Shown piece after piece: positions 1 through 64,000 of a stretch of DNA of 64,000 nt. Source of the DNA: Escherichia phage SelmaRatti; the sequence record MZ501103; one strand, given 5' to 3'. The notes under the pieces were generated by a model. The model saw nothing but the letters and a program-made list of their open reading frames with translations, did not search any database and was not told where the DNA came from. Numbering within the stretch: the first letter of the stretch is position 1; each line of letters starts with the position of its first letter. The translations under genes and the position numbers were made by a program.

Positions 1-655
1 ATAGCCCAATCTTATAGCGAGCACATGATATTTCTAGGAAGTTAGTGAAAGTTGTAGCCACACAATGGTGAACTTCATCAACTATAACAGTACCGAATAC
101 TTTAGAAAGATTATTCGCATGTTTATTCACTGTTTGAATATTACTGACCACAATTGGTGGATCAATATTGTATTTTCCAGAACCTATGATACCTGGTTCA
201 AACCCAAACCATTTACGAACTTCTGCCGCCCACATTTCACGAATAGATGTGTTGGTACAAATTACCAAAGTTTTCTGGCCAAATTTATACGCAAGTGCAA
301 GGGCTAAGATAGTTTTACCAAATCCAGGCTTACCATTAATAATACAGGTATCATCACACTCTTCATATATTGGAAGCTGGTCTTCTTCACGCAGTTTGAA
401 CTTAGGTTTTGGTATATCTACCGGAGCTAATGTGCGTTTATCTACTAATTCGTATTTTACTCCTTTAGCATCTAATAAATCTAGACGCGTGATAGGAATC
501 CACTTAATCTCTTTGGCAACAACACCACTATTCTTATACATAATAGGGTATTTACTAGTCATTGTCTCAATGTGATAAGTGGTTTGCTTACTACAATAAT
601 CCCAAAGTTCATCATCGGGCTTGAAATAGGCTTTATTAGATATAACAACCTTCAT
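1..655 (-). CDS. DExH-box SF2 helicase, N-terminal part (gene continues beyond window start; T5 D10-like)
   Basis: Reverse-strand translation from ATG (rc of 653-655) gives MKVVISNKAYF...GKPGFGKT (Walker A)...VDEVHH (DExH); open to window edge; ATGA overlap with stop of upstream ORF. Confidence 0.6.
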   Translation of the reverse strand, partial: MKVVISNKAYFKPDDELWDYCSKQTTYHIETMTSKYPIMYKNSGVVAKEIKWIPITRLDLLDAKGVKYELVDKRTLAPVDIPKPKFKLREEDQLPIYEECDDTCIINGKPGFGKTILALALAYKFGQKTLVICTNTSIREMWAAEVRKWFGFEPGIIGSGKYNIDPPIVVSNIQTVNKHANNLSKVFGTVIVDEVHHCVATTFTNFLEISCARYKIGL

Positions 656-1149
656 AATTTTATTCTAAGTCTAGGAATTTCAGGCTCCTCTTGATGGACT
701 TGGTAAATAACCGGGCTATTATTTACTAGAATATAGCTTATATACGCTGGAACATAGGATAATACAAATGGATAAGGTACTTTAGCCACATAGCATTGGT
801 ATTTTCCGTTATAAATTCTAGCCGAATGCAAAACTTTAGAGGTGGCAACATCATAGAACGTAGTTTTCTTCCAGTTAATAAGATTTCCATCAGAATCTAT
901 AAATTGGCTACGCTTTGACCCAACTAATTGAGACAACATTGATATTCTACCTCTAATAGGATAGAGCTTGTACGGTAATTCCTTCCGTTTCTCAAATAGA
1001 ATAAGTCTACGTTGAGAAAAAGTGCCAGGCAACTTCCTGTTATCTAACACATATTTATTATATCTTGTTGTAATTACGGAATAATCACCTTCTTGCTCAA
1101 TTGATACAAACGCCCGTAAAGCATATACGGGCAATTTGAAATCAAGCAC
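652..1149 (-). CDS. hypothetical protein (165 aa)
   Basis: ORF in same orientation as flanking replication genes, start overlaps polymerase stop. Confidence 0.45.
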   Translation of the reverse strand: MLDFKLPVYALRAFVSIEQEGDYSVITTRYNKYVLDNRKLPGTFSQRRLILFEKRKELPYKLYPIRGRISMLSQLVGSKRSQFIDSDGNLINWKKTTFYDVATSKVLHSARIYNGKYQCYVAKVPYPFVLSYVPAYISYILVNNSPVIYQVHQEEPEIPRLRIKL

Positions 1150-4100
1150 CTAAAATCCTTTTCACATTATCCAGATCTTTACATACAGCAATAAACTTAT
1201 CATCCTTGTACTTGCTGTGGTCTGGATGCTCTTTATCCATTGCAGCTAACTTCTTATACTCGAAATCTGCATCGAGTAATACACCCTTAACATAACGAGT
1301 ATACTCATCATCATCAATACAAGCGATTGATGGATGCTGCTTCTTCATCTTACCACAAGAGTAGTCACGAGAACCTCCAGCTTCAGAATCAGAATCAATA
1401 CCAATCGGACAACCAGGAATACTGATACCACGGTCTTTCTGAATATTACGAATCAGGATTTCATTGTATTGGTCGATCAAATCCTCACGAACAATAGCAA
1501 CTACGGAGTCGTGAACTAGCATAACAATCTTCATCTCTTGTTCTAGGCCAAGAGAAATGATCTCATTATCTGCATCTACAGCACCTAAAAGGAGACTATC
1601 AGAAGAAGCAGACTGAATGATTGCGTTAAATCCAGAACGGATTTCTTCACCTTGAACACCACGGTCTTCGGAGTGGATATTATGCAGACGACGTTTACGA
1701 CCAAAGTGACTGTAGATAAATCCATGATTCTTGATCTGATCATGGCACTTATCAATCCAACGCTTAAGCTGCGAGAACTGACCGAAGTAAGTTTCAATGT
1801 ACTCTTTAGCATCTGCAACAGTACACTCTACAAACGGTTCGCCTGTCTTAGCAGCCTGCTCCAGAAGAGCTTCGTTAACAGAATGAGCTACTTTAGATGG
1901 GCCAGAACCATACAAAATACCAAAGGTAATTGCTTTAGCTGCTTGACGCAGAGCTGGGAATAGCTTTTTAACATCACGAGGTTCGCATTGGAGCTTAAAT
2001 ACCATGTGTGCGATGTTAGAGTGGAAGTCAGGGTATTTATCAGGTTCATTTCTCATGTTGATAAATACTTGTTGCATATTTCTATCACCAGATAGAACAG
2101 CAGCATAATAAACTTCCGCAGTTGTTAAGTCCCATGCAATTACACGGTATCCAGGTGGTGCAACTACACAACCCTTGATAATAGATTCATCACGAGGTAA
2201 CTGTTGAAGGTTCAGTTTACCAGAAGAACTCAGACGACCAGAGGTAGTCATGTGTTCATGGAAGCCAGTACGAATGCAACCATCAGCATCAATACTCAGT
2301 AGAATCTTCTCAACATAAGTAGAGATCAGCTTAGTCAGCTTACGAATCTCTAGCAGAGTTTTAGCAATTGGATGCTGCGTAGCCAGTTCATTTAGAGCTT
2401 CTGCATCTGTAGAGTCTGCTCCAGTATCCGTCAATTTACCTGTTGGAGTTAAGCCAACATAATCAAACAGAAGAACACGTAGCTGCTTAACAGAGTTAGG
2501 ATTAAACGCTTCATTCTGGTCTTTCTCTAGCTGAACGACTTCTGGATAAGTATACAGTTTCTCACGAGCCTTATTCAGGTTATGGGTTAACTGGTACTGT
2601 GCTTCTTTCAAGCGATCAATAGAAATTGGTACACCACGATCCTCAACACGCTGGAGAAATACACAACCAGGCATTAGAACATCATAATACAGACTACAAA
2701 GTTTTTCATTCTTCTCAATTTTTGGTAAGAAGAAATTGTGCAAACGTATGGTGGCATCTGTATCTTTACAGTTGTGAACTACACCAACTTTAGTTACAAA
2801 GTTATGATTATCTTTTACATCTATGCACCAACTGGTAGAGTAACCTCTTCTAGAAGCTGGAACTATCCAATCCTCAATCCCATACACTTCTGCGTAGTAG
2901 TACTTAGATGTTGAAAAATCCCAAGTTCCTATTCCTACTAAATGCTTGAATCTTTCTGGCACCTTGTAAGCCATAGAGCTATGCATATATGGAGCAATCA
3001 AAGGGAATAGTTCTTCATTATCTAATACAAAGAACTGATTATTTTCTCCATCGTTATGGTAGTGTGCTGTAACGCCTAGATTTTTACACCATTCTATGAA
3101 ATTTTGCTGCTCTTCTCTACAATCAGCAACTGTTCTAGACCAAATGCGTGCATTTCCTTGTGGCAGGGTACCAGCATCTTGATACCAAATAGCTAGTGCT
3201 TTTTCATCTAACCCTTCTAGATTTTTCTTAGTAATTTTTAACTTATACTTTGTAGTATTATCTCGCACCTCTAAGGTAGAGAATAAGTCAGAATACTCAG
3301 AGGTATATGGGAAACTATACGTATATGCTTTTTTATCTCCCTTTGTAGAAACACTAAGAGTTGGTGTTTCTACTTGAGAAGCTGCCTTAAAATCTAGATA
3401 CTCTTTATGCGCTTCTGACTGTGTCAGTTGTAGACCAGCGCCCCATTTATTTCTAGATACCAGAGCACCATCCCCAAATAGGGATGCCATTAATACTTGC
3501 TTACTATCAGATGGTAAAGCAATTTCTTCAGTTTGGATTTTATCCTGTCCTGGAATAATATCTTGTACTTCTATGTATCCATTCTGAGTTAATACCCTAT
3601 GGTCTGGTGTAAATACTGGACCATTAATAGTACCACTAGAGTTTCTTTTCTGAGATTTAACTACTAACTTCTTCCATTTTTTGGATTTATGTTCATTTTT
3701 ATACCATCCAGTAATAGGTTTGTTCTCAAATTGCCCAGTTGATTCGTTGAATGATACTACAGCTTCTGTAGATTTGGTACGAACAAGTTCCCCAATAGTC
3801 TTCCAATTCCCTGAAGCCATCTTAACTTGGGAATCGTGAGTAAGACATGCATAAGGCCACATAATATCAAACGGAATTAAATCATAGGTGAAATCTTCTT
3901 TCTTGATTTTATGTGCTTTGCAGTAATCATCTTTGAACTTATCTAGTTCGAAGTCATAGTCACCCATATCTGTATACTTCATTGCTAGAGATTTCAAGCC
4001 ATGAGTACCACGACGTTCATCTAGAACATAGTGCTGCAACATGGTATCATGGAGCCTGCGTTCTTTATGTGCTTTATCAAAGGTAAGTCCCAGATGGTAC

Positions 4101-4786
4101 TTATAAAAGTGCATATCAAACTTCAAGTTGTGAAAAACAATAGTGTGGTTTTCACTATCCAGAATTTTCTGGAGGTAATATACTGCAACCTCTGTGAGAC
4201 AATCAGAATCTATATATACACCCTGATACTCTTGGTGAGAAATAGAAACACCAAGCAAATAACCATCTCGACAGTATAGTGCTGAGGTTTCGGAGTCGAA
4301 TGCGATAGGTCCGATAACCATATTATACACCATCTTGATATATTCTTCCGCCTCGTCAGGGTCAGTAATAGGACGGTAATCACCAGCTTTTGCAATCTTC
4401 TCACGACCATTGATAATATCGTGGATATTCTCTACTGTTGCATCAAAAACTGGTTTCATTTCAGGCTTAAAGTGTAACTGGGCTGGGCTGATACTCGCAA
4501 TCCAGTTAGCATATCCATTATACTCTACACGTTTACCAGTATAGTCACCAATGCCTTTCTTACCTGCGAAGTACAGGAAAGGTTCAGCACCTACTAGTAT
4601 AACAAAATCATAATCATTCGGATCAAATGGGTTTTCCGGAGTCCCGATAGTAATATGCTTTTTGAGCAAACGACCGGATAACTTCTCGTTACACATATGG
4701 AATACATCAACTTCCTCGCCGTATAGCTGGAAATGTTTATCATAACGAGTGTTATTTAGAGCTTTATCAACTACTGCGATTTTCAA
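1142..4786 (-). CDS. family A DNA polymerase (T5-type) containing an in-frame intein
   Basis: Exo motif FDSETSAL, pol motif B RQAAKAITFGILYG, motif C VHDSV; 1214 aa, of which 359 aa are an intein, leaving 855 aa. Confidence 0.9.
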   Translation of the reverse strand: MKIAVVDKALNNTRYDKHFQLYGEEVDVFHMCNEKLSGRLLKKHITIGTPENPFDPNDYDFVILVGAEPFLYFAGKKGIGDYTGKRVEYNGYANWIASISPAQLHFKPEMKPVFDATVENIHDIINGREKIAKAGDYRPITDPDEAEEYIKMVYNMVIGPIAFDSETSALYCRDGYLLGVSISHQEYQGVYIDSDCLTEVAVYYLQKILDSENHTIVFHNLKFDMHFYKYHLGLTFDKAHKERRLHDTMLQHYVLDERRGTHGLKSLAMKYTDMGDYDFELDKFKDDYCKAHKIKKEDFTYDLIPFDIMWPYACLTHDSQVKMASGNWKTIGELVRTKSTEAVVSFNESTGQFENKPITGWYKNEHKSKKWKKLVVKSQKRNSSGTINGPVFTPDHRVLTQNGYIEVQDIIPGQDKIQTEEIALPSDSKQVLMASLFGDGALVSRNKWGAGLQLTQSEAHKEYLDFKAASQVETPTLSVSTKGDKKAYTYSFPYTSEYSDLFSTLEVRDNTTKYKLKITKKNLEGLDEKALAIWYQDAGTLPQGNARIWSRTVADCREEQQNFIEWCKNLGVTAHYHNDGENNQFFVLDNEELFPLIAPYMHSSMAYKVPERFKHLVGIGTWDFSTSKYYYAEVYGIEDWIVPASRRGYSTSWCIDVKDNHNFVTKVGVVHNCKDTDATIRLHNFFLPKIEKNEKLCSLYYDVLMPGCVFLQRVEDRGVPISIDRLKEAQYQLTHNLNKAREKLYTYPEVVQLEKDQNEAFNPNSVKQLRVLLFDYVGLTPTGKLTDTGADSTDAEALNELATQHPIAKTLLEIRKLTKLISTYVEKILLSIDADGCIRTGFHEHMTTSGRLSSSGKLNLQQLPRDESIIKGCVVAPPGYRVIAWDLTTAEVYYAAVLSGDRNMQQVFINMRNEPDKYPDFHSNIAHMVFKLQCEPRDVKKLFPALRQAAKAITFGILYGSGPSKVAHSVNEALLEQAAKTGEPFVECTVADAKEYIETYFGQFSQLKRWIDKCHDQIKNHGFIYSHFGRKRRLHNIHSEDRGVQGEEIRSGFNAIIQSASSDSLLLGAVDADNEIISLGLEQEMKIVMLVHDSVVAIVREDLIDQYNEILIRNIQKDRGISIPGCPIGIDSDSEAGGSRDYSCGKMKKQHPSIACIDDDEYTRYVKGVLLDADFEYKKLAAMDKEHPDHSKYKDDKFIAVCKDLDNVKRILGA
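2771..3847 (-). mobile_element. intein inside DNA polymerase (aa 314-672), with endonuclease-like insert
   Basis: Begins with Cys (…IMWPYA|CLTHDSQ), ends VVHN followed by Cys (HN|CKDTD); internal LFGDGAL motif; codons checked at both junctions. Confidence 0.75.
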
Positions 4787-4848
4787 ATTTAATCTCCTCT
4801 TGGTAAGTAAGTATAACTTCAGTGTTTCTTCTCTAACTTACCAATATA

Positions 4849-5739
4849 TTATACCAAATCTTTAAGCGATTCAGCAACTAAAATTTCAATACGTTTTGCT
4901 AACATATCAATCTCTTCTTTATTTAAGTCACCAGGGTCTTTACCTTCAGGCAGAAGAAAGTTAGCAATTACAGGTGTTAAACGCGTTTTTGTACGAATTA
5001 GCTTGGCCAATGCTTGTGCAGCTTTAGTACCAGAAGCATCATTATCTAGTAAGATAACAACAACTTTAACACCAGCAATAATATACGGACTGAACTTATC
5101 TGCAATGTTATCCGAAGTAAACTGATGTGTACCAAAGCAGCAAGAAGCATAGTCTATACCATTATCCTCTAGGTTCAGCATATCAAAGATACCTTCAACT
5201 AAAATAAGAACTGGAGTATTATATCGTACAGGAAAAATTGGCGGTGAAACTTGTTTTGGTTTTACTAAGTATTTAGGAGGGGCAGAACTGTTTATAGAAC
5301 GACCCAAAAATAGGATATTGCGTCCAACAGCATCTGTGATTGGGAATACAATTCTGCCTTCCCAGTTCTCTTGATGTTGGAAAGCAAAATACTTCTTCAA
5401 GGTCTTAGAACTGATACCTCGGAAATCACCTTCAAAAAGAAAGGCAGATTCTGGGATTGCAAGATTCGTAGATCCATTTCTAATCTCTGAAATCTTTTTA
5501 CGTACCTGCGATAGTCTTGGAGACTGTCGGTACTGAGTCTCATTAAAATAATGGTAAATGCTCGGTATACCTTTACCGAAGCCACAACTCAAGCAGTGCA
5601 TGACCCCTGACTCGGGGTCAATACGTAGACTTGGGTGTTTATCGTCATGATCTGGATTGAGGCAGCATATAAGAATATCCCCGCCTGTATCCTTATACTC
5701 AATTCCTTTTAGATCAAGTAACTCTGTTATTCTACTCAT
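4849..5739 (-). CDS. DNA primase (DnaG-like, zinc-binding + TOPRIM)
   Basis: CLNPDHDDKHPSLRIDPESGVMHCLSCGFGKG zinc motif; TOPRIM-like LVEGIFDMLNLED and VILLDNDASG. Confidence 0.8.
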   Translation of the reverse strand: MSRITELLDLKGIEYKDTGGDILICCLNPDHDDKHPSLRIDPESGVMHCLSCGFGKGIPSIYHYFNETQYRQSPRLSQVRKKISEIRNGSTNLAIPESAFLFEGDFRGISSKTLKKYFAFQHQENWEGRIVFPITDAVGRNILFLGRSINSSAPPKYLVKPKQVSPPIFPVRYNTPVLILVEGIFDMLNLEDNGIDYASCCFGTHQFTSDNIADKFSPYIIAGVKVVVILLDNDASGTKAAQALAKLIRTKTRLTPVIANFLLPEGKDPGDLNKEEIDMLAKRIEILVAESLKDLV

Positions 5740-7259
5740 ATATCACTGGCCTGTTCACCTGTTGAATTTTCAGCTTTGTCTTTCTTAGCACGTTTAGGTT
5801 GAGCCGACTTATCCTTCTCAATAGGGATAACGAACTCAGCTTCCATTTGAGATATATCTTCCATTGCTAGGTTGGTAGTGTTATCCATCCGCAAGGTTTC
5901 CCAGTTCATTTTAGGCATAAACTTCACGCTATCAGAAGAACGAGTCTTAACGAAGTCAAACATAATAGCACCTTGACCATTATCAGCTTTTGCAGCATTA
6001 AGATTAGCAGCCATGTCTGCGGAATCAAGAATCCCCTTTGACATACGTGTTCTACCGTCTTGATCGATCTGGTAAGGAGCTACACCAGCCACGTTATGTT
6101 TCTGGCAAATAGATTTGAAAGACGAGCTAACAACCATCTGTTCTTTCCAGTCATACATATCAATGGTTTTAGAATCTGGAAGTCGGGTTTGGTTAATATA
6201 GTCCAGTAAAGCTACTGTAACTTTATCCCCATATCTAGCAACTAATTTATTTAATTCTACGTCAACTGTTGTAATAGACAGCTCAGGATCATAAACAATA
6301 ATCATAGGAGTATGTAGCTCATACCCTTCTATTAGCTTACTTTCCATATCGTAGAAATCACTCATCTTAGCCATTGTGTACTGTTTAACGAAGTTATCGA
6401 AAAGCTCTTCACCACCGTTAAACATCCTGGCTCTAGTTCTGGCTAATCTCAACAGAGCTGCACCTTCTAGAGTATTATTACGCATTGCTAGTGCTGATAC
6501 ACCAGCTAACATGGCTAGATTACGTCTAAATACTTCATGTTCTTTCATCTCAATTGAGAAGTATGGAGCAATATCTCCATTCAAATATTGCTGAACCTGT
6601 ATGTTTGAACAGATAATGGATTTACCGGTACCACGCCAACCACCAAGCAGTAACGTTTCTGTGCGAGCTAAACCAATTTGAGCGTCGAACTCATTACAAA
6701 TACCAAGAGCGATTAAGTTCAGTTTGGTATCTTCTTCTCTCTGGAAAATACGCATGTTATCTGCGTTGAATACTTTTCCAGTATTCGTTACTTTCTCTTC
6801 TAATTTTAAGTGAAGGGAGGCAACTCGGTTAAGAATTTCTCCCTGATCCAGCATTGTTAAATCTTGAAGCACGTCTGTTTCTAGAAGCTTCAGGAATAAA
6901 TCCTGTGTATACTCGGCTTCTAGGACTTCAAGTGCCTGTTCCATGCTAACTTCTGGAATTTGAGTGTTAGCTAAGACGACTAGAGCTTGAGAAAGGCGGG
7001 CGTTCCTATTAGCCTCAAGCATCAGTGCGTCAATGGACGGCATTGTGTTATATTTTTTATAATAATTCTGGACGGCTTGGTAAATTGAGGAGAAAGCGTC
7101 ATTAAAATGATCTTTATGCAGTTTTGAGAATGTTTCCAATGCTATTTGCTTCTGTTCGGAAGCTAGAAGCATCTTCAACACTACAGCTTGCACGTTAAAC
7201 AAGGTCATTCTCCTTTGCACGCTTTCGTGCCTTCTAAATGCAAAAAGGGGAAGGAGCAT
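5736..7259 (-). CDS. replicative helicase (DnaB-like)
   Basis: Walker A GGWRGTGKS; length 507 aa; adjacent to primase; C-terminal tail ...NSTGEQASDI. Confidence 0.8.
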   Translation of the reverse strand: MLLPLFAFRRHESVQRRMTLFNVQAVVLKMLLASEQKQIALETFSKLHKDHFNDAFSSIYQAVQNYYKKYNTMPSIDALMLEANRNARLSQALVVLANTQIPEVSMEQALEVLEAEYTQDLFLKLLETDVLQDLTMLDQGEILNRVASLHLKLEEKVTNTGKVFNADNMRIFQREEDTKLNLIALGICNEFDAQIGLARTETLLLGGWRGTGKSIICSNIQVQQYLNGDIAPYFSIEMKEHEVFRRNLAMLAGVSALAMRNNTLEGAALLRLARTRARMFNGGEELFDNFVKQYTMAKMSDFYDMESKLIEGYELHTPMIIVYDPELSITTVDVELNKLVARYGDKVTVALLDYINQTRLPDSKTIDMYDWKEQMVVSSSFKSICQKHNVAGVAPYQIDQDGRTRMSKGILDSADMAANLNAAKADNGQGAIMFDFVKTRSSDSVKFMPKMNWETLRMDNTTNLAMEDISQMEAEFVIPIEKDKSAQPKRAKKDKAENSTGEQASDI

Positions 7260-7290
7260 AGCCCCCTCCCCTTAGGTTTAATTTACCAGA

Positions 7291-8058
7291 TTATTCAGCA
7301 GCCGCAGCTTTTGCATCCAGTTTAGCACGCTTAGCGGCACCATCATAGTCCTTAGCAACCAGACCACGACGAGACAGCATAGATTTAACACCGCGCTCAG
7401 ACTTACCAGTTTTCTCAGCGATCTCAGCAACAGTCATGTTAACCAGATCCAGACCTTCTAACAGATCTTCACGAGTTTTAGCACTTGAAGTTTCCTGTAC
7501 CGGCATAGCAGCGATACGACCTTCACGAAGCAAGCTCAGAGCTTTACCACGGATCTGCTTGATATTACGACCGAAGTGAGCAGCGATAGCTTCAATAGTA
7601 GCACCAGCAACAACCTGATTAACAAAATCAGTTTCTTCATCCGGAGTGAAGGAACGAACTGCAGCAGCTTTTTCGGTTGGCTTAACAGAAGCGGTCATTT
7701 CCAGACTCAGGATCTTACCCTGTACCTGCTTAGCACCGAACTGACCACCAGCTACAGCAGCAGCGATTTCAGCATAGGTATACTGACCATCATGAGCGTT
7801 CAGGAAATCAACCAGTTCAGCTTCCTGCTCAGGAGTCCACGGGGATTTCTGTACTTCGTTAGCTTTCTGTACTTCGAAACCTTCTTTACGCAGCTTAGAG
7901 CCAACAGAGCGAGCGGTAACGTCTTTGCCAGTTTCAGTAGCCAGTTCAGCAGCGATAGCGGCTACTTGTTCTTGAGAGATTACAGAAACACCCAGAGCAG
8001 TGGCTTTTGCTTTCAGAGACTCGGTTACACCTTCTACGTTCCAGTTCAGTTTAGACAT
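7291..8058 (-). CDS. putative abundant DNA-binding protein (D5-like), internal repeats
   Basis: Ala/Lys-rich with repeated helix-like segments, GC-rich codon choice unlike neighbours; function inferred only. Confidence 0.4.
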   Translation of the reverse strand: MSKLNWNVEGVTESLKAKATALGVSVISQEQVAAIAAELATETGKDVTARSVGSKLRKEGFEVQKANEVQKSPWTPEQEAELVDFLNAHDGQYTYAEIAAAVAGGQFGAKQVQGKILSLEMTASVKPTEKAAAVRSFTPDEETDFVNQVVAGATIEAIAAHFGRNIKQIRGKALSLLREGRIAAMPVQETSSAKTREDLLEGLDLVNMTVAEIAEKTGKSERGVKSMLSRRGLVAKDYDGAAKRAKLDAKAAAAE

Positions 8059-8833
8059 TATTATTTTTCTCCAATAGTTCTTTAATCGACAGGATTTCTA
8101 TCCCATTCGTTTCGGCTTTCTTATAAGATGAGGAAGAACGCTTAGATTCATCCTCACAGATTAGGTATTTAACGTCTTTGGTAACTGATTTTTTAACAGT
8201 ATACCCTAGACTTTCTAAATAGTTTGTTGCATCCGTTCTATTTGCAAAATCTTGCAAAGATCCGGTAATACATACCGCGATTCCATTTGGCTGGGCAACT
8301 AATTCATCTGTAGTGATAATATTAGCTTTAGTGCCCTTAATACCAGTTGAAAATTTCCACGGTAGTTCAATAACATCCTTGCCTTGTGGGGAATTTAGCC
8401 AGGCTCTATAGTTTTCTCCAGCCTTGCCGTCAGCCTTCACATCGTGGAAGCTAGTGCAATTTTGGGATAATTTCTTTGCTGCAACCTCTCCAATTAGAGG
8501 GATTCCTAAAGAACCGAGAACTGAACCAAAGTCAATGTCTCCGCGAACTTTAGTATTTAATTCGCTAATTAACTTAGCGGCAACCTTGCTACCCACGGCT
8601 CTAACCAAATCTTCTTCGGTTAGGTAAAATAGTTCTGAAATCTTCGTCAGCTCCAGCTTCTCAATAGTTTTTGGGCCAAAGCCCTTTAACTTCATTTTTG
8701 AACAGAAGTTCTCAATTAACTTACTTGATTGCGCTGGACAGTTGGACTTATTCCGACAGAATAATTGTCCGTTGACAAGATCTAGCTTAGAACCACAAGA
8801 GGGACATTGTGTTGGAATTTCGATTTTCATCAA
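8051..8833 (-). CDS. NAD-dependent DNA ligase, C-terminal portion (Zn finger-HhH-BRCT; subunit B)
   Basis: CPSCGSKL...CRNKSNCPAQ zinc finger, HhH GFGPKTIEKL, BRCT-like C-terminus. Confidence 0.8.
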   Translation of the reverse strand: MMKIEIPTQCPSCGSKLDLVNGQLFCRNKSNCPAQSSKLIENFCSKMKLKGFGPKTIEKLELTKISELFYLTEEDLVRAVGSKVAAKLISELNTKVRGDIDFGSVLGSLGIPLIGEVAAKKLSQNCTSFHDVKADGKAGENYRAWLNSPQGKDVIELPWKFSTGIKGTKANIITTDELVAQPNGIAVCITGSLQDFANRTDATNYLESLGYTVKKSVTKDVKYLICEDESKRSSSSYKKAETNGIEILSIKELLEKNNNV

Positions 8834-8860
8834 ATTTCTTCCTTATCAATTTATATAAAT

Positions 8861-8889
8861 ATTATAGCAAGTATTTAAGCATTTAGCAA
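8861..8889 (-). promoter_or_regulatory. sigma70-type early promoter for ligase subunit B operon
   Basis: rc reads TTGCTA-17-TATAAT then ataaattga box. Confidence 0.55.
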
Positions 8890-9032
8890 CTACAATTTTA
8901 ACTAACTTTGCTTACCCTCGCCATAACTTTCTATCCCTCAACTGAATGATAATAGTATATACCTAAGCGGCGAAAATGTCAATAACCACTTTATAATTCC
9001 GATATGGTAGATGGGTAGCAAAGGGTTATGTA

Positions 9033-10004
9033 TTAATCGTATACTCGCTCTACTATACACGGGATTACACCACCAGCACGAATCACTCGAATTTGGCAAC
9101 CGATCTCTAGATCAAGAGAGTTAATATAATCAACGTTATTAAGAGTCGCTTTAACAATTGTAGCATCATCAATAATTACCGGTTCGAAATAACCAACTGG
9201 AGTTACTTTACCAGAAGCCCCTACCTGCCATTCAACTTTAGTAAGAGTTGTAATCTCGCCTTCTTCATCCTCTTTAATAGCGAATGCTCCGCGAGGGAAT
9301 TTATTAGTCCAGCCTTCTCGGAAGAATTTGTTGTTGTCATTAATACGAACAACTTTACCATCTGTCGGAATCCATTTAAAGAAGGAACGCACATTAACAA
9401 CTGTTAAGAAGTTCTCATTCTCTAGCCAAAGCATATCTTTTAAATACGTTTCTGTAATACCTACAGATTCAGCAGAACACTGGATACCATATGCAACGAA
9501 GATTAAACCACCTTCTCCGATACGTTGTACGAAATCATCACTATCTTTTAGGTTAATAGCACCAGAGGCAAAGTTACGTTTATTTTCTACTTCTTTTGTA
9601 ATTAGAACTTCACCAGTGATTTGAGTAGGTACTTTTTGGGAAATCTTTTTAGGGATGTTCAGCAATCTTACGTTGCTTGTGACATCATTCCCTAGAATAC
9701 CATTACCACGAGTTAGTGCTTGAACAAATTCGCCATTAATATATAACAAAGAAATCGCACAACCATCTAACTTATCAGTTTCTACCTGACCTAATGGGTT
9801 AAACGGAGGTTTATCCCCACGATTATAATAAACTTTCTGTAAAGAATACATACGATACAGATGTGGGATATCACCCTTAGGCCCGATCTCTTCTTCTAAC
9901 GGGAATCTTTTAATAAGACGATCATATTCTTCGTCAGAGATTAAAGACATTCCCTGGTAATACGCTTCTTGACAACGTTTAATAAAGTCTTTTATATTAG
10001 TCAT
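9033..10004 (-). CDS. NAD-dependent DNA ligase, N-terminal adenylation/OB portion (subunit A)
   Basis: Adenylation motif TDKLDGCAISL (KxDG) and LigA-like flanking sequence; separate ORF from the C-terminal part. Confidence 0.8.
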   Translation of the reverse strand: MTNIKDFIKRCQEAYYQGMSLISDEEYDRLIKRFPLEEEIGPKGDIPHLYRMYSLQKVYYNRGDKPPFNPLGQVETDKLDGCAISLLYINGEFVQALTRGNGILGNDVTSNVRLLNIPKKISQKVPTQITGEVLITKEVENKRNFASGAINLKDSDDFVQRIGEGGLIFVAYGIQCSAESVGITETYLKDMLWLENENFLTVVNVRSFFKWIPTDGKVVRINDNNKFFREGWTNKFPRGAFAIKEDEEGEITTLTKVEWQVGASGKVTPVGYFEPVIIDDATIVKATLNNVDYINSLDLEIGCQIRVIRAGGVIPCIVERVYD

Positions 10005-10277
10005 TTATTCTGCCTCATAGTACGTGGGTTGTCTAGTGGATCCGTGCCATGTAAAATTTTTGCAGAGATGCAAATACGTGGTTTTTACTAGCCTACCTGA
10101 CAATGGAGAGTATATTTCAGCTATTAATACTTCTTTTTCGTAATGAAGTGAAATCAGCTTATACCCACTTCTAGTTTTAGTATACTTTTCTCCATTAATC
10201 TTCTCCTCCCACATAAGTATAAGAGGCTGTCCGATATATGGGAAAGGTTTAAGTGTACTTATATTTATCTTTTTCAC
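10005..10277 (-). CDS. hypothetical protein (90 aa)
   Basis: ORF abutting ligase subunit A start; own upstream promoter. Confidence 0.4.
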   Translation of the reverse strand: MKKINISTLKPFPYIGQPLILMWEEKINGEKYTKTRSGYKLISLHYEKEVLIAEIYSPLSGRLVKTTYLHLCKNFTWHGSTRQPTYYEAE

Positions 10278-10307
10278 TTTGCAACCCTCTCATTAATTTA
10301 TATAAAT

Positions 10308-10336
10308 ATTATATAACAAAACTGAGTTGAAAGCAA
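10308..10336 (-). promoter_or_regulatory. sigma70-type early promoter
   Basis: rc reads TTGCTT-17-TATAAT then ataaattaatgag. Confidence 0.55.
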
Positions 10337-10342
10337 ATACAT

Positions 10343-10654
10343 TTATTCTTTTTCCGCCAGGCGTTTAGCTTCTTTTTCTACTTCTAATAAAACCTCACTA
10401 TTAGATAATATTTTAGTAAATGCCTTAAATAAATGAGATGTTGTTTCTAGAGTGTATGGCATACTGAATCCACTTTTTGTTGGAAACCATTCACCTTCTA
10501 TATCTTGGAGCCAGTACCTAATTCCTAAGTATAGATTCCCCCTAAACTCAGATACAGTTAGCCTAACCTGTTGGCCATCTTCTCTCTCCCAGATAACTAT
10601 GGACTGATCATCTACATGTCCAACATAATCCTGATTTACATTATCTCCTGACAT
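10343..10654 (-). CDS. hypothetical protein (103 aa)
   Basis: ORF in operon context. Confidence 0.4.
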   Translation of the reverse strand: MSGDNVNQDYVGHVDDQSIVIWEREDGQQVRLTVSEFRGNLYLGIRYWLQDIEGEWFPTKSGFSMPYTLETTSHLFKAFTKILSNSEVLLEVEKEAKRLAEKE

Positions 10655-11301
10655 TTTATTGCTCCCTGACTTAGGAGATATTCCTCTGCCTCCTCTGGTT
10701 GAATACTGAAAAACTCAGTAGAACCGTCAAATATTGACTCTGTAAATATCTGCATACTAGAAAAGAATTGATGGGCTTTATTTTCTAGGGTATATGCAGA
10801 GCCTTCATAAGAGTATACCCCATGTATACTCAGATCCACCAAATTAGAATCTTTTTTGATCTCTTGAAGTCTTCTATCTGGGTTTTTAGATGTTCCTATT
10901 TTTGTTCCTAGCTGCGGGCTATAAAATAGATACAAATAGCTTGTAGCCGCACAGATAGGGCAAGATCTTCTAGCATTTTTAATCTTATCCACGCTGCTAG
11001 CCCATCTATGCCCTTCTACACACTCGAACTCTGCTTGACTACGGGAATTAATATAGGGAGATACAAGTTTTATACCCCTACTAGCTAGCTGTTGGTTTAT
11101 TTGCTCTACAGTAAGCTTAGCTTTATTACTACAATGTGGGCAACCACTACCCTTTCTTATATTATTTAGGTAAGCTTTCCATTGGTGGCCATTTAAGCAT
11201 TTAAACATGGCTGGTGTTCTTATGTTAACCCATTCACTTACTATACTAAAGCCTCGTGACTCTAACTCTTTATTTATTTGTTTTGCTGTTAACTTTTTCA
11301 C
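10636..11301 (-). CDS. zinc-ribbon repeat + T5orf172/GIY-YIG-like domain protein (homing-endonuclease-like)
   Basis: Two repeats C..GH.W...CP.C (FKCLNGHQW...CPHC; FECVEGHRW...CPIC) and C-terminal YLYLFYSPQLGTKIGTSKNPDRRL. Confidence 0.6.
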   Translation of the reverse strand: MKKLTAKQINKELESRGFSIVSEWVNIRTPAMFKCLNGHQWKAYLNNIRKGSGCPHCSNKAKLTVEQINQQLASRGIKLVSPYINSRSQAEFECVEGHRWASSVDKIKNARRSCPICAATSYLYLFYSPQLGTKIGTSKNPDRRLQEIKKDSNLVDLSIHGVYSYEGSAYTLENKAHQFFSSMQIFTESIFDGSTEFFSIQPEEAEEYLLSQGAIKCQEIM

Positions 11302-11348
11302 TATACTTTATATACAACAAAGGAGAGCCGAAGCTCTCCTTTTCTTTA

Positions 11349-11639
11349 TTATTTTTTACCTACTGGCGTAGCTCTATCAAGTTCACTAGACAATGAAGTG
11401 ATACGTTTTACCTTATTTACCGGGATGAATCGGAAGCTATCATTAGTACGGCTAAATACTAGAATCTCGTCGTCTTTTGGTTGGCGAATACGCTCCTGGG
11501 CGAATCGTTTACTGAGATACTTATCAGAAAAGTCCATAGTACCTTGAAGATACGTAGTACCTTTTTGACGTAATTTCTCATAATGAAGGTAGAACTCGTT
11601 ATGAGCTTCACATGCGGAGATGATTTCTTGTTTATTCAT
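11349..11639 (-). CDS. hypothetical protein (96 aa)
   Basis: ORF, operon context. Confidence 0.4.
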   Translation of the reverse strand: MNKQEIISACEAHNEFYLHYEKLRQKGTTYLQGTMDFSDKYLSKRFAQERIRQPKDDEILVFSRTNDSFRFIPVNKVKRITSLSSELDRATPVGKK

Positions 11640-11654
11640 GCAAAAATCCCCTTA

Positions 11655-12065
11655 TTACTTAGTGATAGCTCGGATTGCTTCTGCCAGATGAGCAGCCGCT
11701 TTACCAGTCAGTTTGTCGATAATTGCATCATCCAGAAAATCTGGTGCTAGGCCAGCATCAGAGAATGCTGAACGAAGATCGGCATGAGCTTGGGCTTTAG
11801 AAGTGCGAGAACCACCAGAAGCTTTTTCTCCAGTAGATGCGCTAGATTTAGAAGCAGAGCCAGCAGCTTTCTTGATGTACAAACCTGCTTTAGTCAGCTT
11901 CATACGAAAACCGTTCGGAGTTACACCATTTTCCTGGGCAATTTCGCTAACAATTTCCATGCTAACACCCGGACGTTCATCCTCTGGGAATTGCTCCATA
12001 CGAGCAACGTATTCGGAAGACATTTTTTCGAACAGTTCATCAGTCCACTGAGTTGGAGTAGTCAT
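11655..12065 (-). CDS. hypothetical protein (136 aa)
   Basis: ORF, Ser/Ala-rich linker; upstream promoter. Confidence 0.45.
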   Translation of the reverse strand: MTTPTQWTDELFEKMSSEYVARMEQFPEDERPGVSMEIVSEIAQENGVTPNGFRMKLTKAGLYIKKAAGSASKSSASTGEKASGGSRTSKAQAHADLRSAFSDAGLAPDFLDDAIIDKLTGKAAAHLAEAIRAITK

Positions 12066-12122
12066 ATTTTATATTTCCTTAATTAAGAATTAAACAGAAT
12101 AGTTCTTTCAAACTATGAGAAT

Positions 12123-12151
12123 ATTATATCAAGAATTATAGGATTAAGCAA
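12123..12151 (-). promoter_or_regulatory. sigma70-type early promoter
   Basis: rc reads TTGCTT-17-TATAAT. Confidence 0.55.
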
Positions 12152-12171
12152 CTGAAATTTTTCGGTAATTG

Positions 12172-12426
12172 CTACACATCTAGTTCAACAATCTCCCAAT
12201 CGTCGGCCAGAGCCTCGTCTAGGGTAAGGTTTACTTGACGGATAAGTGGGGATTCCATACCGTTCTCCCACACATGTTCAGTCACTGTACCCTGCTCTAC
12301 GTTAAATTCTAAAACCACTGTAAAGTGTTTATTATTTTCCCAGCTATCCCGCTGGAGATATTTTACATCCCCATCTTTCAGTAAATCTGTTAGCTTACTC
12401 ACGGCGTTTTCCTTTTTCTTTATCAA
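12172..12426 (-). CDS. hypothetical protein (84 aa)
   Basis: ORF, overlaps upstream gene stop. Confidence 0.4.
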   Translation of the reverse strand: MIKKKENAVSKLTDLLKDGDVKYLQRDSWENNKHFTVVLEFNVEQGTVTEHVWENGMESPLIRQVNLTLDEALADDWEIVELDV

Positions 12427-13099
12427 GTTTCAGGGCAGCCTTGACAGCTTCGTTAATCAACGTAATAATTTCTTCACGAGTCCATTTATATCCTAGAGAT
12501 TTTACGTCAACCCCTAGCTTTTCCAGATGTTTAACAGAGGCCAACTCGTAATTCATATAGTGGACGTTCTGTTGTTTGCCTTCCGATAGAAGCCATACAC
12601 GGTAACAACCAACAGGATTATCCATTGCTTTTTTGATTTCACCGATACACTGGTATCCAGGAACCCAAACAAGCTCACCAACTGCAAATTCTTCTGCTAC
12701 AGCATCATCAGGAATAATTGGAGGATTCAATGGATCTACAATATCGTTCAAACGAAGTAGAGCACCGTATCGTTCCAGAACAGATTTAACCATTGCTACA
12801 GAGCGATAATTACGATCGGCAATTTCTTCGAAAGAATCACCAGATAAATACTGCTCAATAACGTTAGCTAACTCGATGCCTTCAATGAGTGTGCCACGTT
12901 TCTTTTTCTTCATTTCGGCAACTTGAATCTGGCGATCTTGCCACTCCTCAATCATCCTTTCCATAGTTGGATTGGACGATACGCCGAGCATTTCACATGC
13001 TGCTTTCTTAGTACCACCGTTCTCCAGATGCTCTATAACCTTTTTAAAGACTTCATCTGGGATTTCATGGATATGTTTCTTTCTACGAGAACCAGCCAT
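12395..13099 (-). CDS. putative HTH DNA-binding protein (234 aa)
   Basis: N-terminal KKAACEMLGVSSNPTMERMI helix-turn-helix-like segment. Confidence 0.45.
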   Translation of the reverse strand: MAGSRRKKHIHEIPDEVFKKVIEHLENGGTKKAACEMLGVSSNPTMERMIEEWQDRQIQVAEMKKKKRGTLIEGIELANVIEQYLSGDSFEEIADRNYRSVAMVKSVLERYGALLRLNDIVDPLNPPIIPDDAVAEEFAVGELVWVPGYQCIGEIKKAMDNPVGCYRVWLLSEGKQQNVHYMNYELASVKHLEKLGVDVKSLGYKWTREEIITLINEAVKAALKLDKEKGKRRE

Positions 13100-13130
13100 A
13101 TTTAAACTCCTCTCTCAAATTTATGAATCT

Positions 13131-13159
13131 ATTATACAGAAATTTTTTGAACTATGCAA
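13131..13159 (-). promoter_or_regulatory. sigma70-type early promoter
   Basis: rc reads TTGCAT-17-TATAAT then cataaatttgag. Confidence 0.55.
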
Positions 13160-13167
13160 ATAAATTT

Positions 13168-13410
13168 TTATGATTCCTTGAGCAAAGAAGCAAGTTCAGC
13201 ATAGACTTTATCTAATTCAAAGCCGATGCGAAGAGACACGTTTGTTTTCCGTTGTTTAAGTAACCACTCGGATATGTTAGGGATGCCAGCTAGTCTAGCA
13301 GGAACCACCCTACATAGCTTTTCCGAAGTGTCGTAAACAGGAAATTTATGTTCTTTTACTGGAAACTTCCTTGTTTCCCATTTTTTATTCTTCACTGTCA
13401 TTTCTAGCAC
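13168..13410 (-). CDS. hypothetical protein (80 aa)
   Basis: ORF. Confidence 0.35.
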   Translation of the reverse strand: MLEMTVKNKKWETRKFPVKEHKFPVYDTSEKLCRVVPARLAGIPNISEWLLKQRKTNVSLRIGFELDKVYAELASLLKES

Positions 13411-16174
13411 CTAGCTCCGCCATTGCTTCATCATGCATATGTTTCTCCTCATCAGTCATAAACTTATACGGGATTGGCATACACTCGATTTTACAATAAG
13501 TCCTGTACCAGTCTACAATATTCTCCGTGTTCATATCCTTGCCAATACCCATCATACCAAGATACATTCTTGCATATTTTGGGTTAGCACTCTGACCTGT
13601 TTTAAGGAAGAAATCTTTCTTCTTACCTTTCAGAGCTTCTATGAATGGTTTGATAGTGACATTTGAACACTTCTTAATATCTTCCCAGAACATCTCGTGC
13701 ATCTTATGGAAGAATGCAGCTCGATCATTAGGTTTATCCTTGATATATTGTTCAACATGCTCAACTGTTACATCTTTAATAGACTCAAGATGATAGTAGC
13801 GAACAAGAAGTAGTTTAGCTTCATACGCATCTGCATGGCGTGGAGCACAATAATCAGGAGTTGAATACAAAATAGCTTTGATTCGCTCTTCCGTATATTC
13901 CTTCCCAGCACCTTCGATAGTTCCCCAGCTTTCACTGAAAATATCAATAGTTGCACCCTGATCAAGCAAGTAATAGCGTAGAGTACTAGTATAGTTTCTA
14001 GATTCCAGCTCCCTGCGACGTGCATATAGTTGCTGTGCTAACTCCAGCCAACCCTCATCAATGTTATATTGCTCAGAACCTGCGGAGAATCCACTCGTAG
14101 ATTTATCAATAAAATAATAGATATTCTGAGCACCACGGTCGCGCCTGATTGCTTGAAAACGCATGTTTGGCGCTTGGTTACTGGTTCTAGTGATAACGAA
14201 TACGTTATCAAAATAGTTGAAGTCAACACCACTAGTTACGGATGGACTACATAATAAGCAATCAATTTGTTGATCAATCAGCTCATTAGTTGTGTAATCC
14301 AGAATACGTCTAATATCCACATCAGACGTAGAATTTGAGTGGATTTCCTTAACTAACGCACCCGTATTACGACGTAATGCCATACCCTTCTCATTCAGCT
14401 CATCAGGGCCACAATCAGATACCAGAATAGATTTCTCACCCATCTCTAGAGAAGTCTGAAGTGCAACCCAAATACTGGATTCATCAGGAAACTCATAAGC
14501 ATGAGCTTTTGACAGCATTTTACGGTGATGATTATAAAATGCAACCGGTTTATCAAACTCGATCAAAGAACCATATGCTTCAATTGTTTCTGCACTAATA
14601 TCACCATCTGATAATATAATGATTTTTGCAGTTGCAAGAATATCCCGAAGAACCTGAATACATTCACGACGTTGTTTAACAACCGGGGCGAATAATAGGT
14701 CGTTCATTACTGCATCACATTCATCGATAAAGATTGCATCAATTTGACCAATAAAACTCTTGAACTTATGCAAAGAGTGAATAGTTGTGGACATACGGTC
14801 AATAGCACCACGCTTAAAATTAAGCATATCTACAGACTTATCATATTGTCCTGCACTAAATTTCTTAGCATTGGAAGATACTAGCGCTCTAGTATTTGTA
14901 ACTGCTAAAAAGTTGCCAGGAAGAACACCTGCGTCCAGCCATTTAGTTACTGCCGTAGTTTTACCAGTACCAAGACTTGCCTTAACAAAGGTTATGTGGC
15001 CTTTTGGAGGCACAATGTTAATCTTCAGGTATGGAACTTCTGGTGGAGAATCCACTTCTAATTTCTTGAGTGGAACACCCTTCAGATTTAATGGAATCTC
15101 ACGTTTAGAATTATTAACAAACGCTTTGAGAGCCTGCTTACGACCGTTATTAAAGTAATCTTGAATATTACGACTGTTATCTTTAGTTGCAATATATTCA
15201 GATAAAGCGGGTTTAATCTCACGTTCTAGCCATGCGAAATCAACACCATCCTCTAATGCTCTATGGTATAGTTTAGGGATAATACGCAAGTACACCCCAT
15301 CCTCAGCTTCTTCCAATTCGCTGATAGTTTCTTCTACTTTATCAGACGCGATCTTTTTGCCTTTAATTTGGTCAAGTAAGGAATAGAATTCCTCTTTGAA
15401 CTCCCCTCTAGTTGTTTCATAGTCAACCAGATTATTAGGCAAATTTACCTTCGAACCTTTAACATACACCAGACGTGGCTTACTATCCGCTTTAAACGGA
15501 TCAACAATACCATCACTAAATAAAGGATCGGCAAAATAATGGAGCTGGACAGATGAATAATAAGCTAAGTCGGCAATGTCAAAACCGAATTTTTGCTTAC
15601 TACTATCATTGATAGACGTAAATAAGAACTTTAACTGACCTTGAGTTACCTTGACGTTAGATTCTAGCATTAAGTGCATTCGGATACCTGGTTTTAGGCC
15701 AGCCGAAGACGATGCATGAGCAATAAACCCTGCATCAAGAGGAAACATGTCCTCACTAATACTATTCAACATCTTAATAATGTGACGGGCCATGCCTACA
15801 AGATTAAACTTGTCGTACCCACCGGTATCTAGGATACCATCCACGTCCATAGCAATAATATTGCTAGGGTTAGACACATTAAAGTTACCTTTCTTACGTC
15901 GCACATTATTTTTAGGTGCAAGACATCGACCTCGTACCGCAACGATATGAGGGTCAGACGTTAAACGTCTCATAAGTGGTAACATTTCGGCAAGGCTTTG
16001 CGGGTCGTGCTCTTCTATTACATCAAATTTGAAGGGCATAGAGGCTGGTTTACCTTCTGGATGCTCTTTCGAGAATCGCTTGGCAAAGGTATAATCTTCC
16101 GCTTTGATTTCTCGCCAAATACCTGTTGCTAAATCACGAGAAAATCCGGCGTGACCTTGAAGAATAGAAAACAC
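13385..16174 (-). CDS. large SF2 helicase-like ATPase (putative replication-origin binding protein)
   Basis: Walker A SLGTGKTT, Walker B FIDECD; 929 aa; RBS aggag before start. Confidence 0.65.
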   Translation of the reverse strand: MFSILQGHAGFSRDLATGIWREIKAEDYTFAKRFSKEHPEGKPASMPFKFDVIEEHDPQSLAEMLPLMRRLTSDPHIVAVRGRCLAPKNNVRRKKGNFNVSNPSNIIAMDVDGILDTGGYDKFNLVGMARHIIKMLNSISEDMFPLDAGFIAHASSSAGLKPGIRMHLMLESNVKVTQGQLKFLFTSINDSSKQKFGFDIADLAYYSSVQLHYFADPLFSDGIVDPFKADSKPRLVYVKGSKVNLPNNLVDYETTRGEFKEEFYSLLDQIKGKKIASDKVEETISELEEAEDGVYLRIIPKLYHRALEDGVDFAWLEREIKPALSEYIATKDNSRNIQDYFNNGRKQALKAFVNNSKREIPLNLKGVPLKKLEVDSPPEVPYLKINIVPPKGHITFVKASLGTGKTTAVTKWLDAGVLPGNFLAVTNTRALVSSNAKKFSAGQYDKSVDMLNFKRGAIDRMSTTIHSLHKFKSFIGQIDAIFIDECDAVMNDLLFAPVVKQRRECIQVLRDILATAKIIILSDGDISAETIEAYGSLIEFDKPVAFYNHHRKMLSKAHAYEFPDESSIWVALQTSLEMGEKSILVSDCGPDELNEKGMALRRNTGALVKEIHSNSTSDVDIRRILDYTTNELIDQQIDCLLCSPSVTSGVDFNYFDNVFVITRTSNQAPNMRFQAIRRDRGAQNIYYFIDKSTSGFSAGSEQYNIDEGWLELAQQLYARRRELESRNYTSTLRYYLLDQGATIDIFSESWGTIEGAGKEYTEERIKAILYSTPDYCAPRHADAYEAKLLLVRYYHLESIKDVTVEHVEQYIKDKPNDRAAFFHKMHEMFWEDIKKCSNVTIKPFIEALKGKKKDFFLKTGQSANPKYARMYLGMMGIGKDMNTENIVDWYRTYCKIECMPIPYKFMTDEEKHMHDEAMAELGARNDSEE

Positions 16175-16672
16175 AACAATACTCCTGTGTTGGTTAATCG
16201 AAAATCTTTTCTTTAGGACTATTCAGAAAGAATAGAACAACTATTACTACTATTTACGTAAACATCAATTATCATCAAGCAATATGAATAAGTTATCATA
16301 TCTCAGTGCTGTGCTCTCTTCGCTCATATACAGAATAGAACCTAGGTCATTGGCCGCTAAGCCGATTCTATTTGTCCTCACTATCCTATTGGTAGGTGAC
16401 TACTGTACGTGCCGCCATTCGCTGCTCTTTTCGTTCGCACCCCCATATAAAGCTCTGCCTATATAACGAGCTAAATATGCACGGTTTGGATTTACCTTTC
16501 CGAATTCAGGGTACACAGATCACTTAATTGAAGATTAACTAATGCAATATAAACACTAGTAACAGTTAAAACAACCCTTAATGGGGCAGCCTAACTGTTC
16601 CGTATCGCGGATTGTAAACAAGAAAAATTAGCAAAATCAATTTTTACTAATGTCTCTCAATTCAATATAAAT

Positions 16673-16701
16673 ATTATATCAAGATTTTGAGCACCGTGCA
16701 A
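16673..16701 (-). promoter_or_regulatory. sigma70-type promoter upstream of long leader of the 929-aa helicase gene
   Basis: rc reads TTGCAC-17-TATAAT. Confidence 0.45.
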
Positions 16702-16792
16702 GTAAATTTTTCCCAAAGGTGCTATCAGTGTCTTTGAGTACAGAGAAAACCGAGCCAAAATGACTCGGTAATCAGAGTTCAGCTAGTAAAAA

Positions 16793-17185
16793 TCATTCAT
16801 CATTTAGGCCTGGAACATAAATCCCAATACGGTTTAATTGTTCTTTAGCTTCTTTGAGAATATCTGGAGTGTACTCCCAAATATCATCTTTCACCTGTAA
16901 AAGATGGGGCGAACAACCGTCATCAGGCACACGACATATGGCAAAACCACGTGGATGGAACAAAGAGAAATTTAGGGAAACAATTAAACCCATAGAGGAC
17001 AATTCATTCCAGTCCATCTCCCATTCCCCGGCATATCCAGACAGGAAAACGCCAGTGCAGGGATCATCTATTTGCTGCTCTGGAAAAGTGAAGGAGGCTT
17101 GCTTTACCCCCAACCAACGTTGTAGCAGCTTCTCAGCACGCTTCACCAAACTAGGATCAATCTGGCGCCAATATACTTGTTCCAT
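16793..17185 (-). CDS. hypothetical protein, paralog of adjacent ORF
   Basis: Shares ...W.EL..MGL...LN..LF.P......Y.PGL with the 17195-17623 product. Confidence 0.45.
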   Translation of the reverse strand: MEQVYWRQIDPSLVKRAEKLLQRWLGVKQASFTFPEQQIDDPCTGVFLSGYAGEWEMDWNELSSMGLIVSLNFSLFHPRGFAICRVPDDGCSPHLLQVKDDIWEYTPDILKEAKEQLNRIGIYVPGLNDE

Positions 17186-17194
17186 TCTGCCTCC

Positions 17195-17623
17195 TTAAGC
17201 AGTTAAACCTGGGATCATATACCCGAAACGGCGAAGTTTCTGAATCCCCTCATTCACTTCTTCCGGTGAGTAAGACCAACCATAACGTTCATTAACCTGA
17301 AAACCAGGAGATTCACTAGTTTTATAGTTAACAACTAGGCGATGCTTAGCAGGCATAAACAGCTTATAGTTTAACGCAAAAACTAAGCCCATTTCGTCTA
17401 ACTCTTTCCAGCCCACAATCTCTTCAAGACCATCCTCTACCTGCACAATTAAACCAATACAGGGGGCCTCATCAATATCATCCTTAAAAGCAAAGGAGAT
17501 TTCGTTATTCTCACACCATATTTTCAAAGAGTTAATAGCCTCATTATACAGGCTAGCTGGGAGAGTACGCCAAAAGTTAACCAAAATTGGGTTAGCTTCT
17601 TTAGAGAATACATTATTGAACAT
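17195..17623 (-). CDS. hypothetical protein, paralog of adjacent ORF
   Basis: Tandem paralog, see previous. Confidence 0.45.
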   Translation of the reverse strand: MFNNVFSKEANPILVNFWRTLPASLYNEAINSLKIWCENNEISFAFKDDIDEAPCIGLIVQVEDGLEEIVGWKELDEMGLVFALNYKLFMPAKHRLVVNYKTSESPGFQVNERYGWSYSPEEVNEGIQKLRRFGYMIPGLTA

Positions 17624-17625
17624 AT

Positions 17626-18075
17626 TTACACCTTAAATTGTTGTAAGGATTTACACATTTCAATATCTGGGCTAAATTCTAGCATATAGCTAACAGCTTT
17701 TAAATCTTGAAGATTTATCCCAGTCCTACCGTTGACTATAACCGTTGGATACTGATACATCATAGCACCAGCACGCTCAATAAGGTCATCAACGTTAGTA
17801 GTCAAATTTACTACTTGACCAGGATATTTCTTATACCATTCCCCAATACGCAAGTGTGCAAGGTTAGGTTCAACAGTTTCTAGCTCTTCACGTCGCTTGT
17901 TGTAAAACATATGGGTTTTATGATAAAAGTTACCACGAAAGGCATGAATATTACATACCTCTTCTAAGTCATAATCATCCCACAATGCTTTACCACTAGC
18001 AGTATCAGTACGGAAGGCTCGTACACCACTTTCAACACTCAAACCTACACCACTGATAATAATTAATCTACGCAT
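17626..18075 (-). CDS. Sir2-like NAD-binding N-terminal domain protein (truncated, 149 aa)
   Basis: ISGVGLSVESGVRAFR...NVDDLIERAG resembles CobB/Sir2 GAGIS.ESGI..FR...QNID.LHERAG; no zinc ribbon, no catalytic His. Confidence 0.5.
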   Translation of the reverse strand: MRRLIIISGVGLSVESGVRAFRTDTASGKALWDDYDLEEVCNIHAFRGNFYHKTHMFYNKRREELETVEPNLAHLRIGEWYKKYPGQVVNLTTNVDDLIERAGAMMYQYPTVIVNGRTGINLQDLKAVSYMLEFSPDIEMCKSLQQFKV

Positions 18076-18289
18076 TTTTCACCTGTTCTCTAAAGTTTTG
18101 CCCAATACTGTCTAACAGCTCAGCTAATTCTTTATTGCCTTTCTCCATTAAGGTATTAGCAATAACTTCTAGCATAGTAGCGCAGGATTCAACACCATCC
18201 TTATAGCCAGTTTCCCAGTGCTGCATTAATGCGTTTTCCAAAGCGGTGTTTAAATCACTGCCTGGTAGCATCGGCTTCGAGAATGCCAT
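18068..18289 (-). CDS. hypothetical protein (73 aa)
   Basis: ORF. Confidence 0.35.
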   Translation of the reverse strand: MAFSKPMLPGSDLNTALENALMQHWETGYKDGVESCATMLEVIANTLMEKGNKELAELLDSIGQNFREQVKNA

Positions 18290-18461
18290 AAAGTTTCTCC
18301 TCTAGTTCCATAACACGATTTTCATAAGAGGCACGCAACTTTTCAATTGCCAGTGCACGCACTGTAACCTCATTAGAATTAATAGCTAATTGGGCCAGAT
18401 CTTCTGTTTCCATACGTCCGTTGTAAATTAAGCGATATTTAAGATGTTTTACGTTTTTCAT
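18255..18461 (-). CDS. hypothetical protein (68 aa)
   Basis: ORF. Confidence 0.35.
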   Translation of the reverse strand: MKNVKHLKYRLIYNGRMETEDLAQLAINSNEVTVRALAIEKLRASYENRVMELEEKLYGILEADATRQ

Positions 18462-18853
18462 ACTTTTAGCTCCGCCCCAATATCCTCATAGAAGTAATCG
18501 TAGTAAACTTGCTTAATATGATGCTTAATAACAGAGGAGAAATCCTCTGTGCCATTAGAGGTAACATTAAATACTTGTAAGTGGTTCCAATACACAAATT
18601 CTAGAGTCTCTTTTAAGTCTTCAGGTTCTTCGTATATAGGATTATAGACAGTAATATCTAATTCTTGCTCTACAAAGTCGCCTAGTAATGTAGGATACCC
18701 AATACCTTCTAGTAATGAGTAATCACCCGTAGCAGCAAAAATAGCTTCCTGAATAGTATCTACCCCTAAGTGATAATGTCCTAACTTAGATACAACAATA
18801 AATGGTTTTAGTTCCATATACCCTCCTCTCAAATTTATAAATCTATTATACAT
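18458..18853 (-). CDS. hypothetical protein (131 aa)
   Basis: ORF with upstream promoter. Confidence 0.4.
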   Translation of the reverse strand: MYNRFINLRGGYMELKPFIVVSKLGHYHLGVDTIQEAIFAATGDYSLLEGIGYPTLLGDFVEQELDITVYNPIYEEPEDLKETLEFVYWNHLQVFNVTSNGTEDFSSVIKHHIKQVYYDYFYEDIGAELKV

Positions 18854-18873
18854 ATATTTTTAGCTGAAAGCAA
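18845..18873 (-). promoter_or_regulatory. sigma70-type early promoter
   Basis: rc reads TTGCTT-17-TATAAT then tttataaatttgag. Confidence 0.55.
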
Positions 18874-18908
18874 ATAAAATAAAAGCCAGGTCGACTAGCA
18901 ACCTGGCT
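18871..18908 (-). terminator. rho-independent terminator after nrdD
   Basis: Stem gccaggt/acctggc followed on the minus strand by a U-run. Confidence 0.5.
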
Positions 18909-18915
18909 GATTAGC

Positions 18916-20742
18916 TTATTTAAGATTTAAGTGTTTTACTCTACCAAGCACTTCTTTTTGTTTCCCAGAATTGAAAGGCCTACTGCCCGGGGATCCCAGG
19001 TACCCGCAAACCCTACGTGTAACCTCTATTTCTTCAGATCCACAACCCGGACATACAAACCCACGTTCAGAAGCAACAGATTCACCCATATATCCGCAGT
19101 TGAAACACTCATCAATTGGTATATTAACACCAATATAATGGCTACATTCTAGCCCCTTATCCACCACATACTCAAGAGCTTTGTGGAACTTTTTCATTTG
19201 AGGTAGTTCCACAAATGATATATTACCACCATTAGCTATTTTGGTAAAATGAGCTTCGTACTCAAATTTAGTATCTGGGGCTACTTTCTCTCTTACGTCC
19301 AAATGGTGACTATTAGTAAGATAGCCTTTATCTGTTAACCAAGAATACTCTGGGAACCTACGTTCTAGTAATTTATTAAAACGATTACATAGAGACTCAC
19401 TAGGAGTAGCATACAAGCTAAACCCAAGATTAGTCTCATTAGCTTTAACTTCGCAACGATTTTTTAGGTGAGTGAGAACTTCCTCTGTAAATTCAATACA
19501 ATCCCTATGGGTTTGTGGTAGACCAAACATTATTTGGCACATCTCATAGACCCCAATGTATCCAAGAGATACAGAAGATCTACCCTCAAAAATAGGCCAT
19601 ACATACTCTTCCCCATCTAAACGCACACCAAAACCCCCGTGCATATAAAGAATAGGGGCTTGTTTAGCCTTCACTTTCTTAAGTCTATTTAAGAAAAAAT
19701 CATGAGCTTCAAAAGCCTCATCCACATATTTGTCCAGAATATCCCAGAAATCTTCAAAAACCCCATCTGCCTCAGCAGCAACCATAGGTAGATTAATAGA
19801 CACTACACCTAAATTATTGCGCCCTGCAATTTCTCCGGAGGGGATAGCAGATAAAAAGCTACGACAACCCATAGGTGCTTTAAAATCACCAGTAACAGCT
19901 ACAACTTTCTCGTAACTTAAATAGTCCGGGTACATACGGGTAGCAGAACACTCAAGTGCTAGCTGTTTTATATCGTAGTTAGGGTCGCCTGGATTTTTAT
20001 TTAACCCTTCTTTAACTGAGAATACTAGTTTAGGGAAGATAGGGGTTGACTCAGCAGCACCTAAACCTTTAATACGGTTTTGGAGGATGGCTTTCTGAAT
20101 CATCCTTTCCTCCCACCCCTGTCCTAGCCCAAAGCCAAGCGTAACAAAAGGAGTCTGTCCATTAGAGTTAAATAATGAATTAGTTTCATACTCTAGGGCT
20201 TGGAATGCGTCATAACACTCTTTTTCAGTAAGTTCAGTAGCATATACAGCAGCTTTCCTTTCATCCTTGAGCCAACGTAGACCACGACCCAGATGTTTAT
20301 TGTAAGACTTTCTGACATACGGGGCTAGAACCTCATCGATACGATCAATAGAGGTGCCACCATACTGAGCACCAGATACTTGGGCAATAATCTGAGCAGT
20401 GATTGCACATGCAGTAGTTATGGATTTAGGAGTTTCAATATTTGCATTACCAATTTTAGTACCATTCTTCAGCATGCTACCAAGGTCTACTAAGCAACAG
20501 TTAGTGTACCCCTGTGCTCTGTAATCCATATCATGAATGTGTATCTTACCTAGATTATGGGCGTCTAACAGGTGTTTAGGTAACTCTTGCGATACTAAAT
20601 ACTTGTTAACTTCCCCAGCTAATAAGTCTCTTTGAGTATGGAACATCTCACTAGGTTTATTAGCATTATTATGCTGTAAATCCTTATCCGCAGTTAGAGT
20701 GAGCAGACCTTTGCAATTCTCAATTAATTCATTCTCTGTCAT
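18916..20742 (-). CDS. nrdD: anaerobic ribonucleoside-triphosphate reductase
   Basis: C-terminal Cys cluster CFNCGY...CPGCG and glycyl-radical motif RRVCGYLG; 608 aa. Confidence 0.85.
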   Translation of the reverse strand: MTENELIENCKGLLTLTADKDLQHNNANKPSEMFHTQRDLLAGEVNKYLVSQELPKHLLDAHNLGKIHIHDMDYRAQGYTNCCLVDLGSMLKNGTKIGNANIETPKSITTACAITAQIIAQVSGAQYGGTSIDRIDEVLAPYVRKSYNKHLGRGLRWLKDERKAAVYATELTEKECYDAFQALEYETNSLFNSNGQTPFVTLGFGLGQGWEERMIQKAILQNRIKGLGAAESTPIFPKLVFSVKEGLNKNPGDPNYDIKQLALECSATRMYPDYLSYEKVVAVTGDFKAPMGCRSFLSAIPSGEIAGRNNLGVVSINLPMVAAEADGVFEDFWDILDKYVDEAFEAHDFFLNRLKKVKAKQAPILYMHGGFGVRLDGEEYVWPIFEGRSSVSLGYIGVYEMCQIMFGLPQTHRDCIEFTEEVLTHLKNRCEVKANETNLGFSLYATPSESLCNRFNKLLERRFPEYSWLTDKGYLTNSHHLDVREKVAPDTKFEYEAHFTKIANGGNISFVELPQMKKFHKALEYVVDKGLECSHYIGVNIPIDECFNCGYMGESVASERGFVCPGCGSEEIEVTRRVCGYLGSPGSRPFNSGKQKEVLGRVKHLNLK

Positions 20743-21634
20743 TGATTATTTCCTCGATAAACTTTATAGCTACTTTTGGTTCAATATTGAAGAATTCCGT
20801 AGCACCGTCAAAATCTTTGTACTGGCAATTCTGCTCTTTAAAGTAGTTATGGGCTAATTTTTCTATTAGAACTGCACCACTATATTCTCCAATTTCAAAT
20901 ACTTTAATTATTTCCAAATCAGTAAGGTGGCTACTAGACCTAATATGTAGAAGTCTACGCTCTGGATTGTTAGATCTACCTATTTTAACTCCGTGTGATG
21001 GGCTATGCATAACATATATCTTAGTACTTTCTAAATCTCTATAACTACAGTAAGGACAACCATTCCCTCTTAATACAGATCCTGGAGTAGCTTCCCACCT
21101 ATGCCCTGCACCACAAAGAAAGGCGGTCTTAGTATTCGCATTACTATACTCACCCACTATTCTGATATTTCTGGCAGCAAGACGATCATTTATAGTATTA
21201 ACACTAAGTTTCTGTTTATTAGCAGCACAAGATGGGCAGCCACTACCTCTATTAATTATACTATTAAGTGTAGTAGCCCACTCATGACCACAAACACACC
21301 TAAATTTAGTATTTATATCAGCACTATTTTTATAGCCGTTCAACAATGTAATACCTCTGTCCTGTAATATAGTATTAATTTTATCAATATCTAGTTTACG
21401 GCTACTAATAGAGCAAGTATGACACTTGGTCTTTCCATTCCTAATGGCGTCAAATTTAGCTGTCCATTGATGACCGTATTCGCACTGATACGTATGCCTA
21501 TACCTAGAATTTTGATATGGCTTATCCACCATAGTAAAACCACGCTCGGCTAGGCATTTATCTACTTCTTCTTGAGTTAATTTTTTCGGCATTCCACTTC
21601 TCCACAGAATTTTTACACCTATTATACTAAACAT
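20729..21634 (-). CDS. zinc-ribbon repeat + T5orf172/GIY-YIG-like domain protein (homing-endonuclease-like)
   Basis: Three C..GH.W...C..C repeats and C-terminal IYVMHSPSHGVKIGRSNNPERRL. Confidence 0.6.
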   Translation of the reverse strand: MFSIIGVKILWRSGMPKKLTQEEVDKCLAERGFTMVDKPYQNSRYRHTYQCEYGHQWTAKFDAIRNGKTKCHTCSISSRKLDIDKINTILQDRGITLLNGYKNSADINTKFRCVCGHEWATTLNSIINRGSGCPSCAANKQKLSVNTINDRLAARNIRIVGEYSNANTKTAFLCGAGHRWEATPGSVLRGNGCPYCSYRDLESTKIYVMHSPSHGVKIGRSNNPERRLLHIRSSSHLTDLEIIKVFEIGEYSGAVLIEKLAHNYFKEQNCQYKDFDGATEFFNIEPKVAIKFIEEIINDRE

Positions 21635-21649
21635 TATCCACTATGTCAA
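21621..21649 (-). promoter_or_regulatory. sigma70-type promoter of divergent pair (minus arm)
   Basis: rc reads TTGACA-17-TATAAT. Confidence 0.55.
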
Positions 21650-21786
21650 TTAAAATTTTCTTTCGCCATCTAATACTGTAATATTTCGCGTATAAATAAA
21701 TGATTATCTAGTATCATATTTCTACCTTTATAAGCAAGTAAATTTTTTATTTAAAAGCAATATCATAGGTTTATTTAAAATTATAC

Positions 21787-21815
21787 TTGCTTTTTGCTGT
21801 AAACCTTGTTATAAT
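21787..21815 (+). promoter_or_regulatory. sigma70-type promoter of divergent pair (plus arm, phoH)
   Basis: TTGCTT-17-TATAAT. Confidence 0.55.
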
Positions 21816-21891
21816 ATATTTGTAAGTTGATAAACAAGATCTCTTTGTTGATCCTCTGTTAGAAGCGAAGTACACTATAGGAGTGTTATTT

Positions 21892-22644
21892 ATGGGAAAA
21901 GCACGTCAAAAAAGAGAGAACCGCAATGGTTCAAGAAAGCGTGGCAACAAATATGAGAATAACGTAATTCAGGCTGATTTTTCTAATGATTACGCTAACC
22001 CAGTTGCTAAATCCCTAGTAGGTAAAAACCGAGAGCAAAAATCATATATCAATATGATCAAGAACAACACAGTGACTGTGGGTATTGGTGAGCCAGGTAC
22101 TGGTAAAACCTTTATCCCGTCTGTTCTTGCAGCTCAGGAACTCGTAGACATTCACTCAGATATTGAGCAAGTGATTCTAGTCCGTCCTAATGAACCTCTA
22201 GGTAAGTCTCTTGGTATGCTTCCTGGTGATCTAGCAGAAAAGCTAGAGCCTTGGTTAGAGCCAATAGCTGATGGTATGAAATGGGCCATCGGTGATCATG
22301 CCTATAATGGGTATGTCGAACGTCAGAAAATTAAATTTTTGGCTGTAGAACATGCTCGTGGCAGAACTTTCAACAACTCCTATGTAATTGTCGATGAAGC
22401 TCAGAATATTTCCGTTGAGGCAATGATTTGTCTCCTAACTCGTGTAGGACAAGACTGCCGTTTAATTATCTGTGGAGATATAGCTCAGAAAGACATTAAA
22501 GGTGACTCAGGTCTAGCACTCCTTATGGAAGTCTATGAAAAATACGAAAATGCCCCATTCTCAATGATCGAATTGATTGATAACGTTCGTTCTGTTGAGT
22601 CTAAAGCATTCTATGATATTTTTAAAGACATGGGGAAGGTGTAA
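21892..22644 (+). CDS. phoH: PhoH-like ATPase
   Basis: Walker A GEPGTGKTF, Walker B VIVDEAQN; ATG 21892 chosen for RBS spacing. Confidence 0.8.
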   Translation: MGKARQKRENRNGSRKRGNKYENNVIQADFSNDYANPVAKSLVGKNREQKSYINMIKNNTVTVGIGEPGTGKTFIPSVLAAQELVDIHSDIEQVILVRPNEPLGKSLGMLPGDLAEKLEPWLEPIADGMKWAIGDHAYNGYVERQKIKFLAVEHARGRTFNNSYVIVDEAQNISVEAMICLLTRVGQDCRLIICGDIAQKDIKGDSGLALLMEVYEKYENAPFSMIELIDNVRSVESKAFYDIFKDMGKV

Positions 22645-22645
22645 T

Positions 22646-22843
22646 ATGGGAGACGTTGTACATCTACACCGAAAAACTAAAATACATCGTACTTCACTGA
22701 GTGCTGCTAATATGATTACACGTAAGGAAGGGGAAGAAAGTCCTAAGACTACCCTAGCGTGGAAAATTGTAACCTCAAATCCAAATCGGCCCTTCAATTA
22801 TAATGAACTAAGTACCTCAATAGATATTCTGCTGAGAACTTAA
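22646..22843 (+). CDS. hypothetical small protein (65 aa)
   Basis: RBS gggaagg then ATG; the longer 22577 ORF overlaps phoH. Confidence 0.35.
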   Translation: MGDVVHLHRKTKIHRTSLSAANMITRKEGEESPKTTLAWKIVTSNPNRPFNYNELSTSIDILLRT

Positions 22844-22872
22844 GTGGCCAAAAACTAGACTGACAACACAGA

Positions 22873-22906
22873 AGGCCTGGGTATGAAAATGCTCGGGCCT
22901 TTTCTA
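22873..22906 (+). terminator. hairpin terminator upstream of nrdA
   Basis: GC-rich imperfect stem then ttttct; shares cgggccttttctat with the 44216 terminator. Confidence 0.4.
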
Positions 22907-22987
22907 TCAGAAAATTTTATTTGCCAAATGACTGAGAATAAAGTAAACTATTTCCTAAATCCTGATAACTATAAAAAGGAAAGCCAA

Positions 22988-25900
22988 ATGAGCCATCGCA
23001 TTGAAAAAGTAATTAAACGTGACGGTACTGTAGAAGACTTTGCTCCTGAAAAACTCAATGGTTGGGCAGAGTATGGTTGCAAAACAGTTGATGTAAGTTG
23101 GTCAGCCATTACTATGGCTGCTCAAAAAACCCTACCTAAAGGGGTTGTAGATTCCGACACTCTTATGGACGCATTAATTAAAGCTGCTGAAAGTCTTATC
23201 AAAGATAACCCAGCATACGATGTGCCAGCAAAGGAATTACGTCTTGCGCAAATGCGTAAGCGCCTTTATGACTCTTTCGAACCACCTTCTCTACGCTTCT
23301 TCCATGACCACATGGTTAGCGTAGGTACATGGGAAGACATGAGTGCATGGATTACCGATGAGCAATTTGAAGCTCTGAATCAGGTTATCGACCATGATCG
23401 TGACCGTCTTTTTACTAGTGGTGGGCTGAAGCAGTTCTTTGATAAGTATTCACGTCGTAACATAGCCACTGGTGAAATTTACGAAACCCCTCAATTCGCC
23501 TATATGGGTATGGCAATGGCGATGTTATCTCAACCTAACTGGACAATTCTAGATGCAATCGATCTCTACAATGCAATGTCGCTCCACAAGATCAACGTTC
23601 CTACGCCGCCATTGGTTGGCTTGCGCTCTAGTGACCGTGGATTTGCTAGTTGCTGCCTCGTGGATTCCACTGACACATTGGATTCAATCGACACAGCAGA
23701 GCACATCGTCTTCAAAATGGTCGCAGCCAGAGCGGGAATCGGGTATCATCTTGAAAGCAGATCAATTGCTGATCCGGTGCGAAATGGGGCATTCCCGCAT
23801 TCCGGAAAACTGCCATATTATCGACACATTGACCGCTCAGTAAAGGCCAATACTCAGCAAACTCGTGGTGGTTCTGCTACAGTGTCTTATCCATACTTCG
23901 ACCCTGAAATCATTCAATTGATGCAGGTTAAGCAACAACGTGCTACAGATGAGAATAAAATCGATAAGATGGATTATTCTCTGAGCTTTAACAATCTTTT
24001 GTTAAAACGTTATCTTAAAAACGAAGATATTACGCTAATGTCATACTTCTATGCTCCAGAAGTTCATGAAGCGTTTTATAGTGATGACGAGGCTAAATTT
24101 GAAGAAATCTACGTGGCAGCGGAGAAACGTGTGGCATCTCTTACAAAAATCGACCACGAAGGAAAAACAGTTCCAGCAGCTCCTAAAGTCTCTGCAAAAG
24201 AAATCCTAGATACTTGGCTACGTATCCGAATGGAAACAGGACGTATGTACGCTCACCACATCGGGGAATCTAATCGTCACGGTAACTTTCTTGATCCAAT
24301 CCGTATGACTAACCTTTGTGTAGCTCCAGAAACAAAAATTTTAACCAAAAATGGTAACATAGAGATTATTGATTTAGTTGGTAAAGAAGTAGAGATTTGG
24401 AACGGGCAAGAATGGTCAACAGTTATCCCTGCTAAAACTGGGGAAGCTCAGGAGTTGATGAAAATCACATTCTCTGATGGATCTACTATTGAATCTACTC
24501 TTTATCATAAGTTCTACCACCAGCCCAAATATGTAAGAGAGGATCGTAGTACCTCCTTCAAACAGGGTCTAGAAGAGGTACGAGCAGTAGACTTGCAAGT
24601 AGGTATGAAAATGCCTAAATTTAGTAATCCTATTGTAGATCATGGAAATATGGTACTAAAATCTCCTTATACTAACGGTTTCTTCACTGGAGATGGAACT
24701 TATGGAAGACATGGAGAACCTAAGCTGTACTTCTATGAAAAAGGAGGCAAACTACCATTAGTGGATAAAATTGACGCAAAGATTCAGGGAAGTGGATTAC
24801 TGGACAGCACAGGTAGACTGAGTTATATTGTTAAGTCTGATTTAATGCCGAAGTATTTTGTACCTGGCCCAGAATACACTATTGATAGCCGTATCAAATG
24901 GTTAGAGGGATATTTAGATGCAGATGGCTGCATACAGAAAAATGGCACAACCCCTAGTATTGTGGTTGCTTCGGCAGAGCCTGATTTTCTAAGTAAAGTG
25001 AAGGATTTGTTACTAGAATTGGGGATTACTAGCAAGATTATTTTAGGACGCCAAGAAGGTGACTACGAGTTACCAGATGGTACTGGTAGTAGTAGTAAAC
25101 TATACCACTGCAAGGAGACTAGTAGGCTTATTGTGGGGAGTAGTGGCTTCTGGAAACTTAAAGATTTAGGACTCTCTTTGGATAAAGAGAAACTCTTAAA
25201 CCTAACACGCCCCAATAGAGACGCAACCCGTTTTGTAACTGTAACTAACGTTGAGTTTACTGGTCGTATTAGTGATACCTATTGCTTTACAGAACCTAAA
25301 TTAAACTTGGGTGTATTTAATGGCATTTTAGCTGGTAACTGTGTAGAGATTACTCAGCCTACACGCCCGTTCCACCACATCACAGAGCTGTATAAGACAA
25401 AAGAGCAGCTTGATCAAATGAAGCCGGAGGATATTGGTGAAGTATCTCTGTGTAACTTAGGTGGTGTTGTACTTGGACGCATGGAATCTCTGGCTGAGTG
25501 GGAAAAAACTTGCTACATCCTTCTGAAATTCGTTGATACAATTATTGAAATTCAGGATTATCCGTTCCCAACTATGGAATATACGGCTAAGAAACGTCGT
25601 AATGTTGGTATTGGCCTGATGAACGCAGCAGGTGCAATGGCAGCAGAAGGTCTGGCTTATGAAGGTATTGAAGCCCGTAACTGGATTCACCGTGAGGCTG
25701 AAAAACTGTCTTACTTCCTGCATAAAGCCTCTGTACGCCTAGCTAAAGAACAGGGCGCATGTGAGTGGTTTGATCGTACTAAACCATCTAAAGGAATTCT
25801 GGTAATCGACACTTACAAGAAAACTGTTGATGAACTGGTATCCGTAGGTCTAGAAATGGATTGGGAATCTCTGCGTGCAGATATTCTGAAATACGGTATG

Positions 25901-26344
25901 CGTAACTCTGTTCTGACTGCGCAGATGCCTGGAGAAAGCTCTTCTGTACTATTGGGTGTTACCAACTCAATTGAGCCACCTCGTAAGATTGTATCTATCA
26001 AGGGTAGTGCAGTGAATAAAGTAATTGCAATTGCTCCAGGTGCAACCGATTGGGATACTCTCATGAGCTATAAACTGGCCTATGATATTGATCGCACTGA
26101 GTGGATCAAGTGGAACGCCGTTTACCAAAAATTCTTGAGTCAGTCATCAAGTTTCCAGATGTATTATGATTACTCTAAATTCGAGAATGAAATCATCCCT
26201 GGCCCAGTAGTAGTTCGTGACTTTATGACTGCGGTTAAGTATGGTATAAAAACCTGGTATTATGCTAACTTTAACACTGCGAATGGTGGAGGAGCTGGTG
26301 AAGAGGCGGCAACAGGTTGTGCATCAGGCGGTTGTCAGTTATAA
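22988..26344 (+). CDS. nrdA: ribonucleotide reductase large subunit (class Ia) with in-frame intein
   Basis: MSHRIEKVIKRDG matches NrdA N-terminus; C-terminal CxxC tail; RBS aaaaggaaag; upstream part of the 22883 ORF is a terminator/leader. Confidence 0.9.
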   Translation: MSHRIEKVIKRDGTVEDFAPEKLNGWAEYGCKTVDVSWSAITMAAQKTLPKGVVDSDTLMDALIKAAESLIKDNPAYDVPAKELRLAQMRKRLYDSFEPPSLRFFHDHMVSVGTWEDMSAWITDEQFEALNQVIDHDRDRLFTSGGLKQFFDKYSRRNIATGEIYETPQFAYMGMAMAMLSQPNWTILDAIDLYNAMSLHKINVPTPPLVGLRSSDRGFASCCLVDSTDTLDSIDTAEHIVFKMVAARAGIGYHLESRSIADPVRNGAFPHSGKLPYYRHIDRSVKANTQQTRGGSATVSYPYFDPEIIQLMQVKQQRATDENKIDKMDYSLSFNNLLLKRYLKNEDITLMSYFYAPEVHEAFYSDDEAKFEEIYVAAEKRVASLTKIDHEGKTVPAAPKVSAKEILDTWLRIRMETGRMYAHHIGESNRHGNFLDPIRMTNLCVAPETKILTKNGNIEIIDLVGKEVEIWNGQEWSTVIPAKTGEAQELMKITFSDGSTIESTLYHKFYHQPKYVREDRSTSFKQGLEEVRAVDLQVGMKMPKFSNPIVDHGNMVLKSPYTNGFFTGDGTYGRHGEPKLYFYEKGGKLPLVDKIDAKIQGSGLLDSTGRLSYIVKSDLMPKYFVPGPEYTIDSRIKWLEGYLDADGCIQKNGTTPSIVVASAEPDFLSKVKDLLLELGITSKIILGRQEGDYELPDGTGSSSKLYHCKETSRLIVGSSGFWKLKDLGLSLDKEKLLNLTRPNRDATRFVTVTNVEFTGRISDTYCFTEPKLNLGVFNGILAGNCVEITQPTRPFHHITELYKTKEQLDQMKPEDIGEVSLCNLGGVVLGRMESLAEWEKTCYILLKFVDTIIEIQDYPFPTMEYTAKKRRNVGIGLMNAAGAMAAEGLAYEGIEARNWIHREAEKLSYFLHKASVRLAKEQGACEWFDRTKPSKGILVIDTYKKTVDELVSVGLEMDWESLRADILKYGMRNSVLTAQMPGESSSVLLGVTNSIEPPRKIVSIKGSAVNKVIAIAPGATDWDTLMSYKLAYDIDRTEWIKWNAVYQKFLSQSSSFQMYYDYSKFENEIIPGPVVVRDFMTAVKYGIKTWYYANFNTANGGGAGEEAATGCASGGCQL
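24317..25339 (+). mobile_element. LAGLIDADG intein in NrdA (341 aa) at the catalytic Cys
   Basis: Exteins join to MTNL|CVEITQP (conserved NLCxEI); intein starts CVAPETKIL, ends ...GILAGN|C; LEGYLDADGCIQ motif. Confidence 0.8.
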
Positions 26345-26352
26345 TAAAAACA

Positions 26353-26380
26353 AGGAGATCTTCGGGTCTCCTTTTTCTTT
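26353..26380 (+). terminator. rho-independent terminator after nrdA
   Basis: aggagatc-ttcg-ggtctcct then tttttcttt. Confidence 0.6.
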
Positions 26381-26390
26381 GAAATTTTAC

Positions 26391-26419
26391 TTGCTAATCG
26401 CTACCAGATTTGCTATAAT
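26391..26419 (+). promoter_or_regulatory. sigma70-type early promoter (nrdB)
   Basis: TTGCTA-17-TATAAT. Confidence 0.55.
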
Positions 26420-26450
26420 ATTCCTGAAATAGTGAGAAAGAGGAAAATCA

Positions 26451-27596
26451 ATGACTACTTTACTAAACCTGAATTGGGATCATACTAATGCTGACCTTTT
26501 CCTGGGAGATTCTCTCGGTATCGCAGATTATGTACGTGTAGCACATCCAGAACTAGAACGTCTGGCGTTATTAGCTCGCTCTCAATTTTGGACTGAAACT
26601 GAAATCAGTCTGGAAGCAGATAAGAAACAATGGCCTAATCTCCCACGAGAAATTCAGGAAATTACCCTCCTGAACTTAGCATGGCAGACTCAAACAGATT
26701 CTTTCATTAGTCGCGCGCCTGAAGCAGCTATTATGCCGCTTGTAAGTCGTCCAGAATTGGAAGGCATGCTCAAACAGTGGAGCTATTTTGAAGACCTGCA
26801 TAGTCGTGCTTATAGCAATATTATTCGTAATGTTCTGACTGATCCAGCAGAATTTATTGATTCTGTAACCAAAAACCAAGAAGCATTCGCACGCATCGCT
26901 GATTCTGTTGAACTATTCGATGAACTGTACCAGTTAGGTCAGTATTTCATCGCAGTACGCGATCATCGTGGTGACAATACATATCCAGAAACTGAGTTCC
27001 CTGAAGTTAAACGTGAAACTCAGGCTAAGCTATTAGACGCTTACTTTGCGATCTATGGTCTGGAAGCAATGCAGTTTTACGCATCCTTTGCATGTACCTT
27101 TGCATTAGCAGAGAACGATATTCTGCAAGGTATTGCTAAAAATCTGCAATTAATCGCTAAAGATGAAGCTCTGCACACTCAGATGTCCAAAGCAATCATC
27201 CAGATTATGTTCCAGCAGTTTGACAAAGATCTGGTGGATGAAGCAGTGGCTAAAGCACCAGCACAGCTCCTGAAAACTCTGAAAACTGAAATTGAATGGG
27301 GTCACTTCATTTTCAAAGGTCGTAGTCTTATTGGCTTGAATGCAGAACTTCTAGAAGAATATCTGTACTTTGTGGGGCGTAATGCATTTATGCACATCGG
27401 TGTAGAATGGCCTAGTCATTTACCAGCAATCACTAAGAACCCCATTCCGTGGATCATGAACTGGCTGGATACCACTTCTTTACAGCCTGCTCCACAAGAA
27501 ATCCAGATCGGTGCAGCATATCGTGTAGGTCAAGTCACCGAAACCTCTACTGATACTCTGAAAGATCTGGGTAATGAATTTGGAGATTTCTTATGA
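26451..27596 (+). CDS. nrdB: ribonucleotide reductase small subunit
   Basis: 381 aa directly after nrdA with own promoter; di-iron ligand-like E/H pattern. Confidence 0.85.
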   Translation: MTTLLNLNWDHTNADLFLGDSLGIADYVRVAHPELERLALLARSQFWTETEISLEADKKQWPNLPREIQEITLLNLAWQTQTDSFISRAPEAAIMPLVSRPELEGMLKQWSYFEDLHSRAYSNIIRNVLTDPAEFIDSVTKNQEAFARIADSVELFDELYQLGQYFIAVRDHRGDNTYPETEFPEVKRETQAKLLDAYFAIYGLEAMQFYASFACTFALAENDILQGIAKNLQLIAKDEALHTQMSKAIIQIMFQQFDKDLVDEAVAKAPAQLLKTLKTEIEWGHFIFKGRSLIGLNAELLEEYLYFVGRNAFMHIGVEWPSHLPAITKNPIPWIMNWLDTTSLQPAPQEIQIGAAYRVGQVTETSTDTLKDLGNEFGDFL

Positions 27597-28126
27597 TTAC
27601 AGCAATGTATGCAGTTGGGCCGAATGGAGAGTTCGGCCTCCGAGGTAAACTTCCCTGGGGTTCCTTCAAAGAAGAACTAGATGCTTTCTATTCTCAACTG
27701 GACGTGTTGAATCCAGATAACATCATCATTGGTGCGGGTACTTATTTAGCACTTCCAGAAGTTGTTCGGCAACGTATGATTGGAGAATCTGACCTCTTTA
27801 TTCGTGCGGATCGTCCTCTGCCTGATGATATTAAACATGGTATTTACACTCCAATTTCTAAGATTGGGGATACATTACCTACATTCTTAAAAGATCAACA
27901 GACAGTGGTTTTAGGTGGCGCAACATTACTGTACGAAATGTATATTCATGGACATATTGAAAGTGCTTTTGTATCAACAATCTTTAGTAATCAAAAACTA
28001 GAGGCAGATGTACATCTGGATAATATGATTCTAGATTACAACTATGAATCTACTCGTTTAGTTTACGCAACCGGCGCAAACAGTGATAACAGCCTGCGAT
28101 TTGTACAGGAATTGGTTACTTATTAA
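27593..28126 (+). CDS. dihydrofolate reductase
   Basis: 177 aa, overlapping start with nrdB stop, directly upstream of thyA. Confidence 0.65.
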   Translation: MITAMYAVGPNGEFGLRGKLPWGSFKEELDAFYSQLDVLNPDNIIIGAGTYLALPEVVRQRMIGESDLFIRADRPLPDDIKHGIYTPISKIGDTLPTFLKDQQTVVLGGATLLYEMYIHGHIESAFVSTIFSNQKLEADVHLDNMILDYNYESTRLVYATGANSDNSLRFVQELVTY

Positions 28127-28959
28127 TGAAACAGTATATTGATTTAATTAATAAAGTTTTATCTGAGGGAACTCACGTGTCTGACCGGACAGGTGTAGGT
28201 ACTATCTCTTCCCTAAATAATATTGTCTCTTTTGACCTTACTAAAGGGTTTCCAGCAGTAACAACAAAAGCACTAGCGTGGAAATCCGTGGTAGGGGAGT
28301 TGTTGTGGTTCCTCTCAGGATCCACTAACTTGTATGATCTAGAAGAGTATACTCATGGGACTAGAGGAGAGAAGCGTACTATCTGGCATCCTAATTATGA
28401 AAAACAAGGGGTCGAAAAAGGCTACACTGAAGGTTATCTGGGATATATTTATGGGAAAACCTGGAGAGACTTCTTCGGCACAGACCAGATTATGAAACTA
28501 ATCGAGGATATCAAATCCGATACTTTTCATAATAGAAAAATGGTAGTCTCAGCATGGAATCCTGCAAAACTTGACGACGTTGTGCTTTCCCCCTGCCACG
28601 TAATGTTCTCCGTAAACCAAAGAGATGGACACCTACACTTAACATGGTACCAGGTTAGTTGTGATGTATTTCTGGGATTACCATTTAATATAGCTAGCTA
28701 TGCCTTACTCTGTCATATTTTAGCTGCACTCACAGGAAAGAAACCTGGGTCAGTAACGGGACATCTTGTGGACACTCATATTTACTTAAATCACCTAGAC
28801 CAAGTAAAGGAGCAAGTAACTAGAGAACCCCTGGAGCTACCTAGACTAGTGCTACCAAACTTCTCTTCCTTAGAAGATCTTCTGGCCCTAACACCCAAAG
28901 ACTTTATCCTGGAAGAATATAAACATCACCCTAAATTAACTGGTAAAATGGCAGCATGA
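28126..28959 (+). CDS. thyA: thymidylate synthase
   Basis: Active-site VLSPCHVMF (PCH motif); 277 aa. Confidence 0.85.
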   Translation: MKQYIDLINKVLSEGTHVSDRTGVGTISSLNNIVSFDLTKGFPAVTTKALAWKSVVGELLWFLSGSTNLYDLEEYTHGTRGEKRTIWHPNYEKQGVEKGYTEGYLGYIYGKTWRDFFGTDQIMKLIEDIKSDTFHNRKMVVSAWNPAKLDDVVLSPCHVMFSVNQRDGHLHLTWYQVSCDVFLGLPFNIASYALLCHILAALTGKKPGSVTGHLVDTHIYLNHLDQVKEQVTREPLELPRLVLPNFSSLEDLLALTPKDFILEEYKHHPKLTGKMAA

Positions 28960-29729
28960 TTTACATCTATAGTATAACTCAGTTATCTACTGGAAGACAG
29001 TACGTTGGATCGACTAAGGATATTGAGGCTAGAAAGCGTAAACATTTTTACTCACTAAGTAAGGGGAACCACCATAACGCTTTTCTACAGAGAGCTTATG
29101 ATAAAACCGGAAAGCAAGACTTTGTATTTGACATCTTAGATACTACTGAAGAAGTAGATCAGCAGTTCCTACTAGAAGAAGAGTGGGCTAAGGAGCTGGG
29201 AGCAGAGTTCAACATAGGTAGTTACGGTGGTGGGGATAATCTCACAAATAATCCTCGAAGAGAGGAGATTATTAAGAGAATTGGTGAGAGTGTTAGAAAG
29301 CATATAGCGTCCTTATCTGAAGAAGAAAGAAAAGCCCGGTGGAGTAGACCAGGTGAGCTAAACTATAACTGGAAGGGAGGAGTATCTACTCGCTCAAAAA
29401 CATGTATTGATTGTGGTTCCCTACTAGCCCTTAATAACACTAATGGGGAGTACTGTAATAGTTGCAGGGATCGAACAGGTGAGAATAACCCCTTTTATGG
29501 GAAGAAGCATACTGAAGAGGCTCTGAGCAAGATGTCTCAGGCTTCTAAGCAGTACCAAGAAAGTATTAGAGAGGGAAAGACACCCCTTCCTACCCACTTT
29601 AAGGCAGTACGTGTGGATGGTGTGGAATACGTTAGTATGAGTGCAGCAGCTATAGCATTGGGGTGTTCCACAGCGACTATAGGTAATAGAGTTCGTTCAC
29701 CTAAGTTCCCGACGTATGAGTTTGTATAA
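28956..29729 (+). CDS. GIY-YIG homing endonuclease
   Basis: N-terminal IYIYSITQLSTGRQYVGSTKDIEARKRKH; C-terminal zinc-finger-like CIDCGS...CNSCRD. Confidence 0.75.
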   Translation: MIYIYSITQLSTGRQYVGSTKDIEARKRKHFYSLSKGNHHNAFLQRAYDKTGKQDFVFDILDTTEEVDQQFLLEEEWAKELGAEFNIGSYGGGDNLTNNPRREEIIKRIGESVRKHIASLSEEERKARWSRPGELNYNWKGGVSTRSKTCIDCGSLLALNNTNGEYCNSCRDRTGENNPFYGKKHTEEALSKMSQASKQYQESIREGKTPLPTHFKAVRVDGVEYVSMSAAAIALGCSTATIGNRVRSPKFPTYEFV

Positions 29730-29734
29730 TTTAA

Positions 29735-29760
29735 ATAGCCCTTCGGGGCTATTATATTTA
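29735..29760 (+). terminator. hairpin terminator after GIY-YIG gene
   Basis: atagccc-ttcg-gggctat then AT-rich tail. Confidence 0.45.
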
Positions 29761-29831
29761 AATTTCATTTGCTTATTTAGTGAAATTTAAATATAATATA
29801 CTCAATTAATAAACAAAGGATAAATACGAAT

Positions 29832-30341
29832 ATGATTAATCCAAAAGTAGCTAATGCCTATATTAAGTACAAAGAAGGGACAGCTTCAAAAGAGCAGCTA
29901 AAGTTGCTGCTAGATGTAATAGCCCAAACGTTCCATTATATGGAACTACATGCACTAAATAGTGATGAGGACTGCCAGCTAGTCATTCGTTATGATGGAG
30001 TAGGTCAGGAAGAGGAATGGCCGGACTATCTAGCAGAGGAGATAGATAGTATAGAGTGTGATGAATCTTTAACTGCTGAGGAAACAGCACAGAAGGTTCA
30101 AAGAGTACTAGATGAATATTATAAAACCAAACCTAAGAGGGGTGCAACCTGTTCCATAGAAACTCTCACACCTTGTGAAGATGATATTCAAGAGGTAACT
30201 GAGTGGTTCTCAGAGTTTAAAGAATATACCCACTACTTTAGTGAGCCAGCTTTTCTCTCACTATTAGCACTACCTAGAATGTATAAACCAGCAGATAGTG
30301 AACCATCACATTGGCCTGAAGATACCTACGAAGGGGAATAA
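29832..30341 (+). CDS. hypothetical acidic protein (169 aa)
   Basis: ORF with RBS. Confidence 0.45.
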   Translation: MINPKVANAYIKYKEGTASKEQLKLLLDVIAQTFHYMELHALNSDEDCQLVIRYDGVGQEEEWPDYLAEEIDSIECDESLTAEETAQKVQRVLDEYYKTKPKRGATCSIETLTPCEDDIQEVTEWFSEFKEYTHYFSEPAFLSLLALPRMYKPADSEPSHWPEDTYEGE

Positions 30342-30343
30342 TA

Positions 30344-30820
30344 ATGTCGGTTTTCCACGTTTACACAGATGGGGCTTGTAAGGGTAATCCGGGTTTAGGT
30401 GCTTGGGGTTTCGTAGTTTATGATCCTAATGACGAACGTTTAGGTTCTAAGTCGGGTTTCAGCCCAAAAACTACAAATAATGAAATGGAACTCACAGCTA
30501 TTGTTGAAGTTCTGCGCTGGGCCACTAAGAATGATAAACGCCCAGTTATAATTTACACTGACTCTGCATACTGTAAAAATGGTATGGAGAGTTGGGTATT
30601 TGCCTGGCAAAAGAAAGGATGGAAAAAAGCAGATGGTGAGGCCCCTCTTAATCTAGAACTATGGAAAGAGGCATTTTCTTTACTACAGAAATATATAAAC
30701 TTCCATGACACTACGCCTACTTTTATAAAAGTCAAAGGTCACTCAGGGGACCCTAGAAATGATGAAGTAGATGCTCTATGTAACACAGTTATTACTGAGC
30801 AAGAACTTGCTGAGATGTAA
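30344..30820 (+). CDS. ribonuclease H
   Basis: VYTDGACKGNPG start typical of RNase HI; 158 aa. Confidence 0.8.
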   Translation: MSVFHVYTDGACKGNPGLGAWGFVVYDPNDERLGSKSGFSPKTTNNEMELTAIVEVLRWATKNDKRPVIIYTDSAYCKNGMESWVFAWQKKGWKKADGEAPLNLELWKEAFSLLQKYINFHDTTPTFIKVKGHSGDPRNDEVDALCNTVITEQELAEM

Positions 30821-30896
30821 TAAATAAATTAAAAATCTTCTTGCTTAAAGCCCTCTAATTTAGTATAATATTCGTATTGAAAGTGAGGAGGGCTTT

Positions 30897-31175
30897 ATGC
30901 GAATTTATAACTCAAATTCATTAGGATTTAAACCGTTGAGAAAACGTGCACAATCACCTCGTCAAATAAGAAAGGCTAATATTGGTGAGCCAGAAACACG
31001 TCTCCCACCTCCTCCAGAACAACGTTTAGTTTATCTGGATGAAGAATTAGCTGAACGCGAAAGAAAAGCTCAAGAAGAGATTGAGCGTAAGAAAATGTGT
31101 ACTGCTCCAGCGTATAATAAAGGAGCGTATCAATATGTTTCCGATGCAGAACAAGCCAAGATGGTTGGTAGATAA
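30897..31175 (+). CDS. hypothetical protein (92 aa)
   Basis: ORF. Confidence 0.4.
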   Translation: MRIYNSNSLGFKPLRKRAQSPRQIRKANIGEPETRLPPPPEQRLVYLDEELAERERKAQEEIERKKMCTAPAYNKGAYQYVSDAEQAKMVGR

Positions 31176-31191
31176 TTTTTAAAAAATTCAG

Positions 31192-31220
31192 TTGCTAAAC
31201 GCTTCAAATTCTCGTATAGT
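31192..31220 (+). promoter_or_regulatory. sigma70-type early promoter
   Basis: TTGCTA-17-TATAGT then cataaattga. Confidence 0.5.
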
Positions 31221-31258
31221 ATACTTCATAAATTGATAAACAAAAAGGAAAACAAATA

Positions 31259-31774
31259 ATGGCTAAGCAGAAAAACGCAAAAACTCAAGCAGCTACTACA
31301 GTTAAAACTTTCCCGCAGACTGAGGCTAACCGCAAAGCTCGTCTGGAACGCCACCTGCGCAAGCACCCTACTGATGCTCAAGCTGCACAGGCACTGAATC
31401 GTCCGGCTCCTATTCGTCAAAAGCCGAAGGCTAAGAATGCTACTCGTTCTGTAGCCCGCCTTGTGACCTATGTACAGGGTTATGGTCACAAATCTGTTCC
31501 AGTAACACTGAGTTTCAATGCTGGAGCTGAATTGTTCTCTCGTAATGGCATGGCCATGAAAGATTATGAGAAAGCAGTTAACCAGAAGCGTAAACCAACG
31601 GCAGATGTACTGCGTGATGCTCGTGGACAGTTTGGTTCTGTTAAGCCAAATATCTTCGGTGTAGAGTATAGCAAAGATAACGTTCGTGCTCTGTGCTACG
31701 GTGTAGGGATTAAATTCACGGGCGATTCTGCTCGTAAATCTGCTAAACCAGCTCGTAAACGTAAAGCGAAGTAA
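31259..31774 (+). CDS. hypothetical basic protein (171 aa)
   Basis: Strong promoter and RBS, Lys/Arg-rich, followed by hairpin terminator. Confidence 0.5.
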   Translation: MAKQKNAKTQAATTVKTFPQTEANRKARLERHLRKHPTDAQAAQALNRPAPIRQKPKAKNATRSVARLVTYVQGYGHKSVPVTLSFNAGAELFSRNGMAMKDYEKAVNQKRKPTADVLRDARGQFGSVKPNIFGVEYSKDNVRALCYGVGIKFTGDSARKSAKPARKRKAK

Positions 31775-31779
31775 TAGAT

Positions 31780-31806
31780 AAGAGGGGCTTTCGCCCCTCT
31801 TAGTTT
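31780..31806 (+). terminator. rho-independent terminator
   Basis: agaggggc-tttc-gcccctct then tagttt. Confidence 0.55.
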
Positions 31807-31815
31807 GGAGAAACT

Positions 31816-32037
31816 ATGCGTAATTTTGTAGTAAAGAATGATTTTAACCGTGCTAGCACTCATAAGTCTGCTAGAGATTACACACGACTTTCTAGTCATG
31901 AGATAATGGATTTAGCAGTGGATGAGTTAGACTTAGATGACCTCTCTATGGAAGAGAACTGGGATGTCAGTGAAGATATGCTTCCTGGTTTTAAAGACCC
32001 CAAGAAGTGGGAGTCTATTAAAGAGACAACTCTTTAA
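31816..32037 (+). CDS. hypothetical protein (73 aa)
   Basis: ORF. Confidence 0.4.
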   Translation: MRNFVVKNDFNRASTHKSARDYTRLSSHEIMDLAVDELDLDDLSMEENWDVSEDMLPGFKDPKKWESIKETTL

Positions 32038-32065
32038 TAGTTTTCTACACAATAAAGGATAAGTT

Positions 32066-32767
32066 ATGAAAGTAAAACCATTTGGTATGCTAGATATTGA
32101 ATCTCTAGGAACTCCAGGAGATTGTGGTACTACTCATATTGTAATGCCTTCTTTCGCTTTTGTGGCTATGCACGGAATTGATAAAGATCCTGGTCTAGTG
32201 TTTGTTACTTTAGATGTACAAGATCAGCTTAATTCTGGAGCTAAAGTTACGGCATCTACTCTAGCATTCTGGATGGATCAAGCTAAACATAGCCCGTCTG
32301 CTGTCCACATTATGGAAGCTATGAAGGAACGTAATCCAAAACTGATTGCCTTCCAAAATGGTAAACATTATTGCACTAATAAATTAGGCTCAAACTATGC
32401 TGCCTTCTCTATGGCTAAAAACATTATGGAATCGGCTCTAGGAGAGAATGCTCTATACTACGGCAATGGCCCGGAGTTTGATATGACTATCTACTCTGCA
32501 AATACGTTCCACGCGGGAACTCACGAAGAGGTAGTTCCGTGGAAATTCTGGAACTTAGGTAATGTTCGATCTATACGCAATCTTTGGATGCAGGCTGGCT
32601 ATAGTTATAAAGATCTAGAAGCCGAAGGTATTAGCTGGGCAATAGCTAAAATGGAGAAGATGGACACCATTCGTTATGGGATCTATCCGGTTAAGCATGA
32701 TCCAGCATTCGATGCCTTAGTTGAGAGCTATTGTATTGCAGCTATGATCGAAAAAATGAAAATTTGA
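32066..32767 (+). CDS. DEDDh-type 3'-5' exonuclease-like protein
   Basis: N-terminal MLDIESLG (Exo I D-x-E) and C-terminal HDPAFDAL (Exo III H-x4-D). Confidence 0.45.
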   Translation: MKVKPFGMLDIESLGTPGDCGTTHIVMPSFAFVAMHGIDKDPGLVFVTLDVQDQLNSGAKVTASTLAFWMDQAKHSPSAVHIMEAMKERNPKLIAFQNGKHYCTNKLGSNYAAFSMAKNIMESALGENALYYGNGPEFDMTIYSANTFHAGTHEEVVPWKFWNLGNVRSIRNLWMQAGYSYKDLEAEGISWAIAKMEKMDTIRYGIYPVKHDPAFDALVESYCIAAMIEKMKI

Positions 32768-32768
32768 T

Positions 32769-32797
32769 TTGCTTCCGGCTCCAAAATTCTGTATAAT
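32769..32797 (+). promoter_or_regulatory. sigma70-type early promoter
   Basis: TTGCTT-17-TATAAT then cataaatttgag. Confidence 0.55.
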
Positions 32798-32854
32798 ATA
32801 TTCATAAATTTGAGAAAACAATAAAAAAAAGAAAACAATAAAAGGAAAACAAAT

Positions 32855-33037
32855 ATGCCAGTATCTAAAAATGTTCGTAAAAATGGTAAGAAAGCTACTC
32901 GTAACCTGGGTATCCGTCGTATGGCTGAACGTCAATCAGGTGTCCAGAAAATCTTTGATCTGCTAAATCGTGCTAATCCTAAAATTGATAACAGTAACGA
33001 TACTGTTCTGCGCACTCTGCTGGCAATTGGTCTGTAA
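32855..33037 (+). CDS. hypothetical protein (60 aa)
   Basis: ORF behind promoter 32769-32797. Confidence 0.4.
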   Translation: MPVSKNVRKNGKKATRNLGIRRMAERQSGVQKIFDLLNRANPKIDNSNDTVLRTLLAIGL

Positions 33038-33090
33038 TAAACCAAGTTTAAACAAATTCAAATCTCAAATTTCATATAAGGAAGCAAATA

Positions 33091-33729
33091 ATGACTACTA
33101 GTATTTCTAAAACTCGCGCTCTGGCAACTATCAAATCTCTGGAAGCTAAAATCCGTAAAGCTACTGAACAACAGCTTCTGATCGCTGTTGGTGAAGGTAA
33201 GGATAAAAATAAGGTTGTAGTTGGCGCTGCAATCGAAGTAGACGATCTGTCTGCTCGTATTAAGACTGATTTCCAGTCTCTGCTGGATATGATGTCCCAG
33301 CGTGATCGTATCAAAGCTGCTCTGATTAAAAGCAATGCTGAAACAATCGTTGAGATTGGCTCTCGTAAGATGACTGTTGCGGAAGCAATTGAAGCTAAGC
33401 GTTCTATGGAACTTAAAGCCCAACTGCTGGATAACATGCGTAAGCAGTTCCATGCCGCTACGGTTAAGTTTAATACGCAGAAAGCACAGTTTGATGCTAA
33501 ATATGAGCGTTTGCAGGATAGCATGGCTACCCGCGATAAGAAAACTTCCGAAGATGAAGTTAAAATGCAGCTCAACCTGCTGGAACTCAAGAATACTCCA
33601 TTCTTGATTGACCCGCTGGAACTGGAAAAGCTGATTAAGCAGCACGACGAGGAATACCAGGACTTTGCAACAAATGTTGACTTTGTTCTGTCCGAGTCTA
33701 ACGCCTCTACCTTTATTGAAGTAGAGTAA
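33091..33729 (+). CDS. hypothetical coiled-coil protein (212 aa)
   Basis: RBS aaggaag; overlapping minus-strand ORFs have implausible composition. Confidence 0.5.
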   Translation: MTTSISKTRALATIKSLEAKIRKATEQQLLIAVGEGKDKNKVVVGAAIEVDDLSARIKTDFQSLLDMMSQRDRIKAALIKSNAETIVEIGSRKMTVAEAIEAKRSMELKAQLLDNMRKQFHAATVKFNTQKAQFDAKYERLQDSMATRDKKTSEDEVKMQLNLLELKNTPFLIDPLELEKLIKQHDEEYQDFATNVDFVLSESNASTFIEVE

Positions 33730-34112
33730 TAATTTAAAAGCTAGTAAATCGGTAGACGAAAGCCCAAGCATCTTACCTCGCAGCAGCGGTTGAAATACGA
33801 GGTTAAATAAGACCGCTGACCATACTATAAAGTATAATCTATTGGAGATTATGTTTATTACATCAGACACTTAATCTGACACGTAAAAACAAAGCGTCGT
33901 TGATATTACCGACACAACTTCAAAGATCAACATTTAAGTATGAAAGCTGAAAAGTTTAAAGAACTCAAACTTCTAAACTTCTAAAGCTAAAAGATGCAAA
34001 GTATTCGTTGATGATTCAAACCCTAGATCAAAGGTACATGGCTCGTAAGATATGGCCTGTGGCGCCTCTAGGCTGTTTATCGGTTTACTAGTTTCACAAT
34101 TTAAAAATGTAT

Positions 34113-34141
34113 TTGCTAATCTACTAAATTATATGTATAAT
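34113..34141 (+). promoter_or_regulatory. sigma70-type early promoter (HNH gene)
   Basis: TTGCTA-17-TATAAT. Confidence 0.55.
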
Positions 34142-34171
34142 ATATTTTTAAATTGATGAAACGAGGCTATT

Positions 34172-34993
34172 ATGGGTAAATTACAAAAACAAATACTACC
34201 ATATATAGATTATATTCGAGAAATTATAAAATATAATCCTTATACCGGTAAATTATTTTATAAGCCTAATAAATACAAGAATAAAACTTGGCACACCCTA
34301 TATGCTGGGAGAGAAATATGTAGTAAGAACTCTAATGGGTACATCAGAGTTAGCTTGCTCTTAGGTAATAAACCCACAATTATTTATGGGCACCGAATAG
34401 CGTGGTTGCTCCATTATGGTGAAGAGCCACCTGATATGATCGACCATATAAATACCATACCGTGGGATAACAGAATTCTTAATCTAAGAGAGACAAATTT
34501 TAAGTTAAATAGGATTAATACTGATAAAACCGTAGGTGTAGAACTCCTCTCCGAGGGTTTTGTGTATAGCATTACATTAGGTGGAAAGTTTTTCGTATCT
34601 CCTGGCTTCACCACTTTCGAACAAGCTAAAGGGGAAAGAGAAAAACTAGTAAATGGTTTATGTAATGCAGAAATTGGGAAGCAGACCAATATTCTAATAG
34701 ACGATGTTAGAGATCTACCTGAAATGTCCATTATTTGTCGTACAGTTATAGGTGCGCTGGAACTATCAGATATGTTTAGTTTCACAGGATCCTATTTATT
34801 TATGGACTCAGATTTAGGGGATCCAGAGGTACAAGGAAAAGATTTATTAGATCATATACTATTTTTAGGTCAAAGACCACTAAAAGTGGTTCTAGTAACA
34901 TCTAATCCTGTTGACGCAGAGTACATGAGAGGAACCCTTACGTCTTATGGATACCGAGAAAATCCCAATAGATTAGAATATGATCTATTTTAA
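34172..34993 (+). CDS. HNH homing endonuclease (AP2/HNH_3-like)
   Basis: GYIRVSL...HRIAWLLHYGEEPPDMIDHINTIPWDNRILNLRETN. Confidence 0.7.
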   Translation: MGKLQKQILPYIDYIREIIKYNPYTGKLFYKPNKYKNKTWHTLYAGREICSKNSNGYIRVSLLLGNKPTIIYGHRIAWLLHYGEEPPDMIDHINTIPWDNRILNLRETNFKLNRINTDKTVGVELLSEGFVYSITLGGKFFVSPGFTTFEQAKGEREKLVNGLCNAEIGKQTNILIDDVRDLPEMSIICRTVIGALELSDMFSFTGSYLFMDSDLGDPEVQGKDLLDHILFLGQRPLKVVLVTSNPVDAEYMRGTLTSYGYRENPNRLEYDLF

Positions 34994-35005
34994 GGAGTAA
35001 AAAGA

Positions 35006-35455
35006 ATGAAGGCAGCTTTGCTTTTAGTAGCTGCCCTTACCTTCAGCTTTAGTAGTCAGGCATCGCACGATGCAAAAGAAATAGATTGCATTGCTAAAAA
35101 TATCTATTTCGAAAGTCGTGGTGAGGGCATAAAGGGAATGACGGCGATTGCACATGTTACTAAAAACCGTGTAAACTCCGGTAAATTCCCAGATTCCTAC
35201 TGTAAAGTATTATATCAGTCTAACCAGTTCTCTTGGGTATCTAAGAGACCAAAAGTTGATAAAACTGATGAGGCTTGGCAAACCGCCAAGAATTTAGCTA
35301 GAGTGATATACTACGTTGATTTACCACAAGATCCTACACATGGAGCACTATACTTCCATAGTGGTAAAGATAAACCTTACTGGACAAAGAAGTTTAAGAA
35401 AACAACTAAGATTAAGGGACATACGTTTTATAAACCTGTTGTCACTAAAACTTAA
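35006..35455 (+). CDS. SleB-like cell wall hydrolase with signal peptide
   Basis: Signal peptide then CIAKNIYFESRGEG...AIAHVTKNR...GALYFH. Confidence 0.55.
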   Translation: MKAALLLVAALTFSFSSQASHDAKEIDCIAKNIYFESRGEGIKGMTAIAHVTKNRVNSGKFPDSYCKVLYQSNQFSWVSKRPKVDKTDEAWQTAKNLARVIYYVDLPQDPTHGALYFHSGKDKPYWTKKFKKTTKIKGHTFYKPVVTKT

Positions 35456-35466
35456 AAATTTATTAA

Positions 35467-36156
35467 ATGAAAAAATTAACACAGGAAGAAGTAGAGAGTT
35501 ACCTAGTTAGTAGAGGCTTATTCACTAATGATAAGTATACTAATACTAGGACTAAAATGCAGTTCTGTTGCACCTATGGACATGTTTTTAATGCTACCCT
35601 AAATAATATTAGGAACGGAAGAGGTTGTCCCTACTGCTATGGAAATGTTAGGTACACTCAAGAACAAGTATCTGAATATTTGCGTAGTTTAGGATATTAC
35701 ACCATTACCAAATATATAAATAATAACTCTAAGCTACAACTTACTTGTAGTAAGGGGCATGTATGGATTACCACTTTTAGTGCCATAAAAAATATGGGTA
35801 ATAGATGCCCTGAGTGCTCCAATATATGGAGCGATGGTGGGATACTTTATATAATAACTAGTTCATTAGGTACAAAAATAGGAATTACTAATTCTCCTGC
35901 TCGTAGGTTAAGGGATTTGATTACTGCATCCGGGGATCCCACAGCTAAGTATTATGGTCATTATACATATGGTAGCTCTTCTAAATCAGAAACCCTTGCT
36001 TTAGAGAAGAAGGCACATATGTATTTTAAAAGTCATAATTGTGGTTATAGTGGATTTGCTGGATCTACTGAATACTTTAATATTTCCACCGAAGAGGCAG
36101 AAGAATTCCTCTTGAAAGAGGGGGCCACAATAGTACAGAAAGAGGGTGGTTTATGA
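35467..36156 (+). CDS. zinc-ribbon repeat + T5orf172/GIY-YIG-like domain protein (homing-endonuclease-like)
   Basis: FCCTYGHVF...CPYC, LTCSKGHVW...CPEC, then LYIITSSLGTKIGITNSPARRL. Confidence 0.6.
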   Translation: MKKLTQEEVESYLVSRGLFTNDKYTNTRTKMQFCCTYGHVFNATLNNIRNGRGCPYCYGNVRYTQEQVSEYLRSLGYYTITKYINNNSKLQLTCSKGHVWITTFSAIKNMGNRCPECSNIWSDGGILYIITSSLGTKIGITNSPARRLRDLITASGDPTAKYYGHYTYGSSSKSETLALEKKAHMYFKSHNCGYSGFAGSTEYFNISTEEAEEFLLKEGATIVQKEGGL

Positions 36157-36323
36157 AGAACTTGATCGTCATTGGTGTTAATACTCGCGGTATTCGTACT
36201 ACGAAAACTGTTAAAACTTCCAACGTTGCTGAGATCACTACGAACCCTAAGAAGTTTGATTTCGCTAAAGTCTCGGCAGTTATGACAGAACAATCTTTTA
36301 ACCAAGCACTGGGAATTAAATAA
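36153..36323 (+). CDS. small hypothetical protein (56 aa)
   Basis: ATG overlaps previous stop; stop overlaps next start (TAATG). Confidence 0.3.
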   Translation: MKNLIVIGVNTRGIRTTKTVKTSNVAEITTNPKKFDFAKVSAVMTEQSFNQALGIK

Positions 36324-36766
36324 TGGAAGAGAATATTCTAGATGTTTTGCGTAGGGCTTTGCAGGGATCTAAGGTTGATGGTTCTGATAAAGAAGTAGCT
36401 AAAAGCTACCAGACCATAATCGGAGATCTTCAGCGTGTTGATAAAGACTTCATTACTTCTGAACAGTTTGTATCTTATCTAAAAGCTCAACTGAAAAGCA
36501 TTAATCAGACGAAAGCTAAACTTCACGGTCAAGACCTTGATAATTATAGCTTGCAGTCTGCTCAGTATGAATATATACTGAACAAATGGTTACAGCAGTA
36601 TTTGCCACCTCAGTTATCTGATTCTGAGATTCGCAAATACTTTGCAGAATTAGTTAAGTTGAACCCTGGGATTACAAAAGGTATGCTGATGAAAGCGATT
36701 AAGGAAGAATTTCCTGGGCGTTATGATGGTGGTACTGCTGCTCAGATTGCTGGCGAATTTAATTAA
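36323..36766 (+). CDS. GatB/YqeY-domain protein
   Basis: QQYLPPQLSDSEI and C-terminal G..DGG.A.QIA match the YqeY pattern. Confidence 0.55.
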   Translation: MEENILDVLRRALQGSKVDGSDKEVAKSYQTIIGDLQRVDKDFITSEQFVSYLKAQLKSINQTKAKLHGQDLDNYSLQSAQYEYILNKWLQQYLPPQLSDSEIRKYFAELVKLNPGITKGMLMKAIKEEFPGRYDGGTAAQIAGEFN

Positions 36767-36789
36767 AAATTTACTTGCTAAATGCTTAT

Positions 36790-36818
36790 AAATTCTGTAT
36801 AATATATTCATAAATTAG
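36790..36818 (+). promoter_or_regulatory. sigma70-type early promoter driving the tRNA/ncRNA region
   Basis: TTGCTA-17-TATAAT then cataaattagag. Confidence 0.55.
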
Positions 36819-37455
36819 AGAGTAATTCTTCTCTAATTTATTAAATAGTGGGGTGTGGAAATCACTTATGTAGTAACACTGCCGTCCTAGTATAATTGGT
36901 ATTATCAAGCCGTAACTGGTGGAAGATGTAGGTTCGAATCCTACGGTCGGTAAGAACTGGATAACTGATGCTTTTAACGTAAAAGCTTCCGAGGTTAGTT
37001 GCGCACTGCCTAAACCACGCGGTAGTTGGTTCCAGACTAACCAACCAGTCTGCTGAATAGTTTTATTACGATTTAACTATGTCCAGGCTAAAGAAGAACT
37101 TTAGAAGGTATTTCTAGGGTAGTGAAGTTCTTTCTCCATATCGGAGTAGTTTTTCAGGCTATCCACAAAGTGGGAAATGCTGACATGAGAGATGTCACTA
37201 ATGGTGCACAATAGCACAGGTAATTCGCGATAACTCCTGTTGAGTAGCAGCAAAAGGCGGGAAGTCATGACCCCAAGCCTAACCGAGTCCTCAATATACC
37301 GCAGGACATAACCACTAAGTCACCCTGACTTAAACTGGAAAATAATAGACGTTACCGTATTTTGTCTTGAAATACTTAATGAGTGAGACTTATGACTCTC
37401 CCGGTATCGTCTGTATTTTTAAGAGTTTTTACGAGAGTTCTTAAAAATACTTAAA

Positions 37456-37530
37456 CGGGGTGTAGTCTAAGGGAGAGGCAGGAGTCTTCTAAATTCCTTT
37501 ATGCAGGTTCGAATCCTGTCACCTCGGCCA
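37456..37530 (+). tRNA. tRNA-Arg (anticodon TCT)
   Basis: Hand-folded cloverleaf: acceptor cggggtg/cacctcg, anticodon loop cttctaa, T-arm gcagg-ttcgaat-cctgt, encoded CCA. Confidence 0.7.
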
Positions 37531-37564
37531 ATTTTATTAACTGTAACTAAAACAAAGGAAATAT

Positions 37565-38512
37565 ATGTTTAATACTAAAAATATGAAAGAACTAACTTCT
37601 GAGCAGAAAGTAATTCGTACTATTAAACGTTGGGGGATTGGTGCTGTAGTTGGTTTAGCAGGTTTAATCCTAGCTTTTAATTCATATACTATTGTTTCTG
37701 ATGGTACGGTTAAAACTCAAACATTCCTGGGTAAAGTAGACCCTAATCCAGTATTACCTGGTTTCCATATTGTAAACCCGTTTGCATCTTTCGATACTTT
37801 CAGTACAAAAGATATTGCTGTAAAATTAGATAAACTTCAGGTTCCTAGTCAGGATAAGTTTAAATCCACTGTTGACCTGACTGTTATGTTACAATTTGAT
37901 GGTTCTAAGGCACCGATCAACCGTATTAATGCAGGTACTCAGGATCAGGCTCTAGATAAGTACGTAACTGAAAAATTACTGTCCACTATTCGTGAGTTCG
38001 GTAAGTCTGTACCTAAAGCACAAGATTTATTTGATGCTAAAATTCAGGCTCAATTGCAAACTGCAATTCAACAGGAAGTTGAAGAGTATGCACGCCCATA
38101 TGGTTACACAGTTAAGCAGGTATTCCTTCAGGATATTACTTTGCCACCGGTAATCATGGAACAGGTACAGAATACCAAAGTTCGTGAAGAACAGGTTAAT
38201 GCTGCTAAAGCTGAATTAGCTCGTGTTGAACAGGAAGCACAGCAAAAAGTTAAACAAGCAGAAGCAGATCGTGAAGCTCGCAACAACCAAGCTATCGCTA
38301 ATGAACGTGACGCAGATGCTAAACTGTACGCAGCTAAGAAAGAAGCTGAAGCTAACGCCGCACTGCAACGTACCATTACTCCTGAGATGATTCGTTGGAA
38401 ACAACTGGAAGTTGAGATGATTCGTGCTCAGAAATATCAAGGTGGTGTGCCGCAGACTGTGGTTGGCACTGGTTACGATGGCCAGATGATTATGGATATG
38501 CGTAATAAGTAA
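37565..38512 (+). CDS. SPFH/band-7 membrane protein
   Basis: N-terminal TM helix, band-7-like core, C-terminal coiled coil. Confidence 0.55.
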   Translation: MFNTKNMKELTSEQKVIRTIKRWGIGAVVGLAGLILAFNSYTIVSDGTVKTQTFLGKVDPNPVLPGFHIVNPFASFDTFSTKDIAVKLDKLQVPSQDKFKSTVDLTVMLQFDGSKAPINRINAGTQDQALDKYVTEKLLSTIREFGKSVPKAQDLFDAKIQAQLQTAIQQEVEEYARPYGYTVKQVFLQDITLPPVIMEQVQNTKVREEQVNAAKAELARVEQEAQQKVKQAEADREARNNQAIANERDADAKLYAAKKEAEANAALQRTITPEMIRWKQLEVEMIRAQKYQGGVPQTVVGTGYDGQMIMDMRNK

Positions 38513-38588
38513 TATCCACGCGTAATATTCGAAGTAAGCCCTGTGTTTCCTGGAGAGCGCAGGCAATTAAATGAATTTATATAAAATT

Positions 38589-38621
38589 TTGCTTGTTTTT
38601 GCGCGTAAAATTTTATATAAT
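38589..38621 (+). promoter_or_regulatory. sigma70-type early promoter
   Basis: TTGCTT then TATATAAT; exact -10 register ambiguous. Confidence 0.45.
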
Positions 38622-38651
38622 ATTTACTCAAATTTGGAAGAATACGTTAAC

Positions 38652-39023
38652 ATGAATACTAATAAGAAAGGAAATATAGGGCTAGGAAGTGCGATTGCTC
38701 ACTTTACTAGTAAAGGTTTGATTGTTTCACTACCTTTAAATGACAGTCAAGATTACGATCTAATCGTAGATATGGGGGGTACTCTAAATAAAGTTCAGGT
38801 GAAATATACCTCCCAAAAGGCACCCTCTGGTAGTTATATTCTAGCTATGAGAAGTACAAGTGGCACTTCTAGAGTAGCGTATAAGACTCTTAATGAAACT
38901 AATATTGATTTAGTGTTTGTGTATACTGATCAGTATCAGTTGTTAATTCCAATTAAGAAATTAACTAATAAAAATCAAACTACCCTTACTAAAGAATTAG
39001 TACAAGAATTCCGAGTTATATAA
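38652..39023 (+). CDS. hypothetical protein, possible PD-(D/E)xK nuclease fold
   Basis: ATG 38652 chosen because the longer ORF starts inside the promoter; DYDLIVD...KVQVK motif. Confidence 0.4.
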   Translation: MNTNKKGNIGLGSAIAHFTSKGLIVSLPLNDSQDYDLIVDMGGTLNKVQVKYTSQKAPSGSYILAMRSTSGTSRVAYKTLNETNIDLVFVYTDQYQLLIPIKKLTNKNQTTLTKELVQEFRVI

Positions 39024-39025
39024 AA

Positions 39026-39115
39026 GGAAGAATACGTTAAAAGGTAAACGAGCTGATTGCTAATCAGTAGCTCTGAAATATAGCCTTGTGGGTTCGATTC
39101 CCACTTCTTCCGCCA
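39026..39115 (+). tRNA. tRNA-Ser (anticodon GCT), type II
   Basis: Acceptor ggaagaa/ttcttcc, anticodon loop ttgctaa, long variable arm, T-arm gtggg-ttcgatt-cccac, encoded CCA. Confidence 0.7.
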
Positions 39116-39121
39116 AACATA

Positions 39122-39196
39122 GGGTCGGTAGCTTAAAGTTAAAGCGGTGGCCTCATAAGCTAACGAGTAGGAGTTAGATTCTCCTCCGACCCACCA
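39122..39196 (+). tRNA. tRNA with anticodon CAT (Met or Ile2)
   Basis: Acceptor gggtcgg/ccgaccc perfect, anticodon loop ctcataa, T-arm aggag-ttagatt-ctcct, encoded CCA. Confidence 0.6.
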
Positions 39197-39211
39197 AATT
39201 AAGGAAATAAG

Positions 39212-39379
39212 ATGTATAGACATCCACCTCCGCCAACACGTCGTTCTAGAGAAGTTATCCTCATGGAATTGACTAAAAACTTCAAGGCAACTCTTGAAGA
39301 TAGAGATTTAGGCACAGATGAAGATGTTGATTTCATCTGTAAACTATTAAAAATGAAACTGGAGAAACAACATGGCTAA
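39212..39379 (+). CDS. small hypothetical protein (55 aa)
   Basis: RBS aagga; stop overlaps next ORF start. Confidence 0.3.
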   Translation: MYRHPPPPTRRSREVILMELTKNFKATLEDRDLGTDEDVDFICKLLKMKLEKQHG

Positions 39380-39578
39380 TCCTGAAATTACCGCACAACG
39401 TTTCATGCTTAAAGGCATGATTGCTGAGGCAGGTATGACTCAAGAAGTTGTAGATTTTCAAAAGCAATTCCTCAATATTCTCACTCAAGCCAAAGAGCTA
39501 GGAGAGAAAGAACATGGAGCAGCAATTATGGCTATATCTCTTATTAGTCTAGACTTGGCTGAAGAATCAGGAGTTTAA
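39372..39578 (+). CDS. hypothetical protein (68 aa)
   Basis: ORF. Confidence 0.4.
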   Translation: MANPEITAQRFMLKGMIAEAGMTQEVVDFQKQFLNILTQAKELGEKEHGAAIMAISLISLDLAEESGV

Positions 39579-39608
39579 CTCCTCCAAGCAGAAATTTTAA
39601 AAATGTAC

Positions 39609-39638
39609 TTGCCTTTTGCTTTAAATTTCTGATATAAT
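39609..39638 (+). promoter_or_regulatory. sigma70-type early promoter
   Basis: TTGCCT-18-TATAAT. Confidence 0.5.
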
Positions 39639-39649
39639 AGTTATATAAA

Positions 39650-39943
39650 TTGATGAGAGGAATCAGAATGTCAAAACGTGTTACAGCAACTGGTATTGAA
39701 AGTGTAATCTGCAAATCCTGGGAAGACAGGGAAGGTGAGATTGAATGGCTTTATTTCTATGATGTAGAACTTCTACCGGAAGTTAAAGCTAAATGTATTG
39801 AAGCTGGTATGGCTCCTGATGCTACTGCTGATGTTGAGATTATCATGAATAAGCTAGAGGGTCTGGTAATCACTGTTAGTGATGAGGGCGAAGAAGTCTT
39901 CGAACTTCCGTTCTCCTTAACTGTCACTCCTAAGTTCGACTAA
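39650..39943 (+). CDS. hypothetical protein (97 aa)
   Basis: Promoter 39609-39638, RBS gagagg. Confidence 0.45.
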   Translation: MMRGIRMSKRVTATGIESVICKSWEDREGEIEWLYFYDVELLPEVKAKCIEAGMAPDATADVEIIMNKLEGLVITVSDEGEEVFELPFSLTVTPKFD

Positions 39944-39979
39944 CTAATACAGCACTGAGCAAGTTCTTCAAAATTTTAC

Positions 39980-40008
39980 TTGCTCAGTGCCATAAAACTT
40001 GATATAAT
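39980..40008 (+). promoter_or_regulatory. sigma70-type early promoter upstream of tRNA-Tyr
   Basis: TTGCTC-17-TATAAT; -35 lies inside an 11-bp inverted repeat. Confidence 0.5.
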
Positions 40009-40071
40009 AGTTATCTAATTTGGAAACATATTTAAAAGTGTTTAAACTAGTATTTGAATACTTTTAAATGT

Positions 40072-40155
40072 GCATCGTTGGCAGAATGGCTATTGCAGCG
40101 GTCTGTAAATCCGTGCCCTTCGGGGTTGGTGGTTCAAATCCATCACGATGCACCA
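40072..40155 (+). tRNA. tRNA-Tyr (anticodon GTA), long variable arm
   Basis: Acceptor gcatcgt/acgatgc perfect, anticodon loop ctgtaaa, variable hairpin gccc-ttcg-gggt, encoded CCA. Confidence 0.7.
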
Positions 40156-40172
40156 AATTAAAGGAGCTGCTG

Positions 40173-40445
40173 ATGCATCCTGAAAACTTCTTTATTTACT
40201 GCGAGGATAAGTAGCTGAAACGTAGAATTAACAAAGTCTATCATTATCGTGCTAGTCAACAGCCTTATATATACGCTTTTGACGGTGATCACATTCCACT
40301 AGAACAATTATCCTGTGATTACATGATATTGAAGAACTTTGACGAGACAAAGATCTCAAGCGTTCATAATCGACAGAATCCATTAACGTGGAAATATAAG
40401 AAGAAAAAGAAAGGCATCAAATTCTTAAAAAATGTAGTTGCTTAG
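40173..40445 (+). pseudogene. ORF with strong RBS interrupted by in-frame TAG at codon 14 (40212-40214); pseudogene or amber read-through
   Basis: aaggag then ATG 40173; 13 codons, TAG, then 76 further sense codons in frame. Confidence 0.3.
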
Positions 40446-40466
40446 TTTCCAAAAGTTCTGTATAAT
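40438..40466 (+). promoter_or_regulatory. sigma70-type early promoter upstream of tRNA-Cys
   Basis: TTGCTT-17-TATAAT then cataaattgaa. Confidence 0.55.
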
Positions 40467-40514
40467 AATTACATAAATTGAACTGGAGAAGCAACATGAC
40501 AGAACAAGGTAAAT

Positions 40515-40587
40515 CGACCGTTGGCTGAATTGCTTAGGTGAAGGATTGCAAATCCTTTTTATGTGAGTTCAAATCTCATGCGGTCGT
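40515..40587 (+). tRNA. tRNA-Cys (anticodon GCA)
   Basis: Acceptor cgaccgt/gcggtcg (one G-U), anticodon arm aagga-ttgcaaa-tcctt perfect, T-arm gtgag-ttcaaat-ctcat. Confidence 0.65.
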
Positions 40588-40596
40588 CTAAATTTT

Positions 40597-40680
40597 AGGG
40601 TCGTTAGCCAAGTGGTTTGGCGGCGGATTGTTAATCCGTGTCGAAAGACAACGTAGGTTCGATTCCTGCACCCGCTGCCA
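40597..40680 (+). tRNA. tRNA-like gene, candidate Asn (GTT); acceptor stem imperfect
   Basis: D-arm, anticodon arm gcgga-ttgttaa-tccgt, T-arm and CCA fold well, but acceptor pairs only 4/7 and an extra gtc-gaaa-gac hairpin sits in the variable region. Confidence 0.35.
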
Positions 40681-40700
40681 TCTTAATAGAGGATTTCGAA

Positions 40701-40865
40701 ATGAAAGTATTTCGATTAGTAGTAAGTGATCGACGTTCTAGCAAAGATCGTTCGAAGTATACCTTAGCCCACTATGGTAAAGATGAAAAAGAAGTAATGG
40801 TGGAGTTTGGGATTAATCATCGCTACTTAGAAGTTTACTCTATTAAGGAAGTTTATCCGTATTAA
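40701..40865 (+). CDS. small hypothetical protein (54 aa)
   Basis: RBS agagga then ATG 40701; the longer ORF would start inside the preceding tRNA. Confidence 0.35.
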   Translation: MKVFRLVVSDRRSSKDRSKYTLAHYGKDEKEVMVEFGINHRYLEVYSIKEVYPY

Positions 40866-40943
40866 GGGTCGTTAGCTCAATTGGTTAGTAGCACTTGCCT
40901 TTTAAGCAATAGGTTGAAGGTTCGAGTCCTTCACTACCCACCA
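40866..40943 (+). tRNA. tRNA-Lys (anticodon TTT)
   Basis: Acceptor gggtcgt/actaccc (one mismatch), anticodon loop cttttaa, T-arm gaagg-ttcgagt-ccttc, encoded CCA. Confidence 0.6.
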
Positions 40944-40950
40944 AATTTTT

Positions 40951-41024
40951 GCTCGGTTAGTTTAATGGGAGAACCCCGTCTTTACACGGCGGTTGCGATA
41001 GTTCGATTCTATCACCGAGTACCA
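40951..41024 (+). tRNA. tRNA-Val (anticodon TAC)
   Basis: Acceptor gctcggt/accgagt, D-arm gttt/gaac, anticodon arm ccgtc-tttacac-ggcgg, T-arm gatag-ttcgatt-ctatc, encoded CCA. Confidence 0.75.
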
Positions 41025-41043
41025 ATTAACTCAAAATAAGGAA

Positions 41044-41409
41044 TTGCAAATGCAATTATCAAGCAAGATTCAAGGTTATTTCGGTCATGTGACAATGGAG
41101 TTCGCTATCTCTAAAGGTTGGGATTTCGAGCAAGATCTAGCTGAGTTCTACAAAGATATTGATCTGAACGTACCGTATATGGGACTTTCTACTGGTCAGG
41201 AGATCACAGAAGCCGATGTATTCAAGGCAAGTCAAGGTGAGATAACACCTAGTTTTGCCACTTTTTGGAGTGGCTTCACAATTAAAGAAGAAGCTCCAGA
41301 TGATGATGTATTTATGCAAAGCATGCACTCTGGGAGTTCTGATATGTTATTTGTTAAAGATGTACGACATATCCAAGAAGTGGTAAAAACGTATTTGCAA
41401 AATGCTTAA
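41044..41409 (+). CDS. hypothetical protein (121 aa)
   Basis: ORF with RBS aaggaa. Confidence 0.45.
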   Translation: MQMQLSSKIQGYFGHVTMEFAISKGWDFEQDLAEFYKDIDLNVPYMGLSTGQEITEADVFKASQGEITPSFATFWSGFTIKEEAPDDDVFMQSMHSGSSDMLFVKDVRHIQEVVKTYLQNA

Positions 41410-41423
41410 TTTCTTGTTATAAT
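41395..41423 (+). promoter_or_regulatory. sigma70-type early promoter driving unannotated RNA region
   Basis: TTGCAA-17-TATAAT then tataaattgatg. Confidence 0.5.
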
Positions 41424-41756
41424 ATTTATATAAATTGATGCGAAAATAGCTGCCTAGATACCAGGTGTATGACGTCTACACTAGCAGAGCTACCGAAAAA
41501 GAGATCCTCAGGATAAACGTCGTAGCAAAATTAGTCTGGTATCCATCAATTTAGTTCACTAAGGTATTAGCTCGACCTAGGACTGGCTGCCAAAAAGCAC
41601 GACCCCTACGACTCGGGAGAAGTTCTAGATTAGTCCACTAGATTCAGCGGCAACTGAATAGTGTATCGGGTTTGTGAAGAGCGGCTATCCTCTACTGGCT
41701 AATGTATGAGGTTAGTACGCACACCGAGCTAATAGCCTTAGTAAACTAAAGAATTT

Positions 41757-41831
41757 GGGCGAATAGTGTCAGCGGGAGCACACCAGACTTGCAATCTGGG
41801 AGGGAGGGTTCGAGCCACTCTTTGTCCACCA
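41757..41831 (+). tRNA. tRNA-Ala (anticodon TGC)
   Basis: Acceptor gggcgaa/tttgtcc (G-U pairs incl. G3-U70), anticodon arm ccaga-cttgcaa-tctgg perfect, T-loop ttcgagc, encoded CCA. Confidence 0.6.
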
Positions 41832-41955
41832 AATTAAAAAGAATGCGCGCGATTGACGGAATAGGTATACGTGTAAGCCTTAGAAGTTGAATTTTGAGGG
41901 TTCGAATCCCATCGAGGCGTAACTGCCTGGTGTGATAGAGGCATCATCTTATTAT

Positions 41956-42046
41956 TGGAAGAGCAAATCGAATTGGCGACGAAAACCGCTGGGAAAGTGG
42001 CTGACTGGTAAAACGGCTTGAGAGTTCAAATCTCTCCTCTTCCGCC
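41956..42046 (+). tRNA. type II tRNA-like gene (Leu/Ser class?), anticodon arm not resolved
   Basis: Perfect acceptor ggaagag/ctcttcc, T-arm gagag-ttcaaat-ctctc, CCA, D-loop gaattggcgac; no canonical anticodon stem found by hand. Confidence 0.35.
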
Positions 42047-42059
42047 AAACAATTTATAA

Positions 42060-42154
42060 GGTAGGTCAATCCAACGGCTGGCGATGGACTCCGACTTGAA
42101 ATCGGTTGATCGTAGTGATACGGTGTAAGGGTTCGATCCCCTTACCTACCTCCA
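42060..42154 (+). tRNA. tRNA-Ser (anticodon TGA), type II
   Basis: Acceptor ggtaggt/acctacc perfect, anticodon loop cttgaaa, variable hairpin cgta-gtga-tacg, T-arm aaggg-ttcgatc-ccctt, CCA. Confidence 0.65.
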
Positions 42155-42628
42155 AATCTTGAAGTATGCCGGAATCGGTAGACGGGGCTTCCTAAAGGGC
42201 GTAAGGGGAACATCCACTCCTCATAAGATACCCGAAAACGAGGCTGAGATAAATGGTCTATCTCGTGAAGGTTCAAGTCCTTCTGCTTCTTGATACCTCT
42301 ATGGCTCAAAGTGTAACGGTGCTATTTGATGCTCTTAGTAAGACTTTCCCGACATGCGTTCGGGGGTAAGCTGCTAAGACTAGAGTAGAAGAGTTTCGGA
42401 GAGCCGCCACAATTGAAAATTCGTACTCGTCTTGAGCTGCGTGCAATAGGAGATAACTTGATTAGTATTCTAGAACATGCTAATTGAGGAAGGTTTCTCT
42501 AACCCTGCGAGTTTTCAATTGTGGCTATATCATAATTGGTTAATGATCCTGATTGTGAATCAGGCCTTCCAAGCCTCGCTGAGTAGGGTTCGATTCCCTC
42601 TAGCAGCTCCAACTTTAAGGAAACATTT

Positions 42629-42850
42629 ATGCACGTTTTTGAGTTTAGTGATAAAAGTAACAATAAACGAGTTATTGTTATTGGAGAAACATACCGAGCT
42701 TATGAACAAACTGACGGCTCTGTTATCTTGAATGATGAGAAAGCTGGTTTCAGTTTCTATCCTGACGAACCTTATGAAGAGTTTCGTACTAAGTTTCTTT
42801 TACCAGACTGGCTAGCAGTAGCCGAGCAACGAGAATCCAAAGATGGCTGA
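42629..42850 (+). CDS. hypothetical protein (73 aa)
   Basis: RBS aaggaaa; first ORF after tRNA cluster. Confidence 0.45.
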   Translation: MHVFEFSDKSNNKRVIVIGETYRAYEQTDGSVILNDEKAGFSFYPDEPYEEFRTKFLLPDWLAVAEQRESKDG

Positions 42851-43365
42851 TAATCTAAAATTAAGGTTGACAAACAAAAGAAATACGTTGAGGTTGAATT
42901 AGGCGAATAACGCTTAAAGCTAACTTTCGAGTTTCTTCAGCAGTTGGCTATGACAGTTATGACTGATAAGTCTCCTGTTATTGAAAAAGAAATCCCGTTG
43001 AAATAATGGGATCATCGCTCTTAAAGCATTGCCGGAGATGCAACGGTCTTGTAAACCGTGGAACGGGCGTGACAGCAGGAAGTAGACTGCAACTCCATGC
43101 TATCCAGGAGTATAAATGTAGAAGCTAAGACTTTAGATAGCCATTGTCTTAGCGTGAGCAATCACGTAGTTGCAACAGACCAGGGGGATCGCAACGTTAA
43201 AATCAAAGCTCCTGTACTTATTAAACTTAATGGGACTATCAATCCACAAGCCGGACTACGAGCGATTATCGGGTATTCACTTAATAAGCAAGCCTGCCTT
43301 CCAGTTTTTATCTTGCTTCTGGGTTAACAAAAAGCTGAGCCAAATTCTAACATCAGGGAGATCTA

Positions 43366-43734
43366 ATGAAAGCGTATCAAAACCTTAAATCTGGCGTAAT
43401 TAACATTGTTCATAACAATCAGATCATTCAACTATGTTCTAAAGATGGTGAACTTAAACAGAAAGTTCTAGTCGAAGATCTAGAAGGTATCACACCTCAC
43501 TTTGACCCTGAGGCCTTTCGCATTGTAGATGTGGAAGTGATTCCTCAAATCGAGGGAGGTCAGCACCTAAATGTCAATGTGTTAAGTCGTGATCAGCTTT
43601 TGGATGCACAGAAACATCCTGAAAAATACCCTCAATTAACTATCCGTGTTTCAGGGTATGCTGTACGTTTTAACTCACTGACGCGTGAACAGCAGAACGA
43701 CGTTATTAGTCGTACATTTACTCAGGCGATGTAA
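43366..43734 (+). CDS. autonomous glycyl-radical cofactor (GrcA/YfiD-like)
   Basis: [11 protein letters not shown]...[24 protein letters not shown]...RTF matches the GrcA/PFL glycyl-radical signature. Confidence 0.8.
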
Positions 43735-43815
43735 TGGGGCTTGGATACGGTTTCTACGAACTACGTAAGGTAGTCGAGCAAACTCCATTTATCTCCCAAG
43801 TTTTAGGAGAAATGT

Positions 43816-44061
43816 GTGGATCGAGCATTAAGACGTCATCACCGGCAACGTGTAAAGAACAACCGCAAGAAGTATTGGACAGTCTTCCCACATGAAGAAA
43901 GCCCTAAGCGGTTAGGTATTATCACTACTACTCCTTGCATCTGTTCTTGTTGGATGTGCGGGAATCCTCGCAAACACTTTAAGAATAGTAAAGCAGGGAT
44001 GAAAACCTCGGAGATTAGGAAAATGGTGGATGGTAAGCTTTGGCGTGATCATGTGAAATAG
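43816..44061 (+). CDS. hypothetical Cys-rich small protein (GTG start)
   Basis: RBS aggag 6 nt before GTG; CICSCWMCGNPRKHF. Confidence 0.35.
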   Translation: MDRALRRHHRQRVKNNRKKYWTVFPHEESPKRLGIITTTPCICSCWMCGNPRKHFKNSKAGMKTSEIRKMVDGKLWRDHVK

Positions 44062-44215
44062 TTTGCTCTTTTTCCTGATGATGATGTATCATGTATGGCA
44101 GTGAAGCCTTGAGCCTTGAGCTTTCGCTTTAATGCATTGTGAAATTTTTATAGATTCACAATGACATTAAGGCCACGCTCCACCGAAAGGTGATAATGGC
44201 AAGAGATTTGGATGA

Positions 44216-44246
44216 GGCTCGACAGGAAACTGTCGGGCCTTTTCTA
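44216..44246 (+). terminator. rho-independent terminator
   Basis: cgacag-gaaa-ctgtcg extended stem then ttttct. Confidence 0.5.
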
Positions 44247-44320
44247 TATACAGGTAAATAATTTATGTATAACAAAATTCATCCACATTAGGTTAATTTA
44301 AAAGACTTAATGGAGGTAAT

Positions 44321-44668
44321 ATGAGCCGTACTTATCGTAGACAATCTGGTGATCAGTGGTGGAAGTCTAAAGCTAATTACACCCAGGGATATACTTTCCT
44401 CAAAGCAAGTGGCTACTACATTCGTGTTATTTATGCTAAATCCTGGGATGAGGTAGAACAGGAAATGGAAGAAGCAACCATTAGTAATGAGAAAAAGGAT
44501 GGTTATAACTGGAATTCTGTTAGTAAGAATGTTAAGTGGCATTCTAATAAAATGGTTCGTCAAGGAAATCGTCAAGAACTCCACCGCGTGATGAAAGATC
44601 CAGAAAATTATGACTATAATCGCGATCATGACATGCGTAAGCGTGGATTATGGTGGTGCTATGATTGA
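44321..44668 (+). CDS. hypothetical protein (115 aa)
   Basis: RBS ggaggtaat; follows terminator. Confidence 0.4.
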   Translation: MSRTYRRQSGDQWWKSKANYTQGYTFLKASGYYIRVIYAKSWDEVEQEMEEATISNEKKDGYNWNSVSKNVKWHSNKMVRQGNRQELHRVMKDPENYDYNRDHDMRKRGLWWCYD

Positions 44669-45182
44669 GAACAAAATGGAAGAATGGAAAATCATCGAGA
44701 ATTTTCCATCTTATGAGGTTTCTAGCTTAGGTAGGGTTAGAAACTTAAAAACAGGAAAAATCCGAAAACCCGTAGTACATCACAGTGGATACTTACAACT
44801 AAACCTAGTAAAGAAAGATGGGTCTAAAAAGACTGTGTATATCCATAGGGTAGTGGCCTTTGCTTTCTGCAATCCTCCTAAAAACTGGAAAGAATTAACT
44901 GTCAATCATAAAGATGGAAATAAGGAAAATGTAGAGGCTACTAACCTAGAGTGGATTAGTATGTCAGATAATTTAAAACACACAAGACTTACTGGTTTAA
45001 ATCATATAGATGGTGAAATGAACGGTAGGGCTTTATTAACAGCAGAACAGGTTCTTTGGATACGGAATGTTTATATACCCAGGGACAAGGAATTTGGGCA
45101 GAAAGCCCTTGCAGAAAAATTCAATGTTAGCAAAGCCACTATAAGCCATATAATAACACGTAGGACTTGGACAGAAATTTAA
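44661..45182 (+). CDS. HNH homing endonuclease with NUMOD4-like N-terminus
   Basis: WKIIENFPSYEVSSLGRVRN then HRVVAFAF...VNHKDGNKENV.NLEW; start placed at ATGA overlap. Confidence 0.65.
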   Translation: MIENKMEEWKIIENFPSYEVSSLGRVRNLKTGKIRKPVVHHSGYLQLNLVKKDGSKKTVYIHRVVAFAFCNPPKNWKELTVNHKDGNKENVEATNLEWISMSDNLKHTRLTGLNHIDGEMNGRALLTAEQVLWIRNVYIPRDKEFGQKALAEKFNVSKATISHIITRRTWTEI

Positions 45183-45191
45183 ATAATTCAT

Positions 45192-45220
45192 TTGCTAAAC
45201 CTCTCTTTTCTTGCTATAAT
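45192..45220 (+). promoter_or_regulatory. sigma70-type early promoter
   Basis: TTGCTA-17-TATAAT. Confidence 0.55.
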
Positions 45221-45250
45221 ATGTTTATAAATTGATGAGAGAGGTTTGAA

Positions 45251-45532
45251 ATGAAAACTCGTCTAGATTGTGCTGTTCATGTTCTTGAACATGATGTTGT
45301 GGGAACCTGTATGTCTTACCACGAAGCAGGTCGCTTAATTAAAGAACGTGTGGCAGATGTGTGCGGATTGAAGATTACTGTTAAGGAAGCTGATGATCTT
45401 TTAGGTCAAGCACTAGAGAAAACCGAAATGTTTCTCTGCGATTCTTGTTCTTGGTGGTGTGAAGCTCACGAACGTTCTTTCAACGATTATGATGTATGTC
45501 GTGATTGTAGTGGGGAGGATGAAGATGAATAA
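45251..45532 (+). CDS. hypothetical Cys-rich protein ending ...CSGEDEDE
   Basis: Promoter 45192-45220, RBS gagagg. Confidence 0.45.
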   Translation: MKTRLDCAVHVLEHDVVGTCMSYHEAGRLIKERVADVCGLKITVKEADDLLGQALEKTEMFLCDSCSWWCEAHERSFNDYDVCRDCSGEDEDE

Positions 45533-45824
45533 GTTTATTATTGCACTGATGATCTCCGCAGTTAGTTTCGGTTCTCTGGCATCTACCAAAGTTTCTATGA
45601 AAAACGGGAATGTTAGGATACAACAGAACGGCATTATTACCGAGTATGGTAAAGTTCGTGATGTTAAAGAACGTAATGGTAAAGTAGAAATCTATACTAA
45701 TAAAAACTTCTCTACTCCAGCCGTTACTATTAGCAAACACGGTGAAATAACCACTCAACGTACTAATAGCTCCGGTTCTTTTACTTGTCGTTATGATTGC
45801 GACTTTGAAGGTGAAGATGAATAA
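45525..45824 (+). CDS. small secreted protein (signal peptide) ending ...CDFEGEDE
   Basis: RBS ggggagg; start overlaps previous stop in the motif gaagATGaaTAA. Confidence 0.45.
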   Translation: MNKFIIALMISAVSFGSLASTKVSMKNGNVRIQQNGIITEYGKVRDVKERNGKVEIYTNKNFSTPAVTISKHGEITTQRTNSSGSFTCRYDCDFEGEDE

Positions 45825-46212
45825 TTTAGACCCTAGAATTAAATTTGCTATTACAGAAATCCAAGATCAAATTGATGAGGACTTCACTGTTTGGTCAAGG
45901 TCTGGTAATGGAGAATATTGCCAGCTTTATAGCATGAAAATGGGTATCTCAATTGAGCTTAATATCAACTCTGAAGGTAGAGTAGAAGCCCAACCTATGT
46001 TTAGTATTCCAGGCTTCTCTGGATTTGTTGCAGGTATGAAATTGTGTCTACCAAATAACCATCTTCATCGAGTTATTTGTCAACTAGAGACTATTAAACA
46101 CTTCTTACCAGAAGATAACATTAATGACCACTACCATGAAGTAGTAGCAGCTCATATGATGAAAGAATGCAAACGTCGGAGAGAAGAACGTGAAAAAGCT
46201 AAACATCAATAG
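45817..46212 (+). CDS. hypothetical protein (131 aa)
   Basis: Same gaagATGaaTAA start/stop junction as previous gene. Confidence 0.45.
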   Translation: MNNLDPRIKFAITEIQDQIDEDFTVWSRSGNGEYCQLYSMKMGISIELNINSEGRVEAQPMFSIPGFSGFVAGMKLCLPNNHLHRVICQLETIKHFLPEDNINDHYHEVVAAHMMKECKRRREEREKAKHQ

Positions 46213-46486
46213 CACAGTGCAGATTCCAGCAACTAAGGATATTTTAACATTCCTACGTAGTGAAAACACTCAGTTTTGGCACGACTATATTCAGGAAAAT
46301 AAAAATAATCCAGATATAGTGGCTTTTGCCAAAAAACGTATTGGTGAATATAAAGATCCAGAGATTAAAGATGGGATGATTACCATGCAATTATGGATAG
46401 CTATGAAAACCTTTGGACCCACTATGAGTCTAGGATTTACTCCACTGTTTACTAATATTCTAATTAATGAAAAGGATCTGAAATGA
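46190..46486 (+). CDS. hypothetical protein (98 aa)
   Basis: ORF. Confidence 0.4.
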   Translation: MKKLNINSTVQIPATKDILTFLRSENTQFWHDYIQENKNNPDIVAFAKKRIGEYKDPEIKDGMITMQLWIAMKTFGPTMSLGFTPLFTNILINEKDLK

Positions 46487-46767
46487 TTATCTCTCCGTTT
46501 GCTCTTTGGTTCGTCATTGGCTCTGTGGTTGCTATTTACAGCTGTGTTGACGATGTGTTCTTCTCGAAAAACAAGGCTGTATTATTAGAGCATCTGTGGC
46601 GAACTTCCCCAGATACTTTAATCTTCTTTGGTGCGGAAAAGGGATACAAGATCGCCCTAGTGATATTTATTATAATTGACACATTATTAGGGCCAGTAGC
46701 TCTCTACGGATTCTATCGTAAAACCCGCAAGATGAAACAACTCAAAGCTAAATACTTTGGGAAGTAA
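46483..46767 (+). CDS. small membrane protein
   Basis: Two hydrophobic helices. Confidence 0.4.
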   Translation: MIISPFALWFVIGSVVAIYSCVDDVFFSKNKAVLLEHLWRTSPDTLIFFGAEKGYKIALVIFIIIDTLLGPVALYGFYRKTRKMKQLKAKYFGK

Positions 46768-46877
46768 AGAATTCGCGTAGGACCGAGTTGCGTCACCTGC
46801 AACTGTTACGGATAAGGGAGTCGTGCCCCTTAGTGCGGTAAGTGGTGAGTTGGTCGCTGACCTTAACTGGAGATGAT

Positions 46878-47222
46878 ATGACTATAGTATTAATTCTTGT
46901 TACCACTTGGTTTTTAATTGGTGCTGGGTATGCAGTAGATGTACTTAGACATTTGGACGAATATTCTGCTGAATGGTTCATCAAATACCTTCGTATCGAC
47001 AACAAGGAACATGAATTTAAAGATGAAAAGCAGAAAAAGGCAGTAGAGAAAATGACAGCCAAAGAATGTTTATTCTACATGCGTATTATAGGATTCTTTG
47101 GGTTATTAATTGCTGGCCCAATTGGTTCTACTATTGCTCCGTACAAAGAAACAGTTGCTGACATCAAATTATGGAGAAATGCAGGGGTACTACGCAAAGC
47201 TAGAGAAACTAATATTACATAA
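46878..47222 (+). CDS. small membrane protein
   Basis: RBS ggag then ATG 46878; hydrophobic N- and C-terminal helices. Confidence 0.4.
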   Translation: MTIVLILVTTWFLIGAGYAVDVLRHLDEYSAEWFIKYLRIDNKEHEFKDEKQKKAVEKMTAKECLFYMRIIGFFGLLIAGPIGSTIAPYKETVADIKLWRNAGVLRKARETNIT

Positions 47223-47316
47223 GATTGACACTAAGTCAACTTACTAGCAAAAGCAAATAATGACAAAGCCCAGCCTGCACTTTTGCGACTGGGCTATTTT
47301 TGTAATAAAATTTTAG

Positions 47317-47345
47317 TTGCATAGATGCCCAAACTTTTGTATAAT
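47317..47345 (+). promoter_or_regulatory. sigma70-type early promoter
   Basis: TTGCAT-17-TATAAT. Confidence 0.55.
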
Positions 47346-47376
47346 ATACTCATAGATTGAGGCAATAGGATTAAAT

Positions 47377-48075
47377 ATGAGAATCATTTCTAAATTCGCA
47401 GATGTGTATGATTTGCAGAACAGTTTGTTTGATCCCGATCGTGTTTGGGAGCGTAAAACTGAAGAGTTACTAGTTAAGGTAACTGATGATGCAGAAAAGA
47501 ACATTGTGCATACTCGCCAAGTATTTCGTGAGGGTTCACTATCTTTCCGTGGTGACTTCGAATACTTCGTAAACCCACTGTTTATTGCAGGTGAAGTTTA
47601 CTGGCTACACGAGCTGTACTGCTGGCACCCAGCATTTAGTTTCAAAACGTTCAACCTCGACACTATGTTCGATAAAATGGAAGAGATGGGATTGCATGCT
47701 CGCTCCTACTTAATGGATAAGAGTCGTGGAGATGTTCGTGAAACAATGCGTGATTTGCTCGTTGAAGCAAAACCTAAAGCAGAACGTATCTTGTCCGAAC
47801 TGCGTGTACCGATTGCATATGTGAAAGGTATTAAGAAGAACGATAACGATGATGTTCGTAACTTCGTGATTCAGACTAACATTCGTTTCCATCAGTCAGG
47901 TATTCCGTGGCAGGAAATTGAAAGTAACTTATACCGTTTACACCAGATGATCGAGCAATATATCTGGGGCGTGTTAGGAACCGGTGAACCAAATACTATT
48001 ACGATTTCCGATAAGGATCGCTTAGCTGCACATGGATTTGATACGATTACATCATTCAGGAATATGAAAAGATGA
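47377..48075 (+). CDS. hypothetical protein (232 aa)
   Basis: Promoter 47317-47345; RBS. Confidence 0.5.
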   Translation: MRIISKFADVYDLQNSLFDPDRVWERKTEELLVKVTDDAEKNIVHTRQVFREGSLSFRGDFEYFVNPLFIAGEVYWLHELYCWHPAFSFKTFNLDTMFDKMEEMGLHARSYLMDKSRGDVRETMRDLLVEAKPKAERILSELRVPIAYVKGIKKNDNDDVRNFVIQTNIRFHQSGIPWQEIESNLYRLHQMIEQYIWGVLGTGEPNTITISDKDRLAAHGFDTITSFRNMKR

Positions 48076-48515
48076 TAAAAAACTTTATTAGTTCCCTATG
48101 GCAAGGTAAGTGGTATATCCTGGGAGCAGGTCTAGCGATAGGCATCGGGTTCGGTGCTTATCACTTAGTAGATAAAGTGGAGACTCTAGCAGGAGATCTT
48201 GCGGTAGCTACTAAAAAGATTACGTCCCTAGAGACTTCCCTTAATAATATGAAAGCTGAGAGTAAACTTCGTGAAACTCGTATGAATCAGTATTTCACAA
48301 TGAATAATGTTTCCCAAGCAGATCTAGACAAGAAGATTAATCAGCTTGATAAGGCACTTAGTCGTCAAGATATTATAGCTGCAAAGCCTGGATTGGTTAC
48401 ATTAATTGCTAAAAAGCAGAGTAAAGAATTTGAGGAGAGATTAGCATGTCTTTCTGGAAGTGTGGAATACTGCTCGCAGCCGCAATCACAATCACAGGCT
48501 GTGCACAAGAAATAA
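48072..48515 (+). CDS. possible i-spanin-like protein (N-terminal TM + coiled coil)
   Basis: N-terminal TM helix then helical region; 3' end overlaps the lipoprotein ORF out of frame. Confidence 0.35.
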   Translation: MIKNFISSLWQGKWYILGAGLAIGIGFGAYHLVDKVETLAGDLAVATKKITSLETSLNNMKAESKLRETRMNQYFTMNNVSQADLDKKINQLDKALSRQDIIAAKPGLVTLIAKKQSKEFEERLACLSGSVEYCSQPQSQSQAVHKK

Positions 48516-48799
48516 AGCCAGAACCTACACATGAGCTACCAACAGCTCACGTAGATTGGCCTAAAGGACTTCAACCTTGTAGCTTTGACTTTAAGTTTGA
48601 AAAGAAATTAGCTACAAATGGGGAAGATGGCGTAGTAGTAGTCGTACCATATAAAGATTGGAATATGTTGGCAAAATGCCGTGAGGCAGAATATTCATAT
48701 ATTTCACGGCTGACAAGTATGGTTTGCTTCTATCGCCAAGATTTACAAGAAAAACGTTGCTTAGTTTACTATCCACCAATTAACAATAGGAAAGATTAA
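48446..48799 (+). CDS. possible o-spanin-like lipoprotein
   Basis: Lipobox LAAAITITG|C after signal peptide; overlaps upstream gene by 70 nt in another frame. Confidence 0.35.
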   Translation: MSFWKCGILLAAAITITGCAQEIKPEPTHELPTAHVDWPKGLQPCSFDFKFEKKLATNGEDGVVVVVPYKDWNMLAKCREAEYSYISRLTSMVCFYRQDLQEKRCLVYYPPINNRKD

Positions 48800-49551
48800 T
48801 GTCAGTATTAGTCGGTTTACATGGCGAGGCAGGTGCGGGAAAAGATACCGTTGCAAAATTAATTATCGATTGGTGTAATAACACGTATCCAACGTGTTTA
48901 TCCAGTCGTTACAGTTTTGCTAAGCCCGTTTATGAACTTGCATCCGTAATTCTCGGTGTAACTCCAGAGTTTCTAGGAGAGCGCAGGGGAAAAGAGGTTG
49001 ACCAATGGTTTACGGTCACACAATCTCAATTGGAGCGAGCCAGAGATGTGTGGTTTAAGTACGGTATCGATAAGTTTGAAGACTTCTCGTACGTTTGGCC
49101 TATTTTTGAGGAAAAATATCTTAATCCTCAACAACTTATCTCAGAGAATAAAGAAGACGGACTTTATAGTTTATTTATTTCTCCGAGAAAAATGTTACAG
49201 CTCGTAGGAACAGAGCTAGGAAGGCAGCTGGTGCATGAACGCATTTGGCTCATAATTCTGGAGCAATCCATCGCTAAAGACGACCCAGATGTCGCCGTAA
49301 TAACAGATGTGAGATTCCCCAATGAAGGAGAGTTACTAAGAGAAACAAACCATTTAGATATGGATTCTTTGATATTAAATGTAGTACCCGCTGAGCAGAA
49401 GTTCACTATTAAATCAGATCATCCATCTGAAAGTGGTATTCCTGCAAAATATATTACTCACGAATTAGTTAATAAATTCGATGGTATCAATAACCTTAAA
49501 CTAGAAGTTTATAACTTCTGTGACTTAGAGCTAAAACCACTAGTTGGATAA
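48799..49551 (+). CDS. deoxynucleoside monophosphate kinase
   Basis: P-loop GLHGEAGAGKDT at N-terminus; 250 aa. Confidence 0.65.
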   Translation: MSVLVGLHGEAGAGKDTVAKLIIDWCNNTYPTCLSSRYSFAKPVYELASVILGVTPEFLGERRGKEVDQWFTVTQSQLERARDVWFKYGIDKFEDFSYVWPIFEEKYLNPQQLISENKEDGLYSLFISPRKMLQLVGTELGRQLVHERIWLIILEQSIAKDDPDVAVITDVRFPNEGELLRETNHLDMDSLILNVVPAEQKFTIKSDHPSESGIPAKYITHELVNKFDGINNLKLEVYNFCDLELKPLVG

Positions 49552-49563
49552 TCAAGGATCGCT

Positions 49564-50160
49564 ATGACTAATAAAAAAGAAGAAAAGACTAACCTGTTTC
49601 ACTCCATTCGCCAATCTAATGAGTATACCTTTTTCTTTGATGAAGAATTAGGTCCGCCGGATGAATACCGTGATTTATCAATGGTACTTATGCAAGCAAA
49701 TGAGAACGACGAAATTAATCTGATGATTAATGGTCCAGGTGGTTATGTTGATACTGCTGCACAGTTATCTAACTTAATTGCTAATTGCCGTGGAACAGTT
49801 ATAGGGCATCTGGTTGGTCCTAGTGCTTCTGCTTACTGCACAATCTTCCTATCTTGCCACGGTTGGGTAGTACATCCGCATGCTACGCTAATGGGACACA
49901 CGTTCTCTGGGGGGTTCTGCGAGAAAGGTCAAGAAATCAAGAAAGCCTATGAATCTTACAACAAGTTCGTAGAAGATATGATGCTAGATGTCTACTATCC
50001 ATTCTTCTCAATAGATGAAATCGACGAGATGGTAAAAGACAACAAAAATATCTATCTAGATAGCAAGGAAATCCATAAGCGTATTGAAATCTTGGCAAAA
50101 TATCGATCTGAGCAATATAATAAAGCCCAGTTACCTCAATTCGAGGAGCATAAAGAATAG
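49564..50160 (+). CDS. ClpP-like serine protease family protein
   Basis: INGPGGYVDTAAQ...GHLVGPSASAYCTIF resembles the ClpP core. Confidence 0.45.
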   Translation: MTNKKEEKTNLFHSIRQSNEYTFFFDEELGPPDEYRDLSMVLMQANENDEINLMINGPGGYVDTAAQLSNLIANCRGTVIGHLVGPSASAYCTIFLSCHGWVVHPHATLMGHTFSGGFCEKGQEIKKAYESYNKFVEDMMLDVYYPFFSIDEIDEMVKDNKNIYLDSKEIHKRIEILAKYRSEQYNKAQLPQFEEHKE

Positions 50161-50225
50161 TAAGTAGTTTTAAGCCAGGGTTTAACGACCCTGGCTTTTC
50201 TTTTAAGAAAAATAAGGAAAAATAA

Positions 50226-50762
50226 ATGTTAACACAGAAGGAATTAAAAAGAAAGATAGAGTACAACCCAGAAACAGGAGAGTTCTTTAGGAAGCTGAAA
50301 AGTGGTAAAAAGTTAATAAATAATAGACCTAACAAAGATGGGTATATTTTAATAGGAGTTGCAGGGGGTGGAGTGCCACAACAACTAGCCCATCGATTAG
50401 CTTTCCTTTACATGACTGGAAAAATACCAAAAATCGTTGACCATATTAATAGAAATACAGGAGATAATCGTTGGTGTAATCTTAGAGACGCTACTCCACA
50501 ACAAAACAGCAGAAATAGAAAGTCTAATAATAAGTCAGGATACTTAGGTGTATTTTGGAGTAAGGTTGCACAAAAATGGCAAGTACAAGTAACTGGATCA
50601 AACGAAGAGCTAGTATACGGAGGGTTATTCGAATACTTGGAACTGGATAAAGCAGTCGAAAAAGCAAATGAGCTAAGATTACAGTACCATGGTTCTAGGG
50701 CAATGGTAGAGGTTTTCGATAATACACGACCGTTACCGCCTATTAAGGGATTAAATATGTGA
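50226..50762 (+). CDS. HNH homing endonuclease (AP2/HNH_3-like)
   Basis: GYILIGV...HRLAFLYMTGKIPKIVDHINRNTGDNRWCNLRDATPQQN. Confidence 0.7.
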   Translation: MLTQKELKRKIEYNPETGEFFRKLKSGKKLINNRPNKDGYILIGVAGGGVPQQLAHRLAFLYMTGKIPKIVDHINRNTGDNRWCNLRDATPQQNSRNRKSNNKSGYLGVFWSKVAQKWQVQVTGSNEELVYGGLFEYLELDKAVEKANELRLQYHGSRAMVEVFDNTRPLPPIKGLNM

Positions 50763-50838
50763 TCCAACCCCCGGATATAAAGTATACTTGACATTACGCA
50801 AAAAATTTTGTGCTCCAGAAGTGATCTTTAAAAACACA

Positions 50839-50867
50839 TTGTAATTTTCCTCCAAAATTAGTATAAT
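50839..50867 (+). promoter_or_regulatory. sigma70-type promoter of holin/endolysin operon
   Basis: TTGTAA-17-TATAAT. Confidence 0.5.
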
Positions 50868-50891
50868 GGTATTGGTTAGAGGAGGTTACAA

Positions 50892-51548
50892 TTGGAAAAG
50901 TTCTTACAATTATTAACGGTACTGCTCCAAGAAGCGAAAGATCCAGCATCGCTTCTTAAACGTCTGCTAACTATCTTAGTTGCTGTCATTATTTTCTTGT
51001 TTGTAAGTAACACTAGCGAGGTGATGTCATTTTTAAAGACTTTCTCCACGTCTTCGGTTTTACAGGATGTTCAAACCCAAAGGATAGATAACTTTCCTAA
51101 TGTAGCACGAGAAAAGAGCATGGTACTCTTTTCTCAAACGGGTGCGGATGCTGTTTTTGTCGTCAAGTATAAACCCGATGCCATTAATGATTATTCTAAC
51201 ATTATTGCATGGGAAAGCAATGCGCAATTAGATAGGGCTGACTTGGCCGATAAAGCGGTAAATAAAACGTCTGAGCTATATAGACGTCACTTGGAAGGCT
51301 TTAACTACGCATCGGATTTAAGTGTAAAAGTAAATAAATACATGGGGTTAAATATACCTGCGTTTAAGAACGTTACTTTTAATTACATATACACTTGTCC
51401 GTATTTCAATCTAAACAATATCTATGCTGGATATATTGGTATTGCTTGGAAAGATAATCCTGTAGATGCAGCCGATTCTGAACAGTTCAAGGAATATTTA
51501 GCAAAGCTCTGTTCCCCACAACAGAGATCTTTAGGTAGGTCAATATGA
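50892..51548 (+). CDS. putative holin (TTG start)
   Basis: N-terminal TM helix; stop overlaps endolysin start; RBS ggagg 6 nt before TTG. Confidence 0.45.
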   Translation: MEKFLQLLTVLLQEAKDPASLLKRLLTILVAVIIFLFVSNTSEVMSFLKTFSTSSVLQDVQTQRIDNFPNVAREKSMVLFSQTGADAVFVVKYKPDAINDYSNIIAWESNAQLDRADLADKAVNKTSELYRRHLEGFNYASDLSVKVNKYMGLNIPAFKNVTFNYIYTCPYFNLNNIYAGYIGIAWKDNPVDAADSEQFKEYLAKLCSPQQRSLGRSI

Positions 51549-51958
51549 GTTTTAAATTTGGTAAAAATAGCGAAAAACAATTAGCTACTGTTAAGCCAGA
51601 GCTACAAAAAGTAGCTCGTAGGGCTTTAGAATTATCTCCATATGATTTCACGATCGTACAGGGTATTCGTACAGTAGCACAAAGTGCCCAGAATATTGCT
51701 AATGGTACTTCATTTTTAAAAGATCCTAGTAAAAGCAAGCATATTACTGGGGATGCTCTTGATTTTGCTCCATATATTAATGGCAAAATTGATTGGAATG
51801 ACTTAGAAGCATTTTGGGCAGTTAAAAAGGCTTTTGAACAAGCTGGTAAAGAGCTAGGCATTAAACTTCGTTTTGGTGCTGATTGGAATGCTTCGGGAGA
51901 CTATCACGATGAAATAAAACGTGGTACCTATGATGGCGGTCATGTAGAACTAGTTTAA
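51545..51958 (+). CDS. endolysin, L-alanyl-D-glutamate peptidase (M15/VanY-like)
   Basis: SKHITGDALD...DGGHVEL zinc-peptidase pattern; 137 aa. Confidence 0.7.
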   Translation: MSFKFGKNSEKQLATVKPELQKVARRALELSPYDFTIVQGIRTVAQSAQNIANGTSFLKDPSKSKHITGDALDFAPYINGKIDWNDLEAFWAVKKAFEQAGKELGIKLRFGADWNASGDYHDEIKRGTYDGGHVELV

Positions 51959-52035
51959 TTAATAACTTAGGCGGGAATATTCCCGCCTTTTTAGGCAAAG
52001 GGGGCTTTAATAATTTTTGAAGATAGGAGAAAGCC

Positions 52036-52452
52036 ATGTTTGCAGAACTATTCACTATGATGCTGCTAGGTATCTGGAAAATAAGTCTAGTAGTATTCGT
52101 TTTAATGATAGTCTTTACTATCCTTGCATTAACTACCCGAAATAGCTTATTAATAAAGGTTATTCACGGACTAGAGTATATAATTATGGGTTCATTCGGC
52201 GTTTGTAAATGCAATTGCCATAGAGATACGAAATATTGTTGGTTATGGATGGAACTAGAGAATCCTATATCCATAGCTTTGGCTGTTTCATTCGGTATGA
52301 TTCTTATGGCCCTTACTCTAGCATTAATACCTTTGATGTTAGCTGGAGGAGTTACAGCGTATTTCACCCTTTTCTCCCCAATAACTATGTACTCAATTTA
52401 CCCAATAACTATGTATCTAGTTAGGAAAAGATTTATACATGTAGTAGATTAA
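52036..52452 (+). CDS. multi-pass membrane protein
   Basis: Three or more hydrophobic helices. Confidence 0.4.
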   Translation: MFAELFTMMLLGIWKISLVVFVLMIVFTILALTTRNSLLIKVIHGLEYIIMGSFGVCKCNCHRDTKYCWLWMELENPISIALAVSFGMILMALTLALIPLMLAGGVTAYFTLFSPITMYSIYPITMYLVRKRFIHVVD

Positions 52453-52465
52453 GATAAAAAAGTAG

Positions 52466-52494
52466 TTGACTTTTAGCCCTAGTTATTATATAAT
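52466..52494 (+). promoter_or_regulatory. sigma70-type early promoter
   Basis: TTGACT-17-TATAAT. Confidence 0.55.
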
Positions 52495-52527
52495 ATATAC
52501 ATAAATTAGTTAAGAGAGGTATATATT

Positions 52528-52956
52528 ATGTCTGATCGTTTCTACACTCAAATGGCTGAACATTTTCGTATACCACATTACGAGCTAAACATTGCACTCC
52601 GTGATCATGACTCTCCTGAGTACAAAAAGCTCGAAAAGAAAGCGGAAAAATCTATTGATACAAAGGTAGGTGCATCTATGTCTAAGGGCAAAAAGTTAAC
52701 TCGTCTTGATCTTAATAAAATTTTAACTGAACTTTTGGGTACTGATATTGAAGGTGCTAAATTACCGCTTCTTGTACTAGAGACTATGATTAAAAAGGTC
52801 AAAAATAAAGAGTATAAAAAGGTAGAAGTCCCAGAAGGAAGATTGAAGGCTCCTTATCAGGAAGCATTAACCGAGTGTTTGGGTGTAAATCTTGATCTGA
52901 GCACCGCAACCGTAAAAACTATGAAAAACTTCTTAGAGGCCATTAATAAATTGTGA
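52528..52956 (+). CDS. hypothetical protein (142 aa)
   Basis: Promoter 52466-52494, RBS agagagg. Confidence 0.45.
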   Translation: MSDRFYTQMAEHFRIPHYELNIALRDHDSPEYKKLEKKAEKSIDTKVGASMSKGKKLTRLDLNKILTELLGTDIEGAKLPLLVLETMIKKVKNKEYKKVEVPEGRLKAPYQEALTECLGVNLDLSTATVKTMKNFLEAINKL

Positions 52957-53459
52957 TTACTATGGAAAGATTATTAGAGGTACTAGAATATCATGAAGAT
53001 GGTACTCTAACCTGGAAACCTAGACCGGAAGGTACAAGAGGTTGGAATACTAGCCTTAACAATATGCCTGCTGGGTCTATTAATGCTGATGGCTATCTAA
53101 TGCTCTCTATTGATGGAGAACGAATACTTGCGCATAGAGCAATCTTCTTTATGCACAAAGGCTATTTACCTGATATAGTAGATCATGATGATACCAATAC
53201 GCTAAACAATCGTATTGGTAACTTAATAGAAGCTACAAAAGCTCAAAATGCTTTTAATAGGAAATCGGCTAATAAAAATAACCTATTGGGATTAAAAAAC
53301 ATATCTCAAAGAGGGAAGTCTTTTAGAGTAAAAATCTCTAGGGCAGGAATCAATTATATGAAAACGTGCAGTTCTTTGGAAGAAGCAATTGCATGGAGAG
53401 ATAAAAAACTAGAAGAACTCCACGGTGAGTTTGCCAGCAAAGGAAATAAAAATGTCTAA
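52953..53459 (+). CDS. HNH homing endonuclease (AP2/HNH_3-like)
   Basis: GYLMLSI...HRAIFFMHKGYLPDIVDHDDTNTLNNRIGNL. Confidence 0.7.
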   Translation: MITMERLLEVLEYHEDGTLTWKPRPEGTRGWNTSLNNMPAGSINADGYLMLSIDGERILAHRAIFFMHKGYLPDIVDHDDTNTLNNRIGNLIEATKAQNAFNRKSANKNNLLGLKNISQRGKSFRVKISRAGINYMKTCSSLEEAIAWRDKKLEELHGEFASKGNKNV

Positions 53460-53742
53460 ATTAGTCTATCTATTAAAAGGTTCCACTTGTAACCCATGTA
53501 AACTTTTCGAACCAGTATTTGATAAAGTAGTCAGCGACTATAATTTGGAAATCCATAAAGAGACTGATAATACAGAATTAATGCAGAAATTTGGTGTGCG
53601 CCAAGTTCCTGTAGTAGTTCTGGCAGATCGCTTACCTAATGGTCGAGTAGAAGCTAACCATATTTTGATTGGACGTCAGCTTCGTAAAGAAACTATGCAC
53701 GAAGCTATTAAAAATTTCCTGGATGATAACCCAGAGGATTAA
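53452..53742 (+). CDS. thioredoxin/glutaredoxin-like protein
   Basis: CNPC redox motif near N-terminus; ATG 53452 with RBS aaggaaa. Confidence 0.5.
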   Translation: MSKLVYLLKGSTCNPCKLFEPVFDKVVSDYNLEIHKETDNTELMQKFGVRQVPVVVLADRLPNGRVEANHILIGRQLRKETMHEAIKNFLDDNPED

Positions 53743-53747
53743 TAAAC

Positions 53748-53780
53748 AAAGCCTGATCAGCTAAGATCAGGCTTTTATTT
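53748..53780 (+). terminator. rho-independent terminator
   Basis: agcctgatc...gatcaggct then tttatttt. Confidence 0.6.
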
Positions 53781-53783
53781 TAC

Positions 53784-53812
53784 TTGCTTTTTACTAAAAA
53801 TTTTGGTATAAT
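53784..53812 (+). promoter_or_regulatory. sigma70-type early promoter
   Basis: TTGCTT-17-TATAAT. Confidence 0.55.
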
Positions 53813-53839
53813 ACTTATATAAATTGATAGGAGGATTAA

Positions 53840-54085
53840 ATGTTAGCAGAGCAAGCAAAACGTTTAGCTAGGATAAATAGAGTTGCACTCTTTAAGAGCC
53901 GAAAGAAAACGTATAGATGGGTTGAGCGGAGGATAGTATCTTCTGTAGAGGCTGGGGGTTCTTTTATACAATTTAATCGTGATGAAATTAGTTATGAAGC
54001 TATAAAAGCCCTCTATAAAGATGGTTATACTCTCCAATTATCTAATGAGTATGGCACAACTATTTTAACTGTTATTTGGGAATAA
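53840..54085 (+). CDS. hypothetical protein (81 aa)
   Basis: Promoter 53784-53812, RBS taggagg. Confidence 0.4.
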   Translation: MLAEQAKRLARINRVALFKSRKKTYRWVERRIVSSVEAGGSFIQFNRDEISYEAIKALYKDGYTLQLSNEYGTTILTVIWE

Positions 54086-54951
54086 TTATGAAAAAAGAAT
54101 TTAATGTGCATAAAACACTAGTAGTACCTGATGATGTTAATTTATTCTTTGTTGGTGATATTCATGGATGCAACGATTTACTAGAAGATGCACTACAATT
54201 AGCTGGCTATAACGGCAAGAAAGACTGCGTTGTATGCGTGGGGGATTTAATTGATCGAGGCACGCAGAACCTACAAGTTTTAGCCAAATTCCTGTATAAT
54301 CCACGCTTTATCAGTGTCCGTGGAAACCACGACCAGTTTATGATTGTGGGAGATTGGGCTAACTGGATGTATAATGGTGGTATGTGGGCTATGAATGAAC
54401 TAGATGCAGATACCATTAAAAATATTGCCGAAGATATGGCTGAAAAACTTCCAGTATTTCTGACTGTGCTGCATCGTGGCAAGAAATTTGGTGTTGTTCA
54501 TGGTGGTGTACCTTTTACATACAAAGAATGTGGTAACGAAGTAGAAACCCAAGTATGGGATAATCTTATTGCGCAAGTAGAAGCAGCTAAGGAAGACCCA
54601 CATGACCATCCGGGATACCATGTTGAACCATATTTATGGGATCGAGATGTAATCCAAGAAATAGGCTTCTACTTGTCCAAAAATGGTGAGGAACACCCAT
54701 ATTTCCAGCGTTATGCAGGATTTAAAGAAAAATACATGGTAGAAGTGCCAGAAGTTAAGGGGGTAGATTTTGTGTTCCACGGACACACTGGGGTTCCTTA
54801 CCCACTTCTTTATAAAAACCGTGTTTATCTTGATACTGGCGGTGTTTTCAACGGGCAGTTGACGGTTGCGCAAGTTAATGATGAAACTGGCAAAATCACA
54901 ACATTTACCACGCTTCGCGAAGATAGCTGTGGCATACAGAGGATTCTTTAA
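54076..54951 (+). CDS. Ser/Thr protein phosphatase (calcineurin-like metallophosphoesterase)
   Basis: GDIHG, GDLIDRG, GNHD motifs. Confidence 0.75.
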   Translation: MGIIMKKEFNVHKTLVVPDDVNLFFVGDIHGCNDLLEDALQLAGYNGKKDCVVCVGDLIDRGTQNLQVLAKFLYNPRFISVRGNHDQFMIVGDWANWMYNGGMWAMNELDADTIKNIAEDMAEKLPVFLTVLHRGKKFGVVHGGVPFTYKECGNEVETQVWDNLIAQVEAAKEDPHDHPGYHVEPYLWDRDVIQEIGFYLSKNGEEHPYFQRYAGFKEKYMVEVPEVKGVDFVFHGHTGVPYPLLYKNRVYLDTGGVFNGQLTVAQVNDETGKITTFTTLREDSCGIQRIL

Positions 54952-55472
54952 TGAAAGTCTGCTTTTGGAGCGATCTACACTTAGGACATGAAAATATTAC
55001 TAAATTCAGACCAATCTTCTCTACTATGGAAGAGCATGATGAATTTATTATGGATACTATTACATCCATGAAAGATAAGCGTACAGTATTTTATATTTTA
55101 GGGGATGCATTTGTATCTAGAAATGGTTTGGAGAAATTCGAAAAACTCTTTAGTAATGTTAGAACTACATTAGTTTTGGGGAACCACGACTTAGAACGAG
55201 AAGGGTTATCTTTCAAAGACTTAGTGGGAGTTGTAGATAACGTACAATCCCTAGTTAAGTATAAAAACTTTTGGCTTTCCCATGCTCCAGTACATCCAGA
55301 AGAGTTAAGGGGCAAGAAGAACTTACATGGGCATACTCACTTTGAGTTAATGGGGGACCACCGTTATATTAACGTTTGTGTAGAGTATGCAAAATCACCA
55401 GTACGCCTGGAAGACATCATGAATGGTAAGTACACTTCTCATGATAAAACTAGCTGGATGTTAAATGTCTAA
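54951..55472 (+). CDS. metallophosphoesterase family protein
   Basis: SDLHLGH...GDAFVSRNG...GNHD...GHTH motifs. Confidence 0.6.
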   Translation: MKVCFWSDLHLGHENITKFRPIFSTMEEHDEFIMDTITSMKDKRTVFYILGDAFVSRNGLEKFEKLFSNVRTTLVLGNHDLEREGLSFKDLVGVVDNVQSLVKYKNFWLSHAPVHPEELRGKKNLHGHTHFELMGDHRYINVCVEYAKSPVRLEDIMNGKYTSHDKTSWMLNV

Positions 55473-55580
55473 GTATATAGCTGAGGTTATTATTAAACGA
55501 ATTATACAGGCGATAGCAATACTTATAATCATTTGTATTGCTATTGGCACAGGATTAGGCATTTTAATTGAAAGTTTTAT

Positions 55581-55609
55581 TTGCTAAAATGCCTAAGTTT
55601 CTGTATAAT
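55581..55609 (+). promoter_or_regulatory. sigma70-type early promoter
   Basis: TTGCTA-17-TATAAT. Confidence 0.55.
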
Positions 55610-55639
55610 TACTTTATAAATTGATGAGAAGGAATCAAA

Positions 55640-56071
55640 ATGAACAAAGTTGATAAAGCTCTAGTTTTCGCAGCAGCAGATAAGTTTGAACAAGTTAAGG
55701 CAACTTTCCGAACCTTGTTCCAGTCTTACGTTCAGGATAAGTCTAATCCTATCTCTGAACGTTTGATGGTCTGGGAATGTCATGCATGCAATGCCTTATT
55801 AATTGCTGATTATCGTAGCGATATAGATAAAGATCTGTGCGAAATTCTTATCGCTGAGGAGGCAGAACGTTATCAGTTAATCTCTTTCCAAGATTTGGCA
55901 GAGCATATCATTCCCGATGATCTTTGGGATAAATACTATGGTGATCCTGAAGATGAAGGAATGACTCCAGAAGCATGCATTGAGCTGATCTGCAAAGATC
56001 ATCCTGAAATTGCAGAGAAATTTGAAAAAGTTTTTGCTTCTGAGTTCTCCGGCGTTGTTAACGATTGGTAA
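55640..56071 (+). CDS. hypothetical acidic protein (143 aa)
   Basis: Promoter 55581-55609. Confidence 0.45.
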   Translation: MNKVDKALVFAAADKFEQVKATFRTLFQSYVQDKSNPISERLMVWECHACNALLIADYRSDIDKDLCEILIAEEAERYQLISFQDLAEHIIPDDLWDKYYGDPEDEGMTPEACIELICKDHPEIAEKFEKVFASEFSGVVNDW

Positions 56072-56089
56072 GTAATTAAAAAATTCAGT

Positions 56090-56118
56090 TGCTTTAAGCC
56101 TTAAAATTCTGTATAATA
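56090..56118 (+). promoter_or_regulatory. sigma70-type early promoter
   Basis: TTGCTT-17-TATAAT. Confidence 0.55.
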
Positions 56119-56131
56119 AGTTCATAAATTA

Positions 56132-56425
56132 ATGAGAGAGGAAATTCTAATGGAAAACATGACTAAAGACTTCGACGCCTCTAACCTTACCAAGACTGAA
56201 ATGGCCAATGTATTAGCAATTCTTCTCGACATGCAAGGATTTGAGGGGCAACTGATGAAAATGTCCATCCCAGCAATGAAAAAGATGTATGATTCTCTTA
56301 ATAAGAACGCTATGGCCTTTAACTTAGCGAAACAAGAGGCACGATTTGCTAAAGAGCATCAAGCAGTGGCAGAACGCCGAGCAGCTAGCTTTGAGCGTGA
56401 AGTCAAGCAATTAAAGAAAAAATGA
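56132..56425 (+). CDS. hypothetical protein (97 aa)
   Basis: Promoter 56090-56118. Confidence 0.45.
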   Translation: MREEILMENMTKDFDASNLTKTEMANVLAILLDMQGFEGQLMKMSIPAMKKMYDSLNKNAMAFNLAKQEARFAKEHQAVAERRAASFEREVKQLKKK

Positions 56426-56958
56426 TAACACAAGAAAGATTAAAAGAGCTATTTGAATACCGCCAGGAAACGGGCGAGTTTATAAGGAAAGTCAGTAGAG
56501 GGCGAGGTAAAGCAGGTAGTATTGCTGGTAGTCCTGATAAGGATGGTTATATATTTATTGGAATAAATAGAAAAAGATATGCAGCCCATAGATTAGCCTT
56601 TTTGTATATGGAGGGGTATATTCCAAATCTAGTACACCACTTAAATAATATAAGAAAAGATAATAGATGGTGTAATTTAAAAGATTGTACGTCCCAAGAG
56701 AATAATCGTAGCAAAATCGCTCAATCTAATTCGGGGTACTTAGGAATTACTTGGAAAAAAGATAGACAACAATGGAGAGTCCAGGTCAGAAGCGCCGAAA
56801 GTATTACAGTACACGGAGGCTACTTTAGGTATCTAGATTTAGAGTTGGCAGTTCAAAGAGCTAATGAACTACGTTTAGAACTACATGGGGCTAACGCTGT
56901 TATAGAAACTTTTGATCATACAAAACCCTTACCTACTTTAGAGGAATTAAATAAATGA
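56422..56958 (+). CDS. HNH homing endonuclease (AP2/HNH_3-like), paralog of 50226-50762
   Basis: GYIFIGI...HRLAFLYMEGYIPNLVHHLNNIRKDNRWCNL; both ends align with the 50226 product. Confidence 0.7.
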   Translation: MITQERLKELFEYRQETGEFIRKVSRGRGKAGSIAGSPDKDGYIFIGINRKRYAAHRLAFLYMEGYIPNLVHHLNNIRKDNRWCNLKDCTSQENNRSKIAQSNSGYLGITWKKDRQQWRVQVRSAESITVHGGYFRYLDLELAVQRANELRLELHGANAVIETFDHTKPLPTLEELNK

Positions 56959-57236
56959 TTACAGAAATTTTAATTGGGTTACTAATTCTTACTACGCTAG
57001 TAGCGATTGGTGGAGTTATTGGGGTTGTAAACGCACGAAAAAACATGGAAAGTATGCTCATTACTAATGATGGATTACACCACCGTTTGCTAGAGCAAGA
57101 GCAAGATATTGAATTAGCACAAAGACGCTCAGATATTCTTAAAGAAAAATTAAATAATATAGAAGCAATAATTGGGAATAATAAATTACCCGCTAAAGTA
57201 ATGCGTACACAGATAATCACGGAGATTAAAAAATGA
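56955..57236 (+). CDS. small membrane protein
   Basis: N-terminal hydrophobic helix. Confidence 0.4.
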   Translation: MITEILIGLLILTTLVAIGGVIGVVNARKNMESMLITNDGLHHRLLEQEQDIELAQRRSDILKEKLNNIEAIIGNNKLPAKVMRTQIITEIKK

Positions 57237-57475
57237 TGTTTATTCTAGCATTTTATATAATCGTGGTAGGGGTTCTAGTTACTAAGTACCATACATGGGC
57301 ACCAAAGAATGTAGCTAAGGTAGCATTATTTGTTATTCCAGTTCCCCTTGTTATATTTTCTATGCTACTAGTGATGTTAATCGGTAAAGTGACGAAGACC
57401 GATGTTAAGCGCATTGCTGACGAATTGCAACAGTCCTGTGATATGATTGAGGATATTATTAAAGATGAAACTTAA
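57233..57475 (+). CDS. small membrane protein
   Basis: Two hydrophobic helices. Confidence 0.4.
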   Translation: MMFILAFYIIVVGVLVTKYHTWAPKNVAKVALFVIPVPLVIFSMLLVMLIGKVTKTDVKRIADELQQSCDMIEDIIKDET

Positions 57476-57791
57476 TTTCAATGAGTTAAATACTTTGCAT
57501 GAGCTGTTACAGTTTGTAAATAATAATATTAGTATTCCAGATGATACACTAGAAGTTCTCATGTTAATAGAGAAAAAGGTAGGGGTTGAAATTGAGGATT
57601 CTTGGAAACCACTTTCTACATTAACACCTCTCAAAATGAAGGTGGTTGTTAAAAATATTGAAACTGGAGAAGAACGTGAGATGGTTCGTACAGAACTAGC
57701 GAATAGTTACTCTCCAACGTCTGTAGTGATGCAACATGATGGTGTTTCCGAAGTTCTACAGACAGCTAATTACGTATGGCGTCTCCCATGA
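57465..57791 (+). CDS. hypothetical protein
   Basis: ATG 57465 overlaps previous stop. Confidence 0.4.
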   Translation: MKLNFNELNTLHELLQFVNNNISIPDDTLEVLMLIEKKVGVEIEDSWKPLSTLTPLKMKVVVKNIETGEEREMVRTELANSYSPTSVVMQHDGVSEVLQTANYVWRLP

Positions 57792-57890
57792 TTGATTTAG
57801 TACCAATTACTGCTGGGCTAATAGCATTATTAGTGCTAGCAGTTTTCATTATTGTGGAGCAGGCCAAAGTAATAAGGAGACTTAAAAACA

Positions 57891-58091
57891 ATGATAAAAC
57901 GTATTGTTTATCAGACACCAAAGATTGTAACTGAGTATTTTGTATTACTGCCTCAGATTGTATTTCTAACAGCATTATTTAATATACTTTTTCGACATCT
58001 AGGAATAACGGAAAATATATTCTATACTTCTGGGTTACTTCCTTTTATGTACGAAGGCATCATTATGGCAATTAACGGGGTTCGTAAATGA
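57891..58091 (+). CDS. small membrane protein
   Basis: ORF with hydrophobic core. Confidence 0.35.
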   Translation: MIKRIVYQTPKIVTEYFVLLPQIVFLTALFNILFRHLGITENIFYTSGLLPFMYEGIIMAINGVRK

Positions 58092-58549
58092 CAGCACTAC
58101 AACAACTACAGAATTACTGGTTTGATAACCAATTTAACGATCTCTTCATCCAGTTGTTTGTCGAAACGAACGGACGCTTCAACTACCGATTCTTTAATAA
58201 GTTTCACGAAACAAAATTCTCACATACAGAAATTAATGCAGCAATCCAAGACCTAACTGGTTCTAAAGTAATTCAGTATCGTGAAGTAGACTTCACACCA
58301 GATTGTTTTGGGTTTGAATTGTTTAAGAAAGCGTATAAATTTGGTAAGTTTGAGGATGCTCGTCAATGGGTTCATGATTTCTGGTACAACACCGATATTG
58401 TCCCTAGTCGCGTGCTGATTCTTAACTGGATTGCTAAGCAACATCCACCTAAAACGCAATCATCCTTCTTACCGACTGACACAGGAAACCTCTACCATGA
58501 CAGAAAAGAAAAATCCATTATTGGAGCAGATGAAGGAGTGGGAGAGTAA
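58088..58549 (+). CDS. hypothetical protein (153 aa)
   Basis: ORF, overlapping start. Confidence 0.45.
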   Translation: MTALQQLQNYWFDNQFNDLFIQLFVETNGRFNYRFFNKFHETKFSHTEINAAIQDLTGSKVIQYREVDFTPDCFGFELFKKAYKFGKFEDARQWVHDFWYNTDIVPSRVLILNWIAKQHPPKTQSSFLPTDTGNLYHDRKEKSIIGADEGVGE

Positions 58550-58868
58550 TATTGAAACTGGTCTAATAGACGGTGAAGATATTGTCAACTCCATGCTAGA
58601 AGTAACAGTAGATAATATTAATCCTATTTTGGCTGGAGAAACCTCAGATCTTATAGGACTCTCTAGCACATTTGATTCTTTGGCTAAATTAGCTTTAGAC
58701 GATGAAGAGATAACTAAAGAAGATCTCGCTACAGCTATGAATATGGCTATTAATGCTTACATCGGTAAACGTACTGATGAACTTGGTAAACAGATCAATA
58801 AGCGTGATGCTACGCTAGGTCTTATGGAAACGGCCACTATGTTAAGAAGTGGTAAACAACTTCATTAA
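58497..58868 (+). CDS. hypothetical protein
   Basis: Internal ATG 58497 preferred over the longer overlapping start. Confidence 0.4.
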   Translation: MTEKKNPLLEQMKEWESNIETGLIDGEDIVNSMLEVTVDNINPILAGETSDLIGLSSTFDSLAKLALDDEEITKEDLATAMNMAINAYIGKRTDELGKQINKRDATLGLMETATMLRSGKQLH

Positions 58869-58924
58869 TTTTAGGAGGCCAGAACAACTAAGTCCTGGCC
58901 TTTTATGTTTTCAAGGAACTTCAA

Positions 58925-59128
58925 ATGCAAGTATATGTCCTTACTAGAGATATAAATGAGTATAATCAGGATGGTGAGTATTTTGTAAAAGTATTCGCTG
59001 AAAAGCCAAGTAAACAACAATTATTAGATGCGGGGGTACCCGAAGACCAGGCTAAGTGTATACTACAAGATAAAGAGTTTACCGGGGATGCTTACGAATG
59101 TTTCTACCTTAACTGTGAGACTATTTAA
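58925..59128 (+). CDS. hypothetical protein (67 aa)
   Basis: ORF after a hairpin. Confidence 0.4.
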   Translation: MQVYVLTRDINEYNQDGEYFVKVFAEKPSKQQLLDAGVPEDQAKCILQDKEFTGDAYECFYLNCETI

Positions 59129-59129
59129 T

Positions 59130-59570
59130 ATGAGAGAGAAAGTAAATGAATTATTAATCGAGGAAGCTAACAACTTTCCAATAAATAGATTCATTAAATC
59201 GGATGGATCTATTAATAGAACTAAGATTAAGCAGCTACATCCCGACTTTCAACAAGAAGCACTAAACCTTATATTTATCAAGAAAGCTGTTGCAGTTCAT
59301 GGAGCTTTCTTTGGGTATGAACGTGTAAATTATAAGACAATGCAACAGCAAGTCGAGATCTACTGCCCGGACCATGATGGTTATTACTGGCAAACTGCTA
59401 GATCTCATTTAGAAGGGCACGGTTGTCGACTGTGTGCACACAAGGTTGTGCAGCGTGTCACGGATTATGGAACTTATACCGTGCCATCATGTTACCATAA
59501 ATTTGTAATTGACGATAATCATATAGTTTGGTATAATAAGTTTTCAAAGTTAAGAATGGAGATAAAATAA
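59130..59570 (+). CDS. hypothetical protein with Cys/His cluster
   Basis: ATG directly after previous stop; CPDHDGYYWQ...GHGCRLCAHK. Confidence 0.4.
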   Translation: MREKVNELLIEEANNFPINRFIKSDGSINRTKIKQLHPDFQQEALNLIFIKKAVAVHGAFFGYERVNYKTMQQQVEIYCPDHDGYYWQTARSHLEGHGCRLCAHKVVQRVTDYGTYTVPSCYHKFVIDDNHIVWYNKFSKLRMEIK

Positions 59571-59586
59571 TGGAAACACTTTTTTA

Positions 59587-59751
59587 ATGCTCGTAGGTTC
59601 GTTAGTAGTTATATTAGCACTTCTACTAATCTGCAATATTCTTAATAATAAGAATTTAGAGTTAAAGTGTGAGAACCAAATCCTTAATCGTGAACTTACA
59701 CAATATAATGTAGCAGCTCGCAAGCTGTTAGACAAACTGGAGAATAAATAA
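59587..59751 (+). CDS. small membrane-anchored protein (54 aa)
   Basis: Below the ORF-track cutoff; TAATG overlaps at both ends. Confidence 0.3.
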   Translation: MLVGSLVVILALLLICNILNNKNLELKCENQILNRELTQYNVAARKLLDKLENK

Positions 59752-60362
59752 TGTTTACACAACAAACCATTAAAGTAGTAGCAGATCATGAACTCGACAC
59801 ATGGGATTACAGCTTTAAAGATCTGACTGCTACAGTACAGTTTAAATCTATGCAACTGTCGTTTTTGCACACTGATCTTCAAGGTTGTAAAGAGTTTCAG
59901 GCTAAGCTCATCGATGCTCGTAAGATTTTTGGTACGGCTCGCATCCCGGCTGATAACCTGATTAATGCACTAATCGATGCAGGGTACAAACTCGTGAAGA
60001 CCGAGGTGAACCGCCCTAGTACTCCAGTGACTATTAGAGATCCGTGGCAGTCAGGGACAATCTCAATGCTGAATAACTCCGATAAAAGATTAATGTCGGA
60101 TATGCACAATGTTCATTGTGGTGGTGTGGTAAGCAATACGCAATCATATAAGTTTGGTGAAGATTGCGGCCCTTCTGTACAGCTGCAACATACCCAAGAG
60201 GCTTTTGAATCTGATATGCGAAGCGTAGCACCTGAGGATGCTGGAGTTTCTAGGAGTTCTGTTTGTACTATTCATTTTAATAATCTTAGGCCTGGGAATA
60301 TAAATGATACTATCCTTGAAGCGTTGGGGGCTGCTCTTAATGAAGATAAGAGAGGTAGTTAA
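59751..60362 (+). CDS. hypothetical protein (203 aa)
   Basis: ORF, coupled start. Confidence 0.45.
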   Translation: MFTQQTIKVVADHELDTWDYSFKDLTATVQFKSMQLSFLHTDLQGCKEFQAKLIDARKIFGTARIPADNLINALIDAGYKLVKTEVNRPSTPVTIRDPWQSGTISMLNNSDKRLMSDMHNVHCGGVVSNTQSYKFGEDCGPSVQLQHTQEAFESDMRSVAPEDAGVSRSSVCTIHFNNLRPGNINDTILEALGAALNEDKRGS

Positions 60363-60709
60363 TGATATTTGGTAAAACAAAAATAACTTCTGCTGGTGAC
60401 GATTTAATTACTCTTAGTCTCTACTATAAAGATGAAAATGTAGAATTAGAAACATTAGAGTATATTCTAATAACTACTAATAAGCCAAAAATAGGAGAGT
60501 TATTTGATATAATATCTATAGTCTCTGCTAGGGAAGATATTCCAAGTATAACACCAAAGAATATAGCTCACTTAGCACAACAATTAGGAATCCTATGGTA
60601 TAAAGTAGATCTTCCAGCTAAAGAAAGAACCAAAGGAACCTTTGCAGAAGTTGCAAGAAAACCTAAGCCAGAAAAGAAAGAAACAGGGGAGCAAGCGTCT
60701 GATATATGA
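60362..60709 (+). CDS. hypothetical protein with C-terminal tail ...TGEQASDI
   Basis: Last 8 residues identical to the helicase (5736-7259) C-terminus, encoded with different codons. Confidence 0.45.
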   Translation: MIFGKTKITSAGDDLITLSLYYKDENVELETLEYILITTNKPKIGELFDIISIVSAREDIPSITPKNIAHLAQQLGILWYKVDLPAKERTKGTFAEVARKPKPEKKETGEQASDI

Positions 60710-61419
60710 TTAAAGAAGCTGAAAAATTAAAACGTCTCATCCAGTTAGCGCGTGGTGCTACACAAAAGAGTCTTTCACAGCTAACTGATGAAGAAAAATA
60801 TGCAGTAATGTTTTTAGGAGATCATTATCCTGCTAAGTGGGATAAGGGTAAGATCAAATATGATCGTGATGCAAAACAAGTAGTTTGGTCAGGCTCATAT
60901 GTAGAGGTGAATAAAGCATTAAAGGCTTTAGATCCTGCAGCAAAAGGTTTCTCTTCTAATGCTATTCATATTCTAATTGATGAAGATCTCCCAAGATTTA
61001 AGGAAGCATCATTTAAAGAAGCATTAGCTAGCGAAGATCTTATTCCTTTCAAACATGGCAAATATGCACATCTTCCTCCACTAGAAAAAGAGAAACCAAC
61101 TCTAGTTAAAGATGAAGTTTATCGTGGGATTGGCACAATGCTAGCGAGTTTGACTGTAGCTCTCCATAAAGATCTAGAGTTAACGCCCTTAGAAAATGCT
61201 GTGCATTTCATGTGCCATAAATATGAGGATACATTTAAAGAACTATGTAAGTCGCTAGGAATGCCAAGTTACACGATATTAAACTACGCTCCTGAGTATA
61301 CTAGAGCAGCTCGCGGAACTATGGATTACGATGATACAGGATCAACTGCTTCCTATTTAGCAACTTATATCTACTTCGCATCCTTAGGTATCAAACTCAA
61401 ATCCAAGAAGGAGGAATAA
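60706..61419 (+). CDS. hypothetical protein (237 aa)
   Basis: Last plus-strand gene before the non-coding repeat locus. Confidence 0.45.
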   Translation: MIKEAEKLKRLIQLARGATQKSLSQLTDEEKYAVMFLGDHYPAKWDKGKIKYDRDAKQVVWSGSYVEVNKALKALDPAAKGFSSNAIHILIDEDLPRFKEASFKEALASEDLIPFKHGKYAHLPPLEKEKPTLVKDEVYRGIGTMLASLTVALHKDLELTPLENAVHFMCHKYEDTFKELCKSLGMPSYTILNYAPEYTRAARGTMDYDDTGSTASYLATYIYFASLGIKLKSKKEE

Positions 61420-61437
61420 AAGTTAACAAAATTTTCT

Positions 61438-61466
61438 TGACAACTCATTGCGGCACATGTTATAAT
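61438..61466 (+). promoter_or_regulatory. near-consensus sigma70 promoter with no ORF downstream
   Basis: TTGACA-17/18-TATAAT; terminator about 165 nt downstream. Confidence 0.5.
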
Positions 61467-61603
61467 AATCTCATAGATTAACAACTACTCTAGTTGATTA
61501 ACTCTAGGGGCGATGATTATTACACGAATGTCTCGTATAGCTTGCGGCTGAGCAACAGCGGTATGACGGCATGAGTACTCACGTAATTAATCACGCGCCC
61601 CCA

Positions 61604-61640
61604 GGAGAGACTCTCATGAAATTGGGGGTCTCTTTTTCTT
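61604..61640 (+). terminator. rho-independent terminator closing the ORF-less transcription unit
   Basis: agagac...gtctct stem then tttttcttt. Confidence 0.5.
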
Positions 61641-61893
61641 TATATTATTTAAATATTTAAATATTTTTAATGGCAATATCTGTGTTCAAGATGATACACC
61701 GGTTGCCGCTCATCTGCTAGGATGGCACAACACTTTCTAGTAGACTCCTAAGTTTCTAGGAAAACTCTCACTTTCTAGGGCAGTTTCTCTCCAACGTTAC
61801 ATATCCTAGGCCGGTTTTCCTATACAGGGCGGTTATGGGGAGGGCGGTTATTTCTAGAAGACATTTTTTGAAAACATTTTTCCAGAAATTACT

Positions 61894-62495
61894 GTCGGAT
61901 TTGCACCTTGTGTTTCTAGAAATTTATGGTCGGATTTGCACAATCGCCTAAGTTTTTAGGAACATATAATCTCCTGAAAATGGCAGCATTATTTCGGGCC
62001 GAAGGCCCATGATTGCCTGAGTTTTTAGGGCCACAGAAATTTTCACTTGTCAAGCTATTTTGCCCCATTTTGCTAATAAAATTTTACTTTTTCTGCACCT
62101 ATCTCAAATTAACCCAAATTATCTCAACTCTTCCCCAAAATCCCCGCAAATCGGGTGCCCCGCACCAAACATGCGCCCCTCTCACAGTTCCCTCAAATTT
62201 CTCTCGCTATCTCACCTTCACTACAAACCTATACAATCACACACCATCTCATCGAAGTCACAAAAATTTCATCGGATTCGCACAGCTCAACACATGTCGG
62301 ATTTGCACATACTCTAGCTAATTCCACAGGATTCGAACGCAGTTCGTGATTGCTGGAGTTTTTAGGGAGACAGATTCGTCACTCTCACGAATTTATAAAT
62401 TTTTTTCGGGTCGGATTTGCACACTACCAAAAATTGTCGGATTTGCACATACATGCCCGCACGTAACACCCGTGGAGCATTGTCGGATTTGCACA
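61894..62495. repeat. seven direct copies of a 13-bp iteron-like repeat GTCGGATTTGCACA
   Basis: Copies at 61894, 61929, 62272 (variant), 62296, 62410, 62436, 62483, all same orientation; interspersed with repeated TTTCTAG(G/A) and GTTTTTAGGG motifs. Confidence 0.7.
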
Positions 62496-62520
62496 AAAGC
62501 GCAGGGCAATTGCCCTGCTC

Positions 62521-62700
62521 GCCTGAATGCGAATGATAATGAGAATCAATCTCGTTTAAAAAGCTGAATGCGAATGATAATGATTCGCATTTAAGAAAGG
62601 GAATGAGAACTATTCAAGAAGTGAAATGATTCTCATTTAAAAAGTGGAGTGATTATCGGTTAGCTAGTGAAATGCGAATGATAATGATTCGCATTTAAAA
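62521..62700. repeat. three copies of GAATGCGAATGATAATGA, two extended to perfect palindromes
   Basis: Copies at 62525, 62566, 62671; AATGCGAATGATAATGATTCGCATT is an inverted repeat; related palindrome aatgagaa...ttctcatt at 62611-62637. Confidence 0.7.
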
Positions 62701-62728
62701 ATGGAAGTGAGAAACACTATTATTTAAG

Positions 62729-62810
62729 TTATCCACAGACTTATCAACAGCACGATTTGACTTGACAGAATCCTAGCCATTTTGAGGCGTTATTAACAGA
62801 CTTATCCACA
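62729..62810 (+). promoter_or_regulatory. two consensus DnaA boxes (TTATCCACA) plus degenerate copies
   Basis: TTATCCACA at 62729-62737 and 62802-62810; variants ttatcaaca and ttatcctac adjacent. Confidence 0.5.
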
Positions 62811-63078
62811 GCTTATCCTACTGTATAAATATACAGTATTCCTATGTAGTGAATAATTCTAATATAGGCCTAAAACGTCCTGAATCGCATTCTAACGCGT
62901 TTAATTTTGGTGGAGGTATTTTAATATGGGGAAATTTGAGGAAGGCCATAAAAGGTGGGGCCAGTAGTTGCGCCCCGTGATTATTAGTGGTAGATATATT
63001 TTTGCCAATAGCGGCGGATACTGTCGCCACCAGCGGAATCATTCACAGCCTCAACATTACCCGCGAAAATATATAATC

Positions 63079-63423
63079 TCATTGTGCCACCTTTCGAAAC
63101 GCTATTTCAATACTATCCGCAGTGGATTGAATATATGCGCCTTTCATTATCAGGCGCTCGGTGCATATCTTGCGAAAAATGTTGATAAAATCATCTTCAT
63201 TTTCTGCAATTAATGCCTCACCCATAACCTGAACGTCACAAGACCCAAAAGTTAAAAATTGAAACGCTAGTTCACGGGCGACAACGGCAGAAATTTTATA
63301 ATGCGCCTTACCCTCATAAATATTAACCACGCCTTTATAAACTGGTGAAAGCTGATTTAAATAGTTTGCTAATAATGCCGGACGGCAATTAGCAACAAAA
63401 CGATTGCCCTCATAAATAACCAT
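63079..63423 (-). CDS. hypothetical protein (114 aa), higher-GC block
   Basis: ORF with GC content and codon choice distinct from the rest of the window. Confidence 0.35.
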   Translation of the reverse strand: MVIYEGNRFVANCRPALLANYLNQLSPVYKGVVNIYEGKAHYKISAVVARELAFQFLTFGSCDVQVMGEALIAENEDDFINIFRKICTERLIMKGAYIQSTADSIEIAFRKVAQ

Positions 63424-63546
63424 TTTATAACCTCCCGATCAGATAGCCTGATAAAAGCATAAAGATACCCAACGAAAGAGGGTCATTCTTAAATAAGGTG
63501 GCGATAAAACCGCCAGCCATTGCAAGGAGAACAACAATAACGCTTT

Positions 63547-63759
63547 TCATAGTACCCCACGAAACGCAGCGTAAAAGGTGGCAAAATGTTTAACCGTTTC
63601 AGCGATCACGTTGCCGCGCTTATCAAATTTTTTCTCGGTAACACGAAAGGCATTTTTGTTACGTGCTACATATTCGATTTTACAATCTGGACGCTCGAAC
63701 GTGTTAACATCCACCAGCTTAAAGCCTTTCGAACGTGCAAGAGAAACGTTGCGTATCAT
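63547..63759 (-). CDS. hypothetical protein (70 aa)
   Basis: ORF, same higher-GC block. Confidence 0.3.
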   Translation of the reverse strand: MIRNVSLARSKGFKLVDVNTFERPDCKIEYVARNKNAFRVTEKKFDKRGNVIAETVKHFATFYAAFRGVL

Positions 63760-63761
63760 TT

Positions 63762-63944
63762 TTATTCTCCTTTACTAATCATGCAGCCCAGCAGATAAGA
63801 AAATACAGCAATGCCAGCGCCAATAGTAACCATTGGTTTTGTATTTACTAAACCGCAATAAGAATCTTGAATACCATAAGCGGTGGCGAAAAGAGTCAGA
63901 ATAGCGCCCAAGATACCCGCCAGAATAGCTCGAAAAATAACCAT
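63762..63944 (-). CDS. small hydrophobic protein (60 aa)
   Basis: Two predicted TM helices. Confidence 0.3.
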   Translation of the reverse strand: MVIFRAILAGILGAILTLFATAYGIQDSYCGLVNTKPMVTIGAGIAVFSYLLGCMISKGE

Positions 63945-64000
63945 TTTTATTTCCCCTAGTTAGTGGGTGATACTGTATATCCCCCGTTATTACTTACATT

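What the first reader, a model, noticed from the sequence alone, without database searches (positions are those of the whole stretch)
24317..25339. LAGLIDADG intein inserted at the catalytic cysteine of NrdA
The inferred exteins join as MTNL|CVEITQP, restoring the conserved NLCxEI active-site motif, so the +1 Cys used for splicing is the radical-site Cys. The intein carries LEGYLDADGCIQ and ends in Gly-Asn rather than the usual His-Asn, an atypical penultimate residue.
Basis: partly seen in the sequence, partly recalled or inferred. Interest (0 to 1): 0.6.

Follow-up and report, generated by a model that had tools for sequence, protein, structure and literature searches.

The report
Common-type intein in phage ribonucleotide reductase
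A T5-like phage carries a self-splicing protein insert (an intein with a homing-nuclease domain) exactly at the radical-forming cysteine of its ribonucleotide reductase. This is real, but it is the most common place for such inserts, and its odd-looking Gly-Asn ending is normal for this intein family.

Summary
Window 24317..25339 is a 341-codon in-frame insert in nrdA of a T5-like phage (Tequintavirus). About 440 related phages lack it and read MTNL|CVEITQP. The Cys after the insert aligns with E. coli NrdA C439, the thiyl-radical cysteine.

The insert has the expected intein features:
- Cys1, a block B T-x-x-H, and a block F Asp.
- Two LAGLIDADG motifs, each with its acidic residue.
- A C-terminal Asn followed by Cys.
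- A predicted fold that matches intein homing endonucleases (TliVMA, PI-SceI, PI-PfuI).

It is not unusual. Dassa et al. [quoted passage not shown] Homologous inteins sit at the same SNL|C…|CxE site in 338 phage records, including ICP1, phiCbK-like, SPbeta/phi3T, Staphylococcus, Acinetobacter and Rheinheimera phages. None of 31 sampled relatives has a penultimate His: 28 have Gly, followed by Asn or Gln. Near-identical copies (98% DNA identity) already exist, unannotated, in Salmonella phages SP3 and Kenya-K36/K42.

The intein is under purifying selection. It is less diverged at synonymous sites than its exteins, which is consistent with recent homing.

Verdict: a real, ordinary new member of a known intein family. 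Interest is low.

The parts
22883..26344 (+). nrdA precursor ORF (class Ia ribonucleotide reductase alpha subunit plus intein), 1153 codons as the longest ORF. The probable true start is the ATG at 22988 (MSHRIEKV), giving a 1118-aa precursor and a 777-aa mature protein.
   Evidence: One search lists the ORF. Ribonuc_red_lgC E=1e-112 spans the insert. TIGR02506 scores 569 bits against a cutoff of 341. AAGGA lies 7-8 nt upstream of the ATG at 22988. SP3 is annotated as starting at this Met, and the alignment to E. coli NrdA begins just downstream of it.
22988..24316 (+). N-extein, ending ...DPIRMTNL (the Asn corresponds to E. coli N437).
   Evidence: pN/pS is 0.004-0.008 against HildyBeyeler and K36.
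24317..25339 (+). Intein, 341 aa, CVAPETKILT...FNGILAGN.
24317..24346 (+). Block A (Cys1 nucleophile, CVAPETKILT).
   Evidence: C-V-x-x-x-T is conserved in all 15 family members. TIGR01445 matches intein aa 1-67.
24479..24517 (+). Block B (GSTIESTLYHKFY), with Thr61 and His64 forming the T-x-x-H motif.
   Evidence: T and H are invariant in the family alignment.
24665..24703 (+). LAGLIDADG motif 1 (PYTNGFFTGDGTY), with acidic residue Asp126.
   Evidence: Helix 117-126 in the model.
24893..24937 (+). LAGLIDADG motif 2 (IKWLEGYLDADGCIQ), with acidic residue Asp203.
   Evidence: LAGLIDADG_3 matches aa 194-280. Helix 189-203 in the model.
25268..25318 (+). Block F (ISDTYCFTEPKLNLGVF). Asp320 is present. 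The position that is His in about half of the relatives is Asn328 here.
25319..25342 (+). Block G (NGILAGN) plus the +1 Cys. The penultimate residue is Gly340, the terminal residue is Asn341, and Cys+1 corresponds to E. coli C439.
25340..26344 (+). C-extein, starting CVEITQP (C439 and E441 equivalents) and ending in the C-terminal redox pair CASGGC.

Best explanation
Window 24317..25339 encodes a class 1, endonuclease-containing (LAGLIDADG) intein. It belongs to the widespread allelic family that occupies the site just before the thiyl-radical cysteine of RNR alpha subunits. That family includes inteins of Vibrio phage ICP1 gp203, phiCbK-like Caulobacter phages and Bacillus SPbeta/phi3T bnrdE. 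By the literature it also includes the Chilo iridescent virus RNR intein.

Inferred mechanism: the precursor is translated as one chain. Cys1 makes a thioester with Leu-1. The +1 Cys, the future radical cysteine, attacks it to give the branched intermediate. Asn341 then cyclises to release the intein. This happens without the usual penultimate His, as in the rest of the family. An S-to-N shift yields mature NrdA with an intact N-L-C-V-E-I active site.

The nested double-motif LAGLIDADG domain probably cuts the empty nrdA allele (...ATGACWAACCTT|TGTGTWGARATT...) of co-infecting T5-like phages, and the intein is copied in by repair (homing).

Shown here: the anatomy, the site, family membership, the fold, purifying selection and the patchy distribution. 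Inferred: splicing and endonuclease activity.
For: The insert is exact relative to inteinless orthologues, and the +1 Cys aligns to E. coli C439. Cys1, T61-x-x-H64, Asp320 and Asn341|Cys are conserved across a 15-member alignment whose members are 23-53% identical to the window intein outside the T5-like group. NCBIfam intein_Nterm scores above its cutoff. The AF2 model has pLDDT 81.8 and pTM 0.81. Its best Foldseek hits are the TliVMA intein (E=1.5e-14), PI-SceI and PI-PfuI, followed by I-DmoI and mini-inteins for the sub-domains.

All 14 fetched phage homologues sit at the same SNL|C...|CxE site. 338 phage records hold homologues, all within RNR genes where annotated, and several are annotated as inteins.

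Intein pN/pS is 0.08-0.16 among the three T5-like copies. Extein pN/pS is 0.004-0.14. NrdA is therefore being maintained, which requires splicing.

Intein synonymous divergence (0.054, window vs K36) is lower than that of the N-extein (0.121, Fisher p=0.013) and the C-extein (0.228, p=3e-7). The window intein also sits in a HildyBeyeler-like distal C-extein, whereas SP3 and K36 have a distal C-extein only 83% identical. Both points are consistent with recent lateral spread.

Literature: this site is the most frequent RNR intein insertion point (PMC2677866). The CIV RNR intein splices with its native C-terminal Gln, and about 5% of functional inteins lack His G:6 (PMC4031507). [quoted passage not shown]
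Against: No splicing or cleavage experiment exists for this intein or its close T5-like copies. Both usual helper histidines are absent: the penultimate residue is Gly340, and the block F position that is His in about half of the relatives is Asn328. Pfam Intein_splicing and the NCBIfam C-terminal intein model did not reach threshold. The synonymous-site comparison rests on only 11-13 intein differences per pair, and T5-like genomes are mosaic anyway, so ordinary recombination could mimic homing. nrdA may be dispensable, since the phage also encodes NrdD and the host has its own RNR. That weakens the argument that the intein must splice, although strong extein purifying selection counters this.
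Confidence: 0.9

Rival explanations
1. The intein splices but its homing endonuclease is dead or weak. Its patchy distribution among T5-like phages would then reflect ordinary recombination and loss rather than active homing.
For: Only 4 of 445 T5-like records carry it, which suits an element that is not sweeping. Caulobacter and Brevundimonas family members have lost the acidic LAGLIDADG motif 1, so endonuclease decay does occur in this family. No flank markers are consistently linked to the intein at the junction.
Against: Both LAGLIDADG motifs keep their acidic residues (Asp126, Asp203). The endonuclease domain shows few non-synonymous changes. Intein synonymous divergence is lower than that of the exteins.
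Confidence: 0.3
2. The intein is degenerate and does not splice. The nrdA gene is then effectively inactivated, and the phage relies on the host RNR and its own anaerobic NrdD.
For: The penultimate His and the block F His are both missing. The phage encodes NrdD at 18916..20742. The literature notes decaying intein-ridden nrdA genes in Campylobacter phages (PMC3653736).
Against: The ORF is intact across 1153 codons. Extein pN/pS is 0.004-0.14 and intein pN/pS is 0.08-0.16. All nucleophiles and block B are intact. Gly-Asn or Gly-Gln ends 28 of 31 sampled relatives, in many independent phage lineages that keep intact RNR genes. A Gln-terminated RNR intein from CIV is reported to splice efficiently.
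Confidence: 0.05
3. The 341 residues are a native, non-excised insertion domain of this phage's NrdA.
For: None beyond the continuous ORF.
Against: The insert separates N437-L438 from C439-x-E441 of the active site and is absent from about 440 close orthologues. It has intein termini and a HINT plus LAGLIDADG fold.
Confidence: 0.01

Closest known systems
Vibrio phage ICP1 NrdA intein (gp203 / ORF203), annotated as an intein in GenBank HQ641347 and the MW794xxx records
   Same: It has the same insertion site (SSNL|C...|CQEI), the same architecture (HINT plus double LAGLIDADG, 328 aa), about 40% aa identity over the full length (E=3e-68), and a penultimate Gly.
   Different: It ends in Gly-Gln rather than Gly-Asn. 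Its host phage is a Mohonavirus, not a T5-like phage.
Unannotated inteins in NrdA of Salmonella phages SP3 (MG387042/NC_048001) and Kenya-K36/K42 (OQ291033/OQ291059)
   Same: Essentially the same element: 97.8-98.6% DNA identity, 97.7-98.8% aa identity, same site and same Gly-Asn end.
   Different: They have one fewer Ser in the SSS run, 3-7 further amino-acid changes, and a different distal C-extein background (83% identity). SP3 also carries a second intein upstream. None of the records annotates the intein.
phiCbK-like Caulobacter phage NrdA inteins (CcrColossus gp143, CcrMagneto gp109) and, by the literature, the Chilo iridescent virus (IIV-6) RNR intein
   Same: Same site and the same Gly-(Asn/Gln) C-terminus. 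They are annotated as intein mat_peptides. PMC3556154 remarks on the uncommon C-terminus and links it to IIV-6. The CIV RNR intein is reported to splice.
   Different: Only 26-29% identity. They are shorter (299-307 aa), and LAGLIDADG motif 1 has lost its acidic residue. CIV membership was not checked here by sequence.
Bacillus prophage SPbeta / phi3T bnrdE intein
   Same: Same site (FSNL|C...TGN|CSEV) and a Gly-Asn end.
   Different: The host is a class Ib NrdE. Identity is 23%, and the intein is 385 aa with extra insertions.
Salmonella phage Shivani NrdA intein (Cys292-Asn595), the published intein of a T5-like NrdA
   Same: Same host protein and phage group (PMC4342426). The equivalent intein in SP3 also ends in Gly-Asn.
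   Different: It occupies a different insertion site (QQ|C...CGN|S, about 150 residues upstream of the radical Cys) and is an unrelated-looking 304-aa intein. It is absent from the window.
PI-PfuI, PI-SceI and TliVMA inteins (solved structures)
   Same: Two-domain HINT plus LAGLIDADG fold (Foldseek E from 1e-14 to 1e-11, TM about 0.6). PI-PfuI is also an RNR intein (from general knowledge).
   Different: 10-17% sequence identity. There was no detectable sequence match to any PDB chain. They occupy other insertion sites and have canonical His-Asn ends (from general knowledge).

Membership tests
Class 1 intein (HINT protein-splicing element) | An in-frame insert that is absent from orthologues, with flanks that rejoin into conserved host sequence | tested here: met
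   (HildyBeyeler reads MTNL|CVEITQP). (about 440 inteinless records). (the NLCxEI motif of E. coli NrdA is restored).
Class 1 intein (HINT protein-splicing element) | N-terminal Cys or Ser nucleophile (block A) | tested here: met
   Cys1 at 24317..24319. TIGR01445 scores 34 bits against a cutoff of 24.5.
Class 1 intein (HINT protein-splicing element) | Block B Thr-x-x-His | tested here: met
   T61-L-Y-H64, invariant in the family alignment.
Class 1 intein (HINT protein-splicing element) | C-terminal Asn (or Gln/Asp) followed by a +1 Cys, Ser or Thr | tested here: met
   Asn341 | Cys.
Class 1 intein (HINT protein-splicing element) | Penultimate His (G:6). This is typical but not obligatory; about 5% of functional inteins lack it. 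| tested here: not met
   Gly340. The same holds in all 31 sampled relatives. PMC4031507 shows the feature is dispensable in some inteins.
Class 1 intein (HINT protein-splicing element) | HINT fold with N- and C-terminal halves flanking the inserted domain | tested here: met
   AF2 model with pLDDT 81.8. Foldseek hits to the TliVMA, PI-SceI and PI-PfuI inteins, and to the Ssp DnaB mini-intein and hedgehog Hint for the sub-domain.
Class 1 intein (HINT protein-splicing element) | Autocatalytic excision and extein ligation | not testable with these tools
   Indirect evidence only: purifying selection on exteins and intein.
Double-motif LAGLIDADG homing endonuclease | Two LAGLIDADG helices, each ending in a catalytic Asp or Glu | tested here: met
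   FFTGD126G and YLDAD203G. Helices 117-126 and 189-203. Pfam LAGLIDADG_3 E=2e-13. I-DmoI and I-OnuI fold hits.
Double-motif LAGLIDADG homing endonuclease | Site-specific cleavage of the empty allele, and homing | not testable with these tools
   Circumstantial only: patchy distribution and lower synonymous divergence of the intein than of the exteins.
Allelic intein family at the RNR thiyl-radical cysteine (ICP1 / phiCbK / SPbeta type) | Insertion immediately N-terminal to the radical Cys (N-L|C-x-E) | tested here: met
   The site is described in PMC2677866.
Allelic intein family at the RNR thiyl-radical cysteine (ICP1 / phiCbK / SPbeta type) | Full-length sequence homology to other members | tested here: met
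   tblastn gives E from 4e-102 (PM135) to 2e-8 (phi3T) over 99-100% of the intein.
Allelic intein family at the RNR thiyl-radical cysteine (ICP1 / phiCbK / SPbeta type) | Characteristic C-terminus F-N-G-I-L-(T/A)-G-(N/Q) | tested here: met
   FNGILAGN.
Class Ia ribonucleotide reductase alpha subunit (host protein) | Catalytic residues equivalent to C225, N437, C439, E441 and C462, plus the C-terminal Cys pair | tested here: met
   Alignment to 4r1r with E=1e-142 shows SC, NLCVEI and the LC of GEVSLCNL. The C-terminal CASGGC is seen. TIGR02506 scores above its cutoff.

The most novel reading that the evidence does not exclude
In the T5-like and Proteus PM135 members, both histidines that usually assist Asn cyclisation are missing: the penultimate His is Gly and the block F His is Asn. 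In addition, both splice-junction nucleophiles are cysteines, one of which is the future thiyl-radical Cys. The most novel reading not excluded has two parts. First, this clade may use a different catalytic arrangement for C-terminal cleavage. Second, a Cys1-Cys+1 disulfide may make splicing redox-gated, so that maturation of the aerobic RNR is coupled to the redox or oxygen state of the infected cell, in a phage that also carries the anaerobic NrdD.
Probability: 0.1. Interest if true: 0.55.

Novelty: new member of a known kind. Interest (0 to 1): 0.2.

Why it matters
The practical value is in annotation. The nrdA genes of this phage and of SP3 and Kenya-K36/K42 should be annotated as intein-containing precursors with a 777-aa mature product. 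T5-like NrdA can host at least two different inteins, at the Shivani site and at the radical-Cys site.

The finding adds one more lineage to a very large allelic intein family whose conserved Gly-(Asn/Gln) terminus shows that the penultimate His is dispensable across a whole clade. It does not open a new question. Insertion at this cysteine and splicing without the penultimate His are both documented.

Tried and rejected
- A phmmer search of the intein against all PDB chain sequences found nothing at E<=1. The link to solved inteins had to come from the fold search.
- Pfam Intein_splicing/Hint models and the NCBIfam C-terminal intein model did not match the intein at the thresholds used. Only intein_Nterm and LAGLIDADG_3 did.
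- I looked for synonymous substitutions at the junction that are linked to the intein and might mark co-conversion or target immunity. None were consistent: win/SP3 have ACT and K36/Hildy have ACA, and GTA/GTT and GAG/GAA are mixed.
- The intein DNA is absent from 5,426 complete E. coli genomes, so there is no prophage or host reservoir there.
- The two Lazarevic papers on SPbeta RNR inteins are not held in the library. The claim that the SPbeta intein splices therefore rests on my memory only and is not used as evidence.
- One paper search failed because a term was too short. Two scripts failed to find locus files because several records are stored per file.
- I considered and rejected the idea that the insert is native NrdA sequence, and the idea that the boundary lies elsewhere. 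The alignment leaves a two-residue (Cys-Val) ambiguity that only the intein rule resolves.

Full report
**What is in the sequence**

The window comes from a T5-like phage (Tequintavirus). Its nrdA region matches 445 phage records at 80-99% DNA identity, almost all of them Salmonella or Escherichia T5-like phages. The gene order is nrdD, a T5orf172-type ORF, phoH, nrdA, nrdB, frd, thyA, a GIY-YIG ORF, then RNase H.

The nrdA ORF (22883..26344, +) is uninterrupted for 1153 codons. Its likely true start is the ATG at 22988, which is preceded by AAGGA. At 24317 the reading frame leaves NrdA sequence (…DPIRMTNL) and enters CVAPETKILT…. At 25339 the insert ends …FNGILAGN, and NrdA resumes at 25340 with CVEITQP.

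**Is it really an insert, and where?**

I aligned the window NrdA with that of Escherichia phage HildyBeyeler, which has no insert, and with those of Salmonella phages SP3 and Kenya-K36, which have it. The alignment shows a clean 341-column gap in HildyBeyeler between MTNL and CVEITQP. Only 4 of the 445 records (SP3 in two records, Kenya-K36 and Kenya-K42) cover the insert. The rest cover about 71% of the query in two pieces.

phmmer of the inteinless protein against the PDB gives E. coli NrdA at E=1e-142. In that alignment the Cys after the insert is C439, flanked by N437 and E441. C225, C462 and the C-terminal Cys pair are also present. The intein therefore sits directly N-terminal to the thiyl-radical cysteine, and that cysteine is the +1 splicing nucleophile.

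**Is it an intein?**

The sequence and structure evidence agrees.
- NCBIfam intein_Nterm (TIGR01445) matches residues 1-67 above its curated cutoff.
- Pfam LAGLIDADG_3 matches residues 194-280 at E=2e-13.
- A 15-sequence family alignment shows invariant Cys1, Thr61-x-x-His64 (block B) and Asp320 (block F). It also shows two LAGLIDADG motifs, FFTGD126G and YLDAD203G, and a conserved C-terminus F-N-G-I-L-(T/A)-G-(N/Q).
- An AlphaFold2 model (pLDDT 81.8, pTM 0.81) has beta-rich N- and C-terminal parts around an alpha/beta core with two long helices at the LAGLIDADG motifs.
- Foldseek against the PDB returns the TliVMA intein (E=1.5e-14), PI-SceI and PI-PfuI as top hits. I-DmoI and I-OnuI match the endonuclease core, and the Ssp DnaB mini-intein and hedgehog Hint match the splicing core.

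**How special are the site and the Gly-Asn end?**

They are not special. tblastn of the intein finds homologues in 338 phage records: Rheinheimera 115, Vibrio 92, Caulobacter 39, Bacillus 15, Staphylococcus 14, Corynebacterium 11 and others. Wherever features are annotated, the matches lie under RNR genes.

I fetched 14 representatives spanning 23-53% identity. Every one is inserted at the same (S/T)-N-L|C … |C-x-E site. Several are already annotated as inteins: ICP1 ORF203/gp203, CcrColossus gp143 and CcrMagneto gp109.

Dassa et al. [quoted passage not shown] RNR is the second most common bacterial intein host, with 211 inteins (PMC4760082).

For the C-terminus, the 15 phage representatives (window included) split into 8 Gly-Asn, 6 Gly-Gln and 1 Met-Asn. 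Among 16 metagenomic relatives, 8 end in Gly-Asn, 6 in Gly-Gln and 2 in Lys-Gln. None has His. The phiCbK genome paper already remarked on this uncommon terminus and linked it to invertebrate iridescent virus 6 (PMC3556154). The review by Mills et al. records that about 5% of functional inteins lack His G:6. It also records that the CIV RNR intein splices better with its native Gln than with Asn (PMC4031507). The "atypical" penultimate Gly is therefore a clade character, not an anomaly of this copy.

One detail goes a little further. The block F position that is His in about half of the family is Asn in the window and in Proteus phage PM135. Both usual helper histidines are thus missing here.

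**Is it functional and mobile?**

Among the three T5-like copies, intein pN/pS is 0.08-0.16 (11-13 synonymous against 3-7 non-synonymous differences). The amino-acid changes fall outside the conserved blocks. Extein pN/pS is 0.004-0.14. An NrdA split at its active site would be dead unless spliced, so this selection argues for splicing.

Intein synonymous divergence between the window and K36 is 0.054. For the N-extein it is 0.121 (Fisher p=0.013) and for the C-extein 0.228 (p=3e-7). The window's distal C-extein is HildyBeyeler-like (98% identity), while SP3 and K36 carry an 83%-identical variant. The intein is therefore younger than, and partly uncoupled from, its host gene. Homing predicts this, but the counts are small and T5-like genomes are mosaic. 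Endonuclease activity itself is an inference from intact motifs.

**Comparison with what is known**

The closest relatives are the unannotated, 98%-identical inteins of SP3 and Kenya-K36/K42. Next come Proteus phage PM135 (53% aa), then Acinetobacter, Staphylococcus, Aeromonas, Vibrio (including ICP1) and Rheinheimera phages (about 40-43%). Caulobacter phages are at 26-29% and SPbeta/phi3T at 23%.

The one published intein of a T5-like NrdA that my searches found is in Salmonella phage Shivani (Cys292-Asn595; PMC4342426). It lies at a different site, the one occupied by SP3's additional intein (QQ|C…CGN|S), and is absent from the window. I found no paper describing the radical-Cys intein in T5-like phages. 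I therefore rate this a new, unannotated member of a well-known kind.

**Verdict**

The "atypical Gly-Asn" point is downgraded to a family trait. The finding is ordinary and mainly of annotation value.

A residual, low-probability point of interest remains: how Asn cyclisation is catalysed with neither helper His, and whether the Cys1/Cys+1 pair at the radical site makes splicing redox-sensitive. Interest 0.2.

Noticed in passing
window 2771..3847 (- strand), inside ORF 1142..4786: The DNA polymerase (family A, 1214 codons) carries a second intein of 359 aa, CLTHDSQVKM...KVGVVHN|CKDTDA, with a canonical His-Asn end. Pfam gives LAGLIDADG_2 at E=2.7e-8 and a weak Intein_splicing match. The inteinless pol of phage Baret reads PYA|AKDTDA, so the +1 residue is Ala in the empty allele and Cys in the occupied one. 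Seven of 505 phage records carry it: Kenya-K36/K42/K44, Gostya9 (2 records) and smaug (2 records).
   Followed up: partly
L002 (Salmonella phage SP3) about 2479..3390, within the nrdA CDS 1606..5874: SP3 NrdA has two inteins. Besides the radical-Cys one, a 304-aa intein sits at QQ|C...HTTVCGN|S. This is the site published for phage Shivani, and it also ends in Gly-Asn with a Thr-to-Ser change at +1. It is absent from the window.
   Followed up: partly
proteins P0002, P0003, P0010 (metagenomic NrdB): Full-length relatives of this intein (34-36% identity for P0002 and P0003 over 100% of the query; 34% over 66% for P0010) occur in the RNR beta subunit. They are inserted at EAVH|C...FNGILTGQ|SETYS, right after a probable iron-ligand His. 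The same intein lineage has therefore colonised active-site positions of both RNR subunits.
   Followed up: no
proteins P0017, P0020, P0023, P0024 (NrdA on contigs from 8 kb up to 265 kb): Mini-intein versions of about 133 aa, with no endonuclease domain, sit at the same NL|C...FNGILAGN|C(S/T)EITLPT site. They have the same Ala-Gly-Asn end as the window. The block F His/Asn position varies (KRNLG vs KRHLG) between close relatives.
   Followed up: no
window 28956..29729 (+): A free-standing GIY-YIG homing-endonuclease-like ORF (GIY-YIG, NUMOD3, and I-TevI-like zinc finger and DNA-binding domain). Its start overlaps the stop of thyA (28126..28959).
   Followed up: no
window 20729..21634 (-): An ORF with repeated treble-clef zinc fingers (DUF4379, CapR) and a C-terminal T5orf172/MUG113 nuclease-like domain. 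It lies between phoH and nrdD and overlaps the nrdD start. It is probably another free-standing homing-endonuclease-type gene. HildyBeyeler and K36 have nrdD next to phoH here, and HildyBeyeler instead has a putative HEG between nrdA and nrdB that the window lacks.
   Followed up: no
window 25079..25093 (intein aa 255-259): The window has one more Ser (GTGSSSK) than SP3 and K36 (GTGSSK). This is a 3-nt indel inside an AGT AGT AGT run and looks like replication slippage in a surface loop of the endonuclease domain.
   Followed up: no
window 22883..22990: The longest nrdA ORF starts at 22883, but the likely start is the ATG at 22988, preceded by AAGGA. Database records disagree on the start: K36 uses the long form, HildyBeyeler uses MTENK and SP3 uses MSNRIEKV. 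A GC-rich inverted repeat (GGCCTGGG...CTCGGGCC) lies just upstream at about 22874..22899.
   Followed up: no
window 37456..42611: A cluster of 10 tRNA genes (Arg, Ser x2, Met, Tyr, Cys, Lys, Val, Ala, His) on the + strand, as is typical of T5-like genomes.
   Followed up: no

What the first reader, a model, noticed from the sequence alone, without database searches (positions are those of the whole stretch)
32066..32767. DEDDh-like 3'-5' exonuclease of unknown substrate
Exo I (DIESLG) and Exo III (H-x4-D) signatures sit in a stand-alone 233-aa protein not fused to a polymerase. It could be a proofreading or recombination nuclease, or an RNA/oligonucleotide-degrading enzyme.
Basis: inference. 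Interest (0 to 1): 0.4.

Follow-up and report, generated by a model that had tools for sequence, protein, structure and literature searches.

The report
T5-type DexA-like 3'-5' exonuclease gene
This is a real but ordinary gene: the T5-like phage version (ortholog of T5 gene T5.087) of a stand-alone DEDDh 3'-5' exonuclease related to phage T4 DexA, already annotated in hundreds of phage genomes and dispensable for T5 growth in the laboratory.

Summary

The substrate remains unproven, because the Pfam family holds both a DNA exonuclease (DexA) and an RNA exonuclease (Rv2179c). I favour a DexA-like single-stranded-DNA or oligonucleotide 3'-5' exonuclease with an accessory role. The gene is an early gene behind nrdAB-frd-thy-rnh, and it scored 'Not Fit' in a T5 knock-down screen. 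The phage polymerase has its own proofreading domain.

The one new detail is that the upstream 73-aa ORF is fused in frame to the exonuclease in other Demerecviridae, such as Klebsiella phage Sugarland, which suggests a partner or tail. Interest is low.

The parts
32066..32767 (+). CDS of the 233-aa DEDDh 3'-5' exonuclease (ortholog of T5.087)
32093..32101 (+). Exo I motif, codons D10-I-E12 (metal-binding carboxylates)
   Evidence: Invariant in A1. Aligns with DexA D7/E9.
32462..32482 (+). Exo II motif G133-N-G-P-E-F-D139
   Evidence: G133, N134, G135, F138 and D139 are invariant. D139 aligns with DexA D119.
32537..32569 (+). Family-specific motif P158-W-K-F-W162-N...R168, shared with DexA (PCKFWNQRDIR)
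   Evidence: P158, W162 and R168 are invariant in A1. The column of R168 (DexA R158) is invariant in all 34 sequences, and W162 aligns with DexA W152.
32696..32713 (+). Exo III motif H211-D-P-A-F-D216 (general-base histidine and fourth carboxylate)
   Evidence: H211 and D216 are invariant. They align with DexA H186/D191.
32054..32059 (+). Shine-Dalgarno AAAGGA of the exonuclease gene. The same bases encode the 'NKG' of the linker in fused homologues.
   Evidence: Sequence. Frame translation ...QLFNSFLHNKG*VM, compared with the linker SRNYFNNKGIIM of fused proteins.
31816..32037 (+). Upstream 73-aa ORF (T5.088 ortholog; phrog_4586; weak DUF7230 match). It is fused in frame to the exonuclease in other Demerecviridae, so it is a likely partner or detached N-terminal tail.
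   Evidence: PHROG E 1.3e-36. Pfam DUF7230 is weak, E 0.031 here and 3.6e-4 for T5.088. Fused homologues are P0015, P0017, P0022, P0024 and P0026. Loci L005 and L006. Sugarland gene of 334 aa.
32007..32048 (+). Stable RNA hairpin across the stop codons of the 73-aa ORF, followed by UUUUCU. Possible attenuator in front of the exonuclease gene.
   Evidence: Terminator-like scan hit. Folding energy -19.3 kcal/mol, z -4.5. Stem arms identical in T5 and SHSML-45 (one loop base differs); My1 has a hairpin of different sequence plus a T-run at the same position.
31259..31774 (+). First gene of the probable transcription unit: DUF7022 protein (T5.089 ortholog)
   Evidence: Pfam DUF7022 E 1e-76. Synteny DUF7022 - small ORF - exonuclease is kept in distant relatives.
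31192..31220 (+). Sigma-70 promoter-like site TTGCTA-17-TATAGT, at the position of T5 early promoter P-H207
   Evidence: Promoter scan. Sequence. The T5 record annotates 'promoter P-H 207' upstream of T5.089.
31779..31802 (.). G+C-rich palindromic hairpin (TAAGAGGGGC-TTTC-GCCCCTCTTA) between the DUF7022 gene and the 73-aa ORF
   Evidence: Terminator-like scan. Sequence.

Best explanation
The ORF encodes the T5-like phage ortholog of T5.087. It is a stand-alone, metal-dependent DEDDh (DnaQ-like) 3'-5' exonuclease of the DexA/Rv2179c-like family (Pfam PF16473, PHROG 255).

Shown here: the ORF, the fold, the five invariant catalytic residues and their one-to-one match to T4 DexA, the conserved gene order, and non-essentiality in T5.

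Inferred from the chemistry common to DEDDh enzymes: D10, E12, D139 and D216 hold two divalent cations. H211 activates water. Nucleoside 5'-monophosphates are removed one at a time from a free 3'-OH end.

Inferred as the most likely substrate and role: like its nearest characterised relative T4 DexA, it prefers single-stranded DNA or oligonucleotide 3' ends. It would act as an accessory early enzyme of DNA metabolism. Possible tasks are trimming 3' tails during recombination-dependent replication or repair of the double-strand breaks made by the many homing endonucleases of these phages, and converting oligonucleotides to mononucleotides.

Expression would come from the early P-H207-type promoter through two hairpins that may attenuate it. 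The upstream 73-aa protein, which is fused to the enzyme in other genera, is probably a partner or a detachable disordered tail that tethers or regulates the enzyme.

Rough probabilities: DEDDh exonuclease of this family about 0.9; DNA rather than RNA as the main substrate about 0.5-0.55.
For: - **Sequence link to DexA.** hhalign of A1 against DexA gives E 2.8e-4. There is also a transitive link: many of the representatives found with the A1 profile are significant phmmer hits of DexA. In a joint alignment, D10/E12/D139/H211/D216 match DexA D7/E9/D119/H186/D191, and the motifs STxxFW and PWKFWN..R are shared.
- **DexA biochemistry.** DexA is a 3'-5' exonuclease that prefers ssDNA over dsDNA and has roles in DNA scavenging and intron homing (PMC12153337).
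- **Context.** The gene lies in the early nucleotide and DNA metabolism block nrdA-nrdB-frd-thy-rnh. The same order is found in distant Demerecviridae.
- **Homing elements in the window.** There is a LAGLIDADG insert in pol and another in nrdA, a GIY-YIG ORF, an HNH ORF and a T5orf172 ORF.
- **Dispensability.** T5.087 was scored 'Not Fit' in the CRISPRi-ART knock-down screen of T5 (PMC11879866 supplement).
Against: No enzymatic data exist for any member of the T5.087 clade, and no paper naming T5.087 was found.

Sequence identity to DexA is about 11%. The clade has three insertions absent from DexA. DexA's oligomer-contact residues S72, S87, D90 and D181 are not conserved.

From established T5 biology (my own knowledge, not tested here), host DNA is destroyed during the pre-early stage. 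That is before this gene enters the cell, and T5 does not reuse host nucleotides. DexA's scavenging role therefore probably does not transfer to T5.
Confidence: 0.7

Rival explanations
1. It is mainly an exoribonuclease or oligoribonuclease, like Rv2179c, RNase T or Orn. It would trim or degrade RNA 3' ends: primer fragments released by the neighbouring RNase H, 3' trailers of phage tRNAs, or host and phage mRNA fragments.
Against: The closest structure and the closest sequence-linked characterised protein is the DNA exonuclease DexA. Nothing in the sequence identifies 2'-OH recognition. E. coli already supplies RNase T, Orn and other RNA exonucleases (my own knowledge).
Confidence: 0.25
2. 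It is a counter-defence nuclease that removes a nucleic-acid component of host immunity. Candidate targets are linear oligonucleotide signals, retron msDNA, or guide or primer strands with free 3' ends. The DUF7230 tail would target it.
For: In distant relatives the gene sits next to accessory or anti-defence genes: Sequestin/PF21825, a 3'cADPR sponge, NADAR and cREC_REC. The gene is dispensable in a laboratory host, as counter-defence genes usually are. The CBASS-associated exonuclease Cap18 is among the top structural matches. The subfamily is almost restricted to phages.
Against: There is no hit in PADLOC. DEDDh enzymes need a free 3' end, which cyclic signals lack (my own knowledge). The gene keeps a fixed position inside the conserved nucleotide-metabolism block across genera, unlike typical mobile anti-defence cargo. 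The Cap18 similarity is generic DEDDh similarity. Sequestin is absent from this window.
Confidence: 0.07
3. It is a separate proofreading subunit of the phage replicase, like Pol III epsilon.
Against: The phage family A polymerase (1145-4786, -) has its own DNA_pol_A_exo1 3'-5' exonuclease domain, E 8.4e-33. The T5 record describes the polymerase as having 3'-5' exonuclease activity. The gene is far from pol and is non-essential.
Confidence: 0.03
4. It is a metallopeptidase, as most GenBank records call it.
For: The label 'metallopeptidase' is attached to this gene in most T5-like phage records. The T5 record says the protein matched InterPro IPR000834.
Against: No peptidase family appears in the Pfam scan even at E up to 10 or in NCBIfam. 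The fold and the invariant residues are those of a DEDDh nuclease. RefSeq has already relabelled it 'exonuclease'.
Confidence: 0.01

Closest known systems
Phage T4 DexA (exonuclease A; PDB 8kel; PF16473; PHROG 255)
   Different: Identity is only about 11%. The T5.087 clade has three insertions: after Exo I, a beta-hairpin at about residues 92-104, and a helical insert at about 175-205. DexA's tetramer and dimer contact residues are not kept. T5 DNA carries no 5hmC (my own knowledge), so DexA's discrimination between modified and unmodified DNA has no obvious counterpart. In some genera the clade carries an N-terminal DUF7230 tail.
Mycobacterium tuberculosis Rv2179c (PDB 4hec), founder of Pfam PF16473
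   Different: Rv2179c is a 155-residue bacterial exoribonuclease acting on RNA 3' overhangs. The phage protein is about 80 residues longer, has extra elements, and sits in a DNA-metabolism gene block.
RNase T / oligoribonuclease (Orn, REXO2) / ERI1 / Pol III epsilon (classical DEDDh enzymes)
   Different: No significant sequence similarity. The profile search of PDB sequences gave no hit at E <= 1, and the only RNase_T Pfam hit seen was a weak one for DexA. The substrate-binding elements of those enzymes are not recognisable.

Membership tests
DEDDh (DnaQ-like) 3'-5' exonuclease superfamily | Exo I motif D-x-E | tested here: met
   D10-I-E12, invariant in 26 homologues and in 34 sequences including DexA.
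DEDDh (DnaQ-like) 3'-5' exonuclease superfamily | Exo II aspartate | tested here: met
   D139 in GNGPEFD is invariant and aligns with DexA D119.
DEDDh (DnaQ-like) 3'-5' exonuclease superfamily | Exo III motif H-x4-D (the 'h' subtype) | tested here: met
   H211-DPAF-D216 is invariant and aligns with DexA H186/D191.
DEDDh (DnaQ-like) 3'-5' exonuclease superfamily | RNase H-like alpha/beta fold of DnaQ-type exonucleases | tested here: met
DEDDh (DnaQ-like) 3'-5' exonuclease superfamily | Metal-dependent 3'-5' exonuclease activity | not testable with these tools
   Needs a biochemical assay.
Pfam PF16473 (Rv2179c-like 3'-5' exoribonuclease domain) | Score above the curated gathering threshold | tested here: met
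   34.3 bits against a cut-off of 27, E 2.4e-8, residues 8-180. The precomputed PF16473 label is on most homologues.
T4 DexA-type exonuclease (PHROG 255) | Full-length homology to DexA, including family-specific motifs outside the catalytic residues | tested here: met
T4 DexA-type exonuclease (PHROG 255) | DexA oligomerisation contacts (S72-D181; S87/D90) that underlie the dimer-tetramer switch | tested here: not met
   The equivalent positions are A73, I206, K92 and A112, and the columns are variable. These lie in poorly aligned regions, so the oligomeric state itself remains unknown.
T4 DexA-type exonuclease (PHROG 255) | 5hmC-recognition residues W152 and D169 (PMC12153337) | tested here: inconclusive
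   W152 corresponds to the conserved W162. D169 falls opposite E187 inside an insertion where the alignment is unreliable.
T4 DexA-type exonuclease (PHROG 255) | Preference for ssDNA 3' ends | not testable with these tools
   Needs a biochemical assay.
Metallopeptidase (legacy label; InterPro IPR000834) | Match to a peptidase profile or zinc-binding motif | tested here: not met
   No peptidase family in Pfam at E up to 10 or in NCBIfam. The fold is that of a nuclease.
Replicase proofreading subunit (Pol III epsilon-like) | The polymerase lacks its own exonuclease and needs a separate proofreader | tested here: not met
   The window's family A polymerase has a DNA_pol_A_exo1 domain, E 8.4e-33.

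The most novel reading that the evidence does not exclude
The T5.087 clade may not be a functional copy of DexA. It may be a two-part module: a DEDDh nuclease plus a conserved, disordered DUF7230 tail, encoded separately in T5-like phages and fused in Sugarlandvirus and others. The tail would recruit the nuclease to a specific host or phage partner. The target would be a particular nucleic acid, such as an RNA or a defence-related DNA/RNA species, rather than bulk DNA ends.
Probability: 0.15. Interest if true: 0.5.

Novelty: new member of a known kind. Interest (0 to 1): 0.2.

Why it matters
The value is mainly for annotation. It corrects the widespread 'metallopeptidase' label on this gene in T5-like phage genomes. 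It also places the gene firmly in the DexA/Rv2179c-like DEDDh exonuclease family. The fusion between the small upstream ORF (T5.088 type) and the exonuclease gives a cheap, testable hypothesis of a protein partner for an otherwise uncharacterised accessory nuclease of a classical model phage. Nothing here challenges current understanding.

Tried and rejected
- **PDB sequence searches.** Both the single protein and the A1 profile gave no meaningful hits. The link to solved structures came only from fold comparison.
- **NCBIfam and PADLOC.** Neither gave a relevant hit.
- **T7 gp1.1 idea.** I asked whether the N-terminal MRNF... motif of the 73-aa ORF is related to T7 gp1.1, which would have linked it to the optA1/Dgt phenotype shared by T7 gene 1.2 and T4 dexA. 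T7 gp1.1 belongs to PF08200, not DUF7230, and BLASTP finds no alignment. Rejected.
- **Recoding idea.** I asked whether the split genes are joined by programmed recoding. A +1 slip at CUU UAA would enter the exonuclease frame, but that frame has a further TAA just before the ATG. Two recoding events would be needed. Rejected in favour of simple gene fission or fusion.
- **AF2 of the natural fusion protein P0026.** The aim was to see how the tail docks. The tail is mostly below pLDDT 50, so there is no docking information.
- **Scan of 185,579 bacterial and archaeal genomes.** Only one weak partial locus was found, in a MAG. There is no evidence that this subfamily has bacterial or defence-island members, although the scan is pattern-based and can miss distant ones.
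- **Other copies of the MRNFVxKN motif in the window.** None found.
- **Literature.** No paper names T5.087 or its accession. Nothing further was found on PF16473. The original Rv2179c paper is not held in the library.

Full report
**Observation.** The window holds an ATG-started ORF at 32066..32767 on the + strand that encodes 233 residues. An AAAGGA ribosome-binding site lies seven bases upstream of the ATG.

**Origin of the window.** The 6 kb around the ORF is 91-94% identical at the DNA level to many T5-like phages of Salmonella, Escherichia and Shigella (Demerecviridae, Tequintavirus and relatives). A tblastn search finds the protein in 588 phage records. Of these, 437 are 80-99% identical and 151 are below 60%. 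The labels vary: 'metallopeptidase', 'exonuclease', "3'-5' exoribonuclease" or 'hypothetical protein'.
- In phage T5 itself the ortholog is T5.087 (YP_006915.1). It is labelled 'exonuclease', with a note that it once matched InterPro IPR000834, which explains the peptidase label.
- The surrounding genes on the same strand are nrdA (with a LAGLIDADG insert), nrdB, frd, thy, a GIY-YIG endonuclease, rnh and a 92-aa ORF.
- Then follow a DUF7022 protein (T5.089), a 73-aa ORF (T5.088), the exonuclease, a 60-aa ORF, a protein carrying a 'tail fiber' label, an HNH/cREC_REC protein and the endolysin.

**Family and fold.**
- Pfam gives a single hit, PF16473 'Rv2179c-like 3'-5' exoribonuclease domain', at 34.3 bits against a gathering score of 27.
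- PHROG 255 'exonuclease' matches over the full length at E 4.7e-50.
- T4 DexA, taken from the T4 record, hits the same Pfam family (E 2.4e-22) and the same PHROG (E 3.6e-91).
- An alignment of 26 homologues reaching 36% identity has D10, E12, D139, H211 and D216 invariant.
- AlphaFold2 with this alignment gives a confident model, pLDDT 89.4 and pTM 0.90.

**Link to DexA at the sequence level.**
- Direct profile-to-sequence comparison is weak: hhalign E 2.8e-4, probability 41%. The A1 profile finds nothing among PDB sequences.
- A profile search of 1.84 billion representatives found 871 proteins at E <= 1e-3. Only 12 were at E <= 1e-30, so the T5.087 type is a small, distinct clade inside a large family.
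- Many of the intermediate representatives (170-200 aa) are in turn significant phmmer hits of DexA, with E down to 2e-16.
- A joint MAFFT alignment shows collinear motifs along the whole protein.
- DexA's published catalytic residues are D7, D119, H186 and D191, plus an Exo I glutamate printed as E12 in the paper's Fig. 5 legend (PMC12153337). In the T4 sequence residue 12 is a glycine and the Exo I glutamate is E9, the residue used here. These residues fall in the same columns as D10, E12, D139, H211 and D216.
- An invariant arginine (R168, equivalent to DexA R158) and the tryptophan W162 (equivalent to DexA W152) are shared.
- Compared with DexA the clade has three insertions: after Exo I, a beta-hairpin near residues 92-104, and a helical segment near residues 175-205. 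DexA's oligomer-contact residues are not conserved.

**Function.** The chemistry can be stated with confidence from the DEDDh family: two-metal hydrolysis of the 3'-terminal phosphodiester bond, with the histidine as general base. The substrate cannot be stated with confidence.
- Within PF16473, DexA is a 3'-5' exonuclease that prefers ssDNA and has roles in scavenging host DNA and in intron homing (PMC12153337).
- Rv2179c removes single-stranded 3' overhangs of dsRNA (PMC10534295).
- I favour a DexA-like DNA or oligonucleotide substrate for three reasons. DexA is the nearest relative by structure and by transitive sequence search. The gene sits in a conserved DNA and nucleotide-metabolism block across distant Demerecviridae. 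These phages are crowded with homing endonucleases and intein-like inserts, whose breaks need exonucleolytic processing, which is the documented second role of DexA.
- A scavenging role is doubtful for T5. As far as I know, host DNA is destroyed in the pre-early stage and is not reused. This is background knowledge, not a result obtained here.
- Proofreading is unlikely because the phage polymerase has its own 3'-5' exonuclease domain.
- The gene is dispensable in the laboratory. In the CRISPRi-ART knock-down screen of T5, T5.087 and T5.088 were 'Not Fit', whereas the upstream T5.089 was 'Fit' (PMC11879866 supplementary files 8 and 16).

**The upstream 73-aa ORF.** This was the one unexpected result.
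- Five divergent homologues (P0015, P0017, P0022, P0024 and P0026; 324-334 aa) carry an N-terminal extension of about 85 residues. That extension is homologous to the window's separate upstream ORF at 31816..32037, which begins MRNFVVKNDFNRASTHKS.
- The fusion is real in assembled genomes. It is seen in two metagenomic T5-like contigs with the same gene order. It is also seen in Klebsiella phage Sugarland, where the annotated gene is 334 codons long. In Pectobacterium phage My1 the two genes are separate.
- In the window, the exonuclease reading frame upstream of the ATG still reads ...QLFNSFLHNKG*VM, which matches the linker SRNYFNNKGIIM of the fused proteins. The Tequintavirus arrangement therefore looks like a fused gene split by a frame change and a stop codon, or the reverse history.
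- In the fused gene of L006 the linker keeps AAAGGA-N6-ATG, so a short form could also be made there.
- The small protein is conserved as a separate ORF across Demerecviridae. It matches phrog_4586 and only weakly matches DUF7230.
- AF2 on the fused protein predicts a confident nuclease domain and a mostly disordered tail with one helix. The tail looks like a set of linear motifs, a basic N-terminus followed by an acidic EENWDVSED stretch, rather than a domain. How it acts is unknown. A tethering or regulatory role is inference only.

**Expression signals.**
- A promoter-like site TTGCTA-17-TATAGT at 31192-31220 lies where the T5 record annotates the early promoter P-H207.
- A G+C-rich hairpin separates the DUF7022 gene from the 73-aa ORF.
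- A second hairpin at 32007-32048 spans the stop codons of the 73-aa ORF. It folds at -19.3 kcal/mol with z -4.5. Its stem arms are identical in T5 and SHSML-45 (a single base differs in the loop). In My1 a hairpin of different sequence followed by a T-run occupies the same position.
- This may attenuate expression of the nuclease, which would fit the toxicity of over-expressed DexA. It has not been tested.

**Other readings considered.**
- A counter-defence role is suggested only by the company the gene keeps in distant relatives: Sequestin, a 3'cADPR sponge, NADAR and cREC_REC, together with the gene's dispensability. PADLOC has no match, the gene's position is fixed within a core block, and DEDDh enzymes need free 3' ends.
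- The subfamily is almost confined to phages. A scan of one genome per species for 185,579 species found a single partial match in a MAG.
- The peptidase label has no support.

**Verdict.** The gene is an ordinary, already annotated accessory nuclease of T5-like phages, a divergent clade of the DexA/Rv2179c-like DEDDh family. Its biochemical substrate is untested. The fission/fusion relationship with the T5.088-type small protein is a modest new lead. Interest is low (0.2).

Noticed in passing
window 31816-32037 (+); L005 8001-8975; L006 8001-8978; L010 2228-3232: The 73-aa ORF upstream of the exonuclease is fused in frame to the exonuclease in other Demerecviridae, for example the 334-aa gene of Klebsiella phage Sugarland. 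In the window the old linker is still readable in the exonuclease frame (…NSFLHNKG*VM).
   Followed up: yes
window 32007-32048 (+): Stable RNA hairpin (-19.3 kcal/mol, z -4.5) spanning the stop codons of the 73-aa ORF and followed by UUUUCU. Its stem is identical in T5 and SHSML-45 (one loop base differs). Phage My1 has a hairpin of different sequence plus a T-run at the same place. It may be an attenuator in front of the nuclease gene.
   Followed up: partly
window 34172-34993 (+): A 273-aa protein combines an HNH_3 endonuclease domain with a C-terminal cREC_REC ('cyclic-phosphate processing receiver') domain (phrog_1479). In T5 the homologue T5.084 is only the 105-aa receiver part, so a homing endonuclease appears to be fused to or inserted into this gene here.
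   Followed up: no
window 31259-31774 (+): DUF7022 protein (T5.089 ortholog). It is very basic and sits directly behind the P-H207-type early promoter. It scored 'Fit' in the T5 CRISPRi-ART screen, although its function is unknown.
   Followed up: partly
window 1145-4786 (-) and 22883-26344 (+): The family A DNA polymerase is 1214 aa, against the 2568-bp (about 855-codon) pol gene annotated in T5, and carries a LAGLIDADG_2 insertion. NrdA (1153 aa) carries a LAGLIDADG_3 insertion. Both look like inteins or in-frame homing-endonuclease inserts.
   Followed up: no
window 28956-29729 (+) and 35467-36156 (+): Free-standing mobile endonuclease genes: a GIY-YIG + NUMOD3 ORF between thy and rnh, and a T5orf172/MUG113 ORF with zinc-finger and CapR-like segments after the endolysin. 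Neither has a counterpart at these positions in T5.
   Followed up: no
window 33091-33729 (+): A 212-aa protein labelled 'tail fiber protein' (phrog_1491; T5.085) lies in the middle of the early region. It has no supporting Pfam domain above threshold and shows only weak coiled-coil-like matches. The label looks doubtful.
   Followed up: no
L005 7498-7695 and L006 7760-7954 (related metagenomic T5-like contigs): In distant relatives a Sequestin (PF21825) gene lies between the DUF7022 gene and the fused exonuclease gene. Sequestin is an experimentally shown 3'cADPR sponge that blocks Thoeris. L005 also has NADAR and cREC_REC genes nearby. No Sequestin gene is present in the window.
   Followed up: partly
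window 37565-38512 (+): The protein labelled 'lipoprotein' in T5 (T5.080) is an SPFH/Band 7 domain protein (Pfam E 1.8e-17).
   Followed up: no

What the first reader, a model, noticed from the sequence alone, without database searches (positions are those of the whole stretch)
33730..34171. 440-nt ORF-free region upstream of an HNH endonuclease gene
The region contains nested complementary segments (cctcg...cgagg; cagcggt...accgctg at about 33790-33830) before the HNH promoter. It may be a structured RNA or the remnant of an intron or insertion associated with the endonuclease.
Basis: seen in the sequence. Interest (0 to 1): 0.4.

Follow-up and report, generated by a model that had tools for sequence, protein, structure and literature searches.

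The report
Unrecognised large structured RNA in T5
The "empty" 440 bases in this T5-like phage encode a roughly 357-nucleotide, intricately folded RNA that always sits just after one particular small protein gene in hundreds of phages and many bacteria, matches no catalogued RNA family, and has no known function.

Summary
The window is a T5-like phage (Tequintavirus). The ORF-free stretch 33730-34171 is real.

The region is not a by-product of the HNH gene. T5-like phages without the HNH domain carry it at 98-99% identity.

Positions 33738-34094 (+) form a ~357-nt structured RNA with these parts:
- a 21-bp closing helix
- the pseudoknot
- variable hairpins
- an A-rich array of 7-nt NUYAAAG units
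- a conserved 3' hairpin domain ending in GGCUG

The last ~70 nt (34098-34165) are an ordinary T5 early promoter.

Homologous RNAs lie directly downstream, on the same strand, of a gene for a ~210-aa helical protein (T5.085 family, DIP1984-like fold, no Pfam family). This held in 58/58 phage-side sources (the window itself plus 57 fetched loci) and 77/80 bacterial loci. In the reverse test, 19/19 RNAs found by DNA pattern had the protein gene upstream. Helices covary extensively.

Rfam 15, ARAGORN and the literature searches found no known counterpart.

Best reading: a new structured RNA class, co-transcribed with its partner protein and probably forming an RNP with it. Its function is unknown.

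The parts
33091..33729 (+). Partner protein gene (T5.085 homolog, 212 aa; helical, DIP1984-like fold; invariant motif KMTVAEAI)
33738..34094 (+). Whole structured RNA (~357 nt), from the 5' arm to the 3' arm of closing helix P1
   Evidence: MFE z = -4.6. Homologs at the same place in 58/58 phage-side sources and 77/80 bacterial loci. The 3' boundary is marked by the homing-endonuclease insertion in phage 8sent65 after 34093/4.
33738..33758 (+). P1 5' arm (pairs with 34074-34094; 21 bp including 5 G-U)
   Evidence: I1. 12 of 14 P1 pairs show double-sided changes in alignment A4. About 60 GU/UG cells against 1 AC/CA cell in P1.
33757..33763 (+). Conserved junction motif CGAAAGC (family consensus CGAAAAC). 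Its C and G close P1 by pairing with the U and G of GGCUG.
   Evidence: columns 20/206 CG in 26 of 28; columns 21/205 GU in 27 of 28.
33768..33774 (+). P2 5' strand (gcatctt), pairing with 33991-33997 (aagatgc); tentative long-range helix enclosing the pseudoknot and the middle domain
   Evidence: I15. Conserved in 6 T5-subfamily RNAs with one compensatory change. Not separable from chance across the wider family.
33775..33818 (+). H-type pseudoknot. S1 is 33775-33780 with 33798-33803; S2 is 33784-33790 with 33812-33818.
   Evidence: Covariation: S1 ACCUCG/CGAGGU becomes ACCUCU/AGAGGU in L129; S2 CAGCGGU/ACCGCUG becomes UAGCGGC/GCCGCUA in L128 and L129 and UAGGG/CCCUA in L130.
33834..33852 (+). 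Hairpin H1 (ataatct / agattat)
   Evidence: I18. An equivalent hairpin with a different sequence is present in L128 and L129.
33863..33879 (+). Variable hairpin H2 (tcaga / tctga)
   Evidence: Compensatory A33867C plus T33875G in 16 of 28 T5-like sequences.
33899..33913 (+). Variable hairpin H3 (guug / cgac)
   Evidence: The linked changes A33903G and G33911A in 4 T5-like sequences improve or keep pairing.
33917..33998 (+). A-rich heptad array (units NUYAAAG: UUCAAAG, UUUAAAG, GCUAAAG and similar). In T5 it partly folds on itself (33952-33958 / 33974-33980).
   Evidence: Across 46 RNAs, AAAG-to-AAAG spacing of 7 nt occurs 42 times (0.8 expected), 14 nt 23 times and 21 nt 8 times. I19.
33990..34079 (+). 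Conserved 3' domain: motif UCAAACCC (family consensus UAAAAUCC); P6 34022-34026/34068-34072; P7 34032-34035/34064-34067; P8 34040-34042/34055-34057; GGCUG 34071-34075
   Evidence: Covariance model R1 hits here at E = 9e-7 and nowhere else in the window. P6 is 98.9% paired in 57 sequences and 4 of its 5 pairs covary. P7 covaries within the T5 subfamily: AGGU/GCCU, AGGU/ACCU, UAGU/GCUA, CAGU/GCUG.
34074..34094 (+). P1 3' arm
34113..34141 (+). T5 early sigma-70 promoter of the downstream gene (TTGCTA-17-TATAAT). Not part of the RNA.
   Evidence: Repeated at other early promoters in the window. Annotated as a promoter in T5 and AKFV33.
34172..34993 (+). Downstream gene: HNH_3 domain fused to a cREC_REC domain (T5.084 homolog). 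Not functionally tied to the RNA.
   Evidence: HNH-less versions start at the same coordinate in T5 and VAH1.

Best explanation
Positions 33738-34094 (+) are the gene for a ~357-nt, highly structured non-coding RNA belonging to a large family that has not been catalogued.

Shown:
- Architecture. A long closing helix P1 joins the 5' and 3' ends. Next come the conserved junction strand CGAAAAC, an H-type pseudoknot, variable hairpins, an A-rich array of 7-nt NUYAAAG units, and a 3' hairpin domain (UAAAAUCC-P6-P7-P8-GGCUG) that stacks back onto P1.
- Strand. The structure is specific to the + strand.
- Selection. In T5-like phages it is under stronger purifying selection than the neighbouring coding sequence.
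- Linkage. It is found essentially only immediately downstream of the T5.085-family gene (~210 aa, DIP1984-like helical fold). This holds in T5-like and many other tRNA-rich phages, and also as a stand-alone two-part cassette in Bacillales chromosomes.

Inferred:
- Only 5-60 nt separate the protein's stop codon from P1 (8 nt in this window), so the RNA is made as the 3' extension of the protein's early mRNA. No transcript data were available.
- It is then freed by cleavage around P1 (an RNase III-like substrate), by a terminator, or by RNase P cleavage where a tRNA follows within 6-10 nt.
- It assembles with the protein encoded on the same transcript into a ribonucleoprotein.
- The heptad array offers about 6-11 evenly spaced single-stranded sites. 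These would act as a multivalent binding platform or sponge for the partner protein or for a host RNA-binding factor or RNA.

The cellular target and the benefit to the phage are unknown. The module sits among phage tRNA and RNA-repair-type genes, which points to RNA metabolism or to countering RNA-directed host defence.

The confidence of 0.6 is for the whole statement including the RNP model. For the existence of the structured RNA alone I would put it at about 0.95.
For: Identity of the window:
- T5-like phage.
- The RNA region is present at 89-99% identity in 436 phage records, with or without the HNH domain.

Selection: 33721-33840 is 99-100% identical in 28 T5-like sequences, against 89-98% in the adjacent CDS.

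Structure:
- MFE z = -4.6.
- 12 of 14 P1 pairs have double-sided changes.
- P6 is 98.9% paired and 4 of its 5 pairs covary. Covariation score is 0.53 against 0.18 in shuffles (0 of 500 reach it) and at most 0.16 when partners are slid.
- The pseudoknot recurs at the same position with different sequences.
- Compensatory changes occur inside T5-likes.

Strand: about 60 G-U against 1 A-C in P1, and every model hit is on the protein's strand.

Linkage:
- 58/58 phage-side sources and 77/80 bacterial loci chosen by the protein carry exactly one (in one locus, two) RNA 3' domain just downstream.
- 19/19 RNAs found by a DNA pattern alone have the protein gene upstream on the same strand.

Boundaries and processing:
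- A homing endonuclease in phage 8sent65 is inserted exactly at the RNA/promoter boundary and leaves the RNA intact.
- In L096 and L115 a tRNA starts 6-10 nt after the RNA. In L043/L117 a hairpin followed by a U-run follows it, seen by eye and not checked with the terminator scan.

Heptad periodicity: spacing of 7 nt occurs 42 times against 0.8 expected.

No known family: Rfam at gathering and E-value thresholds on the window and on 24 related loci, plus ARAGORN.
Against: - No transcript, processing or binding data were available. Expression, the ends of the RNA and the RNP are inferred from sequence alone.
- The protein has no recognised RNA-binding domain, and its closest solved fold (3KDQ) has no known function.
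- Tight linkage could reflect cis-regulation of the protein gene rather than a complex.
- P2, P7, P8 and the fold of the middle domain are only partly supported.
- In some Bacillales loci my simple search did not find a clean P1.
- The Bacillales chromosomal cassettes lie in non-phage contexts, so a purely phage anti-defence role is not established.
- The literature library searched lacks most subscription journals, so a prior description cannot be excluded.
Confidence: 0.6

Rival explanations
1. Cis-acting 3'-UTR element. The structure acts only on its own transcript, for example by stabilising or processing the T5.085 mRNA, feeding back on its translation, or modifying the transcribing RNA polymerase. 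It would have no independent trans function.
For: The RNA always abuts the stop codon of the same gene on the same strand, and there is no room for a promoter of its own. P1 resembles a processing stem.
Against: A conserved length of 270-430 nt with a pseudoknot, a multi-helix junction and a periodic array is far more than known stabilisers or operators need. The 5' domain is more conserved than the coding sequence. The genes downstream differ completely between lineages, which argues against a read-through or antitermination role.
Confidence: 0.15
2. Toxin-antitoxin-like or addiction or defence cassette. The helical protein and the repeat-bearing RNA would neutralise each other, analogous to type III toxin-antitoxin systems.
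For: In Bacillales chromosomes the module is a stand-alone two-part cassette in variable, non-phage neighbourhoods, once next to an AbiEii-like gene. The RNA has short repeats and a pseudoknot. The module is mobile across phages and bacteria.
Against: - The gene order is reversed relative to ToxIN-type loci (protein first).
- The repeats are 7 nt, not about 36 nt; TRF finds only an 8-nt x 2.4 array.
- The protein is an all-helical DIP1984-like fold, not a ToxN/AbiQ RNase.
- No PADLOC model matches.
- The cassette is an early gene of virulent phages.
Confidence: 0.1
3. DNA-level element. The AT-rich repeats and long inverted repeat would be a replication origin or single-strand initiation site, or simply a promoter/terminator spacer, rather than an RNA.
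For: The region is AT-rich (33% GC against 39% for the window), has short direct repeats and a long inverted repeat, and lies next to strong promoters.
Against: - Pairing is strand-specific, with about 60 G-U against 1 A-C.
- An H-type pseudoknot and a multi-helix fold are kept by compensatory changes.
- The same element occurs in bacterial chromosomes between ordinary genes.
- Only the last ~70 nt behave as a promoter, and only that part is repeated elsewhere.
- The terminator scan finds none in the region.
Confidence: 0.03
4. Relic of a mobile intron or of the homing-endonuclease insertion.
For: Two endonuclease ORFs lie just downstream (34172-34993 and 35467-36156). T5-like phages are rich in homing endonucleases.
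Against: - The region is unchanged in phages that lack these endonucleases.
- No intron family is detected.
- No split host gene flanks it.
- The RNA co-varies and co-occurs with the upstream gene across phyla.
Confidence: 0.01

Closest known systems
GOLLD (RF01998) and ROOL (RF03087): large ornate RNAs of phages and prophages
   Same: Large (several hundred nt), multi-helix, pseudoknotted RNAs of unknown function. They are carried by phages and prophages, often beside tRNA clusters, and were found by covariation.
   Different: No sequence or structure match (Rfam cmscan negative). This RNA is smaller (270-430 nt). It has a 7-nt periodic A-rich array. Unlike GOLLD and ROOL, which form RNA-only assemblies (PMC12286853), it is tied one-to-one to a specific protein gene.
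HEARO/omega-RNA with IscB, and right-end RNA with TnpB
   Same: A structured RNA of a few hundred nt encoded directly next to, or as the 3' extension of, the gene for its protein partner. Adjacency was the clue to an RNP. This comparison rests on my own knowledge, not on a tool result.
   Different: The partner here is a small all-helical protein with no nuclease domain. There is no transposon-end context, no guide-like variable segment was identified, and there is no Rfam match.
skipping-rope RNA (RF02924)
   Same: A phage-associated structured RNA of unknown function. It occurs within a few hundred nt of this module in several loci: L041/L042/L107, L045 and L132.
   Different: It is an 80-nt motif with an unrelated sequence and structure, and it is absent from the window.
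DIP1984-family protein (PDB 3KDQ), for the partner protein
   Different: 12% identity and no NCBIfam or Pfam match. The phage protein is about 60 residues longer. Neither protein has a known function.
Type III toxin-antitoxin RNAs (ToxI and relatives)
   Same: A repeat-containing, pseudoknot-forming RNA paired with one protein in a compact mobile cassette.
   Different: Repeat length (7 nt against about 36 nt), gene order and protein fold all differ.

Membership tests
   Rfam 15 cmscan at gathering threshold on the whole window, and at E <= 10 on 33600-34300, finds no intron family.
   The region lies between two complete genes. It is present at 98-99% identity in HNH-free T5, VAH1 and AKFV33.
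GOLLD / ROOL / other catalogued large bacterial or phage RNAs | Score at or near the Rfam family threshold | tested here: not met
   No hits in the RNA region of the window or of 24 related loci, even at E <= 1-10.
tmRNA | tRNA-like domain with an acceptor stem, a tag reading frame, detection by ARAGORN or Rfam | tested here: not met
   ARAGORN finds only tRNAs elsewhere in the window. Rfam is negative. The only small ORF (33940-33984) is not conserved.
RNase P RNA | Match to the RNase P covariance models (P4 core, CR-I/CR-V) | tested here: not met
   No Rfam RNase P hit at E <= 10. A superficial resemblance of the GGCUG...UAUCGG tail to the M1 RNA 3' end is a recollection only.
Intrinsic terminator / simple promoter spacer | GC-rich hairpin plus U-run after the upstream gene; otherwise no conserved structure | tested here: not met
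   No terminator-like site in 33730-34171. Only 34098-34165 behaves as a promoter. The rest is a conserved, covarying structure.
Type III toxin-antitoxin | Tandem ~34-45-nt RNA repeats upstream of a ToxN/AbiQ-fold endoribonuclease gene | tested here: not met
   TRF finds only an 8-nt x 2.4 array. The RNA lies downstream of the gene. The protein fold is helical and DIP1984-like. No PADLOC match.
DIP1984 family (partner protein) | Sequence match to the family model | tested here: not met
   No NCBIfam or Pfam hit. The PDB sequence search does not recover 3KDQ.
DIP1984 family (partner protein) | Shared three-dimensional fold | tested here: met
New RNA family proposed here ('T5.085-associated RNA') | P1 closed by C-G/G-U next to CGAAAAC and GGCUG; 3' domain UAAAAUCC-P6...GGCUG; position directly 3' of a T5.085-family gene | tested here: met
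   Window hit of model R1 at 33990-34079, E = 9e-7. P1 and the motifs are seen. The gene is at 33091-33729.
New RNA family proposed here ('T5.085-associated RNA') | The RNA is expressed, stable and bound by the protein | not testable with these tools
   No transcriptome or interaction data are accessible.

The most novel reading that the evidence does not exclude
The RNA and the T5.085-family protein form a previously unknown, widespread ribonucleoprotein of phages and Bacillota. Its 7-nt periodic A-rich array acts as a multivalent decoy or scaffold for a host RNA or RNA-binding factor, for example tRNA anticodon loops or an RNA-targeting defence nuclease. That would add a new class of RNA-based host takeover or counter-defence to the model phage T5.
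Probability: 0.3. Interest if true: 0.9.

Novelty: categorically new. Interest (0 to 1): 0.82.

Why it matters
T5 has been a model phage for seventy years, yet this large, strongly conserved RNA has gone unannotated. Annotators left the region empty or placed spurious ORFs and the label 'tail fiber protein' on it.

The RNA defines a family that spans hundreds of sequenced phages: T5-like, and Pseudomonas, Vibrio, Bacillus, Klebsiella, Erwinia and Lactococcus phages. It also occurs in many Bacillales genomes. It is always paired with one uncharacterised protein family of more than 3,000 sequence clusters.

Large structured RNAs with dedicated protein partners have repeatedly turned out to be new molecular machines; omega-RNA with IscB and OLE are examples.

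This case is directly testable in a tractable system (T5 with E. coli, or Lysinibacillus and Bacillus). It also corrects the annotation of a whole gene family.

Tried and rejected
- Intron or insertion remnant. Rejected by comparison with HNH-free phages and by the negative Rfam result.
- Hidden protein gene. The 34-aa and 14-codon ORFs are not conserved. The 270-aa antisense ORF (T5p083 in AY692264) overlaps the real gene.
- Repeat of another part of the genome. Only the promoter part (34098-34165) recurs in the window.
- tRNA pseudogene or tmRNA. ARAGORN and Rfam are negative.
- RNase P-like or Y-RNA-like RNA. A recalled resemblance only, with no model hit.
- Family-wide test of helix P2. 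It cannot be separated from chance in AU-rich sequence; 2 of 23 reach p <= 0.05. P2 is therefore kept as tentative.
- P1 search in Bacillales loci with a rigid anchor. It found clean helices in only 30 of 79. Homology there rests on model R1.
- Pseudoknot covariation with the count of structure pairs. MAFFT could not keep the stems in register, so I relied on shuffle tests and on the T5-subfamily alignment.
- Function from the protein. Pfam, NCBIfam, PADLOC and PDB sequence searches were empty. BFVD returned only uncharacterised phage homologs. The afdb50 library was unavailable.
- Literature. Seven searches found no description of this RNA or of T5.085. The anti-retron protein Rad of T5-like phages is a different gene.
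- Idea that UUCAAAG is complementary to tRNA-Gln or tRNA-Lys anticodon loops. Untested speculation from memory.

Full report

The window is a T5-like phage (Tequintavirus). The 2.5 kb around the finding matches 442 phage records at 80-99% identity.

Positions 33730-34171 lie between the stop codon of a 212-aa ORF (33091-33729) and the start of a 273-aa ORF (34172-34993). Three ORFs touch the interval, and none looks like a gene:
- a 34-aa ORF over the promoter
- a 270-aa antisense GTG ORF that mainly overlaps the upstream gene (annotated T5p083 in one T5 record)
- a 14-codon ORF (33940-33984) whose ATG is lost in relatives

They are acctcg 33775-33780 with cgaggt 33798-33803, and cagcggt 33784-33790 with accgctg 33812-33818 (I10 and I17). 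They are interleaved, not nested, so they form an H-type pseudoknot.

A strong T5 early promoter, TTGCTA-17-TATAAT, lies at 34113-34141. This ~70-nt promoter segment is the only part of the interval repeated elsewhere in the window.

**Not a by-product of the endonuclease**

The downstream ORF is an HNH_3 domain fused to a cREC_REC domain. In T5, VAH1 and AKFV33 the gene at the same start coordinate is only 318 nt, consisting of cREC alone. Yet the 442-nt interval is 98-99% identical in those phages. It covers at least 80% of the query in 436 records.

Rfam finds no intron or other family here, either at gathering threshold or at E <= 10.

**A conserved structured RNA**

I fetched loci encoding relatives of the UPSTREAM protein, at 29-45% identity. 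Each has an ORF-poor gap of 370-1,200 nt after the gene. The gaps share one architecture with the window:

- **P1, the closing helix.** A 5' arm lying 5-60 nt after the stop codon pairs with a 3' arm that immediately follows an invariant GGCUG. In the window this is 33738-33758 with 34074-34094, 21 bp.
- **Junction strand.** The sequence is CGAAAAC. Its C and G pair with the U and G of GGCUG.
- **The pseudoknot.**
- **Variable hairpins.**
- **An A-rich run of NUYAAAG units.**
- **A 3' domain.** Its layout is UAAAAUCC-P6-P7-P8-GGCUG.

Evidence for each element:
- P1: 12 of 14 pairs show double-sided changes in a 28-sequence alignment, for example CG 11, GC 8, UA 6, AU 2 at one pair.
- P6: 98.9% paired in 57 distinct sequences, and 4 of its 5 pairs covary. 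The covariation score is 0.53, against 0.18 in shuffles (0 of 500 reach it) and at most 0.16 with slid partners.
- Pseudoknot: it recurs at the same position with different sequences. About 24 of 46 RNAs beat all 20 of their own shuffles. Within the T5 subfamily both stems covary.
- Whole RNA: it folds with z = -4.6.
- Strand: P1 holds about 60 G-U cells against 1 A-C cell, and all model hits are on the protein's strand. The structure therefore belongs to the + strand transcript, not to duplex DNA.

P2 (33768-33774 with 33991-33997), P7 and P8 are supported in the T5 subfamily but only partly across the family.

**Selection within T5-like phages**

In 28 distinct sequences, 33721-33840 is 99-100% identical. 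The adjacent coding sequence is 89-98% identical.

Variation clusters in two small hairpins and includes compensatory changes:
- A33867C together with T33875G
- A33903G together with G33911A

In phage 8sent65 a homing-endonuclease ORF is inserted exactly after 34093/4. That position lies between the RNA's 3' arm and the promoter, and the insertion leaves both intact.

**Linkage to the protein**

I built a covariance model of the 3' domain (R1).

- Protein to RNA, phage side: R1 finds exactly one hit, on the + strand and just downstream of the gene, in 58 of 58 sources (the window plus 57 fetched loci). There is no other hit in 367 kb. The window hit is at 33990-34079, E = 9e-7.
- Protein to RNA, bacterial genomes: R1 hits 77 of 80 loci chosen by the protein.
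- RNA to protein: a DNA pattern drawn from the RNA alone retrieved 19 R1-positive viral loci. All 19 have the protein gene directly upstream on the same strand.

Distribution of the protein:
- It has 3,217 cluster representatives.
- It occurs in 736 phage records: T5-like, and Pseudomonas, Vibrio, Bacillus, Klebsiella, Erwinia, Lactococcus and Xanthomonas phages.

Context differs by host. In phages the module usually sits in tRNA clusters. In Bacillales chromosomes it is a stand-alone cassette among unrelated housekeeping genes.

**The protein**

It has no Pfam, NCBIfam or PADLOC family. The PHROG label 'tail fiber protein' is doubtful.

**The heptad array**

Across 46 RNAs, the spacing between successive AAAG motifs is:

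| Spacing | Observed | Expected |
|---|---|---|
| 7 nt | 42 | 0.8 |
| 14 nt | 23 | 0.9 |
| 21 nt | 8 | 0.4 |

The motifs are concentrated at 40-80% of RNA length. The window has 11 AAAG motifs. In T5 part of the array pairs with a downstream CUUCUAAACUU segment (I19).

**How it most likely works**

Shown: the structure, its strand, the purifying selection on it, and a one-to-one genomic coupling with the protein gene.

Inferred:
- Only a few nucleotides separate the stop codon from P1, so the RNA must be transcribed as the 3' extension of the protein's early mRNA.
- It is probably released at P1, at a terminator (a hairpin followed by a U-run seen by eye in L043/L117), or by RNase P where a tRNA follows within 6-10 nt (L096, L115).
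- It then assembles with the protein made from the same transcript.
- The heptad array would serve as a multivalent binding platform.

The target is unknown.

Rivals and their estimated probabilities:
- purely cis-acting 3'-UTR element: about 0.15
- TA-like cassette: about 0.10
- DNA-level element: about 0.03
- intron or endonuclease relic: about 0.01

**Comparison with what is known, and verdict**

Nothing in Rfam 15 matches the window or 24 related loci, and ARAGORN finds nothing here. Seven literature searches found no description.

In ecology and scale the RNA resembles GOLLD and ROOL. In its tie to an adjacent protein gene it resembles HEARO/omega-RNA. It is a member of neither.

I judge it a new class of structured RNA with a dedicated protein partner. 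The existence of the RNA carries high confidence (about 0.95). The RNP model carries moderate confidence (about 0.55-0.6). Any specific function carries low confidence.

Noticed in passing
window 34172-34993: The 'HNH endonuclease' ORF is an in-frame fusion of an HNH_3 domain (about aa 11-163) to a cREC_REC (cyclic-phosphate processing receiver) domain. The cREC part is only 52% identical to T5.084 of VAH1, although the flanking DNA is about 98% identical. HildyBeyeler annotates the HNH part as an intein, but the junctions (MG|KLQ... and ...GKQT|NILIDD) lack intein splice residues.
   Followed up: partly
window 35467-36156: A 229-aa T5orf172/GIY-YIG-like endonuclease ORF lies between the SleB-like hydrolase gene and the next small gene. 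Shivani, VAH1 and T5 have no gene there, so it is probably a free-standing homing-endonuclease insertion.
   Followed up: partly
window 33058-33870 (- strand): A 270-aa antisense GTG ORF covers the T5.085 gene and the 5' domain of the RNA. It is annotated as T5p083 in AY692264, in place of the + strand gene, and is probably a spurious call.
   Followed up: partly
window 33091-33729: The T5.085 family is labelled 'tail fiber protein' (PHROG 1491) in many phage records. Its early-region location, its DIP1984-like helical fold and its presence in Bacillales chromosomes make that label doubtful.
   Followed up: partly
L041/L042/L107 2142-2729; L045 98-176; L132 3516-3644: Skipping-rope RNA (RF02924) lies within a few hundred nt of the protein-RNA module in several unrelated phages and prophages. 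This suggests a recurrent neighbourhood of structured RNAs.
   Followed up: no
L127 (Salmonella phage 8sent65) 1576-2070; equivalent to window 34094/34095: A homing-endonuclease ORF is inserted exactly between the 3' end of the RNA and the early promoter. The promoter is regenerated downstream of the insert.
   Followed up: yes
window 34088-34165: The early promoter region is a near-palindrome (17-nt arms, 94% complementary; I2 and I3). One T5 record annotates divergent promoters here. The minus-strand copy lacks a good -35 element.
   Followed up: partly
L145, L139, L172, L209, L201 (Bacillales chromosomes): In Lysinibacillus, Solibacillus, Brevibacillus, Sporosarcina and Bacillus the protein-RNA pair sits as an isolated cassette. 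Its neighbours are unrelated genes: MFS transporter, RlmCD-like methyltransferase, aldehyde dehydrogenase, S-layer protein, ABC transporter, TetR, GNAT. In L172 an AbiEii-like gene lies next to it.
   Followed up: partly
L093, L097, L101, L105, L108, L114: A divergent RNA subtype replaces the pseudoknot region with GCGAAGAGCAAAUUGACCGUGGCAAC...GUUGC. Its 3' hairpin loop carries GUCAAAUCC, which may form a UUGAC/GUCAA long-range contact.
   Followed up: no
window 36881-36952, 40598-40674, 42060-42154: The tRNA callers disagree. Rfam reports tRNAs at 36881-36952 and 40598-40674 that ARAGORN does not call. ARAGORN reports tRNA-Ser(tga) at 42060-42154, which is absent from the Rfam list.
   Followed up: no
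window 32066-32767 and 36323-36766: The neighbourhood contains an Rv2179c-like 3'-5' exoribonuclease and a YqeY-like protein. Together with cREC and the tRNA cluster, they form an RNA-metabolism island conserved in the T5 subfamily (L129, L131).
   Followed up: partly
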